64,000 bases of DNA from positions 4,498 through 68,497 of the forward strand of contig JBAYNV010000001.1 of NCBI GenBank assembly GCA_041678685.1, in the 5' to 3' direction. Numbering within the stretch: the stretch's first letter is position 1; each line of letters starts with the position of its first letter. Under the pieces are notes generated by a model, which was given only the letters and a program-made list of their open reading frames with translations, made no database searches and was not told where the DNA came from. The translations under genes and the position numbers were made by a program. Shown one piece after another: positions 1-64,000 of the stretch. This DNA comes from Clostridia bacterium (lineage in GTDB: Bacteria > Bacillota > Clostridia > DUPQ01).

Positions 1-270
1 ATATAACTGGATCTGCTCCATACCGTCCTGTATGTGAGCAAAGCTTGCTTTTCCCATTACCCTTTTTGTCATTATCCTGCCTGCCAGACTGACTTCTTTT
101 TCAGTCAATGCATCGAAATCATCCAGTATTTCCCTGGCTGTATACTTACGGTCGTAATATGTTATTGCAAAAGGGTTTCTCCCCGAATCCTTCAGGTTCT
201 CCAGCTTTTCTCTTCTTATTTTCAATATCTCATTGAGATCGGCTTCAGTATTATCAGTAAAATTTTCCAT
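1..270 (-). CDS. lysS: lysyl-tRNA synthetase, N-terminal part (gene continues beyond window start)
   Basis: Reverse-complement translation from the ATG at 270-268 reads [26 protein letters not shown]...[28 protein letters not shown]. This matches the class II LysRS N-terminal anticodon-binding region (RREKL; GRIMTKRxMGKASF). It is not in the ORF track because it runs off the window edge. Confidence 0.75.
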
Positions 271-356
271 TATGTGCTCCTTTATTCAAATTGCAGTCCT
301 CAAAAGAGAACTGCAATTCATTATATCTTTTTTTTACGGTATTAACAACAAAGTGA

Positions 357-833
357 TCACGCCATGATCTCCAGGATCTTCATCTGAAGCTGGCCTGCAG
401 GACTCGTGATGCTGACGACCGCGCCGGGATGATTTCCTATAAGCGCTTTCCCGACAGGAGATTCATATGAGATCCTCTGATTGAAGGAATTTGCTTCCGT
501 CGGACCTACTATCTGGTATATCTGCTCCTCATTGTACTCCATGTCCAATACTTTTACTCTGCAGCCGATCGTTACTTTCTCGCTATTGCAGTTATCGTTA
601 TCTATGACTTCTGCCTTTGAAAGCAGATTCTCAAGATATGCGATCCTTGTCTCTACCTGAGCCTGTTGATTTTTTGCTTCATCATATTCACTGTTTTCAG
701 AAATATCTCCAAATGAAATCGCATTTTTGAGCCTGTCGGATACTTCCATCCTTGTCTTGCCTTTTAATGTCATCAATTCGTCTTCCAGCTCTTTTATTCC
801 TTCGTAAGTCATTAAAACCTTTTTGTCTGCCAT
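357..833 (-). CDS. greA: transcription elongation factor GreA
   Basis: 158 aa with a GreA coiled-coil N-terminus and an FKBP-like C-terminus. I prefer the start at the MADKK ATG (833), which has GAGGAG 7 nt upstream; the ORF-track start at 848 has no spacing to the SD. The greA-lysS adjacency is typical of Firmicutes. Confidence 0.85.
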   Translation of the reverse strand: MADKKVLMTYEGIKELEDELMTLKGKTRMEVSDRLKNAISFGDISENSEYDEAKNQQAQVETRIAYLENLLSKAEVIDNDNCNSEKVTIGCRVKVLDMEYNEEQIYQIVGPTEANSFNQRISYESPVGKALIGNHPGAVVSITSPAGQLQMKILEIMA

Positions 834-867
834 TTTCATTCTCCTCAATTAAGTTTTGGATTGACAA

Positions 868-896
868 ATTATAATTCGCATATGCTTCTTTGTCAA
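868..896 (-). promoter_or_regulatory. sigma-A type promoter for greA (TTGACA-17-TATAAT)
   Basis: The minus strand reads TTGACA aagaagcatatgcgaat TATAAT, about 30 nt upstream of the greA start. Both hexamers are perfect consensus with a 17-nt spacer. Confidence 0.5.
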
Positions 897-1058
897 CCTC
901 CTTTTTAACAATTACATATCTTAACATATTTTTTCGGATATAGCTCATTTTTATTTATTTTAATAAAATAAGTATTTGTGCAATATGATCTGCTGAATAA
1001 TCGCACCGGATAATATATAATAAAGGAAATATAAAATACAGGAAAAGCGGTGATCATT

Positions 1059-2639
1059 ATGGAACTGTTCAAAGAACTCACTTTTACTTCAAAATCATCG
1101 GATCATGACCCTTTCAATTATGTGTCATTATCTGCTCTCTTCACAAGACCGGACGGATCCTCGATATCCGTAACAGGTTTCTGGGCGGGCGGGGACACAT
1201 ACAAATTGCGTTATGACATATCGATACCGGGAAAACACAGATATATAACGGTAAGCAGCGATGATTCCTTAAATGGCATCAAAGGGGAAATAACGGTCAG
1301 GAAATATACAGGTGACAATCCTCTGTATGTCCACGGTGCGATAGGCAGAAAGAACAAGGATCTGTATCTGAGATATAAAGACGGCACTCCCTTTTACTGG
1401 CTTGCCGACACCTGGTGGATGGGTCTTACGGACCGGCTGGATTTCAATAAGGATTTCGGTAAACTCACGGAAGACCGCGTCAAAAAGGGATTCAATGTGG
1501 TACAGATAGTCGCCGGTTTGTATCCCGATATGCTTCCATTTGATGAAAGAGGGAGAAATGAAGCCGGATTCCCGTGGACTGCTGATTTCAAATCGATATG
1601 TCCTGAATACTTCGACATGGCTGACAGAAGGATATTCCATCTGATCAAAAAAGGCATAACGCCCTGCATAGTGGGTTCATGGGGATTTTTCATGAAATTC
1701 GCAGGCAAGGAAACACTTCTGAAACACTGGAAATACCTTATAGCCCGCTGGTCGGCTCTTCCTGTCGCATGGTGCATAGCAGGTGAAGCCAACATGGCTT
1801 TCTATAACGAGAACATATCAGCTGAGGAGCATCTGAGAAGATCCAGGAAAGACTGGAACGATGTAACTCTGTTCGTAAAGAATAACGATCCGTTTAAGAG
1901 GCTCATAACGATACACCCTACAAACAACGGTCATGAGCAGATAGAAGACGAGACGCTTCTTGACCTTGACATGCTTCAAACGGGGCATGGAGGATTTGCA
2001 TCCATAGTTCCGCAGATGAAACAGATAAAGCACTCTGTGGACCGCAAGGCGCTTCCTGTCATAAATTCAGAGTGTAATTACGAGGGTATATGCGGGTCTT
2101 CATACTGTGATGTACAAAGATATGTATATCTGTCTGATTTCATGTTAGGTGCTGCCGGACATACATATGGCGCAAACGGCATATGGCAGCTCAACGGGAT
2201 AGGAAGACCTTATGGGCCTTCTCCTCACGGCTCGACATGGGGAGACACGAACTGGAAGGAAGCAGCCTCTCTCCCTGGATCGGGACAGATAGGAAGCTGC
2301 AAGAGATTTCTCACCTCTTTTGAGTGGTGGAGATTTCAATCACATCCCGAATGGGTGGAGAACCCCTGCTCTTTAAACGCATGTGACGGCAACTTCTGTG
2401 TGGGGATCCCAAAGGAAGTGAGGATCATATTCAAACCTAATCTTGGAGGCAGCTTCTGGGGCAATATCGAGATAAGAGGTATTGAAAAAGACATATCTTA
2501 CATGGCATCCAGATTCGACCCGATCCTTGGGAAAGAAACCGTAATAGGCGATGTCATTCCTGACGAGTCAGGTGTATGGAGGATGCCTAAAGTCACCGCA
2601 TTCCAGGACTGGCTGTATATATTAAAAGCAAAGAAATGA
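1059..2639 (+). CDS. DUF5060/DUF4038 (GH140-like) putative glycoside hydrolase, no signal peptide
   Basis: An N-terminal Ig-like region is followed by a FYWLADTWW motif characteristic of the DUF4038/GH140 TIM-barrel family. I prefer the ATG at 1059 (GGTGA 5 nt upstream) over the GTG at 1050. Confidence 0.5.
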   Translation: MELFKELTFTSKSSDHDPFNYVSLSALFTRPDGSSISVTGFWAGGDTYKLRYDISIPGKHRYITVSSDDSLNGIKGEITVRKYTGDNPLYVHGAIGRKNKDLYLRYKDGTPFYWLADTWWMGLTDRLDFNKDFGKLTEDRVKKGFNVVQIVAGLYPDMLPFDERGRNEAGFPWTADFKSICPEYFDMADRRIFHLIKKGITPCIVGSWGFFMKFAGKETLLKHWKYLIARWSALPVAWCIAGEANMAFYNENISAEEHLRRSRKDWNDVTLFVKNNDPFKRLITIHPTNNGHEQIEDETLLDLDMLQTGHGGFASIVPQMKQIKHSVDRKALPVINSECNYEGICGSSYCDVQRYVYLSDFMLGAAGHTYGANGIWQLNGIGRPYGPSPHGSTWGDTNWKEAASLPGSGQIGSCKRFLTSFEWWRFQSHPEWVENPCSLNACDGNFCVGIPKEVRIIFKPNLGGSFWGNIEIRGIEKDISYMASRFDPILGKETVIGDVIPDESGVWRMPKVTAFQDWLYILKAKK

Positions 2640-2681
2640 TCCATCGACAGATGATAACTCTCATTTAAATATCATAGTTAC

Positions 2682-2714
2682 AAAAAAGATACGGGAAGAA
2701 ACCGTATCTTTTTA
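2682..2714. terminator. bidirectional rho-independent terminator between convergent genes
   Basis: aaaaa AAGATACGG gaagaaa CCGTATCTT ttt: a 9-bp perfect stem flanked by an A-run and a T-run. Confidence 0.5.
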
Positions 2715-2740
2715 AAACATCCGAACTTATAAGCTTATTT

Positions 2741-3241
2741 TCATTCCCCTATTATCTGTACTTCGCATACTCTTTTTCTTTCGCGTATCTGATCCCAGTC
2801 AATAAAATAAATGAAGCCGAAATCACCGAGTGAAAGCTGTCCGTCAAACAGCACTATCGTCTCCGAACGGCCGAAGAATACCGAACGTAAGTGGGCATCC
2901 GTATTCAGACTGCCCTTAGGTTCCTCATCAGGGAATGTGAGCGCAAATTCAATATGCTTTGGACCCGGATGCATATACTGGCCTTCACATCTGCAGGTCG
3001 GGATAAGTTTTTCCATTATATTATTAAGATCCTGCTGCAGATATTCCCTGCCGAAAAAATTTTTATCATGCGAGCATTCCTGCGTGATGACCGAACATGT
3101 CGTATGATGCGAATATACTACGCATATTCCGTTTCTGATCCCCGATTCAGCCACGATCTTCTTTACCTGATCCGTAACATTATGGAAATCAGGTCTGTGG
3201 TCATGTGACTGAAGTTCTATCGTACCTCTGTAAACTGCCAT
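2741..3241 (-). CDS. YjbQ/UPF0047 family protein (secondary thiamine-phosphate synthase-like)
   Basis: 166 aa. The conserved pattern NTDAHLRS...FG.S....DG.L.LG.FG.IYF matches the YjbQ family. It is the last gene of the 7-gene minus-strand operon. Confidence 0.55.
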   Translation of the reverse strand: MAVYRGTIELQSHDHRPDFHNVTDQVKKIVAESGIRNGICVVYSHHTTCSVITQECSHDKNFFGREYLQQDLNNIMEKLIPTCRCEGQYMHPGPKHIEFALTFPDEEPKGSLNTDAHLRSVFFGRSETIVLFDGQLSLGDFGFIYFIDWDQIRERKRVCEVQIIGE

Positions 3242-3260
3242 GATTTATCCTCCTCAAATT

Positions 3261-3962
3261 TCATTTATGTAATTTGTCCCACGCTGCGCGTAATGAACAT
3301 ATCATTTCTTCTGCCATAGCGGCAGGATCTTCTGCTTTCATGATCCCGCTTGTGCTGCCTGTCGCCTGTGCTCCCGCCATGATGACATTGTATACATCCC
3401 GGCCGTTGCTTATCCCCGCACCCTGTAAAACCATGATATCGGGATCGATCGCTCTTACCGTCTCTATAGTCTTTTTAACATAATCCAGGCTGCTTGTCAT
3501 TCCCGTTCCGATAAGGCTGGTAGGTTCCGCAACAAGAAGGTTAGGCCTAAGCTTTGCTATGGCGGATAATTCATCAACCGTATCCGCACATACTATCGTG
3601 CCAAGGCCTACTTCGTCAGCTCTTTGTATCGTCTTCCCTATTACTTCCATCGATAAAGGTTTCTCGCAGTGATTGAGCATGACGCCGACAGCTTTAGCGG
3701 CTTTGACCGCTTCAGGCAGCACCGATCCCAGCCCCCTTCCGATAGGCAGGCAATCCATATGCTGGGCAAATACAAATATCCTTTCGGTGTTTTCCGCGAT
3801 CAGCCGGATATCCGTATACTGCGGCGTCACTATTATGTCCACATCATATTTTATTGCTATGCGGTCTATTTCCCTGGCAAGCGCCAGCATCGCATCGCCA
3901 TAAATATATGCTTTCGGCCCCACCTCAAAAAAAGGCGGCTTTATCGTCAACCCTCTGTACAT
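3261..3962 (-). CDS. archaeal-type triosephosphate isomerase family protein (possible tetrose/triose-phosphate isomerase)
   Basis: Collinear with archaeal TIM: PFFEVGPKAY (NFKAY-like Lys), FVFAQHMD, NHCE (catalytic His), VAEPTSLIGTG (the EPPELIGTG motif) and VLQGAGIS. The stop overlaps the upstream SIS gene start. Confidence 0.65.
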   Translation of the reverse strand: MYRGLTIKPPFFEVGPKAYIYGDAMLALAREIDRIAIKYDVDIIVTPQYTDIRLIAENTERIFVFAQHMDCLPIGRGLGSVLPEAVKAAKAVGVMLNHCEKPLSMEVIGKTIQRADEVGLGTIVCADTVDELSAIAKLRPNLLVAEPTSLIGTGMTSSLDYVKKTIETVRAIDPDIMVLQGAGISNGRDVYNVIMAGAQATGSTSGIMKAEDPAAMAEEMICSLRAAWDKLHK

Positions 3963-4570
3963 TATTTTCCTCCCCTGTTCAGCAGCTCCCCTACCGCTCC
4001 GCCCGGATGTATCAAAGCGAACTGTTCTTTCGTAAACCTTGTCTCGGTCATTATAGCTGAAAGCATGGCATCAAAAAGGGCAACTGTTGCGACATAACTC
4101 GATGTCGCCATCAGACCAAGCGGATCGCTTTCCTTCTCTATCCGTATCGGCACTACTATATCCGCATTCAAAGCAAGCGGGGATCCCAGATTTTCGGTCA
4201 CCGCTATCAGTATCGCTTCCTTTTTATTGCAGACTGAAATTATCGGAAGCAGTTCGTTCGTCTTTCCTCCTCTTGAGATCATTACCATGACATCTCCCTT
4301 TTTCAATGCTCCCAGACCGCCGTGCACGGCTTCACAAGGGGACATGAACATGGCATTTTTCTCTATGCAGCAAAGGGAATGAGCGAATTTTTTAGCGGCA
4401 ATGCCCGATGAGCCGCTTGCACATGTCATTATCCTGTCACAGCGGCAAAGGGCGTCACAGGCCTGTTCGAATGATTCCAGATCCAGATATCCCTTTATAT
4501 CTGCAACTGCCTTCATTTCGATATCAAGTGAATCCATGGCGGCTTTTATTGATTTCTTCTTCATGTTCAT
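3962..4570 (-). CDS. SIS-domain sugar-phosphate isomerase (PHI/KpsF-like, single SIS domain)
   Basis: 202 aa with the SIS fold signature (GSSG...VMVMISRGGKT...AVTENLGSPLA). Confidence 0.6.
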   Translation of the reverse strand: MNMKKKSIKAAMDSLDIEMKAVADIKGYLDLESFEQACDALCRCDRIMTCASGSSGIAAKKFAHSLCCIEKNAMFMSPCEAVHGGLGALKKGDVMVMISRGGKTNELLPIISVCNKKEAILIAVTENLGSPLALNADIVVPIRIEKESDPLGLMATSSYVATVALFDAMLSAIMTETRFTKEQFALIHPGGAVGELLNRGGK

Positions 4571-4576
4571 CCTTTC

Positions 4577-5923
4577 CTAAATGACCTGTATGCCGATTAT
4601 ATCGCATAGATCCCTTATCTTTTCCGTATTGTCTCCGTATGAGATGATATAGTGCTGACACATGACGTTCTTCGTAAAACCATCCATATCGTCAAGAAAT
4701 ATCTCCAGTCCCGGAAGCTGAGGCGCCGGCTGTGTCCAGCCTGCTTCCTCCCACTTTCCTGGAGCCACTCCTGTTCCTTTTACCATATGCATGGTATATT
4801 CACCGTTACTGCATGATAAGCGGCACAATGTGATTTCACCGGTTTTTAACCGTGATACATTAAGTATACCTTCAGATAGTCCGCCAAAAGCGGCAGGCAT
4901 AACCTGTACATTACCATCCACTATTTCAGAAGGAACATAGTCAGGTACGCCGGCTAACACCCTGTCTTTCATGAATTCATAGAATTCCAGATATGCCGCA
5001 CACTGGCCGGTAGAATATTTTACCATCAGCTGTGTCACCAAACCTAAAGAATCATTTTCCGGTATGGTGCAAAGACCGTCGTTGTCCCCCAGCAGCATGA
5101 ATATCGGCGCAGGCGGGAATCCTAAAAGCTTCTTCATCCCGTCTACATCCTTGAGTGATACCGCTTCATAATGACGTTCCTTTGCAAGACCGATAAGAGC
5201 AAGGTAATATCCTGCCGCCTTCATCATTCCGTCTTTGCGCGGTTCTTTAAGGAATTTCCACTTTGACATGCTGTTATTTATTACCGCATTCTTTTTTACG
5301 TCGGATATTTTCTCATATCTCTGTACTATTTCAAGCATCTCAAAGGTTTCGATTTCAACGCCTACAGTCTTTTTCAATGAGATCCCATCGTATAAAGTAC
5401 CGTACAGCCCCATGTCACGGTATCCCATCATTCCCGCTTTGACGTGATGAAGTCTTTCAGCGGAATATGCAACCCTGCAGTAATCTGCGACCTTCACTGA
5501 GTTTTTTAGCGCTCCTACTGTGTCATAGATATATTTAAAAGTATATCCCAGATCGGACATGGTTTTTCTAAGCGATGAAGTACCGGCCTGGTCAGCGGTC
5601 GTAATGAGTCTGTCACCTTCCATCCAGCCTGACAGCCCCCAAAGCACCATCGGTTTATGGCGGAAGTATTCCGTTACCTTGATCACCGCATGAGCGGGTA
5701 TCCAGCCTGCTATGCATATGACAAGCACATCAAAGTCAGAAGCCCTGAGTACCTTTACCGCTTTCTCGATATCGCTCCCTTTTTCATCATCAGTTATGGG
5801 ATAAACAGATGTAAGCCCAATACCTTCTGCCATAAGGGCATTCAATGCATCGCCGCATTTTTTTATGATTATCTCCTTTGGCGTGTTGACTTCACCAAAA
5901 CCTGCAAATCCGGCCTTAACCAT
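4577..5923 (-). CDS. L-fucose/L-arabinose isomerase family protein (short form)
   Basis: 448 aa. Overall similarity to the FucI/AraA-like aldose-ketose isomerase family is by recollection only. It is tightly coupled to the flanking genes. Confidence 0.45.
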   Translation of the reverse strand: MVKAGFAGFGEVNTPKEIIIKKCGDALNALMAEGIGLTSVYPITDDEKGSDIEKAVKVLRASDFDVLVICIAGWIPAHAVIKVTEYFRHKPMVLWGLSGWMEGDRLITTADQAGTSSLRKTMSDLGYTFKYIYDTVGALKNSVKVADYCRVAYSAERLHHVKAGMMGYRDMGLYGTLYDGISLKKTVGVEIETFEMLEIVQRYEKISDVKKNAVINNSMSKWKFLKEPRKDGMMKAAGYYLALIGLAKERHYEAVSLKDVDGMKKLLGFPPAPIFMLLGDNDGLCTIPENDSLGLVTQLMVKYSTGQCAAYLEFYEFMKDRVLAGVPDYVPSEIVDGNVQVMPAAFGGLSEGILNVSRLKTGEITLCRLSCSNGEYTMHMVKGTGVAPGKWEEAGWTQPAPQLPGLEIFLDDMDGFTKNVMCQHYIISYGDNTEKIRDLCDIIGIQVI

Positions 5924-7316
5924 TGTATACCGCCTTTCTCAGATCCATAAATCTATCGTATATATCCTCATACGCTGCCTTTGCAGGCAGATATATTTCA
6001 TCTGTTTTTACCAGCAGGCTGCATGCTTCTCTGACGGAATCGAATGCTCCTATGCCGACTCCGGCCAGTATGGCCGAACCAAGGCATGCCGTTTCCCTGT
6101 CTTTCAGGGTCACGATCTTACAGCCGGTGATATCTGCCTTTATCTGGCACCATAATGCGCTGTTTGCCGCTCCGCCCATGGAACGTATTTCACTTACATC
6201 CGTTCCCATATCGATAAGCGAGCTCTTAAGCGTGCATGCAATGGCTTCCATTATGCTTCTTGCAAAATACCCTTTGGTATGACTTAAGCTGATCCCGTGA
6301 AACATACCTCTGGCGTCCGGATCATACGGCGCTATTGAACCGCACAGATAAGGAAGCATGGTGAGCCCGTCACATCCGGCCGGGACTCTGCAGGCCAGTT
6401 CATCCAGTTCCTTATAGCTCATACCCCCGCAGAAATTGTCTTTGTACCATTTTAGTACCATTCCCGCTGTTGCGGTCCATGAAAGAAGGCAGTATCTGCC
6501 GTCGTAGTTATAGTGGCAGGGTATTCTTTTCACCGGATCATAAGGCGGTACCATTTCTGACGGAGCGAATATAGACATCGCAGTACCGGTCATTTCGCTT
6601 ACCATACCATTTTCTACTATTCCCGCTCCTATAGCGCCTGCTATCTGATCGATCGCTCCTGTAACGACCGTTATGTTCCCTGTATTCCCTATGCATTCCC
6701 CACTGTCGTGAATCGCAGGAAGCATATCCGGCGTGATATTCAGATATTCGAGCATTTCCGTCCACCATCCGCCTTTATGTATATCAAAATAAAGGCTCGA
6801 TGACTGTAATGTCTTTTCTGTTATGAATTTACCTGTAAGTCTGAAAAGAAGATAATCCTCAAGCAGGAATATCTTCCTGACCTTCTTCCATATATCAGGT
6901 TCATTTTTCTTCATCCACAGTAACTTGCATGCGGGCCATGTGGCTGTCACTTCCGCCTGCCCCGTCGTTTCGTATATTTTCTGCCGGCCAAAGTCCTTCT
7001 GTATCTCACAGGCTTCCGCCACAGCCCTGTTGTCAAGCCATACTATAGCGTTGCACAGAGGCTTTCCTTTTTCGTCAGCCATTATCAAAGTCTCGCATTG
7101 CGTGTCAATTGCGATCGCTGATATGTCGTTGCTCCAAGCTGTTTCTTTTACAGCTATCAGGAACAGATCGAAATATTCATCCGCATCAAATTCAACGTGA
7201 TCGCCTTTACTGATCAGTTCATAATCCACATGAGCGGATATGATACACTGTCCGGTCTGGTCATATACAGCGGCTTTTATTGATGTCGTCCCGACATCAA
7301 CTCCAAGTAACTTCAA
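5916..7316 (-). CDS. FGGY-family carbohydrate kinase (xylulokinase-like)
   Basis: FGGY N-terminal LLGVDVGTTSIKAAVYD plus C-terminal motifs. I prefer the TTG start at 7316, which has GGAGGG 5 nt upstream. The ORF track gives a GTG at 7337, which has no SD and overlaps the upstream gene by 25 nt. Confidence 0.8.
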   Translation of the reverse strand: MKLLGVDVGTTSIKAAVYDQTGQCIISAHVDYELISKGDHVEFDADEYFDLFLIAVKETAWSNDISAIAIDTQCETLIMADEKGKPLCNAIVWLDNRAVAEACEIQKDFGRQKIYETTGQAEVTATWPACKLLWMKKNEPDIWKKVRKIFLLEDYLLFRLTGKFITEKTLQSSSLYFDIHKGGWWTEMLEYLNITPDMLPAIHDSGECIGNTGNITVVTGAIDQIAGAIGAGIVENGMVSEMTGTAMSIFAPSEMVPPYDPVKRIPCHYNYDGRYCLLSWTATAGMVLKWYKDNFCGGMSYKELDELACRVPAGCDGLTMLPYLCGSIAPYDPDARGMFHGISLSHTKGYFARSIMEAIACTLKSSLIDMGTDVSEIRSMGGAANSALWCQIKADITGCKIVTLKDRETACLGSAILAGVGIGAFDSVREACSLLVKTDEIYLPAKAAYEDIYDRFMDLRKAVYNG

Positions 7317-8815
7317 GTATTCCCTCCGATGTTCCACATCCGGTTTATCTCAAGAACAGTTTTTCTGACCAGTATCTCTCCGCCTTCGTGCCCTGTTATA
7401 CCGCTGGACACATAAGCGCTGTAATGGCTTCCCGCCTCGGCTTTTTCTGTAGGAAGATAAAGCCCGTTCCCGCAGGCCAGCTGTATTATGAATGTCTGCT
7501 TTGCCCTGCTTCTTGCCCTTATGATATTCCCATAGTCAAGGAACAGTTCAAAAGGATTTGTAGCAAACGCTATGTCTGAAAACCGCACGACATGCACCTC
7601 CACAGGGAAATACCCATGGTCCTTCTGATATCCGTATCTTGCGGCTGTTCCAGCATAAACATGCATCTGCGCATTATCAGCAAAATCAAACCCGGATCTT
7701 CCTGCCTTGCTGATATATCCGGTTATCTGATCCTTCGCGATTTCGTATTCAGATCCTGTCACGGTCCTTACGGGCAGGTCAAAGATCATCACTTTATGGA
7801 CAAGCGCCATATCATCACATATATGTGAAACAGCTTTTTCATAAACATCGGCGATCTCATCTGCTATGCGTTTTCCGACTTTCCATGTGCCGTTTATATC
7901 AAACATTGACGTATCGGCATTTCTTTCAGTATGGTTTTCCCTTGATATGTTCGGATCATCTATCGGCGTCTCCGGCCCGACCCATCTTATGAGATCACGG
8001 GGGCACTGGTCGCCCGCCGCAGAGCATAATCCCAGAACATACAGACTGCTATTGAAGTGCTCGCGAAGCAGTATCCTTACCTTTCCCCAATAATCGGAAG
8101 ATATGAAGCTTCTGTGCTCTACGACCTGGGCAGGACAAGCGATATTTGCAACAACGCCTGTCAGTTTCTTTTGCCCGTCGAAAATATACAGAAGCTCTAT
8201 TCCTGAATCATTTCCTCCTTCAAGGTTCATAAAATCCAAACTATCGGTATCTCCCCACATCCTCGCTGAGCCGTCTTTGTATACGGCTCTTCTGCACATG
8301 CCTACAGGCGCGCGTCCGAATCCATTGGCATGATATGCTTTCTTTCTTGCTTTCCATGCCTGGATTATAGCGGCCGAGATCCTCTCTGCCAGAAACAGCA
8401 AGGCTTCATGAGGGTCCAGCACATCATCTGATGATGCTTTTGCAGTATATTGACTGTCTTTTGGCAGAAATGAGGAAAGCACATCCAATGCCGAGCCGTA
8501 TGTATCGCTTTTTGTTTCATATACCATCGCGGTATGGACATGGGTCGCATTTATTATTATCTTATCAGTGTCCAACCCTATATCTTCTGATCTTACGCGA
8601 CCGCGCACCATTCCAAGAAGGCCTGTATCGATATATAAAAGATCGCATGAGCATATGACCAGCTGATCAGATCCTGATTCAACAGCCATCGCCGTAGCTG
8701 TAATGGGAGTCTCCACATATTCCGAGATCCTTTCAAAAAACTGCCCGTCAAGACTTACCTTCCTGTCCGGCGTTATACTCTCTTCCGCCCAGCCTATCAA
8801 CAGTGCGTCATGCAT
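7313..8815 (-). CDS. hypothetical cytoplasmic hydrolase with neutral/alkaline ceramidase-like N-terminal domain
   Basis: 500 aa. The N-terminus LIGWAEESITPD resembles the ceramidase N-domain motif (G-x-A-x-x-D-ITP). There is no signal peptide. GGGGGA lies 5 nt upstream of the start. The family assignment is tentative. Confidence 0.4.
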   Translation of the reverse strand: MHDALLIGWAEESITPDRKVSLDGQFFERISEYVETPITATAMAVESGSDQLVICSCDLLYIDTGLLGMVRGRVRSEDIGLDTDKIIINATHVHTAMVYETKSDTYGSALDVLSSFLPKDSQYTAKASSDDVLDPHEALLFLAERISAAIIQAWKARKKAYHANGFGRAPVGMCRRAVYKDGSARMWGDTDSLDFMNLEGGNDSGIELLYIFDGQKKLTGVVANIACPAQVVEHRSFISSDYWGKVRILLREHFNSSLYVLGLCSAAGDQCPRDLIRWVGPETPIDDPNISRENHTERNADTSMFDINGTWKVGKRIADEIADVYEKAVSHICDDMALVHKVMIFDLPVRTVTGSEYEIAKDQITGYISKAGRSGFDFADNAQMHVYAGTAARYGYQKDHGYFPVEVHVVRFSDIAFATNPFELFLDYGNIIRARSRAKQTFIIQLACGNGLYLPTEKAEAGSHYSAYVSSGITGHEGGEILVRKTVLEINRMWNIGGNT

Positions 8816-8825
8816 GCATATCCCC

Positions 8826-9593
8826 CTAGACTAATATGACGTCTATTCCTTCCGCCTTGAGATTTTCGATTTCGGATCCCAGTGCTCTTGTATTCGTAAC
8901 AATATGATCCGCCATACCTGTTTTCGCTATTTTAACAAAGGCTGTCCTTCCTATCTTTGTGTAATCTGCCGCTATGATCGTTGTATTCGACTGTCTGATC
9001 ATCTGAAGGCATATTTCCTTCTCCTGCTGATAATAGGTCGTAAGTCCGGTCTCCATGCTCACTCCGTCAACTGACAGTATGAGTTTGTCCGCATGATATG
9101 ATGAAAGCTGTAAAAGCGCGTCATTGCCTGATGTGAACTGATATCTCGTGTTGACTGTCCCGCCAAGGAGTATCACATTGAAATCCTCATATTCTCCGGC
9201 CTCAGTCGCGATAGCTATGGAATTCGTAACTATATTCAGGTGCTTTTTACTCTTCATCGCATGAAGCGCGAACAGCGTAGTCGTTCCTGAATTCATCATT
9301 ACGGTCTCTCCGTCATTTATGTATCCTGCCACACATTCCACAATAGCTTTTTTTTCTGCCTCATTCGTGTTTGAACGCTGCTTAAAATTCATGTTGAAGT
9401 AGTTTTTGTATGAACTGACCGCGCCCCCGTATACCCTTGACAGCATGCCTTCCTCTTCAAGACCGGTAAGATCATAACGTATCGTTACTTCGGAGACATT
9501 AAAAATGCGTGACAGCTCATTCACCTTCACTTTGCCATCGCTGTGGAGCATTTCAAGTATCCTGTTTTTACGTTCGCTAATGCTTAGTTCCAC
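8826..9593 (-). CDS. DeoR-family transcriptional regulator (HTH + sugar-phosphate binding domain)
   Basis: N-terminal DeoR HTH (RKNRILEMLHSDGKVKVNELSRIFNVSEVTIRYDL) and a C-terminal DeoR sensor domain. GTG start with GGAGG upstream. It is the first gene of the operon. Confidence 0.85.
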   Translation of the reverse strand: MELSISERKNRILEMLHSDGKVKVNELSRIFNVSEVTIRYDLTGLEEEGMLSRVYGGAVSSYKNYFNMNFKQRSNTNEAEKKAIVECVAGYINDGETVMMNSGTTTLFALHAMKSKKHLNIVTNSIAIATEAGEYEDFNVILLGGTVNTRYQFTSGNDALLQLSSYHADKLILSVDGVSMETGLTTYYQQEKEICLQMIRQSNTTIIAADYTKIGRTAFVKIAKTGMADHIVTNTRALGSEIENLKAEGIDVILV

Positions 9594-9691
9594 CTGTCCT
9601 CCGATTATAAAAATGGTTTCGATATATTACGTATATATTTCGTTTTACCTTCATTACATATGTTATTACATTTCATTTGATATTTCAAGAC

Positions 9692-9720
9692 ATAAAAAAA
9701 ACCTCTTTTTACAGAGGTTT
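9692..9720 (-). terminator. rho-independent terminator downstream of the tRNA cluster
   Basis: AACCTCT ttttac AGAGGTT hairpin. On the minus strand it is followed by a run of 7-8 T (A-run on plus at 9692-9699). It lies immediately 3' of tRNA-Lys. Confidence 0.55.
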
Positions 9721-9798
9721 TGGTGAGACATCGGAGACTCGAACTCCGGACACCTTGATTAAAAGTCAAGTGCTCTACCACCTGAGCTAATGTCCCAC
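9721..9798 (-). tRNA. tRNA-Lys (anticodon TTT)
   Basis: Reverse complement GTGGGACATTAGCTCAGGTGGTAGAGCACTTGACTTTTAATCAAG...TCTCACCA. It has a cloverleaf with anticodon loop cTTTTaa and an encoded CCA. Confidence 0.85.
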
Positions 9799-9801
9799 AT
9801 T

Positions 9802-9876
9802 TGGCTGGGATGGCAGGATTTGAACCTACGAGTGACGGAGTCAAAGTCCGTTGCCTTACCGCTTGGCTACATCCCA
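9802..9876 (-). tRNA. tRNA-Gln (anticodon TTG)
   Basis: Reverse complement TGGGATGTAGCCAAGCGGTAAGGCAACGGACTTTGACTCCGTC...CATCCCAGCCA. The anticodon stem ACGGA/TCCGT has loop cTTTGac, and CCA is encoded. Confidence 0.85.
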
Positions 9877-9890
9877 CCGCACCTATCTAA

Positions 9891-9968
9891 TGGGGTGAAT
9901 AAAGGGATTCGAACCCTTGGCCTCTAGGGCCACAACCTAGCGCTCTAACCAGCTGAGCTATACCCACC
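9891..9968 (-). tRNA. tRNA-His (anticodon GTG) with G-1
   Basis: Reverse complement GGTGGGTATAGCTCAGCTGGTTAGAGCGCTAGGTTGTGGCCCTAG...TTCACCCCA. It has an extra 5' G typical of tRNA-His and anticodon loop tTGTGgc. Confidence 0.85.
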
Positions 9969-9992
9969 ATGACCAAAATTAAGTCTTTACCT

Positions 9993-10021
9993 ATTTTAAT
10001 TGCTGGTAGAGTGTTTGTCAA
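9993..10021 (-). promoter_or_regulatory. sigma-A type promoter for the tRNA His-Gln-Lys cluster (TTGACA-17-TAAAAT)
   Basis: The minus strand reads TTGACA aacactctaccagcaat TAAAAT, about 25 nt upstream of the tRNA-His 5' end. Confidence 0.5.
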
Positions 10022-10053
10022 CAGGTTTTTAATTTTTAGATAGGCTATATAAT

Positions 10054-11493
10054 TCAGTCCTGATCCTTTGCTTTTATCCTCAGGTTTATATGATCAAGTC
10101 TGTCAAATTCCTCGTAATCCACCTGCTTGGTGATGTTCTCGAGTTCATAGTCGCCCATAACAGTGTTCCTTCCATTCTCGTATTCCTTATCTACGACAGC
10201 TTTGATCTTTGCCACGATAAGATCGGTTTTTTTGACTGTCTCATCCGGTGATTTAAGTCTGAAGAATGAGTTGAGCCAGTGCGCGACGCCTGCAAGACCG
10301 CTGTGGGAATCCACTGCGACAGTAGGAGGCCTGTTTAATAATTTTTCCGTATCGAATATGCTGTATATCTCAACATCCTTCAGCATGCCGTCAGCATGTA
10401 TGCCTGCTCTTGTGACATTAAAATTCCTGCCTACAAAGGGAGTCCTCGGAGGTATCTCATAACCTATATACTCCTCGAAGTATTCTGCTATTTCTGTGAT
10501 CGTGGGTATTTCCATGCCATCTGTCGTGCCTCTTAAGGAAGCATACTCTATGACCATTGCTTCAAGCGGACAGTTGCCTGTCCTCTCACCTATCCCAAGA
10601 AGCGAACAGTTGACGCCCGATGCGCCGTAGAGCCATGCTGTGGAAGCATTTGTAACGACCTTGTAGAAATCGTTGTGACCGTGCCATTCAAGCATATCGC
10701 TTGGGACCCCGCCGTAATGCTGCAGGCCATATATGATGCCCGGAACGCTTCTTGGCAGCGCTGCACCGGGATAAGAAACGCCAAAGCCCATGGTATCGCA
10801 GGCTCTGATCTTTATGGGTACCTTTGCCTCAGCTGAAAGCCTTGTCAGTTCGTCAGCAAAAGGTACTACGAATCCATAGAAGTCCGCTCTGGTTATATCT
10901 TCAAAATGGCATCTTGGCTTTATTCCTTTATCCAGAACGGCTTTTACTATCCCAAGATGCTTATCTATAGCCTGTTTTCTTGTAAGACCCATTTTATTAT
11001 ATATATGATAATCGGAACACGATACAAGTATCCCTGTTTCCTTGAGCCCTAATCCCTTCACTATGTCGAAATCTTTTTCATTTGCCCTTATCCAGCTTGT
11101 TATTTCGGGAAATTCATACCCTAAGGCCAGGCACTGTTCCACTGCTTTACGGTCTTTGTCAGTGTATACGAAAAATTCAGTCTGTCTGATCAGCCCTTTG
11201 GGTCCTCCGAGTTTATGCATGAGCTCATACAGATGCACTATCTGCTCTACCGTAAAGGGGGATGTCGATTGCTGCCCGTCTCTGAATGTGGTATCTGTAA
11301 TCCATATTTCCTTAGGCATGTTCATGGGAACGCTTCTCTGGTTGAAGGATACCTTCGGAATGGATCCATAGTCATAGAGATAACGGTACAGATTCGGCTG
11401 CTCCCTGTCCTGTAACTGATATTTATATGCTGATTGCTCCAGCAGGTTCGTCGTATCGGAAAACTGAAGTATGGGGTTAGTGTCATTTTGCAT
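10054..11493 (-). CDS. LeuA/NifV-family DRE-TIM metallolyase (2-isopropylmalate/homocitrate/Re-citrate synthase-like)
   Basis: WITDTTFRDGQQS, the HxH metal-binding region (EWHGHNDF) and the overall length fit the family. The N-terminal extension of about 55 aa means the exact start is uncertain. Confidence 0.7.
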   Translation of the reverse strand: MQNDTNPILQFSDTTNLLEQSAYKYQLQDREQPNLYRYLYDYGSIPKVSFNQRSVPMNMPKEIWITDTTFRDGQQSTSPFTVEQIVHLYELMHKLGGPKGLIRQTEFFVYTDKDRKAVEQCLALGYEFPEITSWIRANEKDFDIVKGLGLKETGILVSCSDYHIYNKMGLTRKQAIDKHLGIVKAVLDKGIKPRCHFEDITRADFYGFVVPFADELTRLSAEAKVPIKIRACDTMGFGVSYPGAALPRSVPGIIYGLQHYGGVPSDMLEWHGHNDFYKVVTNASTAWLYGASGVNCSLLGIGERTGNCPLEAMVIEYASLRGTTDGMEIPTITEIAEYFEEYIGYEIPPRTPFVGRNFNVTRAGIHADGMLKDVEIYSIFDTEKLLNRPPTVAVDSHSGLAGVAHWLNSFFRLKSPDETVKKTDLIVAKIKAVVDKEYENGRNTVMGDYELENITKQVDYEEFDRLDHINLRIKAKDQD

Positions 11494-11656
11494 AATTTAA
11501 ATCGTTTCCTTTCATCTTTTGTCCATTAAATATAAATTATGACGAATTATATAACCACTTTTGAATAATTGCAACAATTTTCTTTCATATTTAAATATAA
11601 AAATACAGCCGCATGTATGAATAAGCAGCTGTATGGTATATCAAAAGAAATATCTG

Positions 11657-13135
11657 TTATTTATCTGTTGGGATCTGGGCTTTCTTTGCTGTGATCTCAC
11701 CGATCATTCTGTCATATTCCTTTTCGTCGACTTTGTTTTTTGTCTGCATCACCAGGAATGCGCAGCCTATAAGGAATATTGGAACGAAAACTATGATGCA
11801 TCTGAAATTCATCTTCATCGAATCTGTTCCCAAAGCAAGAGCCTGATCTATCATCGCGCTCTTCTCAACAGCATCGATCTGACCCATATTGCTCAATTGT
11901 TCCGCTTCCGAAATACCGTTTGTGATAGCAGTGATGCCAAGTAAAAGATATGCGGCCGCAACTATCCCCTGCTCAAGCGCAGATCCCATCTTTGCCATGA
12001 ATGGTCTTATCGAGAAGATTATTGCCTCGTCTCTGTTACCTTTCTTGTATTCGTTATACTCTATGCAGTTGGTAAGATTGATGGTTATGACCATATATAT
12101 CATGGACTGCCCGAAAGCCAGAAGCAGACCGGCAACACACAGAAGAAGATATATCATAGGTATCGCTATACCGATAATGAAGAAGAAACCATATCCCAGG
12201 ATAACGCCTATAAGTCCCAATACCGCTATCTTGCTTCTTGTCAGATGCTTTGCCATTGCAGGATATACGATATTCACAAGCAATGATCCCAGAGCATATG
12301 CGCCTACGAACAAAGTGATATTTATCCCATCATATCCGAAATACATATATACATATATGATACCAAAAACATTTATAAGGGATGAACCCAGATTATATAG
12401 AAGCATCTCTAAAGACGTCCACAGAAGCTGATCGTTTTTCAATACGACGTTTATCATTGCTTTAAACCCTATCTTTTCGTTATTCGGACGATATGATACA
12501 GGCGCTTCTTTCACGCAGAATGTCGTCATTGCCTGGCACCCAATGAATATGAGGCCGATTATGATAGCTACTGCTCTGTATCCGGTAATGGAGTTGCCTC
12601 CAATTGCCATGGAACCGTTTGTCAATATCGGTATTGCAGCAAATGCTATGATAGCGCCTATCGCCGCAAAAAGATTGGCCATTGAAGTCAGCGTAGCTCT
12701 CTGATTCTGATCCTTTGCCAAAGAAGGAAGCATTGCCCAATAGCTTATATCGTTCATAGTGAACGTTATATCGAACAGAAGATATAATATGCCGAAGAAA
12801 ACAACAAAGTTCCAGCCTGTGAAACCCGATGAGAAATATATGACCATCACAACCGCACTGGTCACGGCCCCTATGATTATCCATGGTTTGAATTTACCCA
12901 ATTTCATTTTGGTATTTTCAATGATACCACCCATCACCGGGTCATTTATTGCATCCCAGATACGGCATACGATCATAATTATACTGATCGCAAAAAACTG
13001 CGCATCCGTCAATGTCCTTGTGAACATGACATATGTCAGCAGATAAGCTGCAAAAAGCTGATAAGCCATGTCACGTCCGATACCGCCAAGCGAATAAAAC
13101 CACTTGTTACGATTGAATGTTTTTGTCTCGTCCAT
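11657..13135 (-). CDS. GPH-family (MelB-like) glycoside/pentoside/hexuronide:cation symporter
   Basis: Twelve predicted TM segments and the YSLGGIGRDMAYQL...GPH signature. I prefer the MDETK start at 13135 (GGGGGAGAG SD) over the track start at 13156. Confidence 0.75.
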   Translation of the reverse strand: MDETKTFNRNKWFYSLGGIGRDMAYQLFAAYLLTYVMFTRTLTDAQFFAISIIMIVCRIWDAINDPVMGGIIENTKMKLGKFKPWIIIGAVTSAVVMVIYFSSGFTGWNFVVFFGILYLLFDITFTMNDISYWAMLPSLAKDQNQRATLTSMANLFAAIGAIIAFAAIPILTNGSMAIGGNSITGYRAVAIIIGLIFIGCQAMTTFCVKEAPVSYRPNNEKIGFKAMINVVLKNDQLLWTSLEMLLYNLGSSLINVFGIIYVYMYFGYDGINITLFVGAYALGSLLVNIVYPAMAKHLTRSKIAVLGLIGVILGYGFFFIIGIAIPMIYLLLCVAGLLLAFGQSMIYMVITINLTNCIEYNEYKKGNRDEAIIFSIRPFMAKMGSALEQGIVAAAYLLLGITAITNGISEAEQLSNMGQIDAVEKSAMIDQALALGTDSMKMNFRCIIVFVPIFLIGCAFLVMQTKNKVDEKEYDRMIGEITAKKAQIPTDK

Positions 13136-13276
13136 ACTACTCTCCCCCATATACATTTGTTAGATTGATTTGTAATATCATGATTATATATCGGGAAACA
13201 TCATTATTTCAATAAGCAAGAAAAATAAAGTATGATCCCGGTCATTTTAATGAGAAAAAGACCTCATATGAAGTCT

Positions 13277-13483
13277 TTATATATTTATATCTTCGTAATC
13301 CTCAGGTATAACCCTGCCATCAAGGTCATAACGCTTTTTATGCAGGATGCACAGTACTTTCCCGCTTTCTTCCAGCGCTTCCTGTATATCCTCATCAGTC
13401 ATTTCATTATTATCGAATACCTTATCCGATTTTTTACCCCATTGCTCATTTGAATGCAGGCGCAGGTTAGATTTGCTGATCAT
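13277..13483 (-). CDS. small hypothetical acidic protein (68 aa from internal ATG; 98 aa if the 13573 start is used)
   Basis: AGAGGT SD 7 nt upstream of the ATG at 13483. No recognisable family, and possibly spurious. It sits between two transporter genes. Confidence 0.25.
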   Translation of the reverse strand: MISKSNLRLHSNEQWGKKSDKVFDNNEMTDEDIQEALEESGKVLCILHKKRYDLDGRVIPEDYEDINI

Positions 13484-13575
13484 AAAAGGGACCTCTTTTT
13501 CAGATAAATTCTGCTTAACCGCTTTCCGATTAATATACTTTAAACACGCGTAAAAGTCAAATGAAGAATACAAGA

Positions 13576-13600
13576 AAGACGGGTATCATCCCGTCTTTTT
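13576..13600. terminator. rho-independent terminator after the GltS-like transporter gene
   Basis: AAGACGGG tatcat CCCGTCTT: an 8-bp perfect stem with T-rich flanks on both strands. Confidence 0.45.
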
Positions 13601-13619
13601 GCATACTTTATTTTGTCTG

Positions 13620-15044
13620 TTATTTTGTTTCCTTTTTAAATATCTGTTTTCTGAAAAGGATCACCGAATATACGACCATGAGCACTGTAAGCAATGCTAT
13701 GGTGATATAAAGATTATTCGTACTCTGAGGCGCAAAACTAAGCACAAGCAGCACAGGGAATCCGAATACTATAGCCCACAACTGCTGATATACCAGGTTC
13801 GTGGCCGCAGGCGTCTGAAACTGGGGATCTATCTCCCTAAGCAGTATTATACCTGTGCTTGCAGTCCCGGTAAGCATTCCGTACATAACAAGAAATGATT
13901 CATGCCTGTATGTCGGAAACAGCCTCTTGCATATGAAATCGCACTGTATGTATGTTATTACCAGACCTGCAACGGACAATGCAATGACCGGTATGACGAA
14001 TTCCTTGTATTTGAAAGCCGACAGATCTATAGCCGCTATTGAAGCGACTACCATTATATCGAACGCAAATCCAGAAATACGGTTCTGCATGAAATTGCTT
14101 GTATATTCCCTCTTGATGATCCCTTTTTTCTTGAGCGTCTGTAATATCGTCTTGACCAATACTGCAAACACTGTGGCAAACAGGAAATTGAATCCCCAAA
14201 GAAGAGGCTGAACAGTATTTACGCCAAAACTGCCCATGTATCCGGCCTCGATTATCTGATTCACGCCCCACATGAATATGTATGTCATAGCATATGCTAT
14301 AAATACCAATGCTATCTGAACAGTCAGTTTATCGATGGATTCGGATAGAGGTATTTCATTTTTCGCTGATGTTACCTGCTCAGCAGGTTCTTCGACGAAC
14401 GTTTCACTGTCATCAAAGTTGCTCTTTGCAACTCCTTTTCGTTTAAGTCTCCAAAGATATATTATCCCGCCAATGCTTGCTGATATGAAGCCTGTTGCTG
14501 CAATGGTGAGCCCGAAGCTCGTTCCATTTTCAAAACCCCACAGTGTTTCGTATGTATGCCCCCAGTTGAATGCCTGTCCGGGCCCCTGCCCGTAACCCAT
14601 CGGGAGAAGCAGACCTGCTGCAGGGAAAAGGCCTTCCATGAAAAACCCGAGAACGACCATAATGACCAGTCCGAAAAGACCCTGAAGCACATATCCTGAC
14701 ACTGTGGTCAACCCGTAATTCAATATGTCTGTTTTTGTACCCTTAGAGGACTTGCCTTCAGATGTCTTCAATGCGACTGCGGCAAACCCCAGCCCCAGTC
14801 CATGGTATGTCAGCGTCTCTAAAGTAACCGCCGAAAACATCGAATCCCCCGTGATCTCCTTATATATGTAATTTGCCATAAGGATAAGGAATCCGCCCAG
14901 GACGGCACTTGGTATTAAAGACTTCCTAAGTGGCTTGATAACCCTTCGTAAAAGGTTAGCTATCATCATTGCCCCAAGAAGAAGAGTCAGCGTGATAATG
15001 AAAGACCATACGTTGGTATCCCAAAAATTAACTCCAGTTGTCAT
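13620..15044 (-). CDS. sodium:solute symporter of the GltS (Na+/glutamate) type, two-repeat membrane transporter
   Basis: Two homologous halves of about 5 TM each, separated by a hydrophilic loop. The IPSAVLGG motif resembles GltS IPEPVVGG. The assignment is tentative. Confidence 0.45.
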   Translation of the reverse strand: MTTGVNFWDTNVWSFIITLTLLLGAMMIANLLRRVIKPLRKSLIPSAVLGGFLILMANYIYKEITGDSMFSAVTLETLTYHGLGLGFAAVALKTSEGKSSKGTKTDILNYGLTTVSGYVLQGLFGLVIMVVLGFFMEGLFPAAGLLLPMGYGQGPGQAFNWGHTYETLWGFENGTSFGLTIAATGFISASIGGIIYLWRLKRKGVAKSNFDDSETFVEEPAEQVTSAKNEIPLSESIDKLTVQIALVFIAYAMTYIFMWGVNQIIEAGYMGSFGVNTVQPLLWGFNFLFATVFAVLVKTILQTLKKKGIIKREYTSNFMQNRISGFAFDIMVVASIAAIDLSAFKYKEFVIPVIALSVAGLVITYIQCDFICKRLFPTYRHESFLVMYGMLTGTASTGIILLREIDPQFQTPAATNLVYQQLWAIVFGFPVLLVLSFAPQSTNNLYITIALLTVLMVVYSVILFRKQIFKKETK

Positions 15045-15141
15045 ATGTTATCTCCTTAATATGTTTTTATGAGCTAGTAATAACTTTTGTATTATAACAC
15101 CAACATATAAGAAATAAAAGAAGAAATTTTAAATTTCATAA

Positions 15142-15168
15142 TTGTTACGTATTTCGTCATGATATAAT
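15142..15168 (+). promoter_or_regulatory. candidate sigma-A promoter with extended -10 (TTGTTA-15-tgaTATAAT) for the lyase/BNR operon
   Basis: It lies about 30 nt upstream of the 15200 start. TG is present at -15/-14. The spacing is suboptimal. Confidence 0.3.
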
Positions 15169-15199
15169 CACAATACACAAATAAAAACCGGAGGCTTTA

Positions 15200-16117
15200 A
15201 TGAGATCCCGTGGAATATATGTAACAATGATCACCCCATACACAGTCAGCAATAAGATCGATTACAATGTAGTGGAGAAAATGGTCGAATGGTATATCAA
15301 AAATGGCCTGCACGGTATATTTGCCGTATGCCAGTCATCAGAAATGTTCTACCTTTCAAGAGATGAAAGAAAGGAACTTGCATCTTTCATAATCAGAACG
15401 GTGAACGGAAGGATACCTGTCGTGGTGTCCGGGCACGTCAGTGAATGTGAAAATGAGCAGATCACCGATGTATACGACGCATATGAACAAGGCGCATCTA
15501 ATGTCATCCTTCTTACTAATAAGTTCGCGATGAAAGATGATCCGGAAGGTACATTCATAAGGAATCTTGGATCGTTCATAGATAAAATACCCGAAGGGAT
15601 ACCTCTGGGGCTGTATGAATGCCCTGCACCATATAAGTATGTGCTCACAGACAAGGACATGAAATGGGTCATACAAAGTAAAAGATTCACTTTCTTTAAA
15701 GACACATGCTGCGATGCGGATATTATAAAAAACAGGATCACTCTGGCAAAAGGCACGGATTTTTCCATATTCAATGCAAACGGCGGGACTTTCTACGAGA
15801 CACTCAAGGCAGGCGCATGCGGCTACAGCGGTATAATGGCGAATTTCCATCCGGATCTGTATGTCTGGCTTTTTGACAACTATAAAAAGCATCCAAAGGA
15901 GGCAAACCTCGTTGCATCTTTCCTTGCGATGGCTGCAGTCATAGAGACAAGGGTCTACCCTGCATGCGCTAAATACCATATGCAGAGATATTTCAATGAA
16001 ATGCTTACGGATTCCAGAAGCTGTGATGCATCACTTTTGAAAAGTTTTATGAAAGATGAAGTGGATGCGATGGAGAACGTTGCCCAGTTTATAAGAGAAA
16101 CGATAAGGAGCATATGA
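15200..16117 (+). CDS. DapA/NAL-family class I aldolase (dihydrodipicolinate synthase / N-acetylneuraminate lyase-like)
   Basis: GIYVTMITPYT and the length are typical of the DHDPS/NanA family. GGAGG lies 6 nt upstream. Confidence 0.7.
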   Translation: MRSRGIYVTMITPYTVSNKIDYNVVEKMVEWYIKNGLHGIFAVCQSSEMFYLSRDERKELASFIIRTVNGRIPVVVSGHVSECENEQITDVYDAYEQGASNVILLTNKFAMKDDPEGTFIRNLGSFIDKIPEGIPLGLYECPAPYKYVLTDKDMKWVIQSKRFTFFKDTCCDADIIKNRITLAKGTDFSIFNANGGTFYETLKAGACGYSGIMANFHPDLYVWLFDNYKKHPKEANLVASFLAMAAVIETRVYPACAKYHMQRYFNEMLTDSRSCDASLLKSFMKDEVDAMENVAQFIRETIRSI

Positions 16118-16118
16118 A

Positions 16119-17459
16119 ATGGTGACGATAACAAGAATGGAACCTTTCGACAGCGGTATAACATTTGAATATACATGCGATGCTTTGGAAAAGCAGCTTC
16201 GTATGAGGATCGCGATGGTACGGCAGTCCTCTTCGAAGGTCATTGAGAAACATATAGACGCAAAAGACGGCATGGTGAACGTTGACGGGTTGGAAAATGG
16301 CAAGGACTATACGGTGTGTCTCACTTTAACCGATAAAATAGGCAGGATAGAAGTCCCATCCTGCACAAGGCTTTTCACTCCTTTTAAAAACAAGAAAAAT
16401 TTCAAGATCATCAACTATATCCACAAAGATGATTTTTATTTCTATCCTTCTGGAAGATCCACATGCTCCCCCTGCCTGCTGGTATTACCAAACGGTGATT
16501 ATTTATGTTCTCATGATGTGTTCTGGGGGCACGGTGCGCAGGATCTTTCATATATTTTCACATCAAAGGATTCCGGTCTGACATGGCATTATCTGTCTCA
16601 TATATCACCCTGCTTCTGGGGAAAATTATTTCTGATAGGCAGTGTCGTATACATGCTGGGCATGTCCACGGAATATGGAGACATAATGCTGCATAGATCC
16701 ATGGATTGCGGAGCCACATGGGATAAGACAGTTTGTCTGTTCAAAACCGACATAGTTGATGAAAGAGGTTTCCACCAGGCTCCGGTCCCGACAGTGATCA
16801 ACAATGGCAGGATATGGACCGCAGTGGAATACGGGACATGGAAGCATAAATTCAGCATACATGTGATTTCGTGCGATATAGGCAAGGATCTGATGGATCC
16901 GAAGAATTGGGCTATGACAGGAGATACATCAGTAAAAATGAATCTCATGGGACTCAGAGGATGCAAGGAAGATCCTGTAGCGATAGAAGGAAATGTCATC
17001 ACAGGGAATGATGGCCGCATGTATGATATGCTCCGATGCAATCTTGTCGATGACGGTATAGCTATCTTAAGCGAGCTTGATAAAAATGATCCTACCGCAC
17101 CGCTTAAAAACATAAGAGCGGTCGATCTTCCTCTAGGACACTGTAAATTTGTCATAAGAAACAGAAACAACAGATATTATGTTATGGGAAACCGTATAGC
17201 CACTCCTTATGGCAACAAACGTCAGACGATGAGCCTTTATGGATCAGATGATCTGATAAGCTGGACTTTTATAAAAGATCTCTGGGATATACGCTCTACT
17301 TCTGACAGAAAGAAAGCCGCTTTGCAGTATCCGGACTGGTGTTTTCAAAATGATGACATCATTGCCGTGATAAGAACTGCCATGGATAAGCCGTTTAATT
17401 TCCATAATGCCAACTGCATCACGTTCCACAGATACAGGAACGCGCTGGAAAGCAAATGA
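16119..17459 (+). CDS. BNR/Asp-box repeat glycosyl hydrolase (sialidase-like, GH33-type beta-propeller), cytoplasmic
   Basis: Asp-boxes SKDSGLTW and SMDCGATW, plus a degenerate SDDLISW. No signal peptide. The start is 1 nt after the lyase stop. Confidence 0.6.
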   Translation: MVTITRMEPFDSGITFEYTCDALEKQLRMRIAMVRQSSSKVIEKHIDAKDGMVNVDGLENGKDYTVCLTLTDKIGRIEVPSCTRLFTPFKNKKNFKIINYIHKDDFYFYPSGRSTCSPCLLVLPNGDYLCSHDVFWGHGAQDLSYIFTSKDSGLTWHYLSHISPCFWGKLFLIGSVVYMLGMSTEYGDIMLHRSMDCGATWDKTVCLFKTDIVDERGFHQAPVPTVINNGRIWTAVEYGTWKHKFSIHVISCDIGKDLMDPKNWAMTGDTSVKMNLMGLRGCKEDPVAIEGNVITGNDGRMYDMLRCNLVDDGIAILSELDKNDPTAPLKNIRAVDLPLGHCKFVIRNRNNRYYVMGNRIATPYGNKRQTMSLYGSDDLISWTFIKDLWDIRSTSDRKKAALQYPDWCFQNDDIIAVIRTAMDKPFNFHNANCITFHRYRNALESK

Positions 17460-17538
17460 TCCAAAGATGATATTATGGGCGGAATGCTTGCAAATCTGAA
17501 GTTTTTCGGGTAAAATCTGAAATAAAAGAGGCTGATAA

Positions 17539-18342
17539 ATGTTAACAAAAGAAACAGAATGCCTATACACTTTCAAACGAAGCAGTTATGACGAAAACAA
17601 GGTTTTCTTCTCAAATTATCTGGCTAAATTGAAGAAACCATTTGATGACTATCTTGAAATGAATATAAACAGCTCTGTTTTTTATTCTATCAGTTACAGG
17701 GATGACCATATCGGTTTCTTTTCAGTTCTTGAAGAAAAGTACCTTACGTCATTTTATCTTCCTGATTCCCTGCTGTTTCTGGCAAAAGACATTTTTATGC
17801 TGATTGTAAGGGATTTCAACATAGAAATGATACTGGTCACAAGTTTTGATGAAATGTCCTTATGTTTATGTACCGATCATCTTTCCAATATCAAAACGCA
17901 CTACTTATATTATACACAAAGCTGTCTTCCTGTCAGGAATCCGGAATATGCTTATGACCTGTTCAGAAAAGCCAGATACAAAGACATCGAGAGCATTAAA
18001 AAGTACAGCGGCAGCTTTATTGATCTTCATAAACAGAGGATCGATAAAGAACAGTTATATATATTAGAAGATAAAACGGGTTTATTTCTTGGTCTGGGAT
18101 TAATAATACCTCATACCCTGCAATCCGGGATATGCAGTCTTGGTGTATTTATTAGAGAAGATAAACGTAATAATTATGCAGGAAGAAGCATATTATTACA
18201 TTTATCGGCAGTTGCAAAGGAAAGAAAGCTTTCTGTCCGCTGTGCATGCCCCGTCAGCAATGAGGCATATGGCAGGGCTCTTGAAAGTGCCGGTTTCGTT
18301 AATGATTCCAGACTGTTCGTTGTTTATATCGATCATAACTAA
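17539..18342 (+). CDS. hypothetical protein, C-terminal half GNAT-acetyltransferase-like
   Basis: 267 aa. The C-terminal segment (GVFIREDKRNNYAGRSILLHLSAVAKE) resembles GNAT motif A. The family call is weak. Confidence 0.3.
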   Translation: MLTKETECLYTFKRSSYDENKVFFSNYLAKLKKPFDDYLEMNINSSVFYSISYRDDHIGFFSVLEEKYLTSFYLPDSLLFLAKDIFMLIVRDFNIEMILVTSFDEMSLCLCTDHLSNIKTHYLYYTQSCLPVRNPEYAYDLFRKARYKDIESIKKYSGSFIDLHKQRIDKEQLYILEDKTGLFLGLGLIIPHTLQSGICSLGVFIREDKRNNYAGRSILLHLSAVAKERKLSVRCACPVSNEAYGRALESAGFVNDSRLFVVYIDHN

Positions 18343-18514
18343 CAATATTTAGTATATGTTATATTATTAATACTTAATACAGATATATATAATAGAACAT
18401 CTATTAACAGTAAATTTAAATAATAATAATTGTTTTTGTATTATTATTTATTATTATATTCTATTTATCGTGTATAAAAGTTCAATATTTTTTGATTTTT
18501 ATTCGCATTTAGTA

Positions 18515-18543
18515 TTGACATTGTCATTATACGCTATTACAAT
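18515..18543 (+). promoter_or_regulatory. sigma-A type promoter of the flgB early flagellar operon (TTGACA-17-TACAAT) with overlapping palindrome
   Basis: TTGACA ttgtcattatacgctat TACAAT lies about 125 nt upstream of flgB. The -35 sits inside the perfect palindrome TGACA-T-TGTCA (18516-18526). Confidence 0.55.
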
Positions 18544-18673
18544 GTGAACTATAACATTGGATTATTAAAGATTTCACTTAAATTTTTGGGATTTACTGAA
18601 GGATTTAGTAGCAACAATCGGAATGGATTCGCAAAACAGATAAACGCATTTTTAAAAAACATTTAGGAGGTAA

Positions 18674-19021
18674 ATGATGTCTATTAATGTTCTTAAAAAT
18701 ACTCAGATTGTGACCGATGGTATGGATAAATGTCTGCAGCGAAATCAAATACTTGCTTCAAACATAGCTAATTCGGCAACACCCGGGTATAAGGCCAAGG
18801 ATGTGTTTCTCAATATCCTTAATCCTGTCAATAAAGAAGGAGGCATCAACTACTCTATCCAGGAACGTACGGATGTCGAGGTCAAGGAAAATGGAAATAC
18901 GGTCGATATGGGTAAGGAAATGACATCGATAGTTGAAAATGTTCTGGAATACAACGCACTCGTACAATCGCTTTCTAAAAGTATCAGCAGTATAGAATAC
19001 GCTATTGATGACAGGAGGTAG
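18674..19021 (+). CDS. flgB: flagellar basal-body rod protein FlgB
   Basis: ASNIANSATPGYKAKDV rod motif. AGGAGG SD upstream. It is the first gene of the operon. The second ATG (18677) may be the real start. Confidence 0.85.
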   Translation: MMSINVLKNTQIVTDGMDKCLQRNQILASNIANSATPGYKAKDVFLNILNPVNKEGGINYSIQERTDVEVKENGNTVDMGKEMTSIVENVLEYNALVQSLSKSISSIEYAIDDRR

Positions 19022-19025
19022 AAAA

Positions 19026-19454
19026 ATGGCGAATATAGCAGCTTTCAGCATCAGTTCTCAGGCTTTATCAGTTTATCAGACTAAAATGGATCTTATAGCA
19101 CAGAACATAGCAAATGCTGACACTATCCAGACAGACACGGAAGAACCATACCAAAGAAGAGAAGCGGAACTTGTTCAGAAGGAATTGTTCAGCGCGGTTT
19201 TTGATGATGTAAAAGAAAACAAGGAAGTTATAAGCGTTGCGATCAGCAGCATCAAAGAAGACCAGACGCCTTTCACATTGGTCTATGATCCTACAAATGA
19301 ATTCGCAAATGAAAACGGTTATGTCACTAAGTCAAATGTGGACGTAACAGCAGAAATGATGGATCTGTTATCAGCAAGCCGTGCATATGAAGCAAATCTG
19401 ATGGCATTCAACACTACTAAAGATATGATTTCTAAAACAACAGAGATACTATAG
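19026..19454 (+). CDS. flgC: flagellar basal-body rod protein FlgC
   Basis: QNIANADT motif. AGGAGG 7 nt upstream of the MANIAAF start. The track start at 19005 is an in-frame upstream extension. Confidence 0.9.
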   Translation: MANIAAFSISSQALSVYQTKMDLIAQNIANADTIQTDTEEPYQRREAELVQKELFSAVFDDVKENKEVISVAISSIKEDQTPFTLVYDPTNEFANENGYVTKSNVDVTAEMMDLLSASRAYEANLMAFNTTKDMISKTTEIL

Positions 19455-19481
19455 TTTTTCTGTCGAGGGGGGAGAAAAATA

Positions 19482-19793
19482 ATGTCAATTCAGGGTATCA
19501 GTGGGATATCTCAGGCACAGAACATCGTTCAGACTGCGGATATATCGAAAAATAATCTAAATAGTGTTACAAACAATGAATTCAGTGATGTTTTTGATAA
19601 TCTGCTTAAAAACCTTGTGGAAGCGGAATTAAACAATGAAAACAACTTAAGTATGCTTGTTTCAGGTGATATTGCTAATATAAGCCAGGCGATAGTAGGG
19701 CTTGCAGAAACTGATCTGACCATACAGTACACTATGGAAGTGAGAAACAAGATCGTGGATTCATATAAAGAAATCATGCAGATGCAAGTATAG
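19482..19793 (+). CDS. fliE: flagellar hook-basal body protein FliE
   Basis: 103 aa with the C-terminal EIMQMQV characteristic of FliE. Confidence 0.85.
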   Translation: MSIQGISGISQAQNIVQTADISKNNLNSVTNNEFSDVFDNLLKNLVEAELNNENNLSMLVSGDIANISQAIVGLAETDLTIQYTMEVRNKIVDSYKEIMQMQV

Positions 19794-19805
19794 GGGAACG
19801 ATGAA

Positions 19806-21323
19806 ATGCCAGATTCAATTAAGTCCATTTTTTCAAAAATCAAAACCTTTTGGAACGGTATAGAAAAAAAGCGTAGAAACAGTATAGTTTTCATGATAAT
19901 ACTGTTTGCCATAGGTATGTCGACGCTTCTTATACTGTTCACCCGTGTGACGTACACGGTCATGTATTCAGGACTTGATGTATATGAAGCCGGTGAAATA
20001 TATACGAAACTTACCGAAATGGGAGCAGACGTCAAACTTAAAAATGATACGACGATACTCATTGATGAAACGCAGGAAGATCAGTACCGGATGGATATGG
20101 CAACACAGGGCTATCCTAAGAGTGGTCTTTCATATGATATATATACGGATAACGTAAGCATGGGCATCTCGGAAAGTGAAAAACAGACATATATGCTGTT
20201 TCAGCTTCAGGACAGACTGCAGAACACGATCAATACACTTGATGGCGTCAACGATGCAATAGTGACGATCAGCAAACCCGACAGTACGCTTTTCGTTCTG
20301 GAAAGTAAGGAGAATCCTATTACAGCCGCTGTTGTTATCGATGTCACATCCGGATTTACTCTTTCATCAGCCAATGTGAAAGCCATAGAATACCTTGTAG
20401 CAAAGAGCATGTCAGGATTAGCAAGCGAAAACATAACGATCATTGACACAAAGATGAATATCCTGAACAGCAAATCTGACAGCGATATCGGTAACGCTTC
20501 AGAAAAATACGAGCTTCAAAGATCATTGGAATATGAGATAGAGCTGAAGATCGCTTCGATAATTGAACCTATTTACGGTTACGGTAATGTCAAAGTAGCC
20601 GCTAATATTAAAATGGATTACGATAAAGTGGCGGAGGAAGTGACCGAATTCTCCCCGGTTACAGACGATGAGGGCATAGTTTATTCGGTCACTGAGAAAA
20701 AAGAAACAATAACTGAAACCCAAAATGCTACAGCGGATGATGAGACAGACACTACATTAGGAAGCGAAGCTGTCTCTTCTGAAAATTCTACACAGTACTA
20801 TGTAAATCAAAGCACAAAAACACTGGATTATGAACAAGGGATCATAGAAGCGATAACGCTTTCAATAGTGATAAACAGTATTGATATAAGCGATGATATG
20901 ATATCAGATATCAAGAAAATGGCGGCAAATGCAATAGGCGGTAATGAAGAGGATATAATCGTACAGGCAATGGAGTTTTCAGCATCAGCAGATATCGCAA
21001 ATGCAATAACGGATGCGCTTGAAAGCGACTCAGACAAATCTTTCATATTTGACCCTGAACTAATCATACAGTCAGCAATGGTCCTATGCTTATTCATTCT
21101 TGGCGTTATGATAATAACCGTTTTCAAGAAAGGCTTTGTATTATCTAAAAAGCAGTTTGCCACGCAGAAACAGCCTGCAGATGATGTAGTTCTTCAGGAA
21201 CTTGGCAACAGAAAAGATCCTGAAGAAAAATACCGTCAGGAAATCGATAAATATGTCGATAAGAATCCTGAAGGGGTCGCAGACCTTTTAAAAAAGTGGA
21301 TCAATGAGGAAAATCATGGATAA
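19806..21323 (+). CDS. fliF: flagellar MS-ring protein FliF
   Basis: 505 aa with an N-terminal TM, a YscJ/FliF domain and a C-terminal TM. Its position in the operon is conserved. Confidence 0.9.
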   Translation: MPDSIKSIFSKIKTFWNGIEKKRRNSIVFMIILFAIGMSTLLILFTRVTYTVMYSGLDVYEAGEIYTKLTEMGADVKLKNDTTILIDETQEDQYRMDMATQGYPKSGLSYDIYTDNVSMGISESEKQTYMLFQLQDRLQNTINTLDGVNDAIVTISKPDSTLFVLESKENPITAAVVIDVTSGFTLSSANVKAIEYLVAKSMSGLASENITIIDTKMNILNSKSDSDIGNASEKYELQRSLEYEIELKIASIIEPIYGYGNVKVAANIKMDYDKVAEEVTEFSPVTDDEGIVYSVTEKKETITETQNATADDETDTTLGSEAVSSENSTQYYVNQSTKTLDYEQGIIEAITLSIVINSIDISDDMISDIKKMAANAIGGNEEDIIVQAMEFSASADIANAITDALESDSDKSFIFDPELIIQSAMVLCLFILGVMIITVFKKGFVLSKKQFATQKQPADDVVLQELGNRKDPEEKYRQEIDKYVDKNPEGVADLLKKWINEENHG

Positions 21324-22338
21324 TGTGATAGGCCTAAGCAATAAAATATCAGGAAAGCAAAAAGCCGCATATCTGCTTATAATGTTAGGCAAAAATCAGG
21401 CATCAAGGATCATGAAATTTTTCAATGAAACAGAGATCCGCACCATGGCTTTTGAAATAGTGAATCATAATACGATCGAAAAAGATGAAAGGATGACGAT
21501 ACTGCAGGACTTCTACAACTCCTGTCTCGCAAAAACATACATAGACAAAGGCGGGGTCGATTATGCCAAGGAAGTCCTGTACGAAACACTCGGGCCTCAG
21601 AAATCCATGGAGCTTATATCAGACATGATGGATCTGGATAAATCAAAACCTTTTGACTTCATGAAGGATGTGGATCCTGTGGAAGTCTTTAATTTTATGC
21701 AGTACGAATCCGATCAGACCATAGCTTTTATCCTTTCATATCTGAAAAACAGTCAGGCGGCAGCTATACTCTCAATGCTTCCAAAAGAAAGACAGGCTAA
21801 TATCTCCGTAAAAATCGCACTTATGGATAAGATCTCTCCAGATATAATAAAGGATATAGAAAAAGTCATGGGAGAGAAATTCACACATTCCGGGATGCAG
21901 ACATATACGAAAACCGAGGGTGTCGATATACTCGTCAACATATTGAATGCAGTAGACAGAAGCACTGAAAAACAGATATTTGACATGCTGGAAGAAGATA
22001 ATGACAGCCTTGCAGGCGAAGTCAAGAAAAGGATGTTCGTATTTGAAGATATCATCAACCTTGGCAATAAAGAAATACAGCGTTTCCTTGCCGAAGTCGA
22101 CACAAAAGACCTGTCCGTGGCGCTTAAAACAGCTACCAATGAACTGAAAGACCTTATATTAAGGAATTTATCCAAACGTGCAAAGCAAATGGTCACTGAA
22201 GAAATGAATCTTTTAGGACCTGTCAGACTCAGCGAAGTCGAAAAAGCACAGCAGTCTCTGGTCAGTGTCATAAGGGCGCTGGATGAAAAGGGAGAGATAC
22301 TTATAAGAAAATCAGGCGATGATAAGATCATCGAATAA
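21304..22338 (+). CDS. fliG: flagellar motor switch protein FliG
   Basis: GKQKAAYLLIMLG N-terminus and FliG C-terminal domain motifs. Confidence 0.9.
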   Translation: MRKIMDNVIGLSNKISGKQKAAYLLIMLGKNQASRIMKFFNETEIRTMAFEIVNHNTIEKDERMTILQDFYNSCLAKTYIDKGGVDYAKEVLYETLGPQKSMELISDMMDLDKSKPFDFMKDVDPVEVFNFMQYESDQTIAFILSYLKNSQAAAILSMLPKERQANISVKIALMDKISPDIIKDIEKVMGEKFTHSGMQTYTKTEGVDILVNILNAVDRSTEKQIFDMLEEDNDSLAGEVKKRMFVFEDIINLGNKEIQRFLAEVDTKDLSVALKTATNELKDLILRNLSKRAKQMVTEEMNLLGPVRLSEVEKAQQSLVSVIRALDEKGEILIRKSGDDKIIE

Positions 22339-22386
22339 CATTTCACTTAAAGTCAGAACACATTATTACCGATTATAAGGACAAGG

Positions 22387-23106
22387 ATGGTGAAAAGATT
22401 GAGTGATTTATATAAAAATTCCGATGTGGTGCTAATGAATGACAAATACTATATCAGCTTCACCGAAAGCCGTTCAGATACTATGAGCTTTGAGAAATAT
22501 AAATTGCACGATGCTGATGATCTGACAGGCTCGGAAATATCTGACGATATAATACGGGATGCAGAAAATGAAGCGGAAAAAATAACAGGCGAAGCAAAGA
22601 TCCAGGCAGAGAACATATTGAATCAGGCTATGAAACAAAAAGAAGAGCAATTCAGTGACGGTTATGCCAAAGGTCTTGAAAAAGCTGAAAAAGAATATAG
22701 TGAAAAGTTCAGGATGCTGAGTGATGCTTTGATGGAATCATTAAAGGCAAAGAAAGAGATGATCGAAAATACCGAACAGCAGGTGCTTTTATTATCAGTA
22801 AAAATCGCTGAAAAAATAATCCACGAAAAGATCCTTCTTTCCGAAAACAGCACCAAATCATTCTTTGAAAATTCTATCGAGGATATACTCAGAAATGACT
22901 TCAACGTGATATGCGTCCGAATGAATAAATATAATATCGAAAATCTCTATCCTGATTGGGAAGTTGAGAAATTCATGCTTAATATCAAACATGACGCAAG
23001 GCTTGATAATGATTCCTGTATCGTAGAGACAGAGACAGGAGATATCGATATCAGCGTATTCACGCAACTTAGTGAAGTCTCCAGAAAATTGATCAGTATA
23101 GCATAA
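22387..23106 (+). CDS. fliH: flagellar assembly protein FliH
   Basis: A charged coiled-coil region (EAEKITGEAKIQAENIL...) and the FliH C-domain. Its position between fliG and fliI supports the call. Confidence 0.7.
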   Translation: MVKRLSDLYKNSDVVLMNDKYYISFTESRSDTMSFEKYKLHDADDLTGSEISDDIIRDAENEAEKITGEAKIQAENILNQAMKQKEEQFSDGYAKGLEKAEKEYSEKFRMLSDALMESLKAKKEMIENTEQQVLLLSVKIAEKIIHEKILLSENSTKSFFENSIEDILRNDFNVICVRMNKYNIENLYPDWEVEKFMLNIKHDARLDNDSCIVETETGDIDISVFTQLSEVSRKLISIA

Positions 23107-23107
23107 C

Positions 23108-24421
23108 ATGATGATCGATTTAAAAAAATACCTGGATAAATTAGAAGATATGAACTGTTACAGGACATATGGTGAGATCAAAAAAATCATAGGTTCCAGC
23201 ATCGAAAGCAGCGGTCCGAGAGCTGAAATAGGTGAAATATGCAGGATAGTCAAAAAAAACAGCAGTCCGGATAGCTATATTTTAGCCGAAGTCGTAGGAT
23301 TCAATGATAAACGGATCCTTCTTATGCCATATGAAGATACAAAAGGGATCAATAATGGAGACAGGGTCTATGCTACCGGACAGCAGCTCCAGGTCAAAGT
23401 AAACGAAAAACTTATAGGAAAAGTACTTGACGGTTTAGGCAGGCCTGTTGACGGCACTGATATAGGAGCATGCGAATTAAGAGATGCGTATGCCGATTCA
23501 CCCAATCCTTTCACCAGGAAGAGGATATCGGAGCCCCTCCCTCTTGGGATCAAGGCCATCGATTCCCTGCTGACCTGCGGAAAAGGCCAAAGGCTTGGCA
23601 TATTTTCCGGTACAGGCGTAGGTAAAAGCACCCTTCTGGGTATGATAGCAAGGAATTCCTCTGCTGATATCAATGTCATAGCCCTGGTTGGGGAAAGAGG
23701 CAGAGAGGTAAATGATTTTATTGAAAAAGATCTGAATGAAGAAGGTTTAAAACGATCCATAGTAATAGTCGCTACGTCTGACCAGCCTGCGATCATACGC
23801 ATCAAATGTGCATTGGTGGCCACAGCTATTGCCGAATATTTCCGGGACAGGAAGAAGAACGTTCTTCTTATGATGGATTCTCTCACGAGATTTGCGATGG
23901 CCCAGCGTGAAGTCGGATTAGCTGCAGGTGAACCGCCTGTGGCAAGAGGCTATACTCCGTCTGTTCTGTCTGTTCTGCCGCGTCTTCTGGAAAGAACCGG
24001 ATATAACGATGAATGCTGCATTACAGCTATATATACTGTTCTTGTTGAAGGAGATGAGATGAATGAACCCATCTCTGATACCGTAAGAGGTATATTGGAC
24101 GGGCACATAATCTTATCAAGGGCAATAGCCGCTAAAAACCACTACCCTGCCATAGATATACTGAACAGTATAAGCAGGGTCATGCCTGATATCATAGACC
24201 AGAAGCACCTTCAATCTGCCATGCAGGTCAGAAATCTGCTTTCGACTTATGAGAATTACAGGGATCTGATATCGATTGGAGCATACAAGGAAGGCAGCAA
24301 TAAGGAGATAGATAAAGCATTAAAAAACATAGATAACATCAATGGTTTTTTAAAACAGAATGTAAAAGATTCCGTACTGTATAAGGACACTCTTTCCACT
24401 CTGGAAAACCTTGTGATATAG
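23108..24421 (+). CDS. fliI: flagellum-specific ATP synthase FliI
   Basis: Walker A GTGVGKST and the F1/T3SS ATPase fold signature. Confidence 0.95.
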   Translation: MMIDLKKYLDKLEDMNCYRTYGEIKKIIGSSIESSGPRAEIGEICRIVKKNSSPDSYILAEVVGFNDKRILLMPYEDTKGINNGDRVYATGQQLQVKVNEKLIGKVLDGLGRPVDGTDIGACELRDAYADSPNPFTRKRISEPLPLGIKAIDSLLTCGKGQRLGIFSGTGVGKSTLLGMIARNSSADINVIALVGERGREVNDFIEKDLNEEGLKRSIVIVATSDQPAIIRIKCALVATAIAEYFRDRKKNVLLMMDSLTRFAMAQREVGLAAGEPPVARGYTPSVLSVLPRLLERTGYNDECCITAIYTVLVEGDEMNEPISDTVRGILDGHIILSRAIAAKNHYPAIDILNSISRVMPDIIDQKHLQSAMQVRNLLSTYENYRDLISIGAYKEGSNKEIDKALKNIDNINGFLKQNVKDSVLYKDTLSTLENLVI

Positions 24422-24428
24422 GGGGACT

Positions 24429-24866
24429 GTGATGAAAGCATTTAAGTTCTCGTTGCAGTCGGTCCTGAATAATGCAAATAACCAAAAGGATGAATGCATC
24501 TTAAGGTTAAAGGAAGTGATGGCGCAGATCAGGAAGAACGAGGACGAAAAAAATGCGCATTCTGAAATGATAAGAGCATGCGAATCCAGCCTTGATTCTC
24601 ATTGTGATGCGATAGGTTTCAGGCAGATAAAAATATATATTGAGGATCTTTCAGAAAAAATCGAATCGATAAACAAGGAATTGGAAAGACTGAATATATT
24701 AAGATCACAAAGGCTCGAGGATCTGAAAAAAGCAAAAATCAAATGTTCAACATTTGAGAAGATAAGGGAAAAGAAGTACACGCAATACCTTGATGATATA
24801 AAAAAGTTTGAAGAAAAAGAAATCGAAGAGCTTGTAAACAATAACTATTTTACAAAGGCGGAATGA
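24429..24866 (+). CDS. fliJ: flagellar export protein FliJ
   Basis: A 145-aa coiled-coil protein (FSLQSVLN...) directly after fliI. Confidence 0.65.
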   Translation: MMKAFKFSLQSVLNNANNQKDECILRLKEVMAQIRKNEDEKNAHSEMIRACESSLDSHCDAIGFRQIKIYIEDLSEKIESINKELERLNILRSQRLEDLKKAKIKCSTFEKIREKKYTQYLDDIKKFEEKEIEELVNNNYFTKAE

Positions 24867-24870
24867 TAAG

Positions 24871-25647
24871 ATGAAAAAAACTGATCCACTGGCCGATAAA
24901 ACAATAAAAGAGAAAGAAGATCTGGAGGAAAAACCTTCAAAGAAGACCGGTTTGTCATCTTTATTCAAGAAGAAGCAAAAAACCGAGGATGATGGAACCG
25001 ATGATGTAACAGCAGCCCAGCCGGCAGACGAAGAGGATGAGTCAAAAAAGTCCGGTAAAAAGATAAAAATCCCGTTTAAACTCATTTTCATCATCCTGGG
25101 GATATCGGTAGCTGCTTCTGTTCTTGTGATATTCATCTTCGACTGGACAGGATGGAGAACTTCGTTAAGGGATGGTATCACGACAAAACTGCTTGGCAGA
25201 GAAAAGGAAATACTGATCGCCAGGCTTGAGTTTGAATATAAAATGAAATTAGAAACCGCAACAAAAGATATGCTGAATGAAGAAAGAGCAACATTAGTTT
25301 TAGAATACGAGGAACTTGAAGTAAAAAAGGTGGATTTCGAAACAAGAATGTCGCGCCTTGAAAGCTCGGAACTGCTGCTTGTACAGGACAGAGCGGACCT
25401 GGAGACAAGGGAAACTGAGCTTCTGGCAAATATCGAACAATTCGAAAATGGAGTTCTGGAGGTAACTGAACTTGGCAAGATTTACGAATCCATGGAACCT
25501 CAAAATGCAGCGAAAATATTAGGTTCGATGAGAGATGTGCAGCAGATAGTAAAAATATTAAAAACAATGAAAACTGATAGCATAGCAGCTATATTAGAAC
25601 TGATGGAAACACAGAAAGCAGCCGATATATTAAGTAAGCTTAATTAA
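24871..25647 (+). CDS. YlxF-like flagellar operon protein (disordered K/E/D-rich N-terminus, one TM, coiled coil, MgtE_N-like C-terminal domain)
   Basis: It occupies the ylxF position between fliJ and fliK. The C-terminus (NAAKILGSM...IAAILELMETQKAADILSKL) has MgtE-N-like helical repeats. TM: IPFKLIFIILGISVAASVLVIFIF. Confidence 0.5.
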   Translation: MKKTDPLADKTIKEKEDLEEKPSKKTGLSSLFKKKQKTEDDGTDDVTAAQPADEEDESKKSGKKIKIPFKLIFIILGISVAASVLVIFIFDWTGWRTSLRDGITTKLLGREKEILIARLEFEYKMKLETATKDMLNEERATLVLEYEELEVKKVDFETRMSRLESSELLLVQDRADLETRETELLANIEQFENGVLEVTELGKIYESMEPQNAAKILGSMRDVQQIVKILKTMKTDSIAAILELMETQKAADILSKLN

Positions 25648-25661
25648 AGGAAGACTGCGGT

Positions 25662-27170
25662 GTGTTGATAATATCAAATAGCGTACCAGATCTAGCCAAA
25701 ACAGAAAACTGTATTCAATCTGCCCAAACCAATGGTCCGACAGGATCTTTTACACAGATCCTCGAACTGTGTAACACCCTTTTAACTGATATGAATGTTC
25801 AGGGTGCGGATATAGAAAACGGATCATCCGGTACTGAAGTGGAAGTTATCGTAAATACAGCTGATAAGGATGATGAACCTGTAACTGATCCCATAATAGA
25901 CATTCCATTGGGTCAGGATCTCGTGATCCCCTGTATAAATATGGAACTGACAGGATCGGCGTTACATGAAGAAAAGATTTTCAGAGCAGATCCCGACTTC
26001 AGAGCAGATCCCGATATTCAAGACAGCACAGTTAAAATCGATAATACTATAAGTTTGCCACATGAAATACCTCAAAAAATACCGGATATCAACACCGTTG
26101 ATACCGATCGATCCAGTGATGCGCAGGAGCCTTATGATCAGCCGGCACTATCCCCTGCCCAACCAGATGCCCTAAAAACCGATCCGGCTATAAGTGTTTT
26201 ACTCAAAGAGCATCAAAACACCGTGATCACCGGTACATCTGATATCAGCCAGTCAAAGGATATGCAGATACTAAATGAACAGCCGGTACCTATGGCCATA
26301 CTATCTGATGATCAGGTAAAACCTGACCCGATCATAGCCGGACACCCGATCCCTGATAAGATCAGTGCGTTATCTGAAAAAACGGAACTGAATAATACTG
26401 ATTCAAGAATAAATATTCCAAGATCCGAAGATATGCGAAAGATCCTAGTATCACCCAAACCTTTAGATACAGCATCAGGATCATCGGATAATGAAAATGT
26501 AATATATTATGATCAGCCAAAAAACAGTGAGATCATTCATGCGGATGCTGTTGTGAAGAATAAAGATGCAGTTACAGATAAAGATGAAAGGTCATATGAT
26601 CCCAGATCAAAAGCAGCTTTCATAAACGAAACAGGTGAAGAAAAGCTGGTTTCTGCCGATAATATATTTAACAAAGGCGGAGCCGACAGGATGAATATTA
26701 TTAAAGAAGATCCGAATCAAATAGAGAAAAATCAGCTTGTGAGCCAGATAGCCGATAAAATCGACTTTTCAGTCAGGGACGGTAAAAGCGTTATTGAAAT
26801 AAGTCTTACACCCGATGATTTCGGTGCTATCGAAATAGAAACAGTTATAAGCGATAAAAGCATAAAGCTGGATATTTATACAGAAAAAAACAGTACAAAC
26901 AAGCTCCTTTGCAGCAAAACCAGTGAATTGAATACGTTGCTTACGGAAAAAGGTTTCAAGGTCGAGCAGATCAATATATCAGATAAGATCACTGCTTCTG
27001 CCAATTACATGAGCGGATCCGGACAGGAGTCCGGTTTTGCCAATAATAACTTCAATCAGTTTCAGCATAGCCGGTATATTTCCGTACTTAATGCACCGAC
27101 CGATACAGACAGCGAAAATGATCCTGTAATAGTCCCCTCAAATACCGGATCGATAAATATATATGTGTAA
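25662..27170 (+). CDS. fliK: flagellar hook-length control protein FliK
   Basis: GTG start with AAAGGAAG 8 nt upstream. It has a Pro/Asp/Gln-rich central ruler region and a C-terminal FliK (Flg_hook) domain (DFSVRDGKSVIEISLTPDDFGAIEIE). Confidence 0.7.
   Translation: MLIISNSVPDLAKTENCIQSAQTNGPTGSFTQILELCNTLLTDMNVQGADIENGSSGTEVEVIVNTADKDDEPVTDPIIDIPLGQDLVIPCINMELTGSALHEEKIFRADPDFRADPDIQDSTVKIDNTISLPHEIPQKIPDINTVDTDRSSDAQEPYDQPALSPAQPDALKTDPAISVLLKEHQNTVITGTSDISQSKDMQILNEQPVPMAILSDDQVKPDPIIAGHPIPDKISALSEKTELNNTDSRINIPRSEDMRKILVSPKPLDTASGSSDNENVIYYDQPKNSEIIHADAVVKNKDAVTDKDERSYDPRSKAAFINETGEEKLVSADNIFNKGGADRMNIIKEDPNQIEKNQLVSQIADKIDFSVRDGKSVIEISLTPDDFGAIEIETVISDKSIKLDIYTEKNSTNKLLCSKTSELNTLLTEKGFKVEQINISDKITASANYMSGSGQESGFANNNFNQFQHSRYISVLNAPTDTDSENDPVIVPSNTGSINIYV
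25979..26014 (+). repeat. perfect 18-bp tandem duplication inside the fliK ruler region (ttcagagcagatcccga x2, encoding FRADPD-FRADPD)
   Basis: The direct repeat is visible in the sequence. It is in frame and leaves the ORF intact. Confidence 0.8.
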
Positions 27171-27179
27171 GGAGAGAAA

Positions 27180-27578
27180 ATGAACATTATACCTATAGGG
27201 CAGACCACTGAATATGTTAACAATGCAAAAGCTGAAGACGCCACTACAATGGATCAGGAAGACTTTCTTCAGATCCTGGTATCTCAGATGCAGAACCAGA
27301 ATCCTATGGAACCGATGGATGATTTCGAATACATGAGCCAGATAACGCAATTTTCCATGCTTGACAGTGTTGACGGTATCTATTCGCAGATATCAGGACT
27401 GAAAGCCCTGGATTACATAGGCAAGAATGTCATCGGCTCATATATGAACGACAGCAGTACGACCACCCAATATATAGAGGGGCTTGTGCAGAGCATAACC
27501 ATACAGGATGATTCCGTGATACTGAACCTTGAGGATGGATCACTGTATATGGACAATGTTCTAAATGTGTATGAATAA
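27180..27578 (+). CDS. flgD: flagellar hook capping/assembly protein FlgD
   Basis: DFLQILVSQMQNQNPMEPMD is the FlgD signature. Confidence 0.85.
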   Translation: MNIIPIGQTTEYVNNAKAEDATTMDQEDFLQILVSQMQNQNPMEPMDDFEYMSQITQFSMLDSVDGIYSQISGLKALDYIGKNVIGSYMNDSSTTTQYIEGLVQSITIQDDSVILNLEDGSLYMDNVLNVYE

Positions 27579-27630
27579 AGTAAATATTATTTGCATATAA
27601 CAGATAAGTGAGAAAACAGGAGGAAGAAAA

Positions 27631-28902
27631 ATGTTAAGATCGATGTATTCTGGAGTGTCAGGGCTGCTGTCCCATCAGAAGAAGATGGACATAATAGGCA
27701 ACAATATCGCTAACGTCAATACGACTGCTTTTAAGAGCAGCAATATCGTTTTTGAGGAAGTATTCAGCCAACTGGTCGCAAGCGCCGCCCAGCCCACTGA
27801 AGATGGCAGAGGCGGTATAAATCCCCAGCAGATAGGACTTGGAGTTAGCATTGGTAATATAACCACGAACATGTCAAAAGGCAGCATCCAGACGACCGAC
27901 AATCCCAATGATCTGGCAATTGACGGTGAAGGCTTCTTTGTTGTAACTGACGGTTCAGGTATCTACTATACTAGAGCAGGAAGTTTCAATGTTGATAAAG
28001 ACGGAAGTTTAGTCAATGGCAGCGGATACAAGGTCATGGGCTGGAACAAAAATCCCAGTACGGGCAATATAGACACAAGTAAACCTACTGAGGCCGTAGA
28101 TTTTTCCAATCTGAAGATGCAGGCCAGGAGCACGACGAAAGTCAACCTGACAGGCAATCTGAGCAGCGAAACGCCTCAGTATGATTCTGAAAATGATGAA
28201 AATGCTATCCTTCATAATCTGACTATATACGATTCATTAGGAGAATCGCATACACTGACTTTTAAATTTATGAAGAACGCAACCGCAAACGGATACTCAT
28301 TCGCGCTTACCGAGAGCGATAGTACATTCGAGATCTCTGCAGGTTCCACAGGGGGCTCCGTTGGTTTCAATTCATCAGGCAAGCTTGATGCAACTGCCAC
28401 CACTGTACCTCAGGTCTCGCTGACATTTTCTAACGGAGCGGATAATATATCGTTTGCTGCAGGTTCAATAACGTTTGATCCTATAAGCTTCACGCAATAC
28501 TCAAACAGCACTTCAGTAAAATCCTCACAGGATGGTTACAGCTCAGGAGAACTGGAAACACTGAGCATAAGCAGCGACGGGCAGATAATAGGACAGTTCA
28601 CAAACGGTCTTCAGGATCATGTTTCAACACTGGCTGTTTCATCTTTTATAAATACTAACGGTTTACAAAAAGTCGGAGGCAATATGTTCTGCACGACATG
28701 GAATTCAGGAGATGCGGATGTAGGCACGGCAAACACAGGAGAACGCGGTTCTATTGCTACTTCCTCCCTTGAAATGTCCAATGTGGATCTTGCAACGGAA
28801 TTTACGGAAATGATAGTTACTCAAAGAGGATTCCAGGCAAACTCAAGGATCATATCCGTATCCGATGAATTGCTTGAAGAGCTCGTTAATCTGAAGAGAT
28901 AA
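27631..28902 (+). CDS. flgE: flagellar hook protein FlgE
   Basis: The N-terminal MLRSMYSGVSGLLSHQKKMDIIGNNIANVNTTAFK and a C-terminal rod/hook heptad domain. Confidence 0.9.
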   Translation: MLRSMYSGVSGLLSHQKKMDIIGNNIANVNTTAFKSSNIVFEEVFSQLVASAAQPTEDGRGGINPQQIGLGVSIGNITTNMSKGSIQTTDNPNDLAIDGEGFFVVTDGSGIYYTRAGSFNVDKDGSLVNGSGYKVMGWNKNPSTGNIDTSKPTEAVDFSNLKMQARSTTKVNLTGNLSSETPQYDSENDENAILHNLTIYDSLGESHTLTFKFMKNATANGYSFALTESDSTFEISAGSTGGSVGFNSSGKLDATATTVPQVSLTFSNGADNISFAAGSITFDPISFTQYSNSTSVKSSQDGYSSGELETLSISSDGQIIGQFTNGLQDHVSTLAVSSFINTNGLQKVGGNMFCTTWNSGDADVGTANTGERGSIATSSLEMSNVDLATEFTEMIVTQRGFQANSRIISVSDELLEELVNLKR

Positions 28903-29120
28903 TGGCAGGAAGGAGTAAACTTATGATTTTACTTACACAGATAAATGACAAACCTATAATACTTAACTGTGATTTGATTTTACAGATCGAAGAAACTCCT
29001 CATACGGTCATAAAGATGGAAAATGGCGATAAATATCTGGTAAAAGAATCAGCTTTGCAGGTAGTGGAAAAGGTCATTAGTTTCAAGGCCGAAATACAGA
29101 TAAGGGCACAGGTAGTATAA
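28902..29120 (+). CDS. flbD: flagellar protein FlbD
   Basis: 72 aa. The motif LTQINDKPIILNCDLILQIEETPHTVIKMENGDKYLVKES is the FlbD family pattern. Confidence 0.8.
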   Translation: MAGRSKLMILLTQINDKPIILNCDLILQIEETPHTVIKMENGDKYLVKESALQVVEKVISFKAEIQIRAQVV

Positions 29121-29894
29121 ATGGCGATAATAGGTATAGCATTAGCGATATTCCTGGTACTTTACTCAATAATGCTCAATGGCAAATTGATCAGTTTCTA
29201 TGATCTTCCCTCTGTTTATATCGTTATAGGGGGAACCATCGGTGCTTTGCTATGCAATTACCCGCTCAAAAACCTACTGGCATGCGGAAAGGCATTCATT
29301 AAAGTCATTAAGTTCAAAGCTCCGGACAGGCAGGCTATACTTGATAAGATCATTGAACTTGCATATGCATCAAAAAAAGAGGGATTGCTTGCATTAGAAA
29401 AATATACGGAAGAAATGACTGATGAATTTCTAAAGAAAGGCGTGCTTCTGATAGTGGACGGGACTAAACCTGAAGATGCCCGAAATGCTCTGGAGAGCGA
29501 CATAGCGATTACAGAACAGCATGAAAAACTTGCTCAGGACATATTTAACCAGGCTTCAAAACTTGCACCTGCATTTGGAATGATAGGCACGCTGATAGGC
29601 CTTATTAACATGTTAGGAAAACTTGATGATATAGGAACACTGGGTTCCAGTATGTCCATAGCCCTTGTAACGACCTTTTATGGATCCTGTGTTGCCAATA
29701 TCGTATGCATCCCTGTTGCAGGCAGGCTCAAGTGTATAAGCGATATCGAAGTGGAGAACAAGACGATGATGCTGGAAGGGATAATGGCTATCCAGTCAGG
29801 CGAATCTCCATACCTTATCAAAGAAAAACTCAGTTCTTATATAATAAAAACCGGAAAGGAGAGCAAAAAAGAAGATGAAGAGGAAAAGCCCTGA
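29121..29894 (+). CDS. motA: flagellar motor stator protein MotA
   Basis: Four TM segments and the MotA/TolQ/ExbB family plug/loop. Confidence 0.9.
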   Translation: MAIIGIALAIFLVLYSIMLNGKLISFYDLPSVYIVIGGTIGALLCNYPLKNLLACGKAFIKVIKFKAPDRQAILDKIIELAYASKKEGLLALEKYTEEMTDEFLKKGVLLIVDGTKPEDARNALESDIAITEQHEKLAQDIFNQASKLAPAFGMIGTLIGLINMLGKLDDIGTLGSSMSIALVTTFYGSCVANIVCIPVAGRLKCISDIEVENKTMMLEGIMAIQSGESPYLIKEKLSSYIIKTGKESKKEDEEEKP

Positions 29895-30690
29895 TCCGCC
29901 TGAAGGCGCAGCCGACTGGGTAGTATCATATGGTGACTGCATGTCATTGCTTCTGACATTCTTCATCATGCTTTATTCCTTTTCAACAGTCGATGCTGTC
30001 AAGTGGCAGCAATTAGCTGAATCAATGAGAGGAGCGCTCGGTAAAAGCAGCTATGTAGAACAACAGTCATTCAGTCCGATAAAAAAAGTAAGCAGTTCCT
30101 CCGGTAACAAGGGCGCCATTATACAGACGATCGTTGATAAAGGCGGATCCATCCCAAGTATAAACGGAGAGCAGCCAGCGGATACGGATACACCTGCAGA
30201 TACCGGTTACAGTGTGGAAGAAGCATTTGGCGATCTGTATGATGACCTTCTTCAGGGGATAACAGCCGGGGGAAATGAATTGTATGTGGACATAATCCGT
30301 ACCGAGAGTTCGATAATACTAAGATTCACGAATAAGATACTTTTCGAATCAGGGAATGCTGATCTTGACGAAGAAGCACTGGACATAATATCAGCGATAA
30401 TGGCAATAATATCAGAGTATGAGGAATATCTGGATAAACTGGTCATAGAAGGCAACACAGATAATATACCGATAAATACAGCAAGATACAGAGACAATTT
30501 CGAGCTTTCCATATACAGAGCTCTGAATGTTTTTTATTTCATAGAAAGAAGCGACCTCTTCCCTGCCAATAAAATAGAGATCAAGGGATATGGCGAGAAC
30601 AATCCCATCGCTACAAATGACACTTCGGAAGGACGCGCACTGAACAGACGTACAGATATCGTAATTATGAAAGCGGAGGTGGATGAATGA
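29875..30690 (+). CDS. motB: flagellar motor stator protein MotB (OmpA-like peptidoglycan-binding C-domain)
   Basis: The N-terminal WVVSYGDCMSLLLTFFIML with the conserved Asp, and a C-terminal OmpA domain (NRRTDIVI). Confidence 0.9.
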   Translation: MKRKSPDPPEGAADWVVSYGDCMSLLLTFFIMLYSFSTVDAVKWQQLAESMRGALGKSSYVEQQSFSPIKKVSSSSGNKGAIIQTIVDKGGSIPSINGEQPADTDTPADTGYSVEEAFGDLYDDLLQGITAGGNELYVDIIRTESSIILRFTNKILFESGNADLDEEALDIISAIMAIISEYEEYLDKLVIEGNTDNIPINTARYRDNFELSIYRALNVFYFIERSDLFPANKIEIKGYGENNPIATNDTSEGRALNRRTDIVIMKAEVDE

Positions 30691-31127
30691 AGAAAATTAT
30701 GATCATTGTGGCAACACTTATATTAACGGTCGTACTTACGTTCGTTATACTTATCGCATTTCCGGATACCAAAGCATATGAACTGCCTGAACCATCTCCA
30801 AGCCCTTCCGAATCACCTGTTGAAAATAAACTGTACACGTATGTGCTCGAAGATGCATTTATCACAAATATGAAAAACAGCAACGGATTTGTTCAGGCAT
30901 CTTTCATGCTGGAGATAACGAATGAAGCGGATCTCTTATATATACAGGAGCATAATTACATACTGACGGATACGATAATAAACGTTTTGAGGAATACCAC
31001 AGAGGAAGAGTATCTTAACGATGATATACAGCAGATACTGCGTGAACGCCTCAAAGAAGTGTTGATGACTGCTCTGGGCATTGACAGTATACAGAATGTA
31101 TTCTTTTTAGAATTAGTTATACAGTAG
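30687..31127 (+). CDS. fliL: flagellar basal body-associated protein FliL
   Basis: An N-terminal TM followed by a FliL periplasmic domain. Its position before fliM supports the call. Confidence 0.75.
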   Translation: MKKIMIIVATLILTVVLTFVILIAFPDTKAYELPEPSPSPSESPVENKLYTYVLEDAFITNMKNSNGFVQASFMLEITNEADLLYIQEHNYILTDTIINVLRNTTEEEYLNDDIQQILRERLKEVLMTALGIDSIQNVFFLELVIQ

Positions 31128-31136
31128 AGGGAAAAT

Positions 31137-32111
31137 ATGAAAGATATTTTATCGCAGTCAGAAATCGATGAGCTTATACAGAGTCTCAATTCGCCAAGTG
31201 AAGAGCCTGTTTCCGCAAAAAAAGAAAGGGTAAAGCCTTATGATTTCAGCAGGCCTAATAAGTTCACCAGGGAACAGGTCAGAGCTATTGAAGAAATTTT
31301 CGGGAATTTTTCGAAGGTCTTGTCATTAAGGCTTTCTGATTTTGCCAGAAGCACCTGCTTATTTGAGGTGACATACATTGAAGAACAGACATTCTTTGAA
31401 TATACCAATTCTGTTCCGAAATCATCACTTATCGGCGTGTTCGGCATAAAAAACAGCGAGCATAATGCATCTGTGGAATTATCATATTCTATTGTTCAGA
31501 GCATTATAAACCTGATGCTTGGCGGAGACGGGAAAAATGATCAGGAAACTTTTACCGGATTTACCGAAATTGAAATAAATCTTATAAACAGAGTGTTGAA
31601 AGTATTTATCCAGCCGATGATAGAAGTATGGAAAAGCTATATCGATTTAGGCATTAAACTGGAAAGAGTAGAAAACATGGGACAGCATATACAGATAGCG
31701 GCACCAAGCGACATCATTGAAATAATCACGCTTAAGGCTCAGATAGCGGAGAATGAAGGTTTCATAAACTTCTGCATCCCATACCTGCTGATCGAGCCGG
31801 TACTTAAGATCATTGCTTCCACGCAGAGTTATACTCTTACATCAAAAAATGACGGTGTGTCACACGAGGAATTTTTAAAAACCAAGATCATAAGGAATGT
31901 CGTGGAAATGGTCTGCAGTCTGGGAAAAGCTTATCTTACACTTGATGAGCTTGGCAAAATACAGGTCGGTGATGTGATCAAATTAAAGAAGAAGACAAAT
32001 GAAAATGCAGAATTGCTTCTTAATAATATACCTAAGTTCAAAGTCGATATAGGGCAGAAGAACAATCGTTATGCAGCAAGAATCAATGATTCTGTGGAAA
32101 GGACAATGTAA
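31137..32111 (+). CDS. fliM: flagellar motor switch protein FliM
   Basis: An N-terminal CheY-P binding segment (LSQSEIDELIQSL) and the FliM middle domain. Confidence 0.9.
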   Translation: MKDILSQSEIDELIQSLNSPSEEPVSAKKERVKPYDFSRPNKFTREQVRAIEEIFGNFSKVLSLRLSDFARSTCLFEVTYIEEQTFFEYTNSVPKSSLIGVFGIKNSEHNASVELSYSIVQSIINLMLGGDGKNDQETFTGFTEIEINLINRVLKVFIQPMIEVWKSYIDLGIKLERVENMGQHIQIAAPSDIIEIITLKAQIAENEGFINFCIPYLLIEPVLKIIASTQSYTLTSKNDGVSHEEFLKTKIIRNVVEMVCSLGKAYLTLDELGKIQVGDVIKLKKKTNENAELLLNNIPKFKVDIGQKNNRYAARINDSVERTM

Positions 32112-32112
32112 A

Positions 32113-33129
32113 ATGGTAAAAGAACTCACTCAGGAAGAGATCGACATGCTTATAAACGGTAACAGTAAAACAACTCTTACTGAAGAAGAAATAGATATGA
32201 TCGGCGAGATCGGAAATATAGGAATGGGTAATTCAGCTACTGCCCTTTCTAAGATACTGAAAAGAAAAGTTAATATAACGACACCTAAAGTGATCATCCT
32301 TGATCAGCATAAAATGCCCACGGAATATGCTATACCTTATGTGACAGTGGAGATAGCATATACGGAAGGCTTAGAAGGAAAAAATATCCTGAATTTAAAG
32401 GATGAGGACGTAAAAATAATCACTGATATCATGATGGGCGGGACCGGTGTAGCAAAAGACGGGCCTATCGATGAAATGAACCTAAGCGCTGCAGGAGAAC
32501 TGATGAATCAGATGATAGGTACCGCATCCACTGCACTTTCGGAGATGATGAATATAAGGCTCAATATATCGACTCCAAATGTCAGAATAACTGACTATGC
32601 GAACGAGCAGATCAACGATTTCACTGGAAATGAAATACTGGTATTGACCGTATTTGATCTGAACGTCGAAAACACATTAAAAAGCGAGATCATGCTTGTT
32701 ATGACACTGGATTTTGCTAAAGAAATGGTCAGTACAGTCAAAAAACAATATATGGAGGCATCACAAAGACCTCAGCAGACACAACCTGATACCGGCAAAC
32801 CTGAGGAAACGGCCAGTAAAGTAAATGTCCAGAAAGTAGAACTTCAGACATTCGGCGATGAATCAAAGGCTCCTGCGATGAACGGCAACAGATATGACAT
32901 ACTGATGGATGTCCCATTGGAAGTGTCTATCGAGATCGGCAGAGTAAAAATGCCTATCAGTGAGATATTGAAATTCACCAGCGGTACGATCATTGAGCTG
33001 GACAAGCTTGTAGGAGAAGATGTGAATATCGTTATAAATAACAGAACTATAGGAAAAGGGGAAGTTGTTGTTATTGATGAATATTACGGGATGAGAATCT
33101 CCGAAATACTCGATCAGAACAGCATATAA
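32113..33129 (+). CDS. fliY: flagellar motor switch phosphatase FliY (CheC-like + FliN domains)
   Basis: A CheC-type motif (DMIGEIGNIGMGNSATALS) and a C-terminal FliN/SpoA domain. I prefer the start at the MVKELTQ ATG with GGAAAGGA upstream; the track start at 32071 overlaps the fliM end. Confidence 0.8.
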   Translation: MVKELTQEEIDMLINGNSKTTLTEEEIDMIGEIGNIGMGNSATALSKILKRKVNITTPKVIILDQHKMPTEYAIPYVTVEIAYTEGLEGKNILNLKDEDVKIITDIMMGGTGVAKDGPIDEMNLSAAGELMNQMIGTASTALSEMMNIRLNISTPNVRITDYANEQINDFTGNEILVLTVFDLNVENTLKSEIMLVMTLDFAKEMVSTVKKQYMEASQRPQQTQPDTGKPEETASKVNVQKVELQTFGDESKAPAMNGNRYDILMDVPLEVSIEIGRVKMPISEILKFTSGTIIELDKLVGEDVNIVINNRTIGKGEVVVIDEYYGMRISEILDQNSI

Positions 33130-33141
33130 GGGAGGTACAGC

Positions 33142-33504
33142 ATGGCTATGGGAATTTTAGTGGTAGACGACGCGGCTTTCATGAGAATGATGATCAAGGA
33201 TATTCTGTCAAGAAACAATATCCAGGTAGCAGGAGAAGCTCCAAATGGAGTAATAGCGGTTGAAAAATACCAGGAACTGAAACCTGAACTCGTGATCATG
33301 GATATCACGATGCCGGAAATGAGCGGTGTAGATGCTTTAAAATGCATCAAAAAGATGGATCCGAAAGCAAATGTGATAATGTGTTCCGCATTGGGACAGC
33401 AGGATATGGTCATGGAAGCCATACAGGTCGGTGCGAGGGATTTCATAGTAAAACCCTTTCAGGAAGGAAAACTTGTTCAGGCAATAAGAAAATTTGTAAA
33501 GTAG
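33142..33504 (+). CDS. cheY: chemotaxis response regulator CheY
   Basis: 120-aa receiver domain with the DD...D...T...K signature (VVDDAAFMR, IMDITMP, KPF). Confidence 0.9.
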   Translation: MAMGILVVDDAAFMRMMIKDILSRNNIQVAGEAPNGVIAVEKYQELKPELVIMDITMPEMSGVDALKCIKKMDPKANVIMCSALGQQDMVMEAIQVGARDFIVKPFQEGKLVQAIRKFVK

Positions 33505-33545
33505 GATCAGATCCATAGTCACTGGCATATCCTGGAAAATACCAT

Positions 33546-33587
33546 ATAAAAATACAGAAAGGATCAGTTGCTTTCCGTATTTTTTTA
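33546..33587. terminator. bidirectional rho-independent terminator between convergent cheY (+) and cheD (-)
   Basis: ATACAGAAAG gatcagttg CTTTCCGTAT has a 10-bp stem with one mismatch. It is flanked by aaaaa upstream and ttttttt downstream. Confidence 0.6.
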
Positions 33588-33607
33588 CCTGTATTATCCG
33601 GTCCGGA

Positions 33608-34081
33608 TCAAAGATTTATGATACCTTTTGTGAGTGCTTTTACTGTCACTATCCCGGTTTCTGCATCTATTGAAACTGTCCGTCCGTAATCCCCTCCGAC
33701 ATCCCTTGCGATTATAGGTATCCCCTGCCTGATCAGCTGATTCTGGACAGCTTTGATATTTTTATCTCCTACGGTCTCACCTGACCAGGAAAACATATTG
33801 GCTCCTCCTGCGATCTTGGCCGTAAGATTATTCTTCCTGCATCCTGCTATGATCATTTTATCTATAAGTTCTTTTATCGCCGTATCAGCGAATTTTTTAG
33901 GCATGACTTCCTTATATGGGCTGGAATCAGGCAGTAAAATGTGTGAAAGACCAGCAATCTTTGCTATTTTATCATACAGGCATATACCTACGCAGGATCC
34001 TAGCGCATATGAAATGAGCCCGTCAGGCGAACTTGCCACATTCAGATCAGATATCCCTATCACGATTTGTTTTCCTGTCAT
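33608..34081 (-). CDS. cheD: chemoreceptor glutamine deamidase CheD
   Basis: The ALGSCVGICLYD Cys motif of the CheD family. Confidence 0.85.
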   Translation of the reverse strand: MTGKQIVIGISDLNVASSPDGLISYALGSCVGICLYDKIAKIAGLSHILLPDSSPYKEVMPKKFADTAIKELIDKMIIAGCRKNNLTAKIAGGANMFSWSGETVGDKNIKAVQNQLIRQGIPIIARDVGGDYGRTVSIDAETGIVTVKALTKGIINL

Positions 34082-34692
34082 AATGCACCCAATTTTGAAA
34101 ACATACGGTCCAGAGAAACCGGTTCAGGCATTATGAGCAGATTGCTTCTGAACATATCTTGTCCTGAATAGAAACACTCTTCTATAAGCATAAGCTCGTC
34201 TTTCATGGCTCCAAAAACCGATGCTGGATAATTCAGGATCGCTCCCACCATATCGATAGCTATGCGTGGAGCTTCAAGGGTTATTCTGTAATCAAGAAGC
34301 TGTGATATCGCATTGATATACGATCCGGAAAGTATATTGCCTATCTCCGTCAATGCCGAGACACCCATTTCGGTTATATCCTGCAGACAGGTGACATTTT
34401 CATTTAACAGAACTTTTAAAAGATGTGAAACAGCATTTTTATCAAGAAGAAAAAGCAGCATTCCCTCGATATCCCCTCTCATAAGGACCAATACCCCGGC
34501 TACCTGGTTTTCCGGTCCTCCTAAAACCTGCGATATACCGTCAGCATTTGTGATCCTGATATTCGGTACATCGATGCTTATCCTGCCGTTTAGCATGAGC
34601 GAAAGTGCTGTCGCTGCATTCCCTGTGCCTATATTCCCTATTTCTTTAAGTATGTCGGCCTGGAACTCATTTATTTTACCTATATCGATCAT
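34078..34692 (-). CDS. cheC: CheY-P phosphatase CheC
   Basis: Duplicated CheC motifs (EIGNIGTGNAATALS and TEIGNILSGSY). Confidence 0.85.
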   Translation of the reverse strand: MIDIGKINEFQADILKEIGNIGTGNAATALSLMLNGRISIDVPNIRITNADGISQVLGGPENQVAGVLVLMRGDIEGMLLFLLDKNAVSHLLKVLLNENVTCLQDITEMGVSALTEIGNILSGSYINAISQLLDYRITLEAPRIAIDMVGAILNYPASVFGAMKDELMLIEECFYSGQDMFRSNLLIMPEPVSLDRMFSKLGAL

Positions 34693-34701
34693 CTTTTTCT
34701 C

Positions 34702-35730
34702 CTATATGTTCTTAAAACAGCTCACTATCCTTGAAGGGATCTCAAGTAAGGGAAGCTGTACTGTTACAGCACCGATCGAAAATGCGGCTTTAGGCATTCC
34801 ATATACGACAGATGATGCTTCATCCTGTCCTATTGTAAAAGCACCATTCTTCTTCATGTTCAGAAGACCTTTAGCTCCATCGACTCCCATACCTGTAAGA
34901 AGCACGCCTATGGAATTTTCCTTTGCTGTTTCCGCTACCGAATCAAAAAGTATATCTACCGAAGGACAGTGTCCGCTTTGTTTTTCGTTACCCGAAAGCC
35001 GGACATAATATCCGTCGTTCTTCGTCGCGATACGCATCTGGATGCCTCCCTGAGCTATTATGATCCTTCCTTTTCTGACTTCGTCCCTGTCTTCAGCCTC
35101 CTTGACTTCGAAACCTGTCTGCTGATTCAAACGATCCGCATACATTTTCGTAAAAACAGGCGGCATATGCTGAACGATCACTATCCCTGGCAGATCGGCA
35201 GGAAGCCTCTGTATGACCTCGAATAAGGCTTCAGTTCCTCCTGTCGAAGCTCCCATGGCTATCACATACTTATCTGCATTCTTCATATTTACAGAGCTTT
35301 TAACGGGTTGTCGCGGTTCCTCGGGTCTTACATTGATATATTTTATTTCTGAACTTATACGTATTTTAACTACAAGTTCTTTAAAGAACATTGATCCGTC
35401 TTTATCTTTAAGGTCAGGTTTCTTCAGAAAATCCACAGCGCCTGCATTCAGAGCATCGAATATATTCGTGCTTGCAGAACTTATAACAACAATAGGGATA
35501 GGATACTGAGGAAGCAGTTTTTTTAGAAAATCTATTCCCGACATCTTTGGCATATTCACATCCAGAGTGATAACATCAGGCTGTATTTCAAGTATTTTAT
35601 CCCTTGCCTCATATGGGTCTTTTGCAAAACCTGCTATCTCGATATCCGGCTGATCGGTCAGCCCTTCCGCCAAATATTCTCTGAAGAACATCGAATCATC
35701 CACAATGAGTACTCTGATCTTATTTTCCAT
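34702..35730 (-). CDS. cheB: chemotaxis protein-glutamate methylesterase CheB
   Basis: An N-terminal receiver (VLIVDDS) and a C-terminal CheB methylesterase domain (GASTGG...HCPSVD). Confidence 0.9.
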   Translation of the reverse strand: MENKIRVLIVDDSMFFREYLAEGLTDQPDIEIAGFAKDPYEARDKILEIQPDVITLDVNMPKMSGIDFLKKLLPQYPIPIVVISSASTNIFDALNAGAVDFLKKPDLKDKDGSMFFKELVVKIRISSEIKYINVRPEEPRQPVKSSVNMKNADKYVIAMGASTGGTEALFEVIQRLPADLPGIVIVQHMPPVFTKMYADRLNQQTGFEVKEAEDRDEVRKGRIIIAQGGIQMRIATKNDGYYVRLSGNEKQSGHCPSVDILFDSVAETAKENSIGVLLTGMGVDGAKGLLNMKKNGAFTIGQDEASSVVYGMPKAAFSIGAVTVQLPLLEIPSRIVSCFKNI

Positions 35731-35733
35731 GGA

Positions 35734-36546
35734 TCATACCTTCCTGTATATCGAGGGCATTACATATGTAAAACCCGTGCTTGATCTGGTTATAGATTCA
35801 GCCTGTCCTATAAACAGATATCCTCTATCTTCAATACAATCATATATTCTTGTCAATAAAGCTTCTTTGGTTTCCTTATCAAAATAGATCATTACGTTCC
35901 TGCAAAAAACAGCATCGAATTTCTTTTTGAAAGGGAAATTTTCTGTGATCAGATTGAATTTCCTGAATACTATTTTTTGCCTTATCTGAGGAATTACCTG
36001 ATACTGATCGTTCCCGCATGCCATGAAATACTTTTCCTGAAAGGTTTTAGGCATTTTCTGCACAGACAAACTGTCATATATCCCCTTTTCCGCTTTTTCC
36101 AGTACGCTTGTCGATATATCGGTAGCAAGCATTGTCTTTTCCCATGGATCTCGACAGTTTTCAAAAAAATCATTCACGATCATTGCAAGCGTATATGGTT
36201 CTTCACCGGATGAGCATCCTGCACTCCATAATCTTAAATCGAAATTGCTCTTATTTCTCTTCAGATATGGCAGTACTACCTGCCTGAAATATTCAAAATG
36301 AGATGATTCGCGCATAAAGTACGTATGATTGGTTGTAAGTTTGTTGACCATATTGATTGTTTCATCGGAACCCTTTTCGCTGAAAACATAATCCAGATAT
36401 CCGGAAAACTCACTAAAGCCTTTAGCTGTAATAATATTGCCCAGCCTTCCTTCAATGAGATTCCGTTTCTGAGAAAGATTGATCCCATAATTCCTCTTAA
36501 CAAAAGTAACCAGTCTTCTAAACTCATTATCACTGATCTTGATCAT
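35734..36546 (-). CDS. cheR: chemotaxis protein methyltransferase CheR
   Basis: A CheR N-terminal helical domain and a SAM-MTase core (RLWSAGCSSGEEPYTLAM). Confidence 0.9.
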   Translation of the reverse strand: MIKISDNEFRRLVTFVKRNYGINLSQKRNLIEGRLGNIITAKGFSEFSGYLDYVFSEKGSDETINMVNKLTTNHTYFMRESSHFEYFRQVVLPYLKRNKSNFDLRLWSAGCSSGEEPYTLAMIVNDFFENCRDPWEKTMLATDISTSVLEKAEKGIYDSLSVQKMPKTFQEKYFMACGNDQYQVIPQIRQKIVFRKFNLITENFPFKKKFDAVFCRNVMIYFDKETKEALLTRIYDCIEDRGYLFIGQAESITRSSTGFTYVMPSIYRKV

Positions 36547-37057
36547 TATGCTCCCTTATTATCAGGTCTTCTATCACATTCAATTCCTCTTTTCCTATTA
36601 TCCTGTTGCAGTCAAGCAGCAATTTGATCCCATTAGCTGCCTTACCTATATACTTTACATAGTTTTCCTTCAGTTCCTTACCGTATGAAGGAAGAGGGAC
36701 CAGCTGCTCTTCCTTTAAAGTAATAACTTCAGACACGCTGTCGACAATGAACCCGATCACCGTGTTTCCATAGCTTAAAACGATTATGCATGTCCTACCG
36801 TCATACACTTTTTCCTGTCTGTTAAACTTAAGCCTCAGATCGATAACTGGTATTATCCGCCCCCTGAGATTTATTATTCCCTTCATGTATCCGGCAGCTT
36901 CAGGAATAGAGGTAATAGGTTGTATACCTACTATTTCGGTCACATACGATATATCAAATCCATAGACTTCGTCCTCTATTTTAAATGTGAGATACATATC
37001 TTTACTGGTATTATCAATTTCGGTAGTGAACAGTTCATTGTCATTTATGCGTGTCAC
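36530..37057 (-). CDS. cheW: chemotaxis coupling protein CheW (copy 1)
   Basis: YLTFKIEDEVYGFDISYVTEIV...GIINLRGRIIPVIDLR is the CheW signature. Confidence 0.9.
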   Translation of the reverse strand: MTRINDNELFTTEIDNTSKDMYLTFKIEDEVYGFDISYVTEIVGIQPITSIPEAAGYMKGIINLRGRIIPVIDLRLKFNRQEKVYDGRTCIIVLSYGNTVIGFIVDSVSEVITLKEEQLVPLPSYGKELKENYVKYIGKAANGIKLLLDCNRIIGKEELNVIEDLIIREHNDQDQ

Positions 37058-37069
37058 GGGTGCCTCCTT

Positions 37070-38629
37070 CTATGCAATTGTGAATCTGCTGACCATTTCT
37101 TTAAGCATCACGACCTGTGAGTTCAACTCTTCGCTTGCTGCAGCGCTTTCTTCTGCGGTAGCGGAGTTGCTTTGGACAACGGCGGATATCTGATTTACCG
37201 CAGTGTTTAGCTGGTCGATCTCTGATGCCTGTAACTGTGATGATTCGGTGATCCCTTTTATGAGTTCGGATGATTTTGTTATGCTCTCCACTATCCTTTC
37301 AAGGACTTTTGCAGTTCCCTGAGCGGTTTTTGTCCCTATATTTACTTTCTGGATCGAGTCTTCTATAAGTACGGTGGTGTCTTTCGCGGCATTCGCGCTT
37401 CTTGCCGCAAGCTTTCTGACCTCCTCGGCAACTACGGCAAAACCTTTTCCGTATTGCCCTGCATGTGCCGCTTCAACAGCCGCATTGAGCGCCAGAAGAT
37501 TTGTCTGGAATGCTATATCATCAATGACCTTAATGATCTTGGCAATATTCTTTGAAGAATCATTTATATCCTTCATGGATACAAGCATCCTTCCCATTTC
37601 ATCATTTCCTCTTATTGCATCATCGCCCATGGCAGATGAAATACTATTAGCTTCGTCAGCATTCTGAGCATTTACGCTTATCATATTCTTCATCTTGTTC
37701 ACTGTCTCTGCGATCTGTTCTGTTGCGCTTGCCTGTTCGGTGGAACCCTGAGACAGTTCCTGAGCTCCGTTTGATACCTGCGATGATCCGCTTGCAACCT
37801 GTTCTGTAGAATTATTGATCTCAGACAAAGACTCCCTTAGATTCTGAGCTGTTTTATTGAATGCTCTTTGAAGATCACCCAGCTCATCTTTAGCATCGTT
37901 TTCACCGGACACTGTCAGATCGCCCTGGGTTAACTTATCAGCCATATCCTTCAGTTCATATACAGGTTTCTTGATCGTTTTAGATACAGATCTTGCATAC
38001 ACTATCAATAGAACACATATAATAGCACCTGCCGCAACGAATATGTTTGTATTTGTATTTAATGAATTTCTTTCATTTTCCGTTTCATATATCGCATAAT
38101 CATCAAGAAGCTGGCTGGCATAATCTATCCTCTCTCTTGCCTGATCGAAGTATCCCAGTGCTTCATTATAATCGCCTTTATCTGTAGATGGGTCATAGGC
38201 AGCGATCCATTTGTCAAAATAAATGTTGAATTCTTCGATCAGGGTTTTAAGGTTTTTACCTGATACCGGATGTATATATTGCTCGTATAAAGGTTTCTCG
38301 CTGTTGATATTGCTTACTATCGATGCGATCCTTTCGCCTGCCTGCCTGTAGTTTTCATCAAAACCTGCAATTAAACTGTCCTTTGCATCTTTGGATAATA
38401 CCTTTTGTTCGAGCTGCAGCTCCTGCTCAGCCAGCAGGGCCTGATACAGATCCCTGTCTGCATTCAGCAGCAGTTCAGTATTCATATACAGCTGATCATA
38501 CATAACTGAATAAGCTTTATCGTATATGGCAAAAGAATTGATTATTGAATAAACTATGACTGCCAGGAGAACCATCATCGCTGGGAAAACCATCATGAAA
38601 AGTTTCGCCTGTATTTTTAAATTTTTCAT
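37070..38629 (-). CDS. methyl-accepting chemotaxis protein (TM-sensor-TM-HAMP-MA)
   Basis: Two TM segments flank a roughly 170-aa extracytoplasmic domain, followed by HAMP and the MCP signalling domain ([36 protein letters not shown]). The start is the MKNLK ATG with GGTGGA upstream. Confidence 0.85.
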
Positions 38630-38679
38630 TTTCCACCCCCACATGTTTCTTTATATCTAAAAAGGGGAATATCCCCTTT

Positions 38680-40413
38680 TTAGTATTTGCCGAAATTGTC
38701 GTTACCTAAATCGATAGCTGCAGGCGTTTTCTTCGTAACTTTTTTTATCGCAGACGGATCCTTTTTTATATCCTTGCTCACGCTGCTGTTTGCCAGTTTG
38801 AATCTGTTTACCAGTTCGGTAAGAAGGACGGCCTGAGATGAAAGTTCTTCGCTTGCTGCCGCACTTTCCTCCGCTGTAGCGGAATTGTTCTGTACGACTT
38901 TAGATACCTGGTTCAACCCTTCATTAAGCTGTTCGATAGCGGCAGCCTGTTCATTAGATGCGCCTGATATCTGTGAAACGATCTCTGTCGCTTTTTCCAC
39001 CCCTTTGACTATATCGTCAAGAGCTTTTGCTGTTTCCTGTGCGATCTTTGTTCCTGCATTGACTTTTTCCATGGAACCTTCGATAAGCGCTGTTGTTTCC
39101 TTTGCGGCATTCGCGCTTCTTGCAGCCAGATTCCTTACTTCTTCAGCAACAACGGCAAATCCTTTCCCATGCTGTCCGGCTCTTGCAGCTTCCACTGCTG
39201 CGTTAAGTGCCAGAAGGTTTGTCTGGAAAGCTATATCGTCTATTACTTTTATTATCTTCGAAATATTCTGCGATGAATCATTTATATCTTTCATTGATCC
39301 AAGCATGTTGAGCATCTGCCCGTCACCCTTTGCGGCATTCTTTTTGACTTCAAGCGTCACTCTGTTTGCTTCATTCGCATTCTTTGCGTTATCTTTGGTC
39401 TGTTCAGCTATCTGAGTCACTGATGCAGAGATCTCCTCTATGGAGCTTGCCTGCTCGGTAGAACCCTGTGACAGCTGCTGAGCTCCGTCAGAAACCTGGG
39501 ATGACCCTGTGGAAACCTGCTCTGCTGCATCATTTATATCCTTCATTGTGGCATTCAATGATTCAAGTATTTTTGCAAATGATTTCTGAAGATCACCTAT
39601 TTCATCTTTTGTTTTGACTTCGATTTTATCATCAAGATGCCCATTTGCTATATTATTCGCATAACCTACTATCTGACCGATCGGTTTGCTTATCATCCGG
39701 CTGATCAGTATACCTAAAATGATCGAAAGGACTATCGCAAGTGCAACTATAGATACAAGGAAGAGAGCCGACTTTTCCGCCGAAGCTTCAGCTGCTGCAT
39801 ATGTTTCATCAGCTATCTGCTTATTTGAATCAATGATCGTCTTCAGTGCTCCATCCAGTCCGAGGAAAGCTTCCCTTACGATAATGGACTGCTCATAAGC
39901 CTTCTGATCCAGATCCGATACAGTGGTATCATCATAATCCGCCCCTTTTTGAATAAGCTCATCTTTATCTTTAGCTATTTCATAAAATTTTTCTGATTGT
40001 GTAATAAAGGCTGATAAATAAGTCTGCGCATCTGTTAATGCCTTCGTCACTTCGGTAGAATACAACGCCATATCACTTTCAGAGTTACCTAAACTCATTG
40101 CTGTCTGCCATGCAGCATCAAGGTCTGCCATCGCCTCGTCTATATATTCATATTGCGAATCTCTCAACGATTGCGCTTTCATTTTATCAATGATAAGTCC
40201 TCTTTGCCCGACCATGACCGCAGTTGCCTCTTCTCTTGTCAGTATCAGGTTTTCTACTTTTGGAAGAGTGACTGTGGCTATCTTTGTCTGGCTCTCTTTT
40301 ATGCCTTCCATACCCACATAACCCACAATGCCTACTGCGCCTGCTAACAGTGCTACCAGGACAAACGCTATTACCAGCTTCTTCCCCAACTTCATGTTAA
40401 AATACCACTTCAT
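38680..40413 (-). CDS. methyl-accepting chemotaxis protein (4-helix-bundle-like sensor, HAMP, MA)
   Basis: Same architecture as the first MCP. The signalling domain is nearly identical to the neighbouring MCP ([36 protein letters not shown]). AAGGAGG lies 5 nt upstream. Confidence 0.85.
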
Positions 40414-40449
40414 AATTTCCTCCTTATATATTATTACTGAAATTTATTC

Positions 40450-40938
40450 TTACAAACCGGCTATCTGATCTGCACCGCTTAGGATCATCCTGCAATCCAG
40501 GAGCAGCTTTATCCCATTAGGCGTCTTACCTATATTCTGGATATAATTATTCTGGCAGCACTCTTTGTATTCCGGCGGTGCAACAACATCATCACCGCTG
40601 ATGGTTATTACTTCAGTGACATTATCCACGATAAAACCTGCCGTTATATCCTCGACATTAACAACTATTATGCAGGTCCTGTCATCATAATCCACGGCTT
40701 CCTTCTTGAATTTCAGCCTGATATCTATCACCGGGATTATTTTTCCTCTGAGGTTTATTATCCCTTTGACATAATCAGGGACTTCGGGAATTACCGTGAC
40801 AGGCAGTATCCCTATTATCTCCGTCACATACTTGATCTCTACCCCAAAGGATTCATTGCCTATACTGAAGGTGAGATATCTGTCCTTCTGAGTATCTTCC
40901 TCCTGCTGTGCCAGGTTTTTGTCATTGTCAGTATCCAT
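40450..40938 (-). CDS. cheW: chemotaxis coupling protein CheW (copy 2)
   Basis: YLTFSIGNESFGVEIKYVTEII...GIINLRGKIIPVIDIR is a CheW paralogue of the 36530..37057 gene. Confidence 0.9.
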   Translation of the reverse strand: MDTDNDKNLAQQEEDTQKDRYLTFSIGNESFGVEIKYVTEIIGILPVTVIPEVPDYVKGIINLRGKIIPVIDIRLKFKKEAVDYDDRTCIIVVNVEDITAGFIVDNVTEVITISGDDVVAPPEYKECCQNNYIQNIGKTPNGIKLLLDCRMILSGADQIAGL

Positions 40939-40951
40939 ATCCGCTCTCCTT

Positions 40952-42970
40952 CTATTTGATTATCTGGCTGAAAAGCCCGGTTACATCCAAAATTATGCTT
41001 ATATTTGCATCGTCAAGGATCGCGCATCCCGCAATGCCTGTATTCGCATTCTCGCATTTACCTATGAACGCAGGTATGGGTTTTACCACGATCTGCTGTT
41101 CTCCTATTATCGTGTCTGCAAATATGCAGAATGCATTATCCTCAGATTCGACCATCACAAGGATCCCTTCAGTAAGATCCGTTATTTCACTTTCCAATAC
41201 AAAATGCCTGTGCAGTCTGACTACCGGATATGCTTTTCCTCGTATCATAACCATTTCCCTATCAGAAGTATCTTTAACTATATCTTCTTTTTTGATCTTC
41301 ATTGATTCTTTAATTGAGGTTATAGGTATCGTAAAAATCGATTTTCCTACAGACACTTTCATTCCGTTTATTATAGCGAGGGTCAGAGGTATCCTCATAT
41401 TGATGGTCGTACCTTCACCAAATATACTTTCGATGGAAATATTACCTCCAAGTTTTTCAATGGTCTTTTTTACAACATCAAGCCCGACGCCCCTGCCTGA
41501 GTATTCGGTTACCTCAGTATTGGTCGAAAAGCCTGCAATAAGAATAAGGGAGAATATTTCTTTATCGGTCATTTCATCTTCCGCTTTTACTGTAAAACCG
41601 CGATCTTTTGCTTTTTCGTATATCCTGTGTCTGTCCAGGCCTTTACCGTCGTCGCTGATCCTGATGGTTATCTCGCTTCCGTTATTCCTGGCATCAAGAA
41701 TGACTTTGCCCTTTTCCGGTTTATTTGCTTTTTTTCTTGTTTCCGGATCTTCGATCCCATGATCCATACAATTTCTTACAAGGTGTATCAGCGGATCACC
41801 CAGACTGTCTATTATGCTTTTATCGACTTCAGTCTCTTCCCCATAAATATAAAGCTCAACATCCTTACCAAGCTTTTTGTTCATGTCTCTGACGATCCGA
41901 TGCATCTTGTGAAATGTCGCCGCTATAGGTATCATCCTTATGGACATCACTACATCCTGCAATTCATTATTCAGTTTCTTGAGCTGGGCCGCTGACTTCT
42001 GGAAATTATCCAGCTGTAGTCCTTTAAGATCAGGATTATTTATGACCATGGCTTCAGTAATGACTATTTCTCCTACAAGATCCATAAGCCTGTCCATTTT
42101 TTCTATATTTACGCTTATGATGCCTTTTTTCTGTTGCACGCCGTTTTGACTGTCAATGTTTTTTGCTTCCGTCGATGCGCCTTCTTTGGACGGACCGGAC
42201 TTCCCGGCGTCATTATCTGAAATAACTGCAAGCCTGATATCTGTAACAAACAAAGATTCTTTCAGGACTTTTTCGATCTCCTCCTGATGATGTTCAGAAT
42301 TGAATCTGATAATGAATCCGTTTTTTGCGATAATGTCAGATGCTTCATCATTATCCATAAGTTCTTCCGGGATATGCGCGATCGAACTGCAGTAATCAGT
42401 TATATTTCTCACAACAGTATATGCTCTGATATTGAGCATGCCGCAATCATTATCAAAAGTAACTTTTGCTTCATATAATGTCCCTTTGCGGTCATCCGTA
42501 ATGGCCTGCTGTAAATCCGTTGCAGCTATTTTGTCTTTAGCTTTCGCAGTGTCTTTCCCCGGATCTTTAAGTTTGGCGATAAGGACGGTTATCTTCTTTT
42601 CCAGATCACTTGCATCGCCATCCGGTGTCTTTCCCTCTTCAAGCTTCTTTATTTCAGTCCTTATGAAATCAATCGTCATAAAACCAAGTTGGGTTATTTC
42701 GTCATTATTTATACCGGTCAGATCATTCTCCCTTATATAATAGAAAAGATCCTCGATTTTATGAGTAAGAACACTGATGCCTTCAAGCTGCATCATGGCA
42801 GATGAACCCTTTGTCGTATGCATTATCCTGAATATTTCATCGATATTCTCTTTTGTCATCTGCTTTGAGCTTTCAATGTTAAGCAGTTGCTCTTCTAACT
42901 GTTCCATAAGCTCATAAGTCTCAAAAAGGAATACTTCCAGCATGTGTTCATTGAATATATTACTCGTCAT
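40952..42970 (-). CDS. cheA: chemotaxis histidine kinase CheA
   Basis: An Hpt domain (MHTTKGSSAMM), P2, a dimerisation domain, an HATPase_c domain (DDGKG...GRGVGLDVV) and a C-terminal CheW-like domain. Confidence 0.95.
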   Translation of the reverse strand: MTSNIFNEHMLEVFLFETYELMEQLEEQLLNIESSKQMTKENIDEIFRIMHTTKGSSAMMQLEGISVLTHKIEDLFYYIRENDLTGINNDEITQLGFMTIDFIRTEIKKLEEGKTPDGDASDLEKKITVLIAKLKDPGKDTAKAKDKIAATDLQQAITDDRKGTLYEAKVTFDNDCGMLNIRAYTVVRNITDYCSSIAHIPEELMDNDEASDIIAKNGFIIRFNSEHHQEEIEKVLKESLFVTDIRLAVISDNDAGKSGPSKEGASTEAKNIDSQNGVQQKKGIISVNIEKMDRLMDLVGEIVITEAMVINNPDLKGLQLDNFQKSAAQLKKLNNELQDVVMSIRMIPIAATFHKMHRIVRDMNKKLGKDVELYIYGEETEVDKSIIDSLGDPLIHLVRNCMDHGIEDPETRKKANKPEKGKVILDARNNGSEITIRISDDGKGLDRHRIYEKAKDRGFTVKAEDEMTDKEIFSLILIAGFSTNTEVTEYSGRGVGLDVVKKTIEKLGGNISIESIFGEGTTINMRIPLTLAIINGMKVSVGKSIFTIPITSIKESMKIKKEDIVKDTSDREMVMIRGKAYPVVRLHRHFVLESEITDLTEGILVMVESEDNAFCIFADTIIGEQQIVVKPIPAFIGKCENANTGIAGCAILDDANISIILDVTGLFSQIIK

Positions 42971-43040
42971 ATTACCCCCAATTATCCGAAAAACTTATAC
43001 CTGCTACATCATAAATACATGAAAACTTCTTACAACAGAT

Positions 43041-43068
43041 ATATCGGAGCAAACATTGATTTCTTTAA
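43041..43068 (-). promoter_or_regulatory. sigma-28 (FliA/SigD)-type promoter for the cheA-...-cheD operon
   Basis: The minus strand reads TAAA gaaatcaatgtttgc tCCGATAT, which fits TAAA-N15-GCCGATAT. It lies about 70 nt upstream of the cheA ATG and downstream of the fliS terminator. Confidence 0.5.
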
Positions 43069-43142
43069 CTTTGGGAGCTTTATATTTTTTTAACCGCGTA
43101 TATAAAATAGTTAAAATATTCTAGAGCACCATCGATCCTGAC

Positions 43143-43181
43143 AAAAAAAAGAAACGCTGCCGGATATGATAAGTGCGTTTC
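43143..43181 (-). terminator. rho-independent terminator after fliS
   Basis: On the minus strand GAAACGC (17-nt loop) GCGTTTC is followed by TTTTTTTT. It separates the fliS unit from the che operon promoter. Confidence 0.6.
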
Positions 43182-43212
43182 TTTATGTCATATTTATATG
43201 CTATGTTAAAGT

Positions 43213-43605
43213 TCACACGGCCTTGCTTTTCAGTTTTCTGTTTGTTTCCGTCACTTCCATCCATAAACTGCGGAATTGCATCACAAAATCCAAAGCTACA
43301 TCAAGTTTTCCGATATCTTTTTTCATATTAGCCAAAGTAAGCTGATATATTACGAACTCATACATATCATCAAGCTGCTTGGATATGGGATAACCTTTAT
43401 CAAGTGAGGACCGCAGGTAGTAAAGTATGTCCTCGGCTTTCTGTATATAAGAGTTGGTTTTTTCCATATTCTTTTTATTCAGACAGCACTTGGCCAATTC
43501 AATATCACCTATGCATTTGTTGTACAGAAGCAATATCAACCCTTCAGGGGTAGACTGCAATATATTGTTATCCGCGTATTCCTTTAGAATATTTTCCTGT
43601 TTCAT
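43213..43605 (-). CDS. fliS: flagellin-specific export chaperone FliS
   Basis: A 130-aa four-helix FliS family protein (EGLILLLYNKCIGDIELAK). Its position after fliD supports the call. Confidence 0.85.
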   Translation of the reverse strand: MKQENILKEYADNNILQSTPEGLILLLYNKCIGDIELAKCCLNKKNMEKTNSYIQKAEDILYYLRSSLDKGYPISKQLDDMYEFVIYQLTLANMKKDIGKLDVALDFVMQFRSLWMEVTETNRKLKSKAV

Positions 43606-43606
43606 G

Positions 43607-45496
43607 TTACTGCTCCATCATTGACGTGACATAACTGCTTTGAGTATTCATTTTCTGTATCGCTATCTCCAGATCCGTGAACCGCGACCAGTACTGTTTT
43701 TCCTTGTCATCCATGTCATCATTCGCTTCTTCTAGTTTTGCCTTGATATCATTTATCCTCTTAGTCAGCATATTCGTATCGTCGGATGCATCATCGGTAA
43801 CACCCGCTTTTTCGATCAGAAATCCTTTATTACCGTTTTTATCTCTGGAAACCGTGATATATTTCTTAATAATATCGTTCACTCTCTGGGCAAATCCATT
43901 TTCATCGAACCGCTTTGCTGCATCTGTAGCGCTCAAATCTCGGGTATATTCCACAGTTGACTGTCTGGTGAACATATCCACTACTTCTTCAAATTTGCCT
44001 TCTATGGCACCTTTCAGAACTGTTTCGTCGATACTGATCCTGCCATTATTGGTATAGTCGGAAGTGTTTATCCCGATACTGCCGAAAGTCATATTCAGGT
44101 TTTCCACTGCGCTTGTAAAAGCTGTCCTAAATTCACTGAGCATATTGAACAGCAGGCTGTCGGATTTCAATATCCCCTCTTTTGCGGTAGCTTCCCATTC
44201 TGCGATCTGCTTTTCAGTCATATCACCCTTCTGCTCGTCGCTCAAAGGCTCGTAATCATAATCCCTTGTCTGCAGGACATGAGTCGTAAGCTCTGAAACA
44301 ACACTGTTATATTCATCAATAAACGACTTTATGGAATCATATATACCGTCCACATTATTTTCCACACCAAACTCTATGGCCTGCACCGTTTCTTTCTTCA
44401 GTGTGTATGTGATATTGTCAATCGTAAATGTATTTGAACTTCTTGTTATGATGCTGGTTTTGTCCTCATCATTAAGATAAAACATTGCATCCTGGCCATT
44501 CTTTGTTAAGCCGCCTGTAATGCCAAGGAGACTGTCTTCGCCAAAAAAGCTACCGGTCAGGTTCTCTATGTCTATATATGAATTACTTCCGGTTTTTGCA
44601 GACGTTACGGTCATTTTATCCGTTATGCTGTTGTATGTCATTTTAACTTTTGCCGCTGATTCATTTATAGTATTCATTATTGTTTCAATGCTGTCGCTGC
44701 CGGAAAAATTAAATTCTGTCCCGTTTATTTTGAATGACATATCCTCGTTAGATCCGAAATTCTCATACATGGAACCCTTCAGATTAAGAATGCTCATATC
44801 ACCGGACCGTAACCCCAGGTAATCCAGTTTGATGACCGATTCACTACTGTCAAGTATCTGAAAAGTACTATTATCTGCCATAAGCTGTATTTCATTGTTC
44901 AGGTCCAGACTGGCTGTTACTCTTCCGGATCCCAGTTCAGCATCCAGTTTAGCCTGCAGATCCGATATGAATACGGCTCTGTCGGTGTAATTCTGATCAA
45001 AACTGATTTCATACTGCTCTCCGTCGAGTCTGGCATAAAAAGACATACCGCTTATATCTATAGTGGGAAGCAAAGACAGATCATCACTTCCCGAAATACC
45101 GTTTTTAACGGCTGTGTTACTGGTGACATTTGATGCTTTTGCAGTCTGAAGTATTTCATTTATCGTATATGCACCTGCTGCCGCATCACCGTTGGCCATT
45201 GCTGTAACATATGCGTTTGAGACCATATCTACTGTCTTTAAATTGGTAGTGGAAAGTATATTTTGCGAATTATCGGAAAGATTGAACTGAGATTTTGTAA
45301 AATCCGATAATGTCTGTATCACACCTCTGTAAGCATCCTGCTGCCACGTCGCATAAGTCAGTTCCTGTTCGATCTTGATGACCTTCTGTCTTTCAGCTTT
45401 CATCAGGTTCTCGATCATATCCTCAGTATCAAGACCTGATGCCAGTCCTGAGATCCTGCTTGACGAATATTCTAAAGTCGATACTTCTTCTGACAT
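43607..45496 (-). CDS. fliD: flagellar filament capping protein FliD (HAP2)
   Basis: N-terminal SGLASGLDTEDMIENLMKAERQ and C-terminal FliD coiled-coil domains. 629 aa. Confidence 0.85.
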   Translation of the reverse strand: MSEEVSTLEYSSSRISGLASGLDTEDMIENLMKAERQKVIKIEQELTYATWQQDAYRGVIQTLSDFTKSQFNLSDNSQNILSTTNLKTVDMVSNAYVTAMANGDAAAGAYTINEILQTAKASNVTSNTAVKNGISGSDDLSLLPTIDISGMSFYARLDGEQYEISFDQNYTDRAVFISDLQAKLDAELGSGRVTASLDLNNEIQLMADNSTFQILDSSESVIKLDYLGLRSGDMSILNLKGSMYENFGSNEDMSFKINGTEFNFSGSDSIETIMNTINESAAKVKMTYNSITDKMTVTSAKTGSNSYIDIENLTGSFFGEDSLLGITGGLTKNGQDAMFYLNDEDKTSIITRSSNTFTIDNITYTLKKETVQAIEFGVENNVDGIYDSIKSFIDEYNSVVSELTTHVLQTRDYDYEPLSDEQKGDMTEKQIAEWEATAKEGILKSDSLLFNMLSEFRTAFTSAVENLNMTFGSIGINTSDYTNNGRISIDETVLKGAIEGKFEEVVDMFTRQSTVEYTRDLSATDAAKRFDENGFAQRVNDIIKKYITVSRDKNGNKGFLIEKAGVTDDASDDTNMLTKRINDIKAKLEEANDDMDDKEKQYWSRFTDLEIAIQKMNTQSSYVTSMMEQ

Positions 45497-45509
45497 ATTA
45501 TCACCTCGA

Positions 45510-45890
45510 TTAGACTTCCCTGTTTGCTATAAGACCGAATTTTTCTGATACTGCTACGGACAGATCTATAAGCTTTGTTGACGGGATCTCTTTTATTATC
45601 TCATTCGTACGGATATCTATAACCCGGAAGATCACGGAATTAGTTTCCTTATAGATACTGTACTCCACGCGCTTTTCATCTTTTATCAGCAGATTATTAA
45701 GTTCTTCAACCTGTTTGTCAAGCTGTATCTTGTTATCGCATGTCTGGATATCTTCTTCCGGCTCGCTATCTGATATCCCGTTAATATTATCCTTTGTCTG
45801 CTTGTCTGCCGGCGGTTCTTTCACTGCCTGGCTTTCGACTGATACTGCTGCTGTAACGCCGGTTATTGAATCAATGTATGAATCATTCAT
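45510..45890 (-). CDS. flaG: flagellar protein FlaG
   Basis: A C-terminal FlaG domain (VEYSIYKETNSVIFRVIDIRTNEIIKEIPS). I prefer the start at MNDSY (AGGTG SD) over the track start at 45926. Confidence 0.7.
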   Translation of the reverse strand: MNDSYIDSITGVTAAVSVESQAVKEPPADKQTKDNINGISDSEPEEDIQTCDNKIQLDKQVEELNNLLIKDEKRVEYSIYKETNSVIFRVIDIRTNEIIKEIPSTKLIDLSVAVSEKFGLIANREV

Positions 45891-45931
45891 ATTACACCTC
45901 TGATTTCCTCCATATCGATGTATCAACAGTT

Positions 45932-45967
45932 AAAAATACCCGCCGTTTTTAAGCGGCGGGTTTTTTA
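45932..45967. terminator. rho-independent terminator after the flagellin gene (bidirectional hairpin)
   Basis: aaaaat ACCCGCCG tttttaag CGGCGGGT ttttt: an 8-bp GC-rich stem. It is immediately 3' of the flagellin stop on the minus strand. Confidence 0.65.
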
Positions 45968-45976
45968 GTGATCTGA

Positions 45977-47164
45977 TCAGCTGTTAAGCAGCTGTAATAC
46001 GTTCTGAGGCTGCGCATTCGCCTGAGCTAACATGGATTGTGCTGCCTGGCCTAACACGTTCATCTTTGTATATTCCATCATTTCAGATGCCATATCTACA
46101 TCTCTGATACGTGATTCAGCTGCGGTCATGTTCTCGGAAGCTGTTTCAAGGTTCGTGATCGTATACTCAAGTCTGTTGGTATATGAACCAAGATTTGACC
46201 TCTGTGTGGAGACAGCGCTTATAGCATTATCGATTGAAGTAAGAGACGCTGATGCGGAAGCACCGGTCGATACATCCAATCCCTGAAGTGAACCATTCTG
46301 TAATGCTTTTATAGATACAGTCGTTACCATATCCGCTTCGAGGTCTGCTCCGGAAGTTATAGCGATCGATTCTCCCGATGCTATAATGTCTGCAAAATCA
46401 CTGTGAGACAGAGTAAAATCGCTTCCAGCTCCGACAGCATCAGCCGTTACATCTGCTGATATGCCGTTTACTGTTATGCGGGCTGTCCCGGCGGTAGTTG
46501 CATTACCTACTGTAAGAACGTCAAATGTGATTTCCAGACTCTGAAGATTTGATGTATAGTTGCTTACATCAACAGCTCCGCCATCGGTATGGAAGGTTCC
46601 TGCCACATCTGTGTATTCTGCTGCTTCAAGAGTCGGAACTTCGCTACCTATACCAACACCTATTGTCACAGCATCCATTTTTGTAAGGGAAACTGTCAGT
46701 GTCTGGCCTGCATCTGCGCCGATCTGGAGATTGCCGGAAAACACGTGGTCATTTGACATAAGGGCTTCACCGTTGAACTTTGTCGTGTCAGCGATCCTTG
46801 TGATTTCCTGAGCTAACTGATCCATTTCGGCCTGTATTGTGGATCTGTCGCTTGCTGTTGCGGTATCGTTGCCTGCCTGTACAGCCAGTTCACGCATTCT
46901 TTGAAGTATCGATGTCGTCTCATTCAAAGCACCTTCTGCTGTCTGTATAAGGGAAATACCGTCCTGAGCATTTCTGTTTGCCTGATCCAATCCGTTTATC
47001 TGCGCTCTCATTTTTTCTGAAATCGCCATTCCTGCGGGATCGTCACCGGCCTGATTGATTCTAAGACCTGATGAAAGTTTTTCTAGTGAGCTGTTAGCAG
47101 CCTCGTTGTTTTTTGATAACTGGTTATATGTATTTAACGCAGCTATGTTGTGGTTAATTCTCAT
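45977..47164 (-). CDS. fliC: flagellin (FliC/Hag)
   Basis: A conserved N-terminal D0/D1 (MRINHNIAALNTYNQL...LSSGLRINQAGDDPAGMAISEKMRAQINGLDQA) and a C-terminal (QAAQSMLAQANAQPQNVLQLL). The central domain is variable. Confidence 0.95.
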   Translation of the reverse strand: MRINHNIAALNTYNQLSKNNEAANSSLEKLSSGLRINQAGDDPAGMAISEKMRAQINGLDQANRNAQDGISLIQTAEGALNETTSILQRMRELAVQAGNDTATASDRSTIQAEMDQLAQEITRIADTTKFNGEALMSNDHVFSGNLQIGADAGQTLTVSLTKMDAVTIGVGIGSEVPTLEAAEYTDVAGTFHTDGGAVDVSNYTSNLQSLEITFDVLTVGNATTAGTARITVNGISADVTADAVGAGSDFTLSHSDFADIIASGESIAITSGADLEADMVTTVSIKALQNGSLQGLDVSTGASASASLTSIDNAISAVSTQRSNLGSYTNRLEYTITNLETASENMTAAESRIRDVDMASEMMEYTKMNVLGQAAQSMLAQANAQPQNVLQLLNS

Positions 47165-47244
47165 GTAATCCTCCTTGATTTTTTATCGGGAATCCTTTCC
47201 CTATTTTTTTGTGCCAGTATACCGGCCAGTATCTTCACAACTAA

Positions 47245-47272
47245 TTAATCGGATCAAATCATGATTACTTTA
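47245..47272 (-). promoter_or_regulatory. candidate sigma-28-type promoter for flagellin (TAAAGT...N...CCGATTAA)
   Basis: The minus strand reads TAAAgtaatcatgatttga tCCGATTAA, about 80 nt upstream of the flagellin ATG. The -10 matches 6 of 8 positions. The leader contains several GGA motifs, one overlapping the SD. Confidence 0.4.
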
Positions 47273-47325
47273 ATTTTTTTTATATTTTTTTTATTATTGT
47301 TTCGAATATGGATCCGTTACAGGGA

Positions 47326-48402
47326 TCAGCCGTCTACTTCCTTATTGATAACGATATTAAGATAATCAGTGTTTACTTTCAGATCGACATCGTATGGGGC
47401 GACCCTGTTGCCTTCTTCTTCGAAAACCCTTATCACAGGCCGCAGCGGAAGCCCTTTATTATTATTTACGACTATCGCCTGCGCTCCGTTGCTCAACTCT
47501 ATTATCGTACCTGGATTGAAGGGCGTGATGTTTTCTATAAATACCCTGGTGATCTCCGGGTCAAACATGCTTCCGCTGTTTCCCATTATATATTCAAAGG
47601 CTTCAGACTGGCTCCATGCCTTACGGTATGGCCTGTTTGAAGTCAGCGCTTCATACACATCGCAGATACACAGAGCTTTCCCGTATTTACTGATACCGGT
47701 ATCCGCTATCCCGAAGGGATATCCTTTTCCGTTATGATACTCATGATGCATCATAACACCCATCCTGGCCTGAGTGGAAAGGCAGCCCTGTTCCACAAGA
47801 TAATCATATCCTTTGAGCGGATGCTGCTTGACGAGTTCATATTCAGCACTGCTTAATTTACCCGGTTTATTCAGTATCGTCGAAGGTATGAAAAGCTTGC
47901 CTATGTCATGCATAAGCGCGCTTTTGAACAGATCGATCAGTATCGATTTGCTCATCATGGATTTCTTTCCCACGATCGCTGCGATCAAAGCAACATTCAC
48001 ACAGTGGGTATATGTAAAATCATCATGGCACTTCATGTACATGATGTTATATACTGCATTTTCGTTTATGACTATATCTGATATTATATTATCCGTCAGC
48101 TGATCGATTTCTTTCCAGCTGTTCAGTATGCCTTTATTATTGTTTTTAATGGATGTATACAGATCCTTCACCCTGTTGATGGCTTCGACCCGTATCCTCG
48201 GATTAATCGTTTCACTGACCTCGATCCCTTCGGATATCCCATCCTCTATCAGTATTGAAAGATATCCCAGTGTTTCAAGCTGCTGTATGTATTTTGAAGT
48301 TAGTCTGGTATTTCTTGTAAGATAAATTTCTCCGTACTTACCATAGACATCCTTACCTACTATCATGTCCTCCTTTAAAAAAGTAGTCGGAACACACCTC
48401 AT
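47326..48402 (-). CDS. HD-GYP domain protein (putative c-di-GMP phosphodiesterase)
   Basis: HD motif (LMHDIGKLF) and GYP motif (HHEYHNGKGYPFG). There is an N-terminal uncharacterised domain of about 130 aa. The start overlaps the csrA stop by 4 nt. Confidence 0.85.
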   Translation of the reverse strand: MRCVPTTFLKEDMIVGKDVYGKYGEIYLTRNTRLTSKYIQQLETLGYLSILIEDGISEGIEVSETINPRIRVEAINRVKDLYTSIKNNNKGILNSWKEIDQLTDNIISDIVINENAVYNIMYMKCHDDFTYTHCVNVALIAAIVGKKSMMSKSILIDLFKSALMHDIGKLFIPSTILNKPGKLSSAEYELVKQHPLKGYDYLVEQGCLSTQARMGVMMHHEYHNGKGYPFGIADTGISKYGKALCICDVYEALTSNRPYRKAWSQSEAFEYIMGNSGSMFDPEITRVFIENITPFNPGTIIELSNGAQAIVVNNNKGLPLRPVIRVFEEEGNRVAPYDVDLKVNTDYLNIVINKEVDG

Positions 48403-48641
48403 TTCTCTATTTCCTTATTCAAAAATATCCCTATCTTTTCTATAGACTGATCATCATTTTTTGACGATGCATGAATGTTTTCAGCGGTGACTTCATCAAC
48501 TATTTCTTTTCTCAAGACTCTAATGCTTTTTTTTGCATTGACTCCAAGCTTGACTTTACCGTTTTGCGATTCTATGACGGTGATCTCGATATCGTCGCCG
48601 ATCAATATGGATTCTCCAGATTTTCTTGATATAACCAACAT
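48399..48641 (-). CDS. csrA: carbon storage regulator CsrA
   Basis: MLVISRKSGESILIGDDIEITVIESQNGKVKLGVNA is the CsrA signature. A C-terminal extension is present, as in flagellar CsrA of Firmicutes. Confidence 0.9.
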   Translation of the reverse strand: MLVISRKSGESILIGDDIEITVIESQNGKVKLGVNAKKSIRVLRKEIVDEVTAENIHASSKNDDQSIEKIGIFLNKEIEK

Positions 48642-48653
48642 TTCTTTAATCCC

Positions 48654-49052
48654 CTAGCAACCAAGTATCCTGTGCCTTATACTGTATCTGTCATCTTCTA
48701 GGATCAGTTGTATTGCGTTTCCATTCTCTATATTGATTATTATAGGACTTCTTAAGTTAATTGTCATCATTTTAATATCATTTGGAATAACAACGATCCC
48801 ATAGATCCGCATATCAGCAGGATCTTTTAATTCGAGCGATTTCATTTCCTTATCATCAAGAACAGGATCATATGATCTGTCGATCATTTTAGGATCCAGG
48901 AGTATAAAGCAAACGTTTCCGTCAGATGCCTTTAAAAATCTGAAGGGATTATCTGCGCTTTCTGATGCTTTTGTCAGCGTATATTCCTTTATGTTCTCAA
49001 ATCCATATATTTCCCTTTTAAATGTGATATCCATTGGTTTATCCGTTTCCAT
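48654..49052 (-). CDS. fliW: flagellar assembly factor FliW
   Basis: A 132-aa FliW family protein. The fliW-csrA pair sits upstream of flagellin, as in Bacillus. Confidence 0.85.
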   Translation of the reverse strand: METDKPMDITFKREIYGFENIKEYTLTKASESADNPFRFLKASDGNVCFILLDPKMIDRSYDPVLDDKEMKSLELKDPADMRIYGIVVIPNDIKMMTINLRSPIIINIENGNAIQLILEDDRYSIRHRILGC

Positions 49053-49070
49053 TTCATCCCGCCTTTATAT

Positions 49071-50006
49071 TTACTCTATAAAATCAAGTAATGATAACTG
49101 TATTGCAGAAACCGAAGCCGATAATGACGCCTCATATGCCTGTTCAGCAAGCTTATAGTTCAGTATCGCTTTTTCGGTATCTATATCCTCTACGTCTGAT
49201 ATACGGTCATTTAATGTTGACTCCCGGCTTTTCAGCTGTGTTTTCACGGAATCGATCCTGTTGGCCGCTGCGCCTATTTTTGTAATATTTATAAGCACTT
49301 TATCATAATTATCTTCAAGCACTTTATTAAATGCAGTGTACGATTCATTATTGAACACATCAGCTCTTATGACATTAGTCAGAGCATCTATGTTATTCAG
49401 CATATTGTTTTCGCCTGTACCCATTATTTCCAGCGCTGAGATCCGTATATCCATACTCATGCCTTTACTGATGTTTACCGAGACTTTTTCCGACATCGCT
49501 GACGCTGTTTCTTCATCCGTCATTAACAATGTATCGATCCCGTTATATCCATATACTCCGCCATCAGCGGTCACCGGTTTGTTTTTTGTGTTGAACCCAC
49601 CAAAAATGTATACTCCTGAACTGCTGTAATTCAGGTCTGTTATTATCTGTTCTTTATACTGCTGGATCTCCTGACTCAGGGATTCTTTTGCTGATGAGGA
49701 TAAAGAAGAATTATTTGCATTTGTGCACAGTTCCATTATCTTCTGCATGCAGCTGTTTATGTCTTTTACTGCCGTTTCCATATCGCTTATCGCAGCTGTA
49801 GCGTTATCGATATTGCTGTAATATTTGGCTATATCTTTTTTATCGCTTTTAAGCCTGTTGAGACTGTTTGCAGATACGGGATCATCATAAGCGTTCTCAT
49901 ACTTTTTCCCCGTTGAAACGGAATATGAAGTATCCGAAAGCTTTTTATATGCCGTTTCGATATCTTTCATCGATCTTCTTGCCATCATACCGTTTGTTAT
50001 CCTCAT
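49071..50006 (-). CDS. flgL: flagellar hook-associated protein 3 FlgL
   Basis: A flagellin-like N-terminus (MRITNGMMARRSMKDIETAYKKLSDTSYSVSTGKK) and C-terminal helices. It follows flgK. Confidence 0.8.
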   Translation of the reverse strand: MRITNGMMARRSMKDIETAYKKLSDTSYSVSTGKKYENAYDDPVSANSLNRLKSDKKDIAKYYSNIDNATAAISDMETAVKDINSCMQKIMELCTNANNSSLSSSAKESLSQEIQQYKEQIITDLNYSSSGVYIFGGFNTKNKPVTADGGVYGYNGIDTLLMTDEETASAMSEKVSVNISKGMSMDIRISALEIMGTGENNMLNNIDALTNVIRADVFNNESYTAFNKVLEDNYDKVLINITKIGAAANRIDSVKTQLKSRESTLNDRISDVEDIDTEKAILNYKLAEQAYEASLSASVSAIQLSLLDFIE

Positions 50007-50016
50007 GATTCTACTC

Positions 50017-51477
50017 CTATATCATATTGATCAGTGTATCCAGCATCTCATCGATCACCTGCATAACATTTGCAGCTGCCTCATATGATTTCTGATACGT
50101 GGTCAGGTTTATGGTCTCTTCAGTAAGGCTAACTCCTGATACTGAGTCTCTCTGACTGCTTATATAGTCTGCTATTTCATCCTGGCTGGAAGCTCTTGCT
50201 TTGGCATATCCTGTCGTTATAGTCACCTTCGAAAACACAGACTCTATATGATCCTCCAGGTTACCTATACTGGCATCCCCGTACATTATGCCTGTAGCAT
50301 CCCTCAGTGCCACCAGCTTCATCAGATTCCTGTTATTTGACGTTCCTGCGGAGTCGTTCAAAGATACATCAGATGCCGCTATATTTGATGCGTTTTCATT
50401 TAAAGCATCTGATATCCTGATATTTGATGCTTTCAGGTTCTCACTGTTAAAAAAGTCTGCTCCGGATACTGAAAGATTTGAGCCGTATGGCAGAGTATAT
50501 CCTTCGCTGTTTATACTGTTGAACTGTTCAACTATGGAACCTGCAAGATCATCCAGCTGGCTTATGACATAATCAATCCCCATTTTATCCTGAGAGTTGC
50601 CGTCTCTGATATCTTGCATACCTTTCAGCTGTCCGCCTGTTAGCAATACTTTAGTACCTGTATCTTTCCAGTAAAGCTGATTGAATGTGCCTTCGACAGC
50701 GTCACTTTCCAGGTTGTTCTTCACTTCTATCTCATGGACAGTGTAATGGTCCACAAGGCAGTATCCGCCTGACATGACCTGAAATTCACCGTTGTCTCTT
50801 TCATTTACCGTCACACTCATAAGACCTGAAAGATCGTCAGCGATAAGGTTCCTCTGATCCCTTAATTCATTTGCTGTCGCGCCTGTCACTTCAAATTCAC
50901 AGATCAGTTTATTCAGTTCGACCAGCTGATATGCTTTATCGTTGATCTCATATGCAAGTGTCGCTACATCATCATTCAGTTCGGTCTTGTACTGCATCAG
51001 CGCATCTGCGGTTATGTTTAAATTTTCAGTGAAAAGTATCGCATTCTGTTTTACTTCTTCCCTGATAGTCATATTTTCAGTATTCGCAGCCAGGTTTTCT
51101 ATAGAATCAAAAAGATCTGTAAGCATATTGCTTATAGAATCATCTCTCCCGTTCCTCATCAGACTGTTTATGTATATATACCCTGAACTCTCAGTGGAAA
51201 GCTCTGCCTGTATACCCATTTCCTTACGGTACATGCTGTCATAATAATCATCACGTACCTGCTTTATCTGTGCAAGTTGCACTCCTCTTCCGATGTTTGT
51301 TGCACCTGAACTTGAAAACAGGGTCCTGGAATTATCACCTACCGCTTCAAGGATTATCTGCTGTCTTGTGTATCCTTCCGTGTTGGCATTGGCAATATTG
51401 TGGCCTGTGATGTCGATCGCTTTTTGATTTACATACAGGCTTTTTCTGACTATTTCAATACCGCTGAATGTGCTCAT
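50017..51477 (-). CDS. flgK: flagellar hook-associated protein 1 FlgK
   Basis: The N-terminal rod/hook motif (IDITGHNIANANTEGYTRQ) and a C-terminal FlgK domain. Confidence 0.85.
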   Translation of the reverse strand: MSTFSGIEIVRKSLYVNQKAIDITGHNIANANTEGYTRQQIILEAVGDNSRTLFSSSGATNIGRGVQLAQIKQVRDDYYDSMYRKEMGIQAELSTESSGYIYINSLMRNGRDDSISNMLTDLFDSIENLAANTENMTIREEVKQNAILFTENLNITADALMQYKTELNDDVATLAYEINDKAYQLVELNKLICEFEVTGATANELRDQRNLIADDLSGLMSVTVNERDNGEFQVMSGGYCLVDHYTVHEIEVKNNLESDAVEGTFNQLYWKDTGTKVLLTGGQLKGMQDIRDGNSQDKMGIDYVISQLDDLAGSIVEQFNSINSEGYTLPYGSNLSVSGADFFNSENLKASNIRISDALNENASNIAASDVSLNDSAGTSNNRNLMKLVALRDATGIMYGDASIGNLEDHIESVFSKVTITTGYAKARASSQDEIADYISSQRDSVSGVSLTEETINLTTYQKSYEAAANVMQVIDEMLDTLINMI

Positions 51478-51479
51478 GA

Positions 51480-51938
51480 TTATACCCTTTTATCTAACAG
51501 GACATTAGGCTCGTAATATCTTTCGCTCTTCTTCTCGATGATATCCAGAGCTGACCTGAGTTCTTCCAGCCTGGTCTCAACTATTTTCACATTGAGAGTT
51601 TTTAATTTTTCCTGTTCAACAAGATCGCTGTAAAAACGTTCTGTCAGCTTCTCAGCTTTTCTGATCTGATCAGGTTCCAGATATTTATGCATTATTCTTT
51701 TAGTGAACTTCTTTATCCCGTACTGATTTTTCAATATATTCAGTGCTCTCTGTTTTTTATTTTCAGCCAATGAAAACCTCATAAGCAATGCCTCTTCAAG
51801 TTTTATTATACTGTTGAGCATACTAATATCATTACTCTTAAGTATGTTTGCTTTTTCTTTTGAGACAGCATTGAATTGATCTATTATGTCGATCTGTTTT
51901 GAATACAAACTCATTACCTCTTCAAAAAGTTCTATCAT
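51480..51938 (-). CDS. flgN: FlgN-family flagellar chaperone (YvyG-like)
   Basis: A 152-aa helical protein at the yvyG/flgN position between flgM and flgK. GGAGG SD. Confidence 0.5.
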   Translation of the reverse strand: MIELFEEVMSLYSKQIDIIDQFNAVSKEKANILKSNDISMLNSIIKLEEALLMRFSLAENKKQRALNILKNQYGIKKFTKRIMHKYLEPDQIRKAEKLTERFYSDLVEQEKLKTLNVKIVETRLEELRSALDIIEKKSERYYEPNVLLDKRV

Positions 51939-52016
51939 AAGGCCTCCTTTTTGGGTAAAACAAACTATAGCTTAAACTGTAAAGCTTACACGGTTCAAGG
52001 ATATTATTTCCTCAAA

Positions 52017-52295
52017 CTACTTTTTTATTATCGAATCGATGATCTTTTCGGATAATGCCTTACTGTCGACCTTATAATCACCGCTTTTGATCCTGCTTTT
52101 TATGCTGCTTATCATATCAGCACGGTCGATATCTGCGTTTTTTGCCTTCTGGATGTACTTGTCGATGGACTTTGCCTGATCAGAGATACTTACTTCATCA
52201 CTGACATGCATATCCTGTCTGTATATCTGTCCTTTATCCGAGTTATTACTGACCTTATTGACTGTATCGTATGCATTTACTGGATTTATTTTCAT
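52017..52295 (-). CDS. flgM: anti-sigma-28 factor FlgM
   Basis: 92 aa. The C-terminal ...IKSRIKSGDYKVDSKALSEKIIDS matches the FlgM sigma-28 binding helices. Confidence 0.7.
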   Translation of the reverse strand: MKINPVNAYDTVNKVSNNSDKGQIYRQDMHVSDEVSISDQAKSIDKYIQKAKNADIDRADMISSIKSRIKSGDYKVDSKALSEKIIDSIIKK

Positions 52296-52310
52296 AATAG
52301 ATCTCCTTGC

Positions 52311-53060
52311 TTATTTACGTAATCTGTTAGCTATACCGCTGATCTCATCCATGACCTGAAGTACTTTTGAGTTCATCTGGTAGAGCCTCTGGGCCTGTAT
52401 GAGATCAGTCATCTCCACCGCCATATTCACATTCGACTGTTCCAAACTTCCCTGCCTTAATGATATATCGGCAACTTCTGTGTTTTCCTTTAGTCCCGTA
52501 CCGTTTTTATATAAACTTTTTCCAAAAGCTTCCAGCTCACCGGGGTTTTCAAAGGATGTGATATCCAGTGTGACCGTTCTGCCGCTGTTTTTAAAAGAAA
52601 TAACGCCGTCAGTATCGATCACCAAATCTCCATCTTCCCCGCTTACCTGTATCTTATCACCATTTGCATCTAAGAGGAAGTATCCTTCATCACTGGCAAG
52701 ATATAAATTATTCTCATACTCAGACAGGGAAAAACTTCCTCCTCTTGTATAAAACCTCTCATTTCCGTCAGACAGGGTCAAAAAACCGTCTTTATAAAAA
52801 GCAAGATCATAATCATCTCCGGTCTCCTTCAGATCCCCATATGTAAAATCCTTTGAATATCCGTTTGTGGTTATCCCGCTTCCCAGGGTATATTCTTTAG
52901 TTGACTCGGTATCATAAAGTGAATACATGAGATCACTGAAACTAACCGATGTTTTCTTATAACCGTTCGTGTTTATATTTGATATATTGCCTGAGATCAC
53001 ATCAAATACTTTTTCCTGGCATATCATGGAATTTGCGGCTATGTAGTAAGCGTTGTTCAT
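52311..53060 (-). CDS. flgG: flagellar basal-body rod protein FlgG
   Basis: The N-terminal rod motif (GNISNINTNGYKK) and a C-terminal (VEMTDLIQAQRLYQMNSKVLQV). Confidence 0.8.
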   Translation of the reverse strand: MNNAYYIAANSMICQEKVFDVISGNISNINTNGYKKTSVSFSDLMYSLYDTESTKEYTLGSGITTNGYSKDFTYGDLKETGDDYDLAFYKDGFLTLSDGNERFYTRGGSFSLSEYENNLYLASDEGYFLLDANGDKIQVSGEDGDLVIDTDGVISFKNSGRTVTLDITSFENPGELEAFGKSLYKNGTGLKENTEVADISLRQGSLEQSNVNMAVEMTDLIQAQRLYQMNSKVLQVMDEISGIANRLRK

Positions 53061-53072
53061 CTGTTATTCTCC

Positions 53073-53789
53073 TTAAAATGCGGCTATGGTATTTACTGCT
53101 TTCCCGTTCATCTCATCAAGGATCTGTATGACTGCCTGATTTGTTTCATATTTGTTGCTTATATCCATCATTTTTAAATATTCCTCAGTGAGGCTGACAT
53201 TTGATCCCTCGGTGTATCCCTGCTTTATCTCAGCCTGGCTTTCAATCGTAACGGCATTTTCACTTGCTGCATAATAATCAAACCCGATCTTTTTCAGTTC
53301 CGTATAATCTGCAAAATCGACTGCTTCTATCGTATCGGCATATATCCCGCCAACGGTCACGGTACCCGCTTTGGAGATCTCCACATCCTGATCGGCGGCA
53401 TATATCTTTCCCTGCGTCCCCATGATATATGCTCCATGCTGATCCACAAGATATCCGTCTGTATCGATATCAAAACTTCCGCCTCTTGAATAATACAGAT
53501 TGTCTTTATACATCACTTCAATGAAACCGTTCTTATCAAGAGCGATATCATTAATATCGCCTTCATACAATTCGCCCTGCGTAAAGTCTGTACAGATATT
53601 CAGATCGAACAGGTTTTCCTTTTCTGAATCATATTGTTCCTGTATAAAGTAATCGCTGAATGATCTTATGGTAAGAGTATCGGTCTTATACCTGTCTGTC
53701 GATGTATTTGCAATATTATTTGACACAACAGCAAGCTGGCTGTTCAGTGTAAGTAACGATCTTCCAAGTTGATCAAGGCCGATATCCAT
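53073..53789 (-). CDS. flgF: flagellar basal-body rod protein FlgF/FlgG family
   Basis: N-terminal VVSNNIANTSTDRYK and C-terminal rod heptads. It is a paralogue of the downstream flgG. Confidence 0.8.
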   Translation of the reverse strand: MDIGLDQLGRSLLTLNSQLAVVSNNIANTSTDRYKTDTLTIRSFSDYFIQEQYDSEKENLFDLNICTDFTQGELYEGDINDIALDKNGFIEVMYKDNLYYSRGGSFDIDTDGYLVDQHGAYIMGTQGKIYAADQDVEISKAGTVTVGGIYADTIEAVDFADYTELKKIGFDYYAASENAVTIESQAEIKQGYTEGSNVSLTEEYLKMMDISNKYETNQAVIQILDEMNGKAVNTIAAF

Positions 53790-53820
53790 CTATTTCCTCC
53801 TGTAATGGCTCTTGGTTATT

Positions 53821-53847
53821 ACATCGGCATTTTATCGGTTTACTTTA
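53821..53847 (-). promoter_or_regulatory. sigma-28-type promoter for flgF-flgG-flgM-... (TAAA-N15-GCCGATGT)
   Basis: The minus strand reads cTAAA gtaaaccgataaaat GCCGATGT aa. The spacer is exactly 15 nt and the -10 matches 7 of 8 positions. The -35 overlaps the fliA stop codon. It lies about 30 nt upstream of the flgF ATG, leaving room for the GGAGG SD. Confidence 0.55.
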
Positions 53848-54576
53848 GATATTATCTTTCAATTCTTCTTTTAATTTCGACAGGATCCCTGAAATTATCT
53901 GTGATATCCTTGATTCGCACAGATCCATGATCTGTGCGATCTCTTTATAAGTCAGCTCTTCAGTGTAATACAGATTCAGTATCGTTTTTTCTTTTTCACT
54001 CAGTCTGTCCACGTGGTATGCCAATGCCTCGATGAGCTGTGCTTTATCCAGGGTCTCTTCAGGATATTCCTCTTCCTTACGGCTTTTTATTATATCTCCG
54101 TTATCTTCTATATATGACTCGAAGGAGACCATGTCAGACAAGGCTTCTTCTTCCTGTATCCTTTTTACTTTATCGATGCTTATATCCAGTGCGGATGATA
54201 TTTCCTGTAAAGTCGGTTCTTTCCCATAACAGTTATGATACTTGTTGAGAAAATCATTCAGTTCTTTTGATTTTTTCCTTGTATCTCTGGACAGTATGTC
54301 TAACTTCCTCATATAATCCAGGATCTGCCCTTTGATCCTCAGACAGGCGTAAGACTCGAATTTCACATTCTTATTGGAATCGAATTTTTCTACGGCATCG
54401 ATAAGCCCGATAACGCCTTCGCTATACAGGTCATCTTCTTCGACCAGACCTATCCTGGTGCATGGAATTGTGTATATCACCCTTTTTACCAGATATGCGT
54501 ACTGTTCGACTATCACGTTCCTGTTAGCGACAGTTCTGCGATCCATGTATTCATTCCAAATTTTAGTTTTGTCCAT
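53845..54576 (-). CDS. fliA: flagellar sigma factor FliA/SigD (sigma-28)
   Basis: Region 2 (DLYSEGVIGLIDAVEKFD), region 3 and region 4 HTH (LTYKEIAQIMDLCESRISQI). Confidence 0.9.
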   Translation of the reverse strand: MDKTKIWNEYMDRRTVANRNVIVEQYAYLVKRVIYTIPCTRIGLVEEDDLYSEGVIGLIDAVEKFDSNKNVKFESYACLRIKGQILDYMRKLDILSRDTRKKSKELNDFLNKYHNCYGKEPTLQEISSALDISIDKVKRIQEEEALSDMVSFESYIEDNGDIIKSRKEEEYPEETLDKAQLIEALAYHVDRLSEKEKTILNLYYTEELTYKEIAQIMDLCESRISQIISGILSKLKEELKDNI

Positions 54577-54585
54577 CTGCCACTC

Positions 54586-56643
54586 CTATTGTAAAACAAC
54601 GCTTCCGACTATCTGGATCTTCACTTTATTCTCTATTTCATTATATGACAAAACATCGATATTTTCATCTATCTGGTGAACAATATCCACTAAATAGATC
54701 CTTATGATAGGTGATGTGAGTATTATGGCATCTATTCCCTGCGATGCCGCTTTCCTTATAGCATCACCTGATGCTTTAATGATATCTTTGATTTTTTCCG
54801 GTTCAAGTGCAAGATATCCTCCACCTTCCGCTGCTCTTATCCCTTTTGTGATCATATCTTCGATATCATGATGCACGGTGATGACATCGATCTTGCCTGA
54901 AGGGGCATATATCTGCGTTATTTCACGCTTTAATGCCTGCCTGACATATTCTATAAGGACATTCATATCTTTTGTTGTTTTTGCATAATCTCCAAGCGTT
55001 TCTATGATGATATCCAGTGATTTGACAGGTATGCCTTCCTTGAGAAGTCCCATCAGGACCTTATGCAACTGGCCTATTGTCACTGTTTTACCTATCACCT
55101 CATCAACGAGCACGCTCTGTTTTTCTTTCAGATTGTCAACGAGTTTCTGTATTTCCTGACGGCCGATTATTTCATACGAATGTTTTTTAACGATCTTTGA
55201 AATATGCGTCGCAATGACGGATGAAGGGCTTATCACCGTATATCCGAGCATCTGTGCTTTATCCTGCATATCCTTGGTGATCCATTTCGCATGCATCCCA
55301 TATGCCGGATCCTTGGTATCGATCCCTTCCAGATCATCTTCGTCTGCAGCCTGTGAATTCATTGCAAGCATATGATCGGAAAGTACGACCCCTTTTTCAA
55401 CGACTGTGTTACGTATCATGATAGCATATTCATTTGATTTTAAAGACAGATTATCCCGGAATCGGACCACAGGTATTACTATACCCAGACTTGATGCAAA
55501 CTGGTTCCTTATGGTTATCATCCTTTCAAGAAGGTCTCCGCCCTGCGCTTCATCTATCAGAGGGATAAGTGAATAACCCAGTTCTATTTTAACCGGATCC
55601 ACGTTCAGTAACTCCATTATATTGGTCTTGACAGGTTCCCTCTCGCTTTTTACCTGCACTTCCTCATTGGCTTTTACAGGCATCGTTTTTTTCTTTGTTT
55701 TTGAATAGATCGCATAACCCATCGCCAGAAGCGCACCGCCTATAAGAAGCAGAAAGAAACCCGGGAATCCCGGAACTATGCTCAGTAAAAGCAACGCGGC
55801 TCCGCTTACGAACAGCACTTTGTAATCAGAAAAAAGCTGTGACGTAAACTGCTCGTTCAGATCCTGATCGGCTGTGGATCTTGTGGCTATAATGCCTGTA
55901 GCAGTCGATATCATTAAAGACGGGATCTGGGAAACCAGACCGTCTCCGACGGTCGCAAGAGAATAAACCTCGATGACCTGTGCAAATTCCATTCCCTCTG
56001 AAGTGACGCCTATGATCATGCCGCCTATAAAATTTATAAGTGTTATGATGATACCTGCTATAGCATCACCTTTGACGAACTTAGTCGCGCCGTCCATAGA
56101 TCCGTAAAAGTCCGCCTGATATTCCACTTTTTTTCTTCTTATTTTTGCTTCTTTTTCATCTATGAATCCTGCATTCAGATCGGCATCGATGGCCATCTGC
56201 TTGCCGGGCATCGAATCAAGCGTGAATCTGGCAGCGACTTCAGACACTCTTTCCGCACCTTTTGTAATAACGATGAACTGGATGATCATAATGATCAGAT
56301 ATATCACTAGTCCGACGACTATATTCCCCTGTACGACGAAACTGCCGAAAGCCGCAATGACTTTCCCTGCCGCCCCGCCTTCACCGAGTATTATCCTGGT
56401 AGAAGAGATATTTAAAGAAAGCCTGAAAAGAGTGGTTATCAGTAAAAGCATCGGGAAAATGGAAAAATTCAAAGGTTCCTTAACGTACAGGGTAGTCAAT
56501 AATATCATGAGTGAAAAAGTAATGTTGATTATGAGCAATATGTCCAGAAGAGTCGTACTTAAGGGAACGACGATAATGACTATTATCCCGATAACGATCG
56601 CAGCTAAAATACATTGTTTGAATTTACTTTTAATTTTGATCAC
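54586..56643 (-). CDS. flhA: flagellar export apparatus protein FlhA
   Basis: 685 aa, FHIPEP family, with 8 TM segments and a large cytoplasmic domain. Confidence 0.95.
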   Translation of the reverse strand: MIKIKSKFKQCILAAIVIGIIVIIVVPLSTTLLDILLIINITFSLMILLTTLYVKEPLNFSIFPMLLLITTLFRLSLNISSTRIILGEGGAAGKVIAAFGSFVVQGNIVVGLVIYLIIMIIQFIVITKGAERVSEVAARFTLDSMPGKQMAIDADLNAGFIDEKEAKIRRKKVEYQADFYGSMDGATKFVKGDAIAGIIITLINFIGGMIIGVTSEGMEFAQVIEVYSLATVGDGLVSQIPSLMISTATGIIATRSTADQDLNEQFTSQLFSDYKVLFVSGAALLLLSIVPGFPGFFLLLIGGALLAMGYAIYSKTKKKTMPVKANEEVQVKSEREPVKTNIMELLNVDPVKIELGYSLIPLIDEAQGGDLLERMITIRNQFASSLGIVIPVVRFRDNLSLKSNEYAIMIRNTVVEKGVVLSDHMLAMNSQAADEDDLEGIDTKDPAYGMHAKWITKDMQDKAQMLGYTVISPSSVIATHISKIVKKHSYEIIGRQEIQKLVDNLKEKQSVLVDEVIGKTVTIGQLHKVLMGLLKEGIPVKSLDIIIETLGDYAKTTKDMNVLIEYVRQALKREITQIYAPSGKIDVITVHHDIEDMITKGIRAAEGGGYLALEPEKIKDIIKASGDAIRKAASQGIDAIILTSPIIRIYLVDIVHQIDENIDVLSYNEIENKVKIQIVGSVVLQ

Positions 56644-57682
56644 CAGTCTCTTTCTTATTCTTCATATTGTAAACATAAGCCAGTATTTCAGCAACCGCTT
56701 TATACTGCTCATACGGTATCAGGTCGCCTATCTCGGTTTTTTTGTACAGTATCCTTGCCAACGGCCTATTCTCCACAATATATACGTTATTCTCTCTTGC
56801 TATCTGTTTTATTTTTTCCGCTATCAGTCCCTGTCCCTTTGCGACTACCTTAGGGGCGGTATCCTGCTTATGGGCATATTTTATCGCTATTGCAAGATGG
56901 GTAGGGTTCGTGATCACCGCATCTGCAGCAGGTACGGCGTGCATCATATGTCTTTTTGATATCTGGCGCTGCCTGCTTTTTATAAACGATTTTACCTGAG
57001 GATCACCTTCGGTATTTTTAAATTCATCCTTCACCTCCTGCTTCGACATTTTAAGTCTTTTTTCGTATTCGAACCACTGGTATATGAAATCCACAATTGC
57101 CAATCCCGTGAGTCCTATAAGAACGCTTGTCAGTACCTTTGTCAAAACTGAAAGAGCCTTTTGCAACGCAGGATAAATACCATAGAAACTCAGATAGGAA
57201 AATTCCAGCATGGCACTCTCCAGAGCGGTATAGGAAATGAGCACTATGACCGTCAGTTTCGCAAGACTCTTTAAAAGGTCAAATATCATTCTTTTTGAAA
57301 AGATCCTTTTGAATCCTTCCAGCGGATTCAGTTTTGCCAGATCAGGCTTCAGCTTTTTTGTTGTAAACAGGAACCCTACCTGCATATAATTGGTCGCCAT
57401 CCCTATTACAAGCATAGCTATCATAAACACTCCGGCTGTCTCTAAAAATAACTTCCCGTATTTTACATAATTAAATACAGGTTCAAAATCCGTTATGTAT
57501 AAAGAATTTTCTAAAAAGACTGCGACCGCGGAGAAAGCATTGATAAAATACACGCCTATAAGAAGAGTAATGACCAGCAGCGAAAAAATATTACCTATTT
57601 CAATGCTTTTATTGACATCGCCTTCTTTTTTAGCGTCACGCCGTTTTTTTAACGTGGCCTTTTCTGTTTTCTCACCGGCCAT
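56630..57682 (-). CDS. flhB: flagellar export apparatus protein FlhB
   Basis: N-terminal MAGEKTEKATLKKRRDAKKEG, 4 TM segments and the NPTH autocleavage motif (VITNPTHLAIAIKY). Confidence 0.95.
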   Translation of the reverse strand: MAGEKTEKATLKKRRDAKKEGDVNKSIEIGNIFSLLVITLLIGVYFINAFSAVAVFLENSLYITDFEPVFNYVKYGKLFLETAGVFMIAMLVIGMATNYMQVGFLFTTKKLKPDLAKLNPLEGFKRIFSKRMIFDLLKSLAKLTVIVLISYTALESAMLEFSYLSFYGIYPALQKALSVLTKVLTSVLIGLTGLAIVDFIYQWFEYEKRLKMSKQEVKDEFKNTEGDPQVKSFIKSRQRQISKRHMMHAVPAADAVITNPTHLAIAIKYAHKQDTAPKVVAKGQGLIAEKIKQIARENNVYIVENRPLARILYKKTEIGDLIPYEQYKAVAEILAYVYNMKNKKETGDQN

Positions 57683-58462
57683 TTATCCCATACTCCTTAT
57701 CAGCATCATCGCGCTTTCAAACATATCATTAAAATACACATCCAGAAACTGGAAAGCAGGTCCTATAAGAAAATTGAGCAGTAAAAGCGACATCCCTATT
57801 TTAACAGGGATACCGATAACGAACACATTCATCTGGGGCATGAACTTTATTATGACGCCCAGTAAAAATTCAGTTACAAGCATGAGCAGAATAAGGGGCA
57901 GAATGAGCTTTACCGCGTATGCATAGGTAAATGAAAATGCATTATAAAAAACTTCATAACAGGTCTCATTGAAACTTCCTCCTGTTATAGGGATACTGTC
58001 ATACATGGAATATATCAGGAACACAAGCTTGGGGACTCCGTTTAAAACAATGAAAGTCAGAAATCCCATTGCATACAGGAAGTTTCCCACAAGCGGGACT
58101 TCCATCTGCATCTGCACATCATATATCCCGCCTACACTGAATCCCATCTGCATATCCGCGAGCTGGCCGGCTGCATAGAAGATCGAAAAGAATATGACGG
58201 TTATGAAACTGACGGAGATACCTATCAATGCTTCTTTTACTACAAGCATTATATATGCAGTCTGTTCAATGCCGCCAAGATCGGGAAGAGTGTCGAAACC
58301 AAGCATTATAATTGAAGCCAGAATAACGGAGAATCCCACTTTGGTCGTTGCAGGTATCCCTTTACGGCCGAAAACAGGTGAAACTGCTATAAAAGCAGAA
58401 ACCCTTACCAGAACCAGAAGGAAAACGTCTATATGAGTATAAATGACAGAAAAACCACTCAT
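57683..58462 (-). CDS. fliR: flagellar export apparatus protein FliR
   Basis: 259 aa, polytopic, FliR family. Confidence 0.9.
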   Translation of the reverse strand: MSGFSVIYTHIDVFLLVLVRVSAFIAVSPVFGRKGIPATTKVGFSVILASIIMLGFDTLPDLGGIEQTAYIMLVVKEALIGISVSFITVIFFSIFYAAGQLADMQMGFSVGGIYDVQMQMEVPLVGNFLYAMGFLTFIVLNGVPKLVFLIYSMYDSIPITGGSFNETCYEVFYNAFSFTYAYAVKLILPLILLMLVTEFLLGVIIKFMPQMNVFVIGIPVKIGMSLLLLNFLIGPAFQFLDVYFNDMFESAMMLIRSMG

Positions 58463-58469
58463 TCTTCTC

Positions 58470-58736
58470 CTATATCAGCGACAGTATCTGATCAAACAGC
58501 TGCCTGGTATATTCCGTCAGCTGACTGATCATCCATGATCCCAAAATTATCAATCCTAAAAAAACCACTACTATCTTAGGCACAAGCACCATATTCTGTT
58601 CATTGATCTGGGTAGCTGCCTGAAAAACAGCTATGATGATACCTACTACCATGGCGATGACCATTATCGGTAAAGCGACCTTTAAAACGACCGTCAATGA
58701 ATCCTTTATCAAATTTACTACGACAGCCTGATCCAT
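58470..58736 (-). CDS. fliQ: flagellar export apparatus protein FliQ
   Basis: 88 aa from the internal ATG (AGAGGT SD) with two TM segments. The track start at 58796 would overlap fliP by 43 nt. Confidence 0.85.
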   Translation of the reverse strand: MDQAVVVNLIKDSLTVVLKVALPIMVIAMVVGIIIAVFQAATQINEQNMVLVPKIVVVFLGLIILGSWMISQLTEYTRQLFDQILSLI

Positions 58737-58753
58737 ATGTACCTCTTTTCTGT

Positions 58754-59512
58754 TTAGCCGAAACTCATTATCAGGGTCTTCATTATAAGTTCCCATCCGT
58801 CGACCAGTACAAAAAGCAGCACTTTGAACGGTACGGATATCATTGAGGGAGGAAGCATCATCATACCCATTGACATGAGGATGCTTGATACGATCATATC
58901 TATCATTATGAAAGGAAGATAGATCAGAAACCCGATCTTGAAGGCCTTAGTGATCTCTCCTGTGATAAATGCCGGGATAATGACACTTAAGGGCATCTCC
59001 TCCAGAGTGTCCGGCGTTTCTTCGATCCCTGAAAGAGACAGAAACATATTGATGCTTTCGGGTTCGGTCTGACATTCTTTGAACATAAATTCCTTTATGG
59101 GATCTTCAGCAGCTTCCAGCGCCTGTACTATAGTAATTTCCTCTTTGATATACGGATCATATGCGACCTCTTTTATCTCCCCTATCGTAGGTGACATTAT
59201 GAACAGCGTCAGAATAAGCGATATCCCTATCAGTACCTGATTAGGAGGCATCTGCTGCGTCCCCATCGCATTCCTGGTAAATGACAGTACCACCAGTATC
59301 CTGGTATATGAAGTCATCAGAAGGAGTATCGTAGGCAAAGCAGTCAGTATCAGCAGGATCACAACGGTCGGTATTATCTCTGAATATCCTGACAGCGTAT
59401 CCATACCCTGTTCAAGGATCTCCGATATATCATCCTCTTCAGCCGCTATAACGGTAGAAGGAAAAAGCACAGCCAGTATTGCAAATAACAGTCCGATCTT
59501 TTTACGCATCAA
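58754..59512 (-). CDS. fliP: flagellar export apparatus protein FliP
   Basis: A signal peptide plus the FliP family TM core. Confidence 0.95.
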   Translation of the reverse strand: MMRKKIGLLFAILAVLFPSTVIAAEEDDISEILEQGMDTLSGYSEIIPTVVILLILTALPTILLLMTSYTRILVVLSFTRNAMGTQQMPPNQVLIGISLILTLFIMSPTIGEIKEVAYDPYIKEEITIVQALEAAEDPIKEFMFKECQTEPESINMFLSLSGIEETPDTLEEMPLSVIIPAFITGEITKAFKIGFLIYLPFIMIDMIVSSILMSMGMMMLPPSMISVPFKVLLFVLVDGWELIMKTLIMSFG

Positions 59513-59862
59513 AGTTTCCTGCCTCCGTCCTTTGATCCTGTTAAAAAACCGGACAGAACATCACGAAATGATGCAGCCGGTGTTTCCTGCTCCAATAGTT
59601 TTAACTGATCTTTTTTTATTTTACTCAACAGAGTGATCGAAGTTGCGGATATCCCGATAACAATAATGAAGTCACCTATCTCGACTAACTGTATCTGTTT
59701 ATCCTGTGTAAGCGCGATCCTGTCAATGATCCTGACATATTTGCCGTTTGAGAATCTGTTTGTTTTACCCGCAAACTTTTTCAGGAGCCAATAAAACCCT
59801 AATAGCATAGCGCATATGATAAAAAGCCCCAGAATCAGCGGCAGAAAATCCTCAAATGTCAT
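59509..59862 (-). CDS. fliO: flagellar biosynthesis protein FliO (FliZ)
   Basis: A 117-aa single-TM protein immediately upstream of fliP. Confidence 0.65.
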   Translation of the reverse strand: MTFEDFLPLILGLFIICAMLLGFYWLLKKFAGKTNRFSNGKYVRIIDRIALTQDKQIQLVEIGDFIIVIGISATSITLLSKIKKDQLKLLEQETPAASFRDVLSGFLTGSKDGGRKL

Positions 59863-59877
59863 CTTGACCCCTAAAAT

Positions 59878-59906
59878 AGTATATTACAACAAGTAGTCAC
59901 ATGCAA
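59878..59906 (-). promoter_or_regulatory. candidate sigma-A promoter for the fliO-...-fliA early operon (TTGCAT-17-TATACT)
   Basis: The minus strand reads TTGCAT gtgactacttgttgtaa TATACT. It is followed by a very short leader containing AGGGG before the fliO ATG, which makes the TSS assignment uncertain. An AT-rich region of about 130 bp lies upstream. Confidence 0.35.
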
Positions 59907-60041
59907 GATTATTTCTCTATTTATAATAATAATTATTCACTATTTATTTAATTATTGTTTATTTACTCATAAAGAGTTATATAGGATTTCATGAGCAAAA
60001 ACTGATAAATTTCTATATGATTTTATACATTTTCTGGATTT

Positions 60042-60084
60042 GAAAAAATGAAAGCCGGGTACCGGTGATGACCTGATACCCGGC
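60042..60084 (-). terminator. rho-independent terminator after the acyl-CoA ligase gene
   Basis: GCCGGGTA (15-nt loop) TACCCGGC. On the minus strand it is followed by TTCATTTTTT. Confidence 0.6.
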
Positions 60085-60108
60085 TATTTGATCGATCTGC
60101 GATCTGAC

Positions 60109-61842
60109 TTAAGCCGTCTTTATGACCGAATCCTTCTCTAATTCCTCTTTTTCCAGCACACGGTATGCGACTTTTCCTACCAGGGTCTTGGGAAGATCCT
60201 TTCGAAATTCGATCTCATAAGGCATTGCGTACTTGGCTATATTCTTCCTGCAGTATTCCAGTATGCACTGTCTGGTTTCCTCATTCTCAGCAAATCCCGG
60301 TTTAAGGACCACAAATGCTTTGACTTTCTGCGTCTTATACGGATCCTTAACACCGATCACGCAGCTCATGCTTACCGCCTCGTGAGCATCTATTATATTC
60401 TCTATCTGCGATGGATATACATTGTATCCCGATGTTATGATCATCCTCTTTATCCTCTGGGAGAAATATATAAATCCCTCATCATCCATTTTCCCCAGGT
60501 CCCCTGTATGGAGCCATACATATCCATCATCATGAGTCCTTAAAGTGTCAGCGGTCTCTTTTGCATTGTTACAGTACTCAATCATAACAGACGGCCCGTG
60601 AAGGCATATTTCACCTTCTTCGTCATAAGGCACTTCCTGTGTGGTCCCGACTTTGACTATTTTGTAATATGTATCAGGATACGGGATGCCTATGCTTCCT
60701 TCTTTATAAAAATCCTTAGGTGTCAGGCAGCTTGCGGTAACGCATTCAGTGGTGCCGTATCCTTCCCTTACCTGTACTTTTGCGCCATGATCTTTCAGGA
60801 ATTTATCCAGCTTCTTCTTAAGCTCTATCGATAATGAATCTCCGCCCGAGAACACGCCCTCAAGACATGAAAGATCCACTTTATCCATATACGGGTTTCT
60901 TAACAGAGCTTCAAACAGTGTCGGAACGCCTGCGATATAGTTAGGTCTTTTCTTTTTAAGGAGTTTCGCATATGATGCGGCGTTGAAACGCGGTACAAGT
61001 ATGCATTTGCACGAATTTGACAGCATCGCATGTATGCACACGCCAAGGCCGAATCCGTGGAATACAGGCATGATGGAAAGCATCGCATGCCCTAAATGTA
61101 TGCAGTCGCCTGCTGTTATGGTCTGCATTGAAAGTGCATTGAAATTCAGGTTGGAAAGCAGTATGCCTTTTGTCGTTCCGGTCGTGCCGCCGCTGTAAAG
61201 TATAACAGCAGGGTCGTTGCCTTTTCTCTTGACGGCATATTCACCCTTATATTTTGCGCCAAGACGCATAAAATCGTTGTAATCGACGATGTCAGCATCC
61301 TTTGGCACTTTCTTTATTTTTCTGCCCTGTGTAAGCCAATAACCTGCAGCCATAGGGATATTCAGTTCATCTTTTATGGATGTGATAATGAGATACTCAA
61401 GTTTATAATTATTCCTTATAGCTTCAAATTTAGGATAGAACTGATCCAGAGTAATAGCAGCCCTGCTCTTGGAATCCTTCAGAAAGAACTCTATTTCGCC
61501 TTCTGATGACAGCGGATGTACCATATTGCCGATAGCTCCTATCAGGTTCAGACCGTAAAACATGAAGAGAGCCTGAGGGCTGTTGGGCATGCAGATCGTT
61601 ACCTTGTCGCCAGGCTTTATCCCCATACGTACGAGCGCTTTTGCACAGGTATGTACTTTTTCGACAAATTTCCTGTATGTGCATTCTACGCCCAAAAAGT
61701 CATATGCTTTTACTTCGGGGTGTTTCTTTGCACATTCCTCTACCATATCAAACATGGAAACATCAGGATATTCCAGATGAAATGGTATGTCTTTGTAACT
61801 GGACAGCCATGGAGCCTTAATCGTTGTATTCAATTTTTTCAC
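60109..61842 (-). CDS. AMP-dependent acyl-CoA synthetase/ligase (FadD-like)
   Basis: AMP-binding motif YSGGTTGTTKG, the GYGTTE core and the C-terminal lysine region. 577 aa. Confidence 0.85.
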   Translation of the reverse strand: MKKLNTTIKAPWLSSYKDIPFHLEYPDVSMFDMVEECAKKHPEVKAYDFLGVECTYRKFVEKVHTCAKALVRMGIKPGDKVTICMPNSPQALFMFYGLNLIGAIGNMVHPLSSEGEIEFFLKDSKSRAAITLDQFYPKFEAIRNNYKLEYLIITSIKDELNIPMAAGYWLTQGRKIKKVPKDADIVDYNDFMRLGAKYKGEYAVKRKGNDPAVILYSGGTTGTTKGILLSNLNFNALSMQTITAGDCIHLGHAMLSIMPVFHGFGLGVCIHAMLSNSCKCILVPRFNAASYAKLLKKKRPNYIAGVPTLFEALLRNPYMDKVDLSCLEGVFSGGDSLSIELKKKLDKFLKDHGAKVQVREGYGTTECVTASCLTPKDFYKEGSIGIPYPDTYYKIVKVGTTQEVPYDEEGEICLHGPSVMIEYCNNAKETADTLRTHDDGYVWLHTGDLGKMDDEGFIYFSQRIKRMIITSGYNVYPSQIENIIDAHEAVSMSCVIGVKDPYKTQKVKAFVVLKPGFAENEETRQCILEYCRKNIAKYAMPYEIEFRKDLPKTLVGKVAYRVLEKEELEKDSVIKTA

Positions 61843-62710
61843 CTATAGGCCTTTCTAGTATTGTCGGATTAGCAATAATATATTTCAAAAGTTTTGCGGT
61901 CCTGGCAAAGTAGAAGCCATCGCCGATCCTTTCGTCCAATGTTATACCGAAATTGACAACATCCCTTATAGCCTTGTTGCCGTCATTGTCTATGAGTTCT
62001 TCCTTGTGTATTTCTCCTATGCACAGTACGACTGAGTTCGTTCCATAATTATTGAGATGATGATATGGCGCATCGCATTTGATGCTTCCAAGATTCGATA
62101 TGAGCACCGATGAATAATTGGTATCGCCCTTCTGGAATCCCTTCGGATACAGATCAAAATAGATCAGGATCCTCATGAGGCCGCTGAATATGCTGTTGAC
62201 CCATCTTGGCAGTTTTTTAAGAAAATCCAAAGATGCATCCACAGTATTGGTTCCATCGTTGCGGACTTTTGATACGTCCCCGACGATAAGTTTTGATACA
62301 TCCTTAAGCGTCTGGTCAGGTTTTACTTTCATGGATATAAGGACCTCGGCGGCTTCTTCCTCGAATTTCCTTTTAGCCACGAAAGACAGGATTATGTCAT
62401 GTCTTTCATAATACTTGTTCGCTATTATGTATCTGTTGAGCAAAGGCCTCATATATACGACTTTTGCTATCGCTGTGACAAAAGCATGGAAATATGTCGT
62501 CTTCTGCCCGGGATTCGCCTCATTGAGATCCTTCACATACTTCATGAGGTCGGTACAATCCATTTTCTCTTTTATCCAGACTTCGGCTTCCGTTCTTTTA
62601 GGCATAATATATGGGAAGAATGCATGACATCCGTCCAATTCATTATTCCTGATCCTGCGGGCATCGTTCCTGTCGCCTAAACGGCGCTTTACTTTTTCTT
62701 CACCACTCAT
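61817..62710 (-). CDS. 2-oxoacid dehydrogenase E2 / CAT-fold acyltransferase-like protein with DHR->DER substitution
   Basis: The C-terminal region is collinear with the E2 catalytic domain (SNLGSI...GTNSVVLCIGEI...LDERIGDG vs TNGG...SAILGMHAI...DHRxxDG). I prefer the start at MSGEEKV (GGGGAG SD) over the track GTG at 62749. Confidence 0.4.
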   Translation of the reverse strand: MSGEEKVKRRLGDRNDARRIRNNELDGCHAFFPYIMPKRTEAEVWIKEKMDCTDLMKYVKDLNEANPGQKTTYFHAFVTAIAKVVYMRPLLNRYIIANKYYERHDIILSFVAKRKFEEEAAEVLISMKVKPDQTLKDVSKLIVGDVSKVRNDGTNTVDASLDFLKKLPRWVNSIFSGLMRILIYFDLYPKGFQKGDTNYSSVLISNLGSIKCDAPYHHLNNYGTNSVVLCIGEIHKEELIDNDGNKAIRDVVNFGITLDERIGDGFYFARTAKLLKYIIANPTILERPIGEKIEYND

Positions 62711-62838
62711 AAACTCCCCTAAATCCCATTCAGGTATTTCCCCAAACACCCGGATGCGTTATTTATTTTTCAGATCTAAAACCACTATGCAATATATTAC
62801 TATCAATATATCTATATATCAATAATAATCAGTATGCC

Positions 62839-64000
62839 CTAAATCAGTATTTTTGTTCTTCTTCTCGGCTTATTCTGTTTCTTTCTGATTATCAGATCGC
62901 AGTATCTTTCCTCCACATCCGGTATTATCTCATCCCATGATATAGGTATCGTCTTCTGAGCGTTCCTGCCAACTTCCTTAGCCATTCCGGGATGATCGAA
63001 AAGAACATCAGAAAGCACAGCTTCAAGATCCATCGGATCATTGTCGCATAAGAATCCGTTCTCCTTATGTCTGATCCCTTCTGCGGCACTGCTTCCCTTA
63101 ACGACTATAGAGGGAGTGCCCATTGCCGCTGCTTCCCTTACGACCATGGGTCCGTTATCATATATGGACGGAAATGCAAAAATATCAGCTGCCCCGTATA
63201 ACCCGTCAAGTATCTGTATATCCGTTATATGCCCTGTCATTTCTACCCTGTCAGACAGATCCAGTTCCTCTATCTTCTGTATTATTTCATCAGCATGAGG
63301 TCCCTGCCCTGCAAGGATGAGTTTAACGAGCCTACCCTTTGTTTTCAGTATTTTTACGGCCTGAAGGATGCATAATATATTCTTTTTCCAGTTCATCTGA
63401 CCTACAAACAAAACAACGGGCACTGCGGAAAGGTTATACATCGTTCTTACTTTATCGATATATTTTTTATTAGGTTTTCTTATCTCAGTGCCATTCCTCA
63501 TCACCTTTATATCGCCTTTATATCCGTAACTCATAAGAGACTCGGCAGAACCCTCGCTGACTGCCCATACTTCATCGCATTTCTCGTAAAAGTCAGAGAC
63601 TAGTTTGACACCGGCTGAAGCAAGCTGCTGGAATTTCATTACCTGCAGAAAATCATCGTAATATTTGGAATGGAATGTTCCCACGACAGGAACTTTCAGT
63701 TTCTTTGCTATGCGGATGCCCTCATATCCTGTCATGAACGGGCTGTGTACATGTACTATATCAAAGCTGACGGTTTTTATCCTTTCGTGATAATGCATAT
63801 CCCAAAGCGGCATCCCCGCCTTGTACTGGGGAGTGTCAGGTACGCTTATACCGTAGAAGTCGATTACTTCAAAAGGGTATCTGCCCCGAAAACCCATATC
63901 CGTCATAGGCGTTATCACATAACACTCATGCCCGCGCCTGCTCAATGTTTCCGCATAGCTGTATACTACCCTTCCTACACCGTCAACTACCGGCAGAAAT
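62839..64000 (-). CDS. GT4-family glycosyltransferase (5' end beyond window)
   Basis: The in-frame translation continues upstream of the track's TTG: ...PVVDGVGRVVYSYAETLSRRGHECYVITP is a typical GT4 N-terminal motif. The C-terminal region is Rossmann-like. Confidence 0.7.
   Translation of the reverse strand, partial: FLPVVDGVGRVVYSYAETLSRRGHECYVITPMTDMGFRGRYPFEVIDFYGISVPDTPQYKAGMPLWDMHYHERIKTVSFDIVHVHSPFMTGYEGIRIAKKLKVPVVGTFHSKYYDDFLQVMKFQQLASAGVKLVSDFYEKCDEVWAVSEGSAESLMSYGYKGDIKVMRNGTEIRKPNKKYIDKVRTMYNLSAVPVVLFVGQMNWKKNILCILQAVKILKTKGRLVKLILAGQGPHADEIIQKIEELDLSDRVEMTGHITDIQILDGLYGAADIFAFPSIYDNGPMVVREAAAMGTPSIVVKGSSAAEGIRHKENGFLCDNDPMDLEAVLSDVLFDHPGMAKEVGRNAQKTIPISWDEIIPDVEERYCDLIIRKKQNKPRRRTKILI

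Follow-up and report, generated by a model that had tools for sequence, protein, structure and literature searches.

A stretch of 64,000 nucleotides from a Clostridia bacterium, referred to here as the window, contains seven tightly packed open reading frames on the minus strand (positions 2741-9593) in the order deoR, H500, FGGY kinase, FucIL, SIS, TIM and yjbQ (Table 1). The initial annotation had placed all seven genes on this strand with junctions at 7313/7316, 5916/5923 and 3962/3962, and a check of the reading frames bore out the coordinates and the junctions alike. The kinase and FucIL genes overlap by 8 nt and the SIS and TIM genes by 1 nt. Translation of the kinase most likely starts at a TTG codon at 7316, which lies six bases after a GGAGG motif and overlaps the TGA stop codon of H500 (7315-7313); the same frame also opens at GTG 7337. 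Genes that overlap or abut, a single promoter-like site, a conserved operator-like repeat and flanking terminators support the earlier proposal of a single transcription unit. The hairpin located 3' of yjbQ has a predicted folding energy of -14.3 kcal/mol (z -3.4) and is followed by a T-run.

Table 1. Features of the seven-gene locus and its boundaries, in window positions.
Feature	Positions	Strand	Basis
tRNA-His, tRNA-Gln, tRNA-Lys cluster (9721-9967) and terminator (9721-9698); upstream boundary, outside the operon	9698-9967	-	ARAGORN, Rfam
Sigma-70-like promoter TTGAAA, 17 nt, TAACAT, upstream of deoR	9660-9688	-	Sequence and alignment
Candidate DeoR operator, direct repeat ACGAAA-N15-TCGAAAC, between promoter and start codon	9616-9643	-	Conserved alignment block
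DeoR-family regulator, 255 aa, operon gene 1	8826-9593	-	Pfam, NCBIfam
H500, neutral-ceramidase-fold metallohydrolase, 500 aa	7313-8815	-	AF2 model, Foldseek, profile alignment
FGGY-family sugar kinase, 466 aa from TTG 7316	5916-7316 (ORF to 7337)	-	Pfam, NCBIfam
FucIL, AraA/FucI-fold aldose-ketose isomerase, 448 aa	4577-5923	-	AF2 model, Foldseek
Single-domain SIS sugar-phosphate isomerase, 202 aa	3962-4570	-	Pfam, NCBIfam, PDB match
Archaeal-type TIM paralogue, 233 aa	3261-3962	-	NF003302, PDB match
YjbQ/UPF0047 protein, 166 aa, long form	2741-3241	-	Pfam, TIGR00149
Terminator hairpin, bidirectional, separating yjbQ from the convergent GH140-like gene	2682-2715	.	Sequence and RNA fold
GH140-like protein, DUF5060 and Apiosidase domains, convergent neighbour, not core	1050-2639	+	Pfam

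The regulator matched the Pfam models HTH_DeoR (60.6 bits) and DeoRC (138.8 bits), and its best NCBIfam model was AgaR (193 bits, under the cut-off of 260). In eight aligned orthologous upstream regions, the -35 TTG and the AT-rich -10 region of the promoter are aligned and the operator-like repeat forms a conserved block. The full motif was found once each, just upstream of deoR, in five of the compared loci, while a loose version of the pattern occurs in the window upstream of deoR and at one other site, which is about the chance expectation. We infer that the repeat is probably bound by DeoR.

No match to H500 was obtained in sequence searches against Pfam, NCBIfam and the PDB. Its AF2 model (pTM 0.83) contains four low-confidence loops, one of which lies beside a putative cysteine ligand, and was matched by Foldseek to the neutral ceramidases 2zws (E 3.9e-21, TM 0.64) and 4wgk (E 3e-20). 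A profile of the wider H500 family also matches 2zws (E 9e-12), and comparison with Pfam-positive ceramidase-like proteins gave an hhalign probability of 99.9%. The invariant residues H92, H94, C227, E423, Y453 and Y465 align with ceramidase residues H97, H99, H204, E411, Y448 and Y460. The catalytic residues of neutral ceramidase are thus kept, except that one zinc-binding histidine (H204) is a cysteine (C227). H500 is a cytoplasmic protein made up of the catalytic domain only. At least 582 species-level genomes encode it, a spread that points to a common substrate.

FucIL showed two sub-threshold Pfam matches (Fucose_iso_C and AraA_central), and its only NCBIfam matches were the sulfoquinovose isomerase SftI, a model of the same length (47 bits where the cut-off is 700, E 1.5e-12), and AraA (24 bits where it is 622). 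The PDB sequences yielded no match to it. Foldseek searches with its AF2 model (pLDDT 80.6) returned L-arabinose isomerases as the best matches (E 2e-22, TM 0.78) followed by L-fucose/D-arabinose isomerases, and an alignment of 30 homologues had a mean column identity of 83%. The kinase carries FGGY_N (175.8 bits) and FGGY_C (92.4 bits) domains; its best NCBIfam model is XylB (294 bits, under the cut-off of 380), with fuculokinase reaching 115 bits. The SIS protein (Pfam SIS, 75.6 bits) lacks CBS domains and scored 129.9 bits with the KpsF/GutQ-type model TIGR00393, whose cut-off is 203.7. Its best PDB match was 3fxa (168 bits), and the single-domain isomerases 5uqi and 3etn were also matched. 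YjbQ was recognised by Pfam UPF0047 (97.9 bits) and TIGR00149 (83.9 bits, cut-off 67.75), the latter match being split into two stretches by an insertion of approximately 30 residues; the protein has conserved His/Cys-rich motifs and co-occurs with TIM and SIS. The family guesses of the initial annotation, including a ceramidase N-domain-like fold for the 500-residue protein, were thus confirmed for every gene by profile searches and models.

The TIM paralogue exceeds the cut-off of NF003302 (188 against 132 bits) and matches PDB entry 1hg3 (144 bits). The catalytic residues K17, H98 and E146 do not vary, nor does the phosphate loop AGIS, and in 18-23 orthologues the position of the catalytic asparagine is occupied by an invariant Gly-Pro (GPK for NFK). 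In canonical TIM this asparagine contacts the C1 and C2 oxygens of the substrate. With the Lys, His, Glu and phosphate loop kept and the asparagine replaced, the paralogue is not a housekeeping TIM; the replacement would suit a bulkier phospho-ketose.

Approximately 120 related loci were compared. The same seven genes were found in the same order in distinct species and metagenomes, with protein identities of 52-85%, so the arrangement is not due to chance; hundreds of Clostridia from gut, rumen and digesters share the operon. The loci resolve into two modules, namely H500 with FucIL, and the kinase with SIS, TIM and YjbQ, often accompanied by a TalC/FSA-type transaldolase. In 33 genome loci seeded with H500 and flanked on both sides by 5 kb or more, the partner genes within 8 kb were FucIL (32/33), FGGY (21/33), TIM and YjbQ (15/33 each), SIS (14/33) and TAL (10/33). 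Among 17 TIM-seeded metagenome loci, FucIL was present in 15, FGGY in 13, SIS and YjbQ in 12 each and H500 in nine. H500 is therefore optional in TIM-seeded clusters, and the same molecule may not be the target in every lineage. The TalC/FSA-family gene (TIGR00875, 231 bits) occurs in roughly half of the related clusters and lies 3' of FucIL in most of the loci that have it; neither a transaldolase nor a dedicated transporter was found inside the operon in the clade of the window. The front end of the clusters is variable and the back end constant: in one locus the FGGY kinase is replaced by one of the PfkB family, and another, which lacks FucIL, has oxidoreductases of the AKR, Gfo/Idh/MocA and SDR types together with an Amidohydro_1 protein and a ceramidase-like protein recognised by Pfam, adjoining FGGY-SIS-TIM-YjbQ.

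The reading favoured here, if tentatively, is that DeoR represses an operon for the catabolism of a small sugar, which probably enters as a conjugate and whose carbonyl is moved to give an intermediate of the pentose phosphate pathway. In the cytoplasm, H500 would remove an acyl group, or another group in amide or ester linkage, to release a free aldose, which FucIL would convert to the ketose for phosphorylation by the FGGY kinase. Effectors of DeoR-family regulators are typically sugar phosphates, and the resulting phosphate ester would probably be the inducer. TIM, SIS and YjbQ would then shift the carbonyl along the phosphorylated chain, possibly resetting stereochemistry. In the favoured tetrose version, erythrulose phosphate would pass through the TIM paralogue and SIS to D-erythrose-4-phosphate, YjbQ might act as a third isomerase (an EryC-like epimerase), and the TalC/FSA-type transaldolase, where present, would draw off erythrose-4-phosphate. 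Neither free nor conjugated tetroses are known as abundant compounds of gut or rumen, whereas the wide occurrence of H500 points to a common substrate, which speaks against this version. An equally mechanical variant would be a carbonyl walk from a pentulose-1-phosphate to a pentulose-5-phosphate. The best model of the kinase, xylulokinase (a C5-kinase of pentuloses), and the nearest models of SIS, arabinose-5-phosphate isomerases, point at least equally to pentoses.

A pentose might also be cut and rejoined, although this is considered unlikely. FucIL and the kinase would produce a pentulose-1-phosphate, an aldolase (perhaps YjbQ) would cleave it into DHAP and glycolaldehyde, TIM would convert DHAP to GAP, TalC/FSA would form arabinose-5-phosphate from GAP and glycolaldehyde, and SIS would yield ribulose-5-phosphate. 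This route gives TIM an ordinary job, C1-kinases are the classical partners of FucI-type isomerases, and FSA interconverts arabinose-5-phosphate with GAP and glycolaldehyde. Where present, the TalC/FSA gene mostly lies 3' of FucIL; the best models of SIS are the arabinose-5-phosphate isomerases KdsD, GutQ and KpsF, and its PDB matches include the single-domain isomerases 5uqi and 3etn. However, the first cleavage lacks a recognisable aldolase, aldolase activity of YjbQ would be unprecedented, and the window operon, like about half of the clusters, has no FSA/TAL gene. The invariant Asn-to-Gly change in TIM also speaks against a plain DHAP/GAP role, and the kinase is closer to xylulokinase than to fuculokinase.

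Similarly doubtful is a NagA/NagB-like route acting on an unphosphorylated substrate, in which H500 would deacylate an N-acyl-2-amino-2-deoxy sugar and FucIL would isomerise and deaminate the product to a ketose and ammonia before the kinase and isomerases follow. The head group of such a sugar resembles that of ceramide, the amidase residues of ceramidase are kept, the H500/FucIL pairing is near-obligatory, and further genes for enzymes that cleave amides or esters recur beside the pair, namely those for M20 amidohydrolase, PGA_cap, polysaccharide deacetylase and Amidohydro_1 proteins. Against this, we know of no member of the AraA/FucI family that deaminates, and the common hexosamines would lead to fructose or tagatose, which need neither the FGGY kinase nor TIM, SIS and YjbQ. 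TIM-seeded clusters that have FucIL often lack H500, so FucIL would also act on an unconjugated sugar.

The initial annotation had further hinted at an island insertion at tRNA-Lys and at a link to apiose; the corresponding reading, a genomic island for the use of apiose or another rhamnogalacturonan-II sugar freed by the GH140-like enzyme, is very improbable. The tRNA-Lys gene does lie directly upstream, a GPH glycoside symporter is encoded 2 kb upstream, and the cytoplasmic product of the convergent gene reaches 196.3 bits with the Apiosidase model and 46.2 bits with DUF5060, with no signal peptide visible when its translation was inspected by eye. However, the tRNA triplet-operon-GH140-GreA-LysS order is shared by species with only 52-73% identity in their operon proteins. 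The tRNA-His/Gln/Lys triplet precedes deoR in two loci and lies approximately 1.9 kb upstream of it in a third, and the flanking GH140, GreA, LysS, HMGL-like and GPH-symporter genes are kept in four. No second copy of the tRNA-Lys 3' end (an att-like repeat) was found, the interval from GreA to the tRNAs showed no integrase, and the GC content of the operon is within the local range. GH140 adjoins the operon only in the clade of the window (seven loci) and is absent from all clusters outside it. On chemical grounds, the quaternary C3 of apiose and apulose would block TIM-type enolisation; published apiose pathways reportedly rely on transketolase or on RuBisCO-like enzymes.

A variant of a known isomerase-first pathway, that is L-fucose/D-arabinose (FucIK), L-arabinose (AraAB) or the sulfoquinovose transaldolase route (SftI/SftT), is suggested by the AraA/FucI fold of FucIL, its only NCBIfam matches and its small transaldolase neighbour in many loci, reminiscent of SftI/SftT, but is scarcely credible and largely ruled out by gene content: FucIL scores far under the equivalog cut-offs, FucA, RhaD and AraD are absent, sulfoquinovosidase, sulfolactaldehyde reductase/dehydrogenase and a sulfonate exporter are absent from every locus inspected, and those pathways offer no role for a kinase or for the set of TIM, SIS and YjbQ. 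The operon also lacks a mutarotase and a lactaldehyde enzyme and reaches no NCBIfam equivalog cut-off, in agreement with the earlier view of it as something other than a standard operon for fucose or rhamnose.

No characterised pathway matching this gene set was found. For the favoured reading, tetrose-phosphate catabolism, already named in the initial annotation, would be a reasonable and the best available analogy, as a family-level resemblance. The cluster contains no dehydrogenase, so that, unlike in the known pathways, erythritol or threitol cannot be the starting point. The erythritol kinase of Brucella is of the FGGY type. In that organism, the kinase is followed by EryC, the TIM-superfamily protein TpiA2/EryH and RpiB/EryI, leading to erythrose-4-phosphate (PMC5992420), and a LerK/LerI/DerI module converts L-erythrulose-1-phosphate to the same product (PMC10733421). 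The erythritol/tetritol route is the closest analogue: both sets combine a kinase of the FGGY type with a TIM paralogue and one more isomerase, which is a SIS protein in this operon and RpiB in the erythritol route.

Seven minus-strand open reading frames were recovered at exactly the coordinates of the initial annotation, and its family guesses were backed by Pfam and NCBIfam and its folds by structural models. The kinase most plausibly starts at the TTG codon at 7316, which has GGAGG six bases before it and overlaps the preceding stop codon. Of the remaining junctions, two overlap (by 8 nt and by 1 nt) and the others have gaps of 6-19 nt, a layout that fits translational coupling. On the upstream side, the boundary of the operon is a tRNA-His/Gln/Lys cluster and its terminator, after which comes a promoter-like site; downstream, it ends at a hairpin (-14.3 kcal/mol, z -3.4) and a T-run, common to a convergent gene, whose GH140-like product has no signal peptide visible by eye. 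An Rfam scan returned the three tRNAs only and no riboswitch. The regions upstream of deoR in eight orthologous loci could be aligned and share conserved -35 and -10 elements and a direct repeat, and the full repeat motif is present as one copy each, at the same place upstream of deoR, in the related loci L001, L007, L017, L107 and L116. Judged by this conservation, the repeat is likely to be the operator of the DeoR regulator.

Features of the operon, its surroundings and variant loci (positions in the window unless a locus is named)
Feature	Coordinates	Strand	Evidence or description
Seven-gene operon	2741-9593	-	
YjbQ/UPF0047 protein	2741-3241	-	Pfam/NCBIfam
Archaeal-type triosephosphate isomerase paralogue (TIM)	3261-3962	-	NF003302, 188 bits (cut-off 132)
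Single SIS domain protein, KpsF/GutQ type, without CBS domains	3962-4570	-	Pfam/NCBIfam
FucIL, 448 aa	4577-5923	-	FucI/AraA matches, all sub-threshold, and SftI, 47 bits
FGGY kinase	5916-7337	-	Pfam/NCBIfam; best model XylB, 294 bits (cut-off 380)
H500, 500 aa	7313-8815	-	No Pfam, NCBIfam or PDB sequence match
DeoR regulator	8826-9593	-	Pfam/NCBIfam
Direct repeat, candidate operator	9616-9643	-	ACGAAA-N15-TCGAAAC (aligned form AACGAAA-N14-TCGAAAC), between promoter-like site and deoR start codon
Promoter-like site	9688-9660		
Isopropylmalate/homocitrate-synthase-like gene and MelB-type GPH glycoside symporter	10054-13156	-	Upstream of the tRNAs
DHDPS-family lyase and 446-aa protein	15200-17459	+	
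Low-GC stretch	17500-19000		GC 0.32-0.33
Flagellar gene block	18674 onward		
L147 cluster	1287-6812		PfkB-family kinase
L142 cluster	905-11260		Without FucIL
L151 possible alternative front end	441-3363		Without H500
L156 possible alternative front end	488-1456		Without H500

The protein H500 is identical to hypothetical protein WCY62_00075 of a Clostridia MAG. Searches against Pfam (E up to 0.01), NCBIfam and PDB sequences gave no match, and none of its more than 4,000 homologues has a named function or a Pfam domain. The initial annotation had made the novelty of the gene set depend on a ceramidase-like fold of this protein, and an AF2 model built on 34 homologues (pTM 0.83) bears this fold out: in a Foldseek search of the PDB, neutral ceramidases were the sole significant matches (2zws, E 3.9e-21, TM 0.64; 4wgk, E 3.2e-20), the next ones having E values above 1e-3. 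A profile of the wider family also matched 2zws by sequence (E 9e-12), with its THTH motif aligned to the ceramidase THTHSGP and the match ending at about residue 200. Among the relatives, 19 of 34 members matched the ceramidase model PF04734 below its cut-off, and the closest 50%-cluster representative scored 18 bits (cut-off 32.1). The two families are bridged by bacterial proteins of roughly 450 aa in the fetched loci, which match 2zws across both catalytic segments (E 2.5e-20) and align to H500 with 99.9% probability; one of them, the ceramidase-like protein of locus L142, passes PF04734 (45.6 bits vs 32.1). The chained Cer448 profile extends to residue 467 of 646 of the ceramidase only. 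In the Pseudomonas aeruginosa ceramidase (2zws) we take H97, H204, E411 and Y448 to be the zinc ligands and H99 and Y460 to be the catalytic residues. The chained profile alignments placed H97, H99, H204, E411, Y448 and Y460 on H92, H94, C227, E423, Y453 and Y465 of H500, all of which are invariant in the 34 homologues and five of which are the same as in the ceramidase, H204 being replaced by Cys.

H500 shares with the neutral ceramidases the catalytic-domain fold and, according to the alignments, the HxH motif, the Glu, both active-site Tyr residues and an equivalent of the Arg. It differs from them in its low sequence identity (14%) and failure to match the Pfam model itself, in its length (500 aa vs 630-690), in lacking a signal peptide and a C-terminal immunoglobulin-like domain, and in the invariant Cys at the position of the second zinc-binding His. 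Its N-terminus, MHDALLIGWAEE, contains no hydrophobic leader. Because of the ceramidase fold and the chained alignment of the active-site residues, H500 very probably belongs to the ceramidase superfamily as an active hydrolase that depends on metal, and is predicted to be cytoplasmic, to lack the C-terminal domain and to carry one His-to-Cys ligand change. Ceramide is an unlikely substrate for it, since the protein would be cytoplasmic and is located in a sugar operon. The H500 branch comprises 6,619 representatives of 50%-identity clusters at E up to 1e-3 and is carried by at least 582 GTDB species genomes, nearly all of them MAGs of Clostridia from the gut, the rumen or digesters; MAGs of Faecalimonas, Acetatifactor, Christensenellaceae, Acutalibacteraceae and Oscillospiraceae are among the hits. 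In some distant members the protein is joined to a CBM9, GH2 sugar-binding, GDSL or xylose-isomerase-like barrel domain, which points to carbohydrates rather than lipids as the compounds on which the branch would act. Two tandem H500-like ORFs, either paralogues or split genes, were seen in each of the loci L028, L041, L046, L058, L075, L083 and L158.

The partner isomerase FucIL could be classified by its structure. Its model (pLDDT 80.6) contains the three-domain AraA/FucI fold, and Foldseek retrieved 41 AraA/FucI chains (E 2e-22 to 3e-12, TM 0.72-0.78), with L-arabinose isomerases first (TM 0.78, E 2e-22), followed by D-arabinose/L-fucose isomerases. By sequence the relationship is barely detectable: the Pfam models Fucose_iso_C (23.9 vs 29.3) and AraA_central (18.1 vs 24) and the NCBIfam models AraA (24.1 vs 622) and SftI (47 vs 700) were all missed, and a direct sequence search against the PDB gave no usable match. 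A profile search of the PDB matched the AraA central domain only (E 1e-4). The Mn2+ ligands are Glu/Glu/His/His in AraA and Glu/Asp/His in FucI, and invariant residues of FucIL include E289, E313, E316, H379 and H424, with the alignment to AraA/FucI covering the central domain only. The family is extremely conserved (mean column identity of 83% across 30 homologues). FucIL resembles AraA, FucI and SftI in fold, in length (448 aa vs 443 for SftI) and in adjoining an FGGY kinase as in ara and fuc operons, and differs from them in reaching no equivalog cut-off and in its other partner enzymes. The kinase contains both FGGY_N and FGGY_C and is a member of the FGGY family scoring below the XylB equivalog cut-off of 380.25 bits.

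The remaining three proteins, TIM, SIS and YjbQ, form a constant trio. TIM passes NF003302 and matches the Pyrococcus woesei enzyme 1hg3 (144 bits). It keeps Lys17, His98, Glu146 and the phosphate-binding loops; the full catalytic set is absent, the position of the catalytic Asn being an invariant Gly15-Pro16 across orthologues (EVGPKAY vs INFKTY). Because this position is Gly-Pro in all orthologues, the alignment suggests a substrate other or larger than triose phosphate. The SIS protein (202 aa without a CBS region; SIS domain 75.6 bits) is nearest to Listeria 3fxa (168 bits, the best PDB match) and to single-domain phosphosugar isomerases. Like 3fxa and the single-domain arabinose-5-phosphate isomerases of Escherichia coli (c3406, 5uqi) and Bacteroides fragilis (3etn), it has about 200 aa and one SIS domain without a CBS pair; it differs in falling below the TIGR00393 cut-off (129.9 vs 203.7) and in its lack of a Kdo-biosynthesis context. 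YjbQ passes both TIGR00149 (83.9 vs 67.75) and PF01894 (97.9 vs 27), in a match broken by an insertion of about 30 aa that makes it a long form (166 aa vs about 135-150 in solved structures). It has conserved His/Cys motifs, and QECSHD and HPGP.H, which are conserved within the insertion, suggest an additional site for a metal or a substrate. YjbQ/UPF0047 is, to our knowledge, a widespread family without an agreed role, and no accepted role was found in the literature searched.

To obtain an overview of gene associations, 80 H500-seeded loci from species genomes were compared with 80 TIM-seeded loci from metagenomes, and partners within 8 kb were counted for those loci that extend 5 kb or more to either side of the seed.

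Loci with a given partner gene within 8 kb of the seed
Partner	H500-seeded (n=33)	TIM-seeded (n=17)
FucIL	32	15
FGGY kinase	21	13
TIM	15	seed
YjbQ	15	12
SIS	14	12
TalC/FSA transaldolase	10	4
DeoR	9	5
H500	seed	9

Two modules emerge from these counts, one formed by H500 and FucIL and the other by kinase, SIS, TIM and YjbQ, with FucIL as the hub between them. A locus with a homologue of 58% identity has the same seven-gene order, flanked as in the window by GH140, GreA and LysS genes on one side and by HMGL-like and GPH-symporter genes on the other. Differences between loci concern the front end. In L147, a PfkB-family kinase occupies the FGGY place between the isomerase and SIS-TIM-YjbQ, with an MFS transporter in front, and is a non-orthologous displacement of the kinase. 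In L142, from which FucIL is missing, the genes for FGGY, SIS, TIM and YjbQ come after a group that encodes an HpcH-type aldolase, three oxidoreductases (aldo-keto reductase, Gfo/Idh/MocA type and SDR), an Amidohydro_1 protein, an uncharacterised 335-aa protein and the Pfam-positive ceramidase-like protein. Loci L148, L151, L152, L153 and L156 are without H500 and encode upstream an MBL-fold protein, a 558-aa protein with no Pfam match and a stand-alone CBM9-like protein, which are possibly an alternative front end of the same pathway. Recurrent accessory genes encode LacI regulators, UhpC/PgtP-like MFS and MATE transporters, M20 amidohydrolases, PGA_cap proteins, polysaccharide deacetylases and GH39-like proteins.

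The location of the operon next to tRNA-Lys had been read as a hint of an island insertion, which found no support. A repeat of the tRNA-Lys 3' end was searched and is absent, no integrase occurs among the operon genes or the flanking genes scanned (GH140-like, GreA), and the GC content of the operon (0.44-0.49) is close to that of neighbouring genes. In L001 and L013, too, deoR comes next after the tRNA-His/Gln/Lys triplet, and in L017 the triplet is found upstream of deoR at a distance of about 1.9 kb. Gene order across these loci indicates that the arrangement is inherited synteny and no recent insertion. For the two proteins encoded upstream of the tRNAs, identity to the orthologues in L001, L017 and L098 is 78-86%, as against 52-73% for the operon proteins; the operon thus evolves faster than the genes around it. 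As a transporter close to the operon in this genome, the GPH symporter is the sole candidate. An ABC transporter of L001, whose binding protein has as its nearest structure 4rxu (presumably a glucose complex), was rejected as the uptake system, as tRNA genes separate it from the L001 operon and it is missing from the window. Further away in the window, a divergent DHDPS-family lyase, for which all specific models were sub-threshold, is followed by a 446-aa protein without a Pfam domain whose Asp-box-like motifs (DSGLTWHY, DCGATWDK) suggest a sialidase-like propeller. A keto-deoxy or nonulosonic sugar acid may be what this pair cleaves, and the products could feed into the operon, a possible route being Kdo or sialic-acid-like cleavage to D-arabinose or ManNAc; both genes fall outside every related locus fetched. 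The low-GC stretch beyond them spans a GNAT acetyltransferase gene and an AT-rich gap and is followed by flagellar genes (rod-protein-like ORFs, FliF, FliG, FliH and a FliI-type ATPase).

The system draws on known enzyme superfamilies and has the appearance of an operon for sugar catabolism. Over the observed operon structure, enzyme folds, retention of catalytic residues and co-occurrence statistics, we infer a substrate class, an order of steps and a role for YjbQ; the step order follows tetritol catabolism as the nearest functional analogue. H500 would free an aldose from a conjugate, FucIL would convert the aldose to the ketose, and the kinase would phosphorylate the latter. TIM, SIS and YjbQ would then shift the carbonyl to yield erythrose-4-phosphate, or pentulose-5-phosphate in a pentose variant, and a transaldolase would drain the product where encoded nearby. 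On a bolder reading, which is less likely than not, the operon would stand for a hitherto undescribed way of using carbohydrates that is very widespread in Clostridia of gut, rumen and digesters. H500 would be a new kind of cytoplasmic carbohydrate-active amidase or esterase with a Cys-substituted metal site, the archaeal-type TIM and single-domain SIS would walk the carbonyl along a phosphorylated ketose, erasing stereocentres, to a pentose-phosphate-pathway intermediate without aldolase or epimerase, and YjbQ would be a third sugar-phosphate isomerase or epimerase. Several observations count against the proposed sequence of steps. The cluster is very common, although tetroses are scarce in nature; the xylulokinase-like kinase and the arabinose-5-phosphate-isomerase-like SIS protein point to pentoses; and the window operon contains neither a transaldolase nor a transporter gene.

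A rival to this carbonyl walk is a cut-and-paste route via glycolaldehyde and arabinose-5-phosphate, a sugar phosphate that the resemblance of the SIS protein also brings to mind; no aldolase, epimerase or dehydrogenase is encoded in the operon. A second rival is an amino-sugar deacylase/deaminase route. It recalls the logic of NagA and NagB in that a putative amidohydrolase and a putative aldose-ketose isomerase form an obligate couple here; the two folds are unrelated to those enzymes, and the couple would work on an unphosphorylated substrate, before the kinase. Identity with a described pathway, such as a fucose or rhamnose operon, would have removed the novelty claimed initially, and neither cut-offs nor gene content support it. 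None of the seven proteins reached the NCBIfam equivalog cut-off of a characterised enzyme, which together with the missing aldolase, epimerase and dehydrogenase excludes membership of the fucose, rhamnose, arabinose, sulfoquinovose, apiose and AI-2 pathways. Specifically, a class II aldolase or epimerase domain (FucA, RhaD, AraD) is missing from all seven proteins and from those encoded next to them, the loci inspected contain no sulfoquinovosidase, reductase or exporter, and AI-2 processing lacks LsrF and LsrG, the LsrK model scoring below XylB. The link to apiose drawn from GH140 fails on the quaternary C3 of this sugar, and GH140 adjoins the operon in the window's own clade only among the loci compared.

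The literature searched for a paper linking ceramidase, FGGY, fucose isomerase, TIM, SIS, DeoR and YjbQ contained none on this cluster. The H500 family is covered by neither a Pfam nor an NCBIfam model, nor by a solved structure, nor by a paper in that literature. The new parts are a widespread unannotated hydrolase family and a pathway without a characterised match. An isomerase that is itself unannotated and extremely conserved is the near-obligate partner of H500, and this suggests that an abundant nutrient of these ecosystems has gone unrecognised. Solving the pathway would provide a function for a cytoplasmic branch of the ceramidase superfamily and for a bacterial archaeal-type TIM paralogue, might also give YjbQ/UPF0047 one, and would yield a set of marker genes with which gut and rumen metagenomes can be read. 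Rare-sugar pathways and synthetic C1/C2-assimilation pathways, for which the mycobacterial enzymes LerI and DerI have already been borrowed, would also profit from the isomerase trio if the carbonyl walk is true.

The erythritol kinase of Brucella is of the FGGY type. The initial annotation had seen a resemblance to tetritol and tetrose-phosphate routes, which stands for the kinase and the TIM-superfamily enzyme and fails for RpiB, the polyol dehydrogenase and the EryC-type barrel, none of which was found in the operon with Pfam. In Brucella, three isomerases act after the kinase and lead to erythrose-4-phosphate, namely EryC, TpiA2/EryH of the TIM superfamily and RpiB/EryI (PMC5992420), and in Mycobacterium smegmatis LerK, LerI and DerI convert L-erythrulose to the same product (PMC10733421). 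The systems differ in that entry here would be by an aldose isomerase of the AraA/FucI fold instead of a polyol dehydrogenase, the TIM is archaeal-type and not a bacterial TpiA paralogue, SIS stands in for RpiB and YjbQ for the EryC xylose-isomerase-like barrel, a ceramidase-fold hydrolase is added and the hosts are anaerobic Clostridia. They share a sugar kinase after which a TIM-superfamily isomerase and one further sugar-phosphate isomerase come, a product entering the pentose phosphate pathway, a transaldolase often near and DeoR-type regulators (PMC5992420, PMC10733421), and the Brucella system also has three isomerases in all, as does the trio described here (PMC5992420). By this analogy the operon may work like an erythritol/tetritol pathway, of which it is not itself a member.

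Follow-up and report, generated by a model that had tools for sequence, protein, structure and literature searches.

The 64-kb stretch of DNA analysed here (the window), from an uncultured Clostridia bacterium, carries an early flagellar operon, and the features in and around the region that precedes its first gene, flgB, are as follows:

18343..18514, plus strand: AT-rich tract from the stop of a GNAT acetyltransferase gene to the -35 element, 86% AT; possible UP element
18515..18543, plus strand: sigma-A-type promoter TTGACA-17-TACAAT, an 11/12 match with hexamers and spacing kept in nine lineages (-35 TTGACA at 18515-18520, -10 TACAAT at 18538-18543, spacer of 17 nt, by direct reading)
18516..18526, no strand assigned: perfect palindrome TGACA-T-TGTCA (TGACATTGTCA) overlapping the -35; probably fortuitous
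18559, 18589, 18601 and 18625, plus strand: GGATT motifs, by direct reading
18620, plus strand: an additional GGA, by direct reading
18593..18611, plus strand: hairpin HP1, UUACUGA-AGGAU-UUAGUAG, with loop GGA at 18601-18603; found de novo by RNAalifold
18618..18633, plus strand: hairpin HP2, in the window CGGA-AUGGA-UUCG at 18619-18631, with GGA at 18625-18627
18660..18676, plus strand: hairpin HP3, CAUUUA-GGAGG-UAAAUG; its loop contains the Shine-Dalgarno (SD) sequence, its 3' arm the flgB AUG
18665-18670, plus strand: SD AGGAGG, by direct reading
18674-18676, plus strand: flgB ATG, by direct reading
18674..33504, plus strand: early flagellar operon of 19 genes, from ORFs and Pfam
33548..33590, no strand assigned: probable intrinsic terminator downstream of cheY, working in both directions between convergent genes

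The operon reads flgB, flgC, fliE, fliF, fliG, fliH, fliI, fliJ, an MgtE_N-like gene, fliK, flgD, flgE, flbD, motA, motB, fliL, fliM, fliY and cheY, and its upstream neighbour is the GNAT acetyltransferase gene. A Pfam scan that covered 15 of the 19 genes confirmed FlgB, FlgC, FliE, CheY, FliH, FliI, FliJ, FliK, FlgD, FlgE, FlbD, MotA and FliM, while fliF, fliG, motB and fliL were assigned from where their ORFs lie and from how Pfam labels their orthologues. No intergenic gap between flgB and cheY is longer than 52 nt, the seeming gap of 218 nt at 28903-29120 being flbD itself (28923-29120), and the operon region contains 14 terminator-like matches as compared to 12.4 in shuffled sequences. 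Beyond cheY, a folding energy of -27.1 kcal/mol (z = -3.0) was computed for 33505-33610, and the hairpin at 33548..33590 is flanked by an A-run on its 5' side and a U-run on its 3' side. With its tightly packed genes and the terminator-like structure that follows them, the stretch from flgB to cheY fits the sequence pattern of a single transcription unit, as had been proposed earlier.

The promoter ahead of flgB is the top plus-strand match in the 18.5 kb from 17500 to 36000, a span in which promoter-like matches overall are not in excess (62 versus 56.9 in shuffles). Across nine related lineages, in which FliG identity falls as low as 75%, TTGACA-17-TAnAnT recurs at the orthologous position, the -35 being TTTACA in lineage H, and the two hexamers with their 17-nt spacer are the sole conserved blocks in the roughly 200 bp upstream. 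Because hexamers and spacing are conserved in these relatives, the original prediction of an ordinary housekeeping sigma-A promoter at 18515-18543 is well supported. Transcription is predicted to start near 18548-18551, and the leader of about 125 nt that had also been proposed is supported. An open reading frame in the leader (18544-18666, 40 aa, GTG start) was set aside, as its first codon precedes the predicted transcription start. The dual fla/che promoter of the B. subtilis type, in which a sigma-D promoter (PD-3) accompanies the sigma-A promoter (PA), was not found: the sigma-D-type motif (TAAA-N15-GCCGATAT-like) has no match in ten intergenic regions upstream of flgB, and the same pattern does detect, within the window, the promoters of flagellin and cheA.

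The DNA upstream of the promoter includes the lowest-GC 150-nt stretch of the entire 64 kb (18344-18493, 12% versus 41% overall), and the value of 86% AT measured for 18343-18514 agrees with the earlier estimate of more than 80%. GC content in the 150 nt ahead of the -35 is 14% in the window and 14-22% in eight of the nine lineages, so that AT-richness is common to the relatives; the sequence itself is not conserved. T-runs at about -40 to -60 (TTTTTTGATTTTTATT at 18488-18503) have similar counterparts in lineages B and C. The tract had further been described as carrying phased A/T tracts, a claim that was not confirmed: spectral power at periods of 9.5-11.5 nt is not above that of shuffled sequences, 329-625 of 1000 being equal or higher, and A-tracts phased with the helix, as expected for intrinsic curvature, were not detected by this test. 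The tract is probably an UP-like or DNA-bending element, with a site for a regulator or a nucleoid protein as an alternative reading of the sequence. None of the promoter, the AT-rich tract and the operon organization is out of the ordinary.

The palindrome over the -35 is present exactly as originally described, when it was taken as a likely operator for a dimeric regulator. Its symmetry invites such a reading, since a perfect 5+1+5 dyad sits exactly over the -35, which a bound dimeric repressor would occlude; a rough calculation puts the chance of TGTCA at exactly that spot below 1%, and lineage E uses the same -35 in a different inverted repeat, TGTCAA-ATTA-TTGACA. However, TGACATTGTCA is carried only by the window and the same-species contigs L010 and L011. 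It is missing from the eight other lineages, in each of which the six bases 3' of the -35 differ, while the functional elements nearby are all conserved; such non-conservation in relatives had been named in advance as the observation that would count against an operator. Half-site centers separated by just 6 bp would also be unusually tight for a helix-turn-helix dimer, and the earlier reader could choose among many promoters and many types of feature. There is a single perfect copy in the 64-kb window, none of the other promoters in the window has one, and the near-matches do not lie at promoters; with up to one mismatch allowed there are 5 matches against 2.3 expected, a count that 8 of 100 shuffles reach, so that the motif is not enriched. 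A role as a regulon motif was rejected on these grounds. As it is confined to the window's own species, we read TGACATTGTCA as a chance occurrence and probably not an operator, and a genuine species-specific operator at this site appears very improbable. The case illustrates how a striking symmetry in a single genome can vanish once relatives are compared.

The leader presents a different picture. It had been described as rich in GGA motifs, and all of these are at the positions given for them. Conservation, though, extends to just two of the GGATT, at 18601 and 18625; the other pair (18559 and 18589) is lineage-specific, and even the same-species variant L011 lacks the GGA of 18620. Four GGATT within 75 nt occur nowhere else in the window, on either strand, and 6 of 500 block shuffles contain such a cluster anywhere, which places it modestly above chance. 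The fold of the whole leader in the window is no better than that of shuffled sequences (z = -0.09); the RNA signal in the leader emerges only through comparison with relatives. Rfam searches of the window leader at gathering and permissive thresholds returned no family at the gathering score, the only sub-threshold match being the S15 leader (17.5 bits versus a gathering score of 39.5), and eight related loci gave nothing at E <= 0.1; neither a c-di-GMP riboswitch nor any other Rfam cis-regulatory RNA was detected in the window or these eight relatives.

RNAalifold, when applied to the whole-leader alignment, returns exactly two hairpins, HP1 and HP2, and both loops carry A-N-GGA, in keeping with the GGA-in-loop hairpins that the original prediction had suggested seeking by RNA folding. 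Both are present in all nine lineages with compensatory changes in the stems. Their positions are paired in 90% of the cells of the alignment, as against 26-53% with shifted partners; in five pairs both sides have changed, and the covariation score was reached by none of 500 shuffles, although the nine lineages are few and related, so that covariation counts overstate the number of independent events. In HP1, which forms in the single-sequence folds of 10 of 11 sequences (the exception being variant L011), 91% of the cells are paired, and four of the seven pairs have changes on both sides. HP2 takes the form UCUGA-AGGGAY-UCAGR in the relatives, with G-A-A-N-G-G-A invariant in 12/12 sequences and one pair showing a compensatory C:G to U:A change in two lineages. 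The GGA is kept at HP2 in 9/9 lineages, at HP1 in 7/9 (as A/C-GGA) and at the SD in 7/9, and in all seven lineages that have both upstream sites the distance from GGA to GGA is exactly 24 nt. Singly, the hairpins are weak (z of -0.8 to -2.3). In full-leader ensembles of the relatives the GGA loops are mostly unpaired (P(unpaired) of 0.6-1.0) and the AUG is mostly paired, and in the window ensemble the HP1 GGA is largely paired (P(unpaired) of 0.27). Of all lineages, that of the window has the weakest HP2 stem, with just 3-4 bp; given this short stem, the paired HP1 GGA and the whole-leader z of -0.09, the window is the least convincing example of the module.

A covariance model of the HP1-HP2 module has one significant match in the window, the leader itself (63 bits), and scores the flagellin leader at 9.5 bits (E of about 5, not significant). 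The model finds no match in five Bacillales flgB loci (L002-L004, L006 and L007) or in the outgroups L041 and L044. Searches with FliG added two further lineages (75-77% identity), both with the module, as well as the next outgroups, two at 62-63% identity, which do not carry it; a search with FlgC of genome contigs added one close relative, and alignment of FlgB to metagenome contigs added members of already known lineages only. The HP1-HP2 leader is a compact conserved RNA motif without an Rfam entry.

It is conceivable that HP1 and HP2 act instead as DNA, namely as inverted-repeat operators (at about +45 to +85) where a dimeric transcription factor would form a roadblock. Both are indeed inverted repeats, whose dyad symmetry compensatory changes keep equally well, and early flagellar promoters of Firmicutes are known targets of DNA-binding regulators: RstA acts at the flgB promoter of C. 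difficile (PMC10889297), and CodY targets the early flagellar promoter of B. subtilis according to work cited in PMC3720852. Yet the most conserved bases lie at the center of the dyad, in the loop GGA, rather than in the arms, the opposite of what typical operators display. The mismatches are also asymmetric between strands, with 14 G.U versus 2 A.C among the non-Watson-Crick cells as counted in a fixed-column alignment (a tally that hand-registered arms would bias), and this excess of G.U speaks for RNA of plus-strand sense. As for CodY, a box at HP1 was rejected, as it matches at only 10/15 positions by eye and is not conserved in the other lineages. A function of these repeats at the DNA level hence seems highly unlikely.

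The same hairpins recall the sites of the RNA-binding regulator CsrA, to which the leader had originally been assigned, and the window encodes both a CsrA and a flagellin leader with which they can be compared:

48399..48641, minus strand: csrA, 80 aa (Pfam CsrA, 2.4e-21); candidate trans-acting factor
48654-49052, minus strand: fliW (Pfam FliW, 3.6e-33), directly upstream of csrA
47162..47272, minus strand: flagellin promoter and leader, used as internal reference for CsrA sites
47272-47246, minus strand: flagellin sigma-D-like promoter TAAA-15-TCCGATTA
47201-47188, minus strand: flagellin leader hairpin GGGAA-AGGA-UUCCC, with GGA in the loop
47176-47169, minus strand: flagellin SD AAGGAGGA

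The closest solved relative of the window CsrA is the CsrA of entry 5DMB, and its alignment with E. coli CsrA shows that the equivalents of R6 and R44 are conserved; in lineage C, csrA lies on the same contig as flgB. With its GGA-loop hairpin and SD, the flagellin leader has candidate CsrA sites of the textbook kind. It shares 89% identity over 136 aligned columns with that of lineage C, both GGA sites being invariant, and an A-GGA-UU core is common to the flagellin leader sites and HP1/HP2. To our knowledge, flagellin mRNA is the sole established CsrA target in Firmicutes, and in the literature we found no report of a CsrA site on an flgB or fla/che leader in this group. Pull-downs with C. 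jejuni CsrA recover numerous flagellar mRNAs, with ANGGA as the motif (PMC4894983).

The SD AGGAGG, which had been proposed as a CsrA-type site, lies in the loop of HP3 and thus provides a third GGA site. HP3 comes from per-sequence folds only, the MAFFT alignment being out of register here; most lineages are predicted by such folds to form a counterpart whose arms differ in sequence. With folding energies of -2 to -8 kcal/mol the hairpin is thermodynamically weak, and in lineages D and G the SD reads GGGGGU, without GGA. From HP2 to the SD the distance is 36-62 nt across the lineages. CsrA dimers reportedly bridge two GGA sites that are 10-63 nt apart, a range into which both this distance and the 24 nt between HP1 and HP2 fall. 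Several features by which a CsrA-controlled leader is recognized are found at this locus, namely two or more GGA, at least one of them in a short hairpin loop, an SD site, a spacing that one dimer could bridge and an encoded cognate csrA; conservation of the GGA itself is partial. As for the original assignment to CsrA, the conserved GGA-loop hairpins and the SD site speak in its favor, while three further motifs that it had counted (GGATT at 18559 and 18589, GGA at 18620) are not conserved.

A competing explanation is that the hairpins are real RNA elements unrelated to CsrA, serving as a site for another RNA-binding protein or a small RNA, in mRNA stability or processing, or in setting an intrinsic translation efficiency. 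The HP1 stem is kept by compensatory changes in lineages B (loop AUGAC or ACGAC) and E (loop AAGAA), where the loop GGA is lost, and G-A alone is nearly invariant in this loop; because the stem persists without GGA in these two lineages, HP1 may be selected for something besides a GGA loop. Moreover, each lineage has its own 5'-proximal stem-loop in the leader, which suggests a general selection for structured leaders, and HP3 pairs the AUG in a manner that requires no protein. However, the invariant GAANGGA of HP2, the A/C-GGA in most HP1 loops and the fixed spacing of 24 nt are what a CsrA dimer needs, and a cognate CsrA and a canonical target with the A-GGA-UU core occur in the same gene cluster. 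The leader also matches no Rfam family. We regard a function unrelated to CsrA as rather unlikely, if the most serious of the competitors.

We therefore favor the view that the flgB leader is a new candidate for a CsrA-controlled leader, located on the early flagellar operon, and assign this explanation as a whole a probability of roughly 0.45. Under this proposal, transcription of flgB-cheY would start at one sigma-A promoter behind the AT-rich tract and produce a leader whose core consists of HP1 and HP2, each showing A-N-GGA in its loop, followed on the 3' side by a variable A-rich linker and then the weak HP3, with the SD in its loop and the AUG in its stem. A CsrA dimer under the control of FliW would bind the GGA loops of HP1, HP2 and the SD; tethered at the two upstream hairpins, it would reach the SD hairpin downstream. 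On HP3 it would keep ribosomes from loading on flgB and might also alter the decay of the mRNA, and expression of the basal-body and hook genes would be tied to the homeostasis loop of flagellin, FliW and CsrA. We infer the transcription start, the binding of CsrA and the direction of regulation from the sequence; the direction taken here, translational repression, is suggested by the inclusion of the SD in a module that begins about 45 nt into the leader. Repression of early genes by a late-stage regulator is speculative.

Alternatively, the leader might be a decoy, whose two high-affinity GGA hairpins would titrate CsrA and so relieve the repression of flagellin. A pair of GGA hairpins at a fixed 24 nt resembles one unit of a CsrA-sequestering RNA, and there is a precedent in a FliW-type system, that of C. 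jejuni, where the flaA mRNA leader can titrate CsrA (PMC4894983). Nevertheless, a nearby hairpin with a GGA loop, close enough to be reached, also contains the SD and the AUG, an arrangement more suited to a target than to a decoy, and the early-operon mRNA is, we presume, unlikely to be abundant enough to serve as a sponge. We hold this possibility to be improbable.

The broader statement, that the FliW-CsrA switch also directly controls the early operon through an undescribed three-hairpin GGA leader, or that this leader titrates CsrA, is put forward tentatively, as possible but doubtful. If the three-hairpin reading is true, the production of new basal bodies would receive feedback from the status of flagellin secretion. 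If CsrA binds the leader, then the Hag-FliW-CsrA circuit would not be limited to flagellin in Gram-positive bacteria, the feedback could close onto the top of the flagellar hierarchy, and there would be a way to control flagellar number where no master regulator of the FlhDC type is present.

Comparison with known systems places the candidate CsrA-controlled leader in context. The protein set is that of the B. subtilis hag/FliW/CsrA system, and csrA adjoins fliW here in the late flagellar cluster. B. subtilis CsrA is said to repress hag via a hairpin site and the SD; this grammar of an upstream GGA-loop hairpin with an SD site is closely reproduced by the flagellin gene of the window and is shared by the flgB leader, which differs in having two upstream hairpins 24 nt apart in addition to the SD/AUG hairpin. 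The candidate target is moreover the sigma-A-driven flgB operon, and not a sigma-D-driven flagellin gene. The B. subtilis fla/che operon likewise has a sigma-A promoter before flgB, a very long polycistronic organization and AT-rich upstream DNA. In contrast to it, the intergenic region here lacks a sigma-D-type promoter in any lineage, the operon ends after cheY, the half comprising fliO, flhA, a sigma factor, flgM, flgK, fliW and csrA forms a convergent unit on the opposite strand, and a GNAT acetyltransferase gene is the upstream neighbor.

In the flhDC leader of E. coli the CsrA sites, two in number, lie at the extreme 5' end and stabilize the mRNA, whereas the module described here begins about 45 nt into the leader and takes in the SD; the antagonists of CsrA are small RNAs in E. 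coli and FliW here, and the organisms differ too. The flgB leader of C. difficile contains the c-di-GMP riboswitch Cd1 and an invertible flagellar switch (PMC10889297, PMC7446863). It is a long untranslated leader from Clostridia that subjects the early operon to control after initiation (PMC10889297, PMC7446863), as the present one may do, but in our case the leader is much shorter and no c-di-GMP riboswitch was detected. The flagellar mRNAs of C. jejuni offer a further parallel to the proposed target, in that CsrA there controls flagellar genes beyond flagellin by way of several GGA/ANGGA-type sites in 5' leaders (PMC4894983).

The leader of the early flagellar operon (flgB to cheY) contains a predicted, conserved module of three hairpins displaying GGA, which matches no Rfam family. 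The best explanation for it is translational control of the operon by FliW-regulated CsrA, which would act through the GGA hairpins, both the binding and the direction of regulation being predicted. The operon itself, its promoter and the AT-rich DNA ahead of it are ordinary parts and were confirmed. The features, taken from the sequence with Pfam and ORF assignments for the genes, are as follows.

17539-18342, GNAT acetyltransferase gene
18515-18520, plus strand, -35 element TTGACA
18516-18526, perfect dyad TGACA-T-TGTCA
18538-18543, plus strand, -10 element TACAAT, after a 17-nt spacer
18559, 18589, 18601 and 18625, plus strand, GGATT
18593-18611, plus strand, hairpin HP1, UUACUGA-AGGAU-UUAGUAG
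18618-18633, plus strand, hairpin HP2, UCUGA-AGGGAY-UCAGR in relatives
18620, plus strand, GGA
18660-18676, hairpin HP3, CAUUUA-GGAGG-UAAAUG
18665-18670, plus strand, AGGAGG Shine-Dalgarno sequence (SD)
18674, plus strand, flgB ATG
18674-33504, flgB-flgC-fliE-fliF-fliG-fliH-fliI-fliJ-MgtE_N-like-fliK-flgD-flgE-flbD-motA-motB-fliL-fliM-fliY-cheY
45977-47164, minus strand, flagellin gene
47162-47272, minus strand, flagellin leader and sigma-D-like promoter TAAA-15-TCCGATTA

Related loci were collected through a FlgC search of genome contigs, through FlgB homologues and their contigs, and through FliG homologues. They comprise nine distinct lineages (A to I, A being the window's own species), represented by MAGs and metagenome contigs from uncultured 'Clostridia bacterium' and at least 75% identical in FliG, and two outgroups whose FliG identity is 62-63%, of which one carries the label Christensenellales. 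In seven of the nine, flgB follows a GNAT gene. The window has a GC content of 41%, whereas in every related lineage the orthologous locus has 28-36%.

Alignment of the leaders reveals a conserved core in divergent surroundings, on which RNAalifold predicts exactly two hairpins, HP1 and HP2. In this core (57 columns, 12 distinct sequences) 90% of the cells assigned to stems are paired, as against 26-53% when the partners are shifted one to three columns, changes on both sides are seen in 5 of 12 pairs, and none of 500 shuffles reached the observed covariation score, although so small a set of related sequences makes the pairing and covariation counts overstate independent events. Even so, the HP1 arms of lineages H (CCCUUAAA/UUUAA(C)GGG) and I (CUGCUAAA/UUUAGUAG) are quite different, yet enclose the same AGGA loop. 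The non-canonical cells in a fixed-column count are mainly G.U (14) as against A.C (2), and the loops are the most conserved positions (HP2 has an invariant GAANGGA and HP1 a nearly invariant G-A), both of which speak for an element in RNA rather than an operator in DNA. A simple hairpin scan predicts the third element, HP3, a weak hairpin whose loop holds the SD and whose 3' arm contains the flgB AUG. Equivalents with different arms (for example CAUAAGG/UCUUAUG, AAACAUUA/UAAUGUUU and an AGCA/UGCU outer stem) are predicted in most related lineages by hairpin scans and folds of the single sequences. Structure prediction for hairpins with GGA in their loops, a check suggested with the original prediction, thus returns HP1, HP2 and HP3. 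Within the window a covariance model of the module hits only this leader significantly, and it has no hit in the searched Bacillales or outgroup flgB loci.

All the GGA repeats read as CsrA sites in the original prediction are present, and four GGATT within 75 nt form a cluster unique in the window (a similar one arose somewhere in 6 of 500 shuffles), but only those at 18601 and 18625 are conserved, along with the SD; the copies at 18559 and 18589 are lineage-specific and the GGA at 18620 is missing from a same-species variant. The HP2 loop carries GGA in all nine lineages and the HP1 loop in seven, with AUGAC or ACGAC instead in lineage B and AAGAA in lineage E; where both are present (7/7) the two GGA are exactly 24 nt apart. 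Because HP1 is without GGA in two lineages, a role for the hairpins unconnected with CsrA stays a serious rival to control by CsrA. Ensemble folding of the relatives' full leaders leaves the GGA loops mostly unpaired and the flgB AUG mostly paired. The window's leader is the least clear case of the module: its HP2 stem has only 3-4 bp, its ensemble often has the GGA of HP1 paired, and the whole leader gives no overall stability signal.

Most relatives also have a 5'-proximal stem-loop of their own right after the predicted start (examples are L001, at 1562-1586, L018, L012, L027, L029, L038 and L039), with no clear equivalent in the window's leader. The differences between L001 and L018, both of lineage B, are all compatible with G.U pairing, and these stem-loops may be 5' stabilisers.

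The sigma-A promoter lies where it had been predicted, and from it we infer a transcription start near 18548-18551. Its 11/12 consensus match is the top plus-strand hit within 17500-36000, which alone is weak evidence because promoter-like hits in this region do not exceed those in shuffles. TTGACA (TTTACA in one), a 17-nt spacer and TAnAnT recur in all nine lineages, about 121-186 nt before the flgB start, and the hexamers are the only invariant columns in an alignment of the ~200 bp upstream. A plus-strand scan of ten intergenic regions upstream of flgB found no sigma-D-type motif, and the same pattern does detect the window's flagellin and cheA promoters. Assignment of the promoter to the sigma-A type is therefore well supported. 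A sigma-D-like match on the minus strand (TAAATATTGTTAGTTATGATCGATAT, 18325-18351) runs antisense into the GNAT gene at its 3' end; neither such a match nor CGATA was found in a plus-strand scan of the relatives' intergenic regions, and it is probably due to chance.

The perfect dyad over the -35 had been proposed as an operator. The dyad is there, but the six bases after the -35 vary by lineage (TTGTCA in A, TATCAA in B, TTACGA in C, TTGAAT in D, TGGTTT in E, TTGAGT in F, ACAGGT in G and H, AATCAT in I), so that among the nine lineages it is confined to the window's species. The 64 kb hold no second perfect copy, and the near-matches are not located at promoters. The original prediction named lack of conservation in related genomes as a refutation; by that standard the operator role fails, and the palindrome is most likely fortuitous. 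In lineage E an inverted repeat, TGTCAA-ATTA-TTGACA, shares the -35 from its upstream side (L027 2826-2848, identical in L032); it could be a coincidence or a lineage-specific operator, and is indistinguishable from chance.

The upstream tract (18343-18514) is 86% AT and includes the 150 nt with the lowest GC content anywhere in the window (12% as against 41% overall), but the A/T tracts described as phased have no helical phasing. The 150 nt before the -35 have 14-22% GC in eight of the nine lineages; it is the AT-richness that recurs and not the sequence itself. Lineages A, B and C have T-runs in common at about -40 to -60, which would fit a UP-like element. The only other stretch below 20% GC in the window (59904-60053) lies upstream of a second, minus-strand early flagellar operon, which is convergent with the flgB operon and runs from fliO through flhA, a sigma factor and flgM on to csrA; a promoter-like TTGCAT-17-TATACT is found near the fliO start (region 59863-60108, minus strand). 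Extreme AT-richness may be a trait common to both early flagellar promoters.

The Pfam scan covered 15 of the 19 operon genes; fliF, fliG, motB and fliL were named from ORF position and the Pfam labels of orthologues in related loci, and the one place that looks like a gap (28903-29120) is taken up by the small gene flbD. As the intergenic gaps are all at most 52 nt, terminator-like hits are near shuffle level (14 vs 12.4) and a strong structure follows cheY, the sequence is consistent with the single flgB-cheY transcription unit originally proposed, although it may have internal promoters. The structure after cheY, in the convergent intergenic region 33505-33610 (-27.1 kcal/mol, z = -3.0), has a hairpin with an A-run 5' and a U-run 3' of it, the neighbouring minus-strand gene ending at 33608, and is probably a bidirectional terminator; it escaped the simple scan owing to a stem mismatch. 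Minus-strand tRNA genes are located at 9724-9967.

The minus strand encodes fliO, unscanned ORFs, flhA, a sigma factor, two rod proteins, flgM, flgN, flgK, flgL, fliW, csrA, an HD-domain protein, flagellin, flaG, fliD and fliS, then cheA, cheW and MCPs. A sigma-D-like promoter between fliS and cheA (TAAAGAAATCAATGTTTGCTCCGATAT, 43041-43067, minus strand) suggests that cheA, cheW and the MCP genes form a late unit dependent on sigma-D; lineage C has, at the fliS-cheA position, a gene for a DtxR-family repressor (L047 11481-11870). The HD_5/HD-domain gene (358 aa, 47326-48402, minus strand) lies ahead of flagellin and shares 4 nt with the csrA stop region, an arrangement also seen in lineage C (L047 6240-7316). 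Its product may be a phosphodiesterase of the HD-GYP type that connects a nucleotide signal with the CsrA/flagellin module.

The window's csrA, encoding 80 aa, adjoins fliW (Pfam), and csrA, fliW and flgB share one contig in lineage C. The CsrA of entry 5DMB is the nearest solved relative of the window protein, which keeps the equivalents of R6 and R44 in an alignment to E. coli CsrA. The flagellin leader, 89% identical to its lineage C counterpart (L047 7355-7480), has a GGGAA-AGGA-UUCCC hairpin followed 22 nt downstream by the SD AAGGAGGA, by analogy a canonical hag-type pair of candidate CsrA sites. It thus resembles B. subtilis hag, for which the arrangement of hairpin and SD sites was reportedly shown experimentally by Yakhnin et al. 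in 2007. The A-GGA-UU core is common to the flagellin sites and HP1/HP2. A CsrA dimer bridges two sites that are 10-63 nt apart, and the spacings in the flgB leader are 24 nt (HP1-HP2) and 36-62 nt (HP2-SD). Flagellin is the sole CsrA target described for Firmicutes in the literature searched (PMC10889297 among it), and CsrA pull-downs from C. jejuni recover many flagellar mRNAs, through ANGGA motifs (PMC4894983). The flgB leader would be a new candidate target for control by FliW-regulated CsrA, a known mechanism.

Follow-up and report, generated by a model that had tools for sequence, protein, structure and literature searches.

A conserved csrA-coupled gene for a putative c-di-GMP phosphodiesterase beside the flagellin gene in a clade of uncultured Clostridia

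Gene order and predicted promoters

The gene content of the window, which is the whole 64-kb stretch of DNA that was analysed, was examined around the flagellin gene. On the minus strand, the genes were arranged in the order flgF-flgG-flgM-flgN-flgK-flgL-fliW-csrA-HD-GYP, and these were followed by a sigma-28-type promoter, a leader of approximately 75 nt and the flagellin gene. The HD-GYP gene was the sole gene of the 41-kb flagellar supercluster that belonged to neither the flagellar nor the chemotaxis genes. The features are given below.

45938-45961: intrinsic terminator after the flagellin gene (terminator scan)
45977..47164, minus strand: flagellin gene, 395 aa (Pfam Flagellin_N 2e-48, Flagellin_C 2e-28)
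47170..47176, minus strand: predicted CsrA site 2, the flagellin Shine-Dalgarno sequence AAGGAGG (read from the sequence)
47188..47201, minus strand: predicted CsrA site 1, a GGGAA-AGGA-UUCCC hairpin whose loop contains GGA (MFE and centroid structures)
47219..47232, minus strand: ATACTGGCCGGTAT, a GC-rich palindrome or 5' hairpin where the leader is predicted to start (RNA folding)
47246..47272, minus strand: flagellin promoter of the sigma-28/sigma-D type, TAAAG-N15-TCCGATTA (consensus pattern match)
47326..48402, minus strand: HD-GYP protein gene, 358 aa (ORF; Pfam HD_5 5e-24, HD 1e-9)
48399..48641, minus strand: csrA, 80 aa, of the FliW type and extended at the C terminus (Pfam CsrA 2e-21; NCBIfam CsrA equivalog cut-off passed)
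48654..49052, minus strand: fliW, 132 aa (Pfam FliW 4e-33)
49071-50006, minus strand: flgL (named from precomputed Pfam matches on orthologues and tblastn)
50017-51477, minus strand: flgK (named in the same way as flgL)
51480-51938, minus strand: flgN, upstream member of the csrA-HD-GYP operon (Pfam)
52017-52295, minus strand: flgM, upstream member of the csrA-HD-GYP operon (Pfam)
53823..53847, minus strand: sigma-28-type promoter TAAAG-N15-GCCGATGT, 34 nt 5' of flgF (consensus pattern match)
53845..54576, minus strand: FliA/SigD-like sigma factor gene between flhA and flgF (Pfam Sigma70 r2, r3 and r4)

The first-pass annotation had described a 358-aa HD-GYP reading frame that overlapped csrA by 4 nt and lay between csrA and flagellin, directly 5' of the flagellin promoter and leader. 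Both the overlap, in which the stop codon of csrA and the start codon of the HD-GYP gene share ATGA (48402-48399), and the gene order were confirmed, and that description was correct in every detail that could be checked. According to the ORF list, the genes from flgF to HD-GYP were tightly spaced, and the terminator scan gave no terminator-like site from flgK to the flagellin promoter, csrA and the HD-GYP gene included. The promoter at 53823..53847 likely heads an operon that runs from flgF through flgG, flgM, flgN, flgK, flgL, fliW and csrA to the HD-GYP gene, as judged from its consensus match. Three of the four sigma-28-type pattern matches in the window were located directly 5' of minus-strand operons for the flagellum or chemotaxis, preceding flgF, flagellin and cheA; the four matches, against 2.1 expected, were not significant alone, and consensus matching was the sole basis of the assignment. 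Sigma-70-like sites within the fliW gene (48767-48739) might likewise drive csrA and the HD-GYP gene. These were set aside, because the number of such sites (22 found, 17.8 in the shuffled expectation) was not above chance.

Conservation of the csrA-HD-GYP linkage

The linkage was followed in related loci, all of which, where linked, were derived from metagenomes or MAGs. The csrA gene was located directly 5' of the HD-GYP gene in all seven lineages that kept upstream sequence, and these formed one monophyletic clade. The same 4-nt overlap was found at the junction in five of the seven lineages, and a gap of 3-4 nt was found in the other two. The flagellin gene was directly 3' of the HD-GYP gene in 7/8 lineages, and the order flgM-flgN-flgK-flgL was unchanged in the orthologous loci. 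The linked HD-GYP proteins formed a single clade in a neighbour-joining tree. Within this clade, identity fell to 44% for the HD-GYP protein, 60% for FlhA and 37-40% for FlgL. The linkage is not attributable to chance, because it recurred in every clade member in which it could be checked despite identities of 44% for HD-GYP and 60% for FlhA. Hence, the suggestion that the arrangement might be peculiar to this strain was refuted.

Outside the clade, the linkage was found in none of the 89 paralogue loci examined, being absent from 3/4 genome loci, the seven paralogue clusters looked up and 79/80 metagenome loci. The linkage is thus confined to one clade of uncultured Clostridia. No cultured carrier was found among the nearest named relatives by FlhA (Caldicoprobacter, Caminicella and Lutispora), which were 50-52% identical and fell outside the linked clade. 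In full-text searches of the literature, no description of this arrangement was found.

The wider HD-GYP family was large, with 1750 matches at E<=1e-10, and its contexts were varied, including a RepA_N contig and large plasmids of Clostridium. Moreover, no GGDEF, EAL or PilZ motif was found in the 64-kb window, and a search for c-di-GMP riboswitches with Rfam, at the gathering threshold and at a permissive E<=1, gave none there. The size of the family and the lack of a local c-di-GMP effector in the window would suit a common clostridial paralogue that landed after csrA once and was carried along with no role related to the flagellum. Such a history is unlikely, since three observations speak against it. 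The overlapping or abutting stop and start codons were kept although FlhA and FlgL had diverged to the identities given above. In lineage L014, the flagellin gene had been relocated, and csrA and the HD-GYP gene were still joined. Furthermore, purifying selection on the HD-GYP gene was strong (dN 0.11-0.22 with saturated dS); dN/dS was 0.035 for L001 versus L009, the one ratio that could be computed because synonymous sites were saturated in most pairs.

Domains, active site and predicted specificity of the HD-GYP protein

Three domains were delimited in the 358-residue protein.

Residues ~1-115: N-terminal domain, DUF3391/Bd1817-like
Residues ~125-293: HD-GYP catalytic domain
Residues ~295-358: C-terminal SH3/Sm-like small beta-barrel

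The Pfam family DUF3391 was not detected by sequence in the protein. The C-terminal barrel, which has an Sm/KOW/Tudor-like fold, distinguishes the protein from the DUF3391-HD-GYP proteins Bd1817, PA4108, VC2497 and Borrelia PdeB, and the full GYP motif that is missing from Bd1817 was kept. A PilZ identity of this barrel was ruled out, given that neither the RxxxR ... [D/N]xSxxG motifs nor the PilZ barrel fold was present.

The best sequence matches of the protein were the active enzymes PmGH and V-cGAP3, together with the HD-GYP domain of PA4781. All seven ligands of a binuclear metal site were present (equivalents of PmGH H189, H221, D222, H250, H276, H277 and D305; residue roles from PMC4159591). 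In an alignment of 17 sequences, these seven ligands, out of the eight that PmGH has, were invariant, as was the catalytic pair D127 and K169, which is equivalent to D183 and K225 of PmGH. Residues 219-229 (HHEYHNGKGYP) fit the signature HHExh[D/N]GxGYP (bioRxiv 2021.11.05.467447); in one clade member, GYP was replaced by GYL. K179-P180-G181 formed the KPG motif, and the RxY[K/R] motif for c-di-GMP specificity was matched by R257-P-Y-R260. The seven ligands, the Asp/Lys pair, GYP, KPG and RxY[K/R] are all shared with PmGH (4MCW) and PA4781 (4R8Z). The worry that the protein might lack metal-binding residues and be inactive was not borne out, as the metal and catalytic residues were intact and invariant in the clade. 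The protein is apparently an active c-di-GMP-degrading enzyme, as judged from these residues.

The third-metal position differed from that of PmGH. The glutamate E185 of PmGH, which belongs to the E/D-T-G signature, was replaced by F129 in a D-D-F-T-Y context, and most homologues had tyrosine (Y-T-Y). The acidic third-metal ligand of the trinuclear (E/D-T-G) subgroup was thus lacking, and F129 places the protein in the Y/F subfamily, which is predicted to be binuclear (PMC4159591) and also includes PA4781. Enzymes of the Y/F subfamily are often less active or stop at pGpG. The product may be pGpG rather than GMP, because the third-metal glutamate is absent and the protein falls in this binuclear subfamily.

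The same features could also mean that the main substrate is another nucleotide rather than c-di-GMP, namely pGpG, as for PA4781, or 3'3'-cGAMP, as for the V-cGAPs. V-cGAP3 was the second-best PDB sequence match (1e-26), and products and substrates are noted in the literature to be variable within the HD-GYP family. The specificity residues argue against this: RPYR fits RxY[K/R], not the RxxQ/RxxN form tied to the shift to cGAMP, and KPG and the GYP tyrosine are both present. A change of substrate was therefore considered distinctly improbable.

Predicted CsrA control of flagellin and the proposed role of the HD-GYP protein

The intergenic region between the HD-GYP and flagellin genes was 161 nt (47165-47325). 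The flagellin promoter ended 81 nt 5' of the flagellin ATG, which gives a leader of approximately 75 nt, and the promoter element was kept 72-92 nt 5' of the ATG in L001, L005, L009, L017 and L100. The GGCCGG core of the 5' palindrome was conserved in all lineages. The two GGA strings that had been pointed out in the leader were both present: AGGGAAAGGA was found within 47202-47193, and the second lay within the Shine-Dalgarno sequence. The GGA of site 1 was presented in an AGGA loop on a 5-bp GGGAA/UUCCC stem. Among lineages, this stem co-varied (GGGGA/UCCCC, GCUGAAAA/UUUUCAGC, GUUGAGA/UCUCGAC and GGGAAA/UUUCCC), and the loop GGA was invariant. With seven leaders counted, 94% of the cells of the stem were paired and three of the five pairs had double compensatory changes; an eighth leader, inspected by eye, agreed with the hairpin. 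Site 2 was 21 nt 3' of the site-1 GGA and was conserved in all lineages, a two-site layout as in B. subtilis hag and C. difficile fliC (PMC8523840). The co-varying stem and the looped GGA strengthened the earlier reading of the leader as a candidate target of CsrA.

The proteins of the switch were also of the B. subtilis type. The best PDB match of the csrA product, in which N55 was conserved, was Geobacillus CsrA in the FliW-CsrA complex 5dmb, and that of the fliW product was 5dmb_A, with the Gln that contacts CsrA N55 conserved (N55/Q124; bioRxiv 2020.07.02.184341). The adjacent fliW and csrA genes in a late flagellar operon, N55 and the contacting Gln are shared with the Hag-FliW-CsrA switch of B. 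subtilis, and the GGA-loop hairpin and the Shine-Dalgarno GGA are shared with its hag leader. The order from flgM to csrA and then to flagellin is identical in flgM-flgN-flgK-flgL-fliW-csrA/hag of B. subtilis. However, csrA and hag have no gene between them in B. subtilis, unlike this locus. The sole c-di-GMP phosphodiesterase of B. subtilis, PdeH, is encoded elsewhere, and comFB, a gene for a c-di-GMP receptor, is in the operon directly upstream of the motility locus with the FlgM gene.

From gene order, we infer a functional tie between c-di-GMP turnover and the FliW-CsrA-flagellin switch. The protein is probably a catalytically competent, c-di-GMP-specific binuclear HD-GYP phosphodiesterase, its gene being the final cistron in the late flagellar operon, and it would lower c-di-GMP while the flagellum is built. 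Transcription would start at the sigma-28-type promoter 5' of flgF, and translation of the HD-GYP cistron would be tightly coupled with that of csrA, as the overlap or short gap suggests. By operon membership and this coupling, production of the enzyme would be limited to cells that are completing their flagella. The lowered c-di-GMP would keep effectors from other loci (PilZ brake, riboswitch or transcription factor) from blocking motor function or flagellar gene expression. Flagellin would be controlled separately and in the classical way, by its own sigma-28 promoter, two CsrA sites and relief through FliW partner switching.

A more direct connection would add the HD-GYP protein to the FliW-CsrA-flagellin checkpoint as an integral fourth component, either through repression of its translation by CsrA, so that the enzyme appears only once FliW captures CsrA, or through direct contact with CsrA, FliW or flagellin, e.g., via the C-terminal barrel. 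Start/stop coupling with csrA was conserved in all seven lineages, and most lineages had a GGA-containing Shine-Dalgarno sequence (AAGGAA/AGGGAA) 9-14 nt 5' of the HD-GYP ATG, with a second GGA or GGGA approximately 20 nt further 5' in four of them. However, every Shine-Dalgarno sequence of Firmicutes includes GGA, and the second GGA further 5' falls in a Gly codon that is conserved in csrA. A search for a conserved GGA-presenting hairpin gave none at the junction, where the predicted folds were inconsistent between lineages. Sm/KOW/Tudor-like folds often bind RNA or protein, which would suit a contact through the barrel, but both the N-terminal and the C-terminal domain are present in all paralogues whatever the genomic context and so do not represent adaptations to CsrA. 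The strictly conserved catalytic residues argue for an enzymatic role, and a fourth-component role was given little credence. It is very unlikely that flagellin export gates either HD-GYP synthesis, with CsrA acting on the GGA-containing ribosome-binding region of the junction, or HD-GYP activity, through CsrA or FliW contact; if true, completion of the hook-basal body would switch on c-di-GMP degradation, and an assembly checkpoint would be linked directly to a second messenger at the post-transcriptional level.

The phosphodiesterase reading, in which c-di-GMP is lowered late in assembly, would follow the logic of FliA-dependent PdeH/YhjH of E. coli, a class-3 phosphodiesterase by which c-di-GMP is kept low in motile cells (PMC4238805). 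As with PdeH of E. coli and Salmonella, a gene for a c-di-GMP-degrading enzyme would be placed in the late sigma-28 flagellar regulon, the promoter here being assigned by consensus. PdeH is an EAL-domain protein of Proteobacteria with a stand-alone gene, whereas the present gene encodes an HD-GYP protein of Clostridia and lies in the fliW-csrA operon, start/stop-coupled to csrA. The two enzymes are hence analogous, not homologous.

In Firmicutes, the FliW-CsrA-flagellin switch and the control of motility by c-di-GMP have been studied as separate circuits. The arrangement described here is conserved but unsurprising, a modest new variation on the known logic that ties low c-di-GMP to flagella, and its practical impact is limited because the carriers are uncultured, the logic is expected and the locus demonstrates no new mechanism. 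It provides a concrete, testable case of convergent regulatory logic, similar to that achieved in E. coli through the unrelated PdeH, and it points to a physiological role that may be filled by one protein of the clostridial HD-GYP family, which is very large and hardly characterised. The joint production of CsrA and a putative c-di-GMP phosphodiesterase from a conserved operon suggests that some Clostridia may hard-wire low c-di-GMP into late flagellum assembly.

Gene order and conservation of the csrA–HD-GYP pair

The stretch at ~18.7-59.9 kb (18674-59862) is a single flagellar and chemotaxis supercluster, of which the HD-GYP gene was the sole member without a canonical flagellar or chemotaxis role. 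Genes were named mostly by Pfam on the window ORFs, and flgK and flgL via precomputed Pfam matches of orthologues and tblastn. The coordinates, ORF length, csrA overlap and GGA strings in the first-pass annotation were all correct on the sequence.

Features of the fliA–fliS region
53845-54576, -, FliA-like sigma factor gene
53073-53789, -, flgF
52311-53060, -, flgG
52017-52295, -, flgM
51480-51938, -, flgN
50017-51477, -, flgK
49071-50006, -, flgL
48654-49052, -, fliW
48399-48641, -, csrA
47326-48402, -, 358-aa HD-GYP ORF
45977-47164, -, flagellin
45938-45961, -, intrinsic terminator after flagellin (terminator scan)
45510-45926, -, flaG
43607-45496, -, fliD
43213-43605, -, fliS

Downstream of fliS was the operon cheA-cheW-MCP-MCP-cheW-cheR-cheB-cheC-cheD, and flgB through cheY occupied the plus strand at the window's opposite side. 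The gene set for flagella and chemotaxis was complete in the supercluster and split into two convergent blocks (flgB...cheY, plus strand; fliO...cheD, minus strand), with the sigma-28 gene directly after flhA and no flhF/flhG in between. A three-tRNA gene cluster was located at 9724-9967 (-), near which ORFs 7313-8815 and 16119-17459 had no significant Pfam match.

The family comprised 1750 proteins at E<=1e-10. Genomic context came from looking up exact proteins and from scanning genomes and metagenomes once each, and the window CsrA, FliW, FlgL and flagellin were searched by tblastn against all fetched loci.

Neighbourhood of HD-GYP homologues (handles joined by / are loci of one lineage; HD-GYP identity; upstream; downstream)
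Window; 100%; csrA directly, 4-nt overlap; flagellin directly
L001; 81%; csrA directly, 4-nt overlap; flagellin directly
L009/L010; 78%; csrA directly, 4-nt overlap; flagellin directly
L005/L006/L018; 66%; csrA directly, 4-nt overlap; flagellin directly
L017; 57%; contig begins within HD-GYP; flagellin directly
L100; 46%; csrA directly, 3-nt gap; flagellin directly
L007/L008; 44%; csrA directly, 4-nt gap; flagellin directly
L014; 44%; csrA directly, 4-nt overlap; no flagellin, AraC-family gene on opposite strand

The possibility that the linkage was unique to this strain did not hold, as csrA lay directly 5' of HD-GYP in 7/7 lineages having upstream sequence. Flagellin was directly 3' in 7/8, and flgM-flgN-flgK-flgL-fliW preceded csrA in every contig reaching that far. 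L014 was an informative case, in which csrA and HD-GYP remained paired after flagellin moved away. The linked proteins formed one clade in a neighbour-joining tree, with the paralogue P0012 as nearest outgroup, and csrA, fliW and flagellin were all absent within 4-5 kb at 89 other paralogue loci (<=42% identity). FlhA identity inside the clade went down to 60%; among named cultured relatives, the best (Caldicoprobacter, Caminicella, Lutispora) reached only 50-52%. With its confinement to one clade and these identities, the arrangement characterises a clostridial lineage of fair depth, as yet uncultured, from digesters and fermenters. One insertion followed by vertical inheritance is the most economical history. 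A passenger gene without a flagellum-related role is unlikely, since the arrangement was kept across deep divergence.

Outside the clade, P0012 (40% identity; L098/L099 3502-4653) adjoined a RepA_N replication-initiator gene. In several samples its contigs had a length of exactly 4,971 bp and may therefore be a small plasmid bearing an HD-GYP gene. At L013 5001-7585, genes for a ParA/MinD-like ATPase and a ComFB-family protein came after a paralogue of 39% identity; in B. subtilis, recent work showed ComFB to be a motility-inhibiting c-di-GMP receptor. L012 5001-7255 carried a tandem pair of paralogues with the same three-domain architecture in a non-flagellar context.

Active site and predicted specificity

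The HD-GYP ORF matched HD_5 (5e-24) and HD in Pfam, and its best solved relatives by sequence were PmGH (4mcw, 1e-34), V-cGAP3 and PA4781. The active site was mapped by HMMER alignment and a 17-sequence alignment, with residue roles taken from PMC4159591. The PmGH metal ligands H189, H221, D222, H250, H276, H277 and D305 corresponded to H133, H165, D166, H194, H219, H220 and D248, and the catalytic pair D183/K225 to D127/K169. All were invariant in the 17 sequences, and thus the loss of metal-binding residues considered in the first-pass annotation was not found. The eighth ligand, E185, was replaced by F129 (most homologues have Tyr; motif DD[F/Y]TY), which places the protein in the Y/F subfamily ("Y-T-Y / F-T-F" clusters) predicted to be binuclear by Bellini et al. 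(PMC4159591). HHEYHNGKGYP matched the signature HHExh[D/N]GxGYP. Moreover, K179-P-G and R257-P-Y-R260 matched the KPG and RxY[K/R] motifs, which confer c-di-GMP specificity, and the RxxQ/RxxN forms associated with cGAMP (Galperin and Chou) were absent from the protein. Enzymes without the third-metal Glu often halt at pGpG, and PA4781 and VCA0681 nonetheless yield GMP (Galperin and Chou); a preference of this enzyme for pGpG or cGAMP is considered improbable.

Selection on the gene was purifying: dN was 0.11-0.22 among close lineages with synonymous sites saturated, and dN/dS was 0.035 for the single computable pair. The HD-GYP ATG overlapped the csrA stop codon (ATGA). In the public annotation, the identical protein P0001 has 346 aa and starts 12 codons downstream (window 48367-48402, -). 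That start is probably wrong, because MRxVPxTFLKED, conserved in homologues, and the csrA overlap both backed the 358-aa ORF.

Predicted transcription and the flagellin leader

The pattern TAAA-N14-16-CCGAT gave 4 window matches against 2.1 expected, a raw count that was not significant. Three of the four were intergenic, on the minus strand and just upstream of flgF, flagellin and cheA; given these positions and the FliA-like sigma gene nearby, they are good sigma-28 promoter candidates. The cheA candidate came after a clear terminator 3' of fliS.

Candidate promoters and hairpins predicted by folding
53847-53823, -, sigma-28-type candidate promoter upstream of flgF, TAAAG-N15-GCCGATGT
47272-47248, -, sigma-28-type candidate promoter upstream of flagellin, pattern match
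43067-43043, -, sigma-28-type candidate promoter directly upstream of cheA, TAAAG-N15-TCCGATAT
47232-47219, -, 5' leader hairpin on palindrome ATACTGGCCGGTAT
47201-47188, -, second leader hairpin GGGAA-AGGA-UUCCC, loop AGGA

In a terminator scan of 45400-51600, no terminator-like site was found on the coding strand from flgK to the flagellin promoter, and the sole strong terminator followed flagellin. Together with the promoter candidates and the tight gene spacing from flgF to HD-GYP, this points to a late, sigma-28-dependent operon that ends in HD-GYP.

The -10 element of the flagellin promoter (TCCGATTA) ended 81 nt upstream of the ATG; hence, the leader would be ~75 nt, with two predicted hairpins. 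The Shine-Dalgarno sequence AAGGAGG (47176-47170) contained a further GGA, 21 nt downstream of the one in the hairpin loop. The AGGA/AAGGAC loop was kept in orthologous leaders while the stem varied (GGGGA/UCCCC, GGGG/CCCC, GCUGAAAA/UUUUCAGC, GUUGAGA/UCUCGAC, GGGAAA/UUUCCC). Across seven leaders, 94% of cells paired, 3/5 pairs had compensatory double changes, and the register outscored all slid controls. A GGA-loop hairpin with a Shine-Dalgarno GGA matches the two-site layout (BS1 and BS2) of B. subtilis hag and the similar prediction for C. difficile fliC (PMC8523840). Furthermore, N55 was kept in CsrA, and FliW retained the Gln contacting N55 in the 5dmb complex. On the covarying hairpin, this layout and these residues, the predicted CsrA sites are well supported and would be an ordinary case of a known mechanism. 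The HD-GYP protein is very doubtful as a fourth component of the partner switch, controlled by CsrA or binding CsrA or FliW, because the GGA-containing sequences upstream of its start were Shine-Dalgarno sequences of the ordinary kind or Gly codons, not presented by any conserved structure at the csrA/HD-GYP junction.

Each of the clade's flagellin leaders had, at its predicted 5' end and immediately after the -10 element of the sigma-28 promoter, a palindrome rich in GC whose GGCCGG core was invariant (ATACTGGCCGGTAT, ATACCGGCCGGTAT, TTCCGGCCGGAA; window 47219-47232 (-) and the L009, L017, L100 and L007 leaders). This palindrome may serve as a stabilising 5' hairpin or as the operator of a dimeric regulator. 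L005 6075-8740 (also L006 and L018) carried two tandem flagellin genes, each leader with its own GGA-loop hairpin, and the spacer 5' of the first was full of A/T-rich short tandem repeats (AGTAAAAGTAATAAA...).

Proposed role of the HD-GYP protein

The HD-GYP protein is more probably than otherwise an active c-di-GMP-specific binuclear phosphodiesterase co-produced with CsrA. The late flagellar operon would yield CsrA and the enzyme together, and the enzyme would hold down c-di-GMP while cells complete their flagella and use them, with a presumed effect on motility. The sequence analysis showed the domain, the residues, the fold, the gene order, the geometry of the coupling, the conservation and the purifying selection; sigma-28 dependence, catalysis and the motility effect are inferred. 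The main weakness of the phosphodiesterase reading is that no cyclase, PilZ protein or c-di-GMP riboswitch was found in the window. In function, the enzyme comes closest to E. coli PdeH/YhjH, an EAL phosphodiesterase of class 3 that is driven by FliA (PMC4238805). In B. subtilis, the comF operon, which includes the c-di-GMP receptor gene comFB, is immediately upstream of the corresponding locus; hence, c-di-GMP components beside a flgM-csrA operon have precedent.

In a full-text literature search, a csrA–HD-GYP operon was not described. A phosphodiesterase within the flagellar regulon is known already as a regulatory idea, and this enzyme is typical of its family; what is new is its conserved insertion specifically into the fliW-csrA operon. 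Found in uncultured organisms only and with no new mechanism shown, the csrA–HD-GYP arrangement is real and conserved, and its logic is the expected one.
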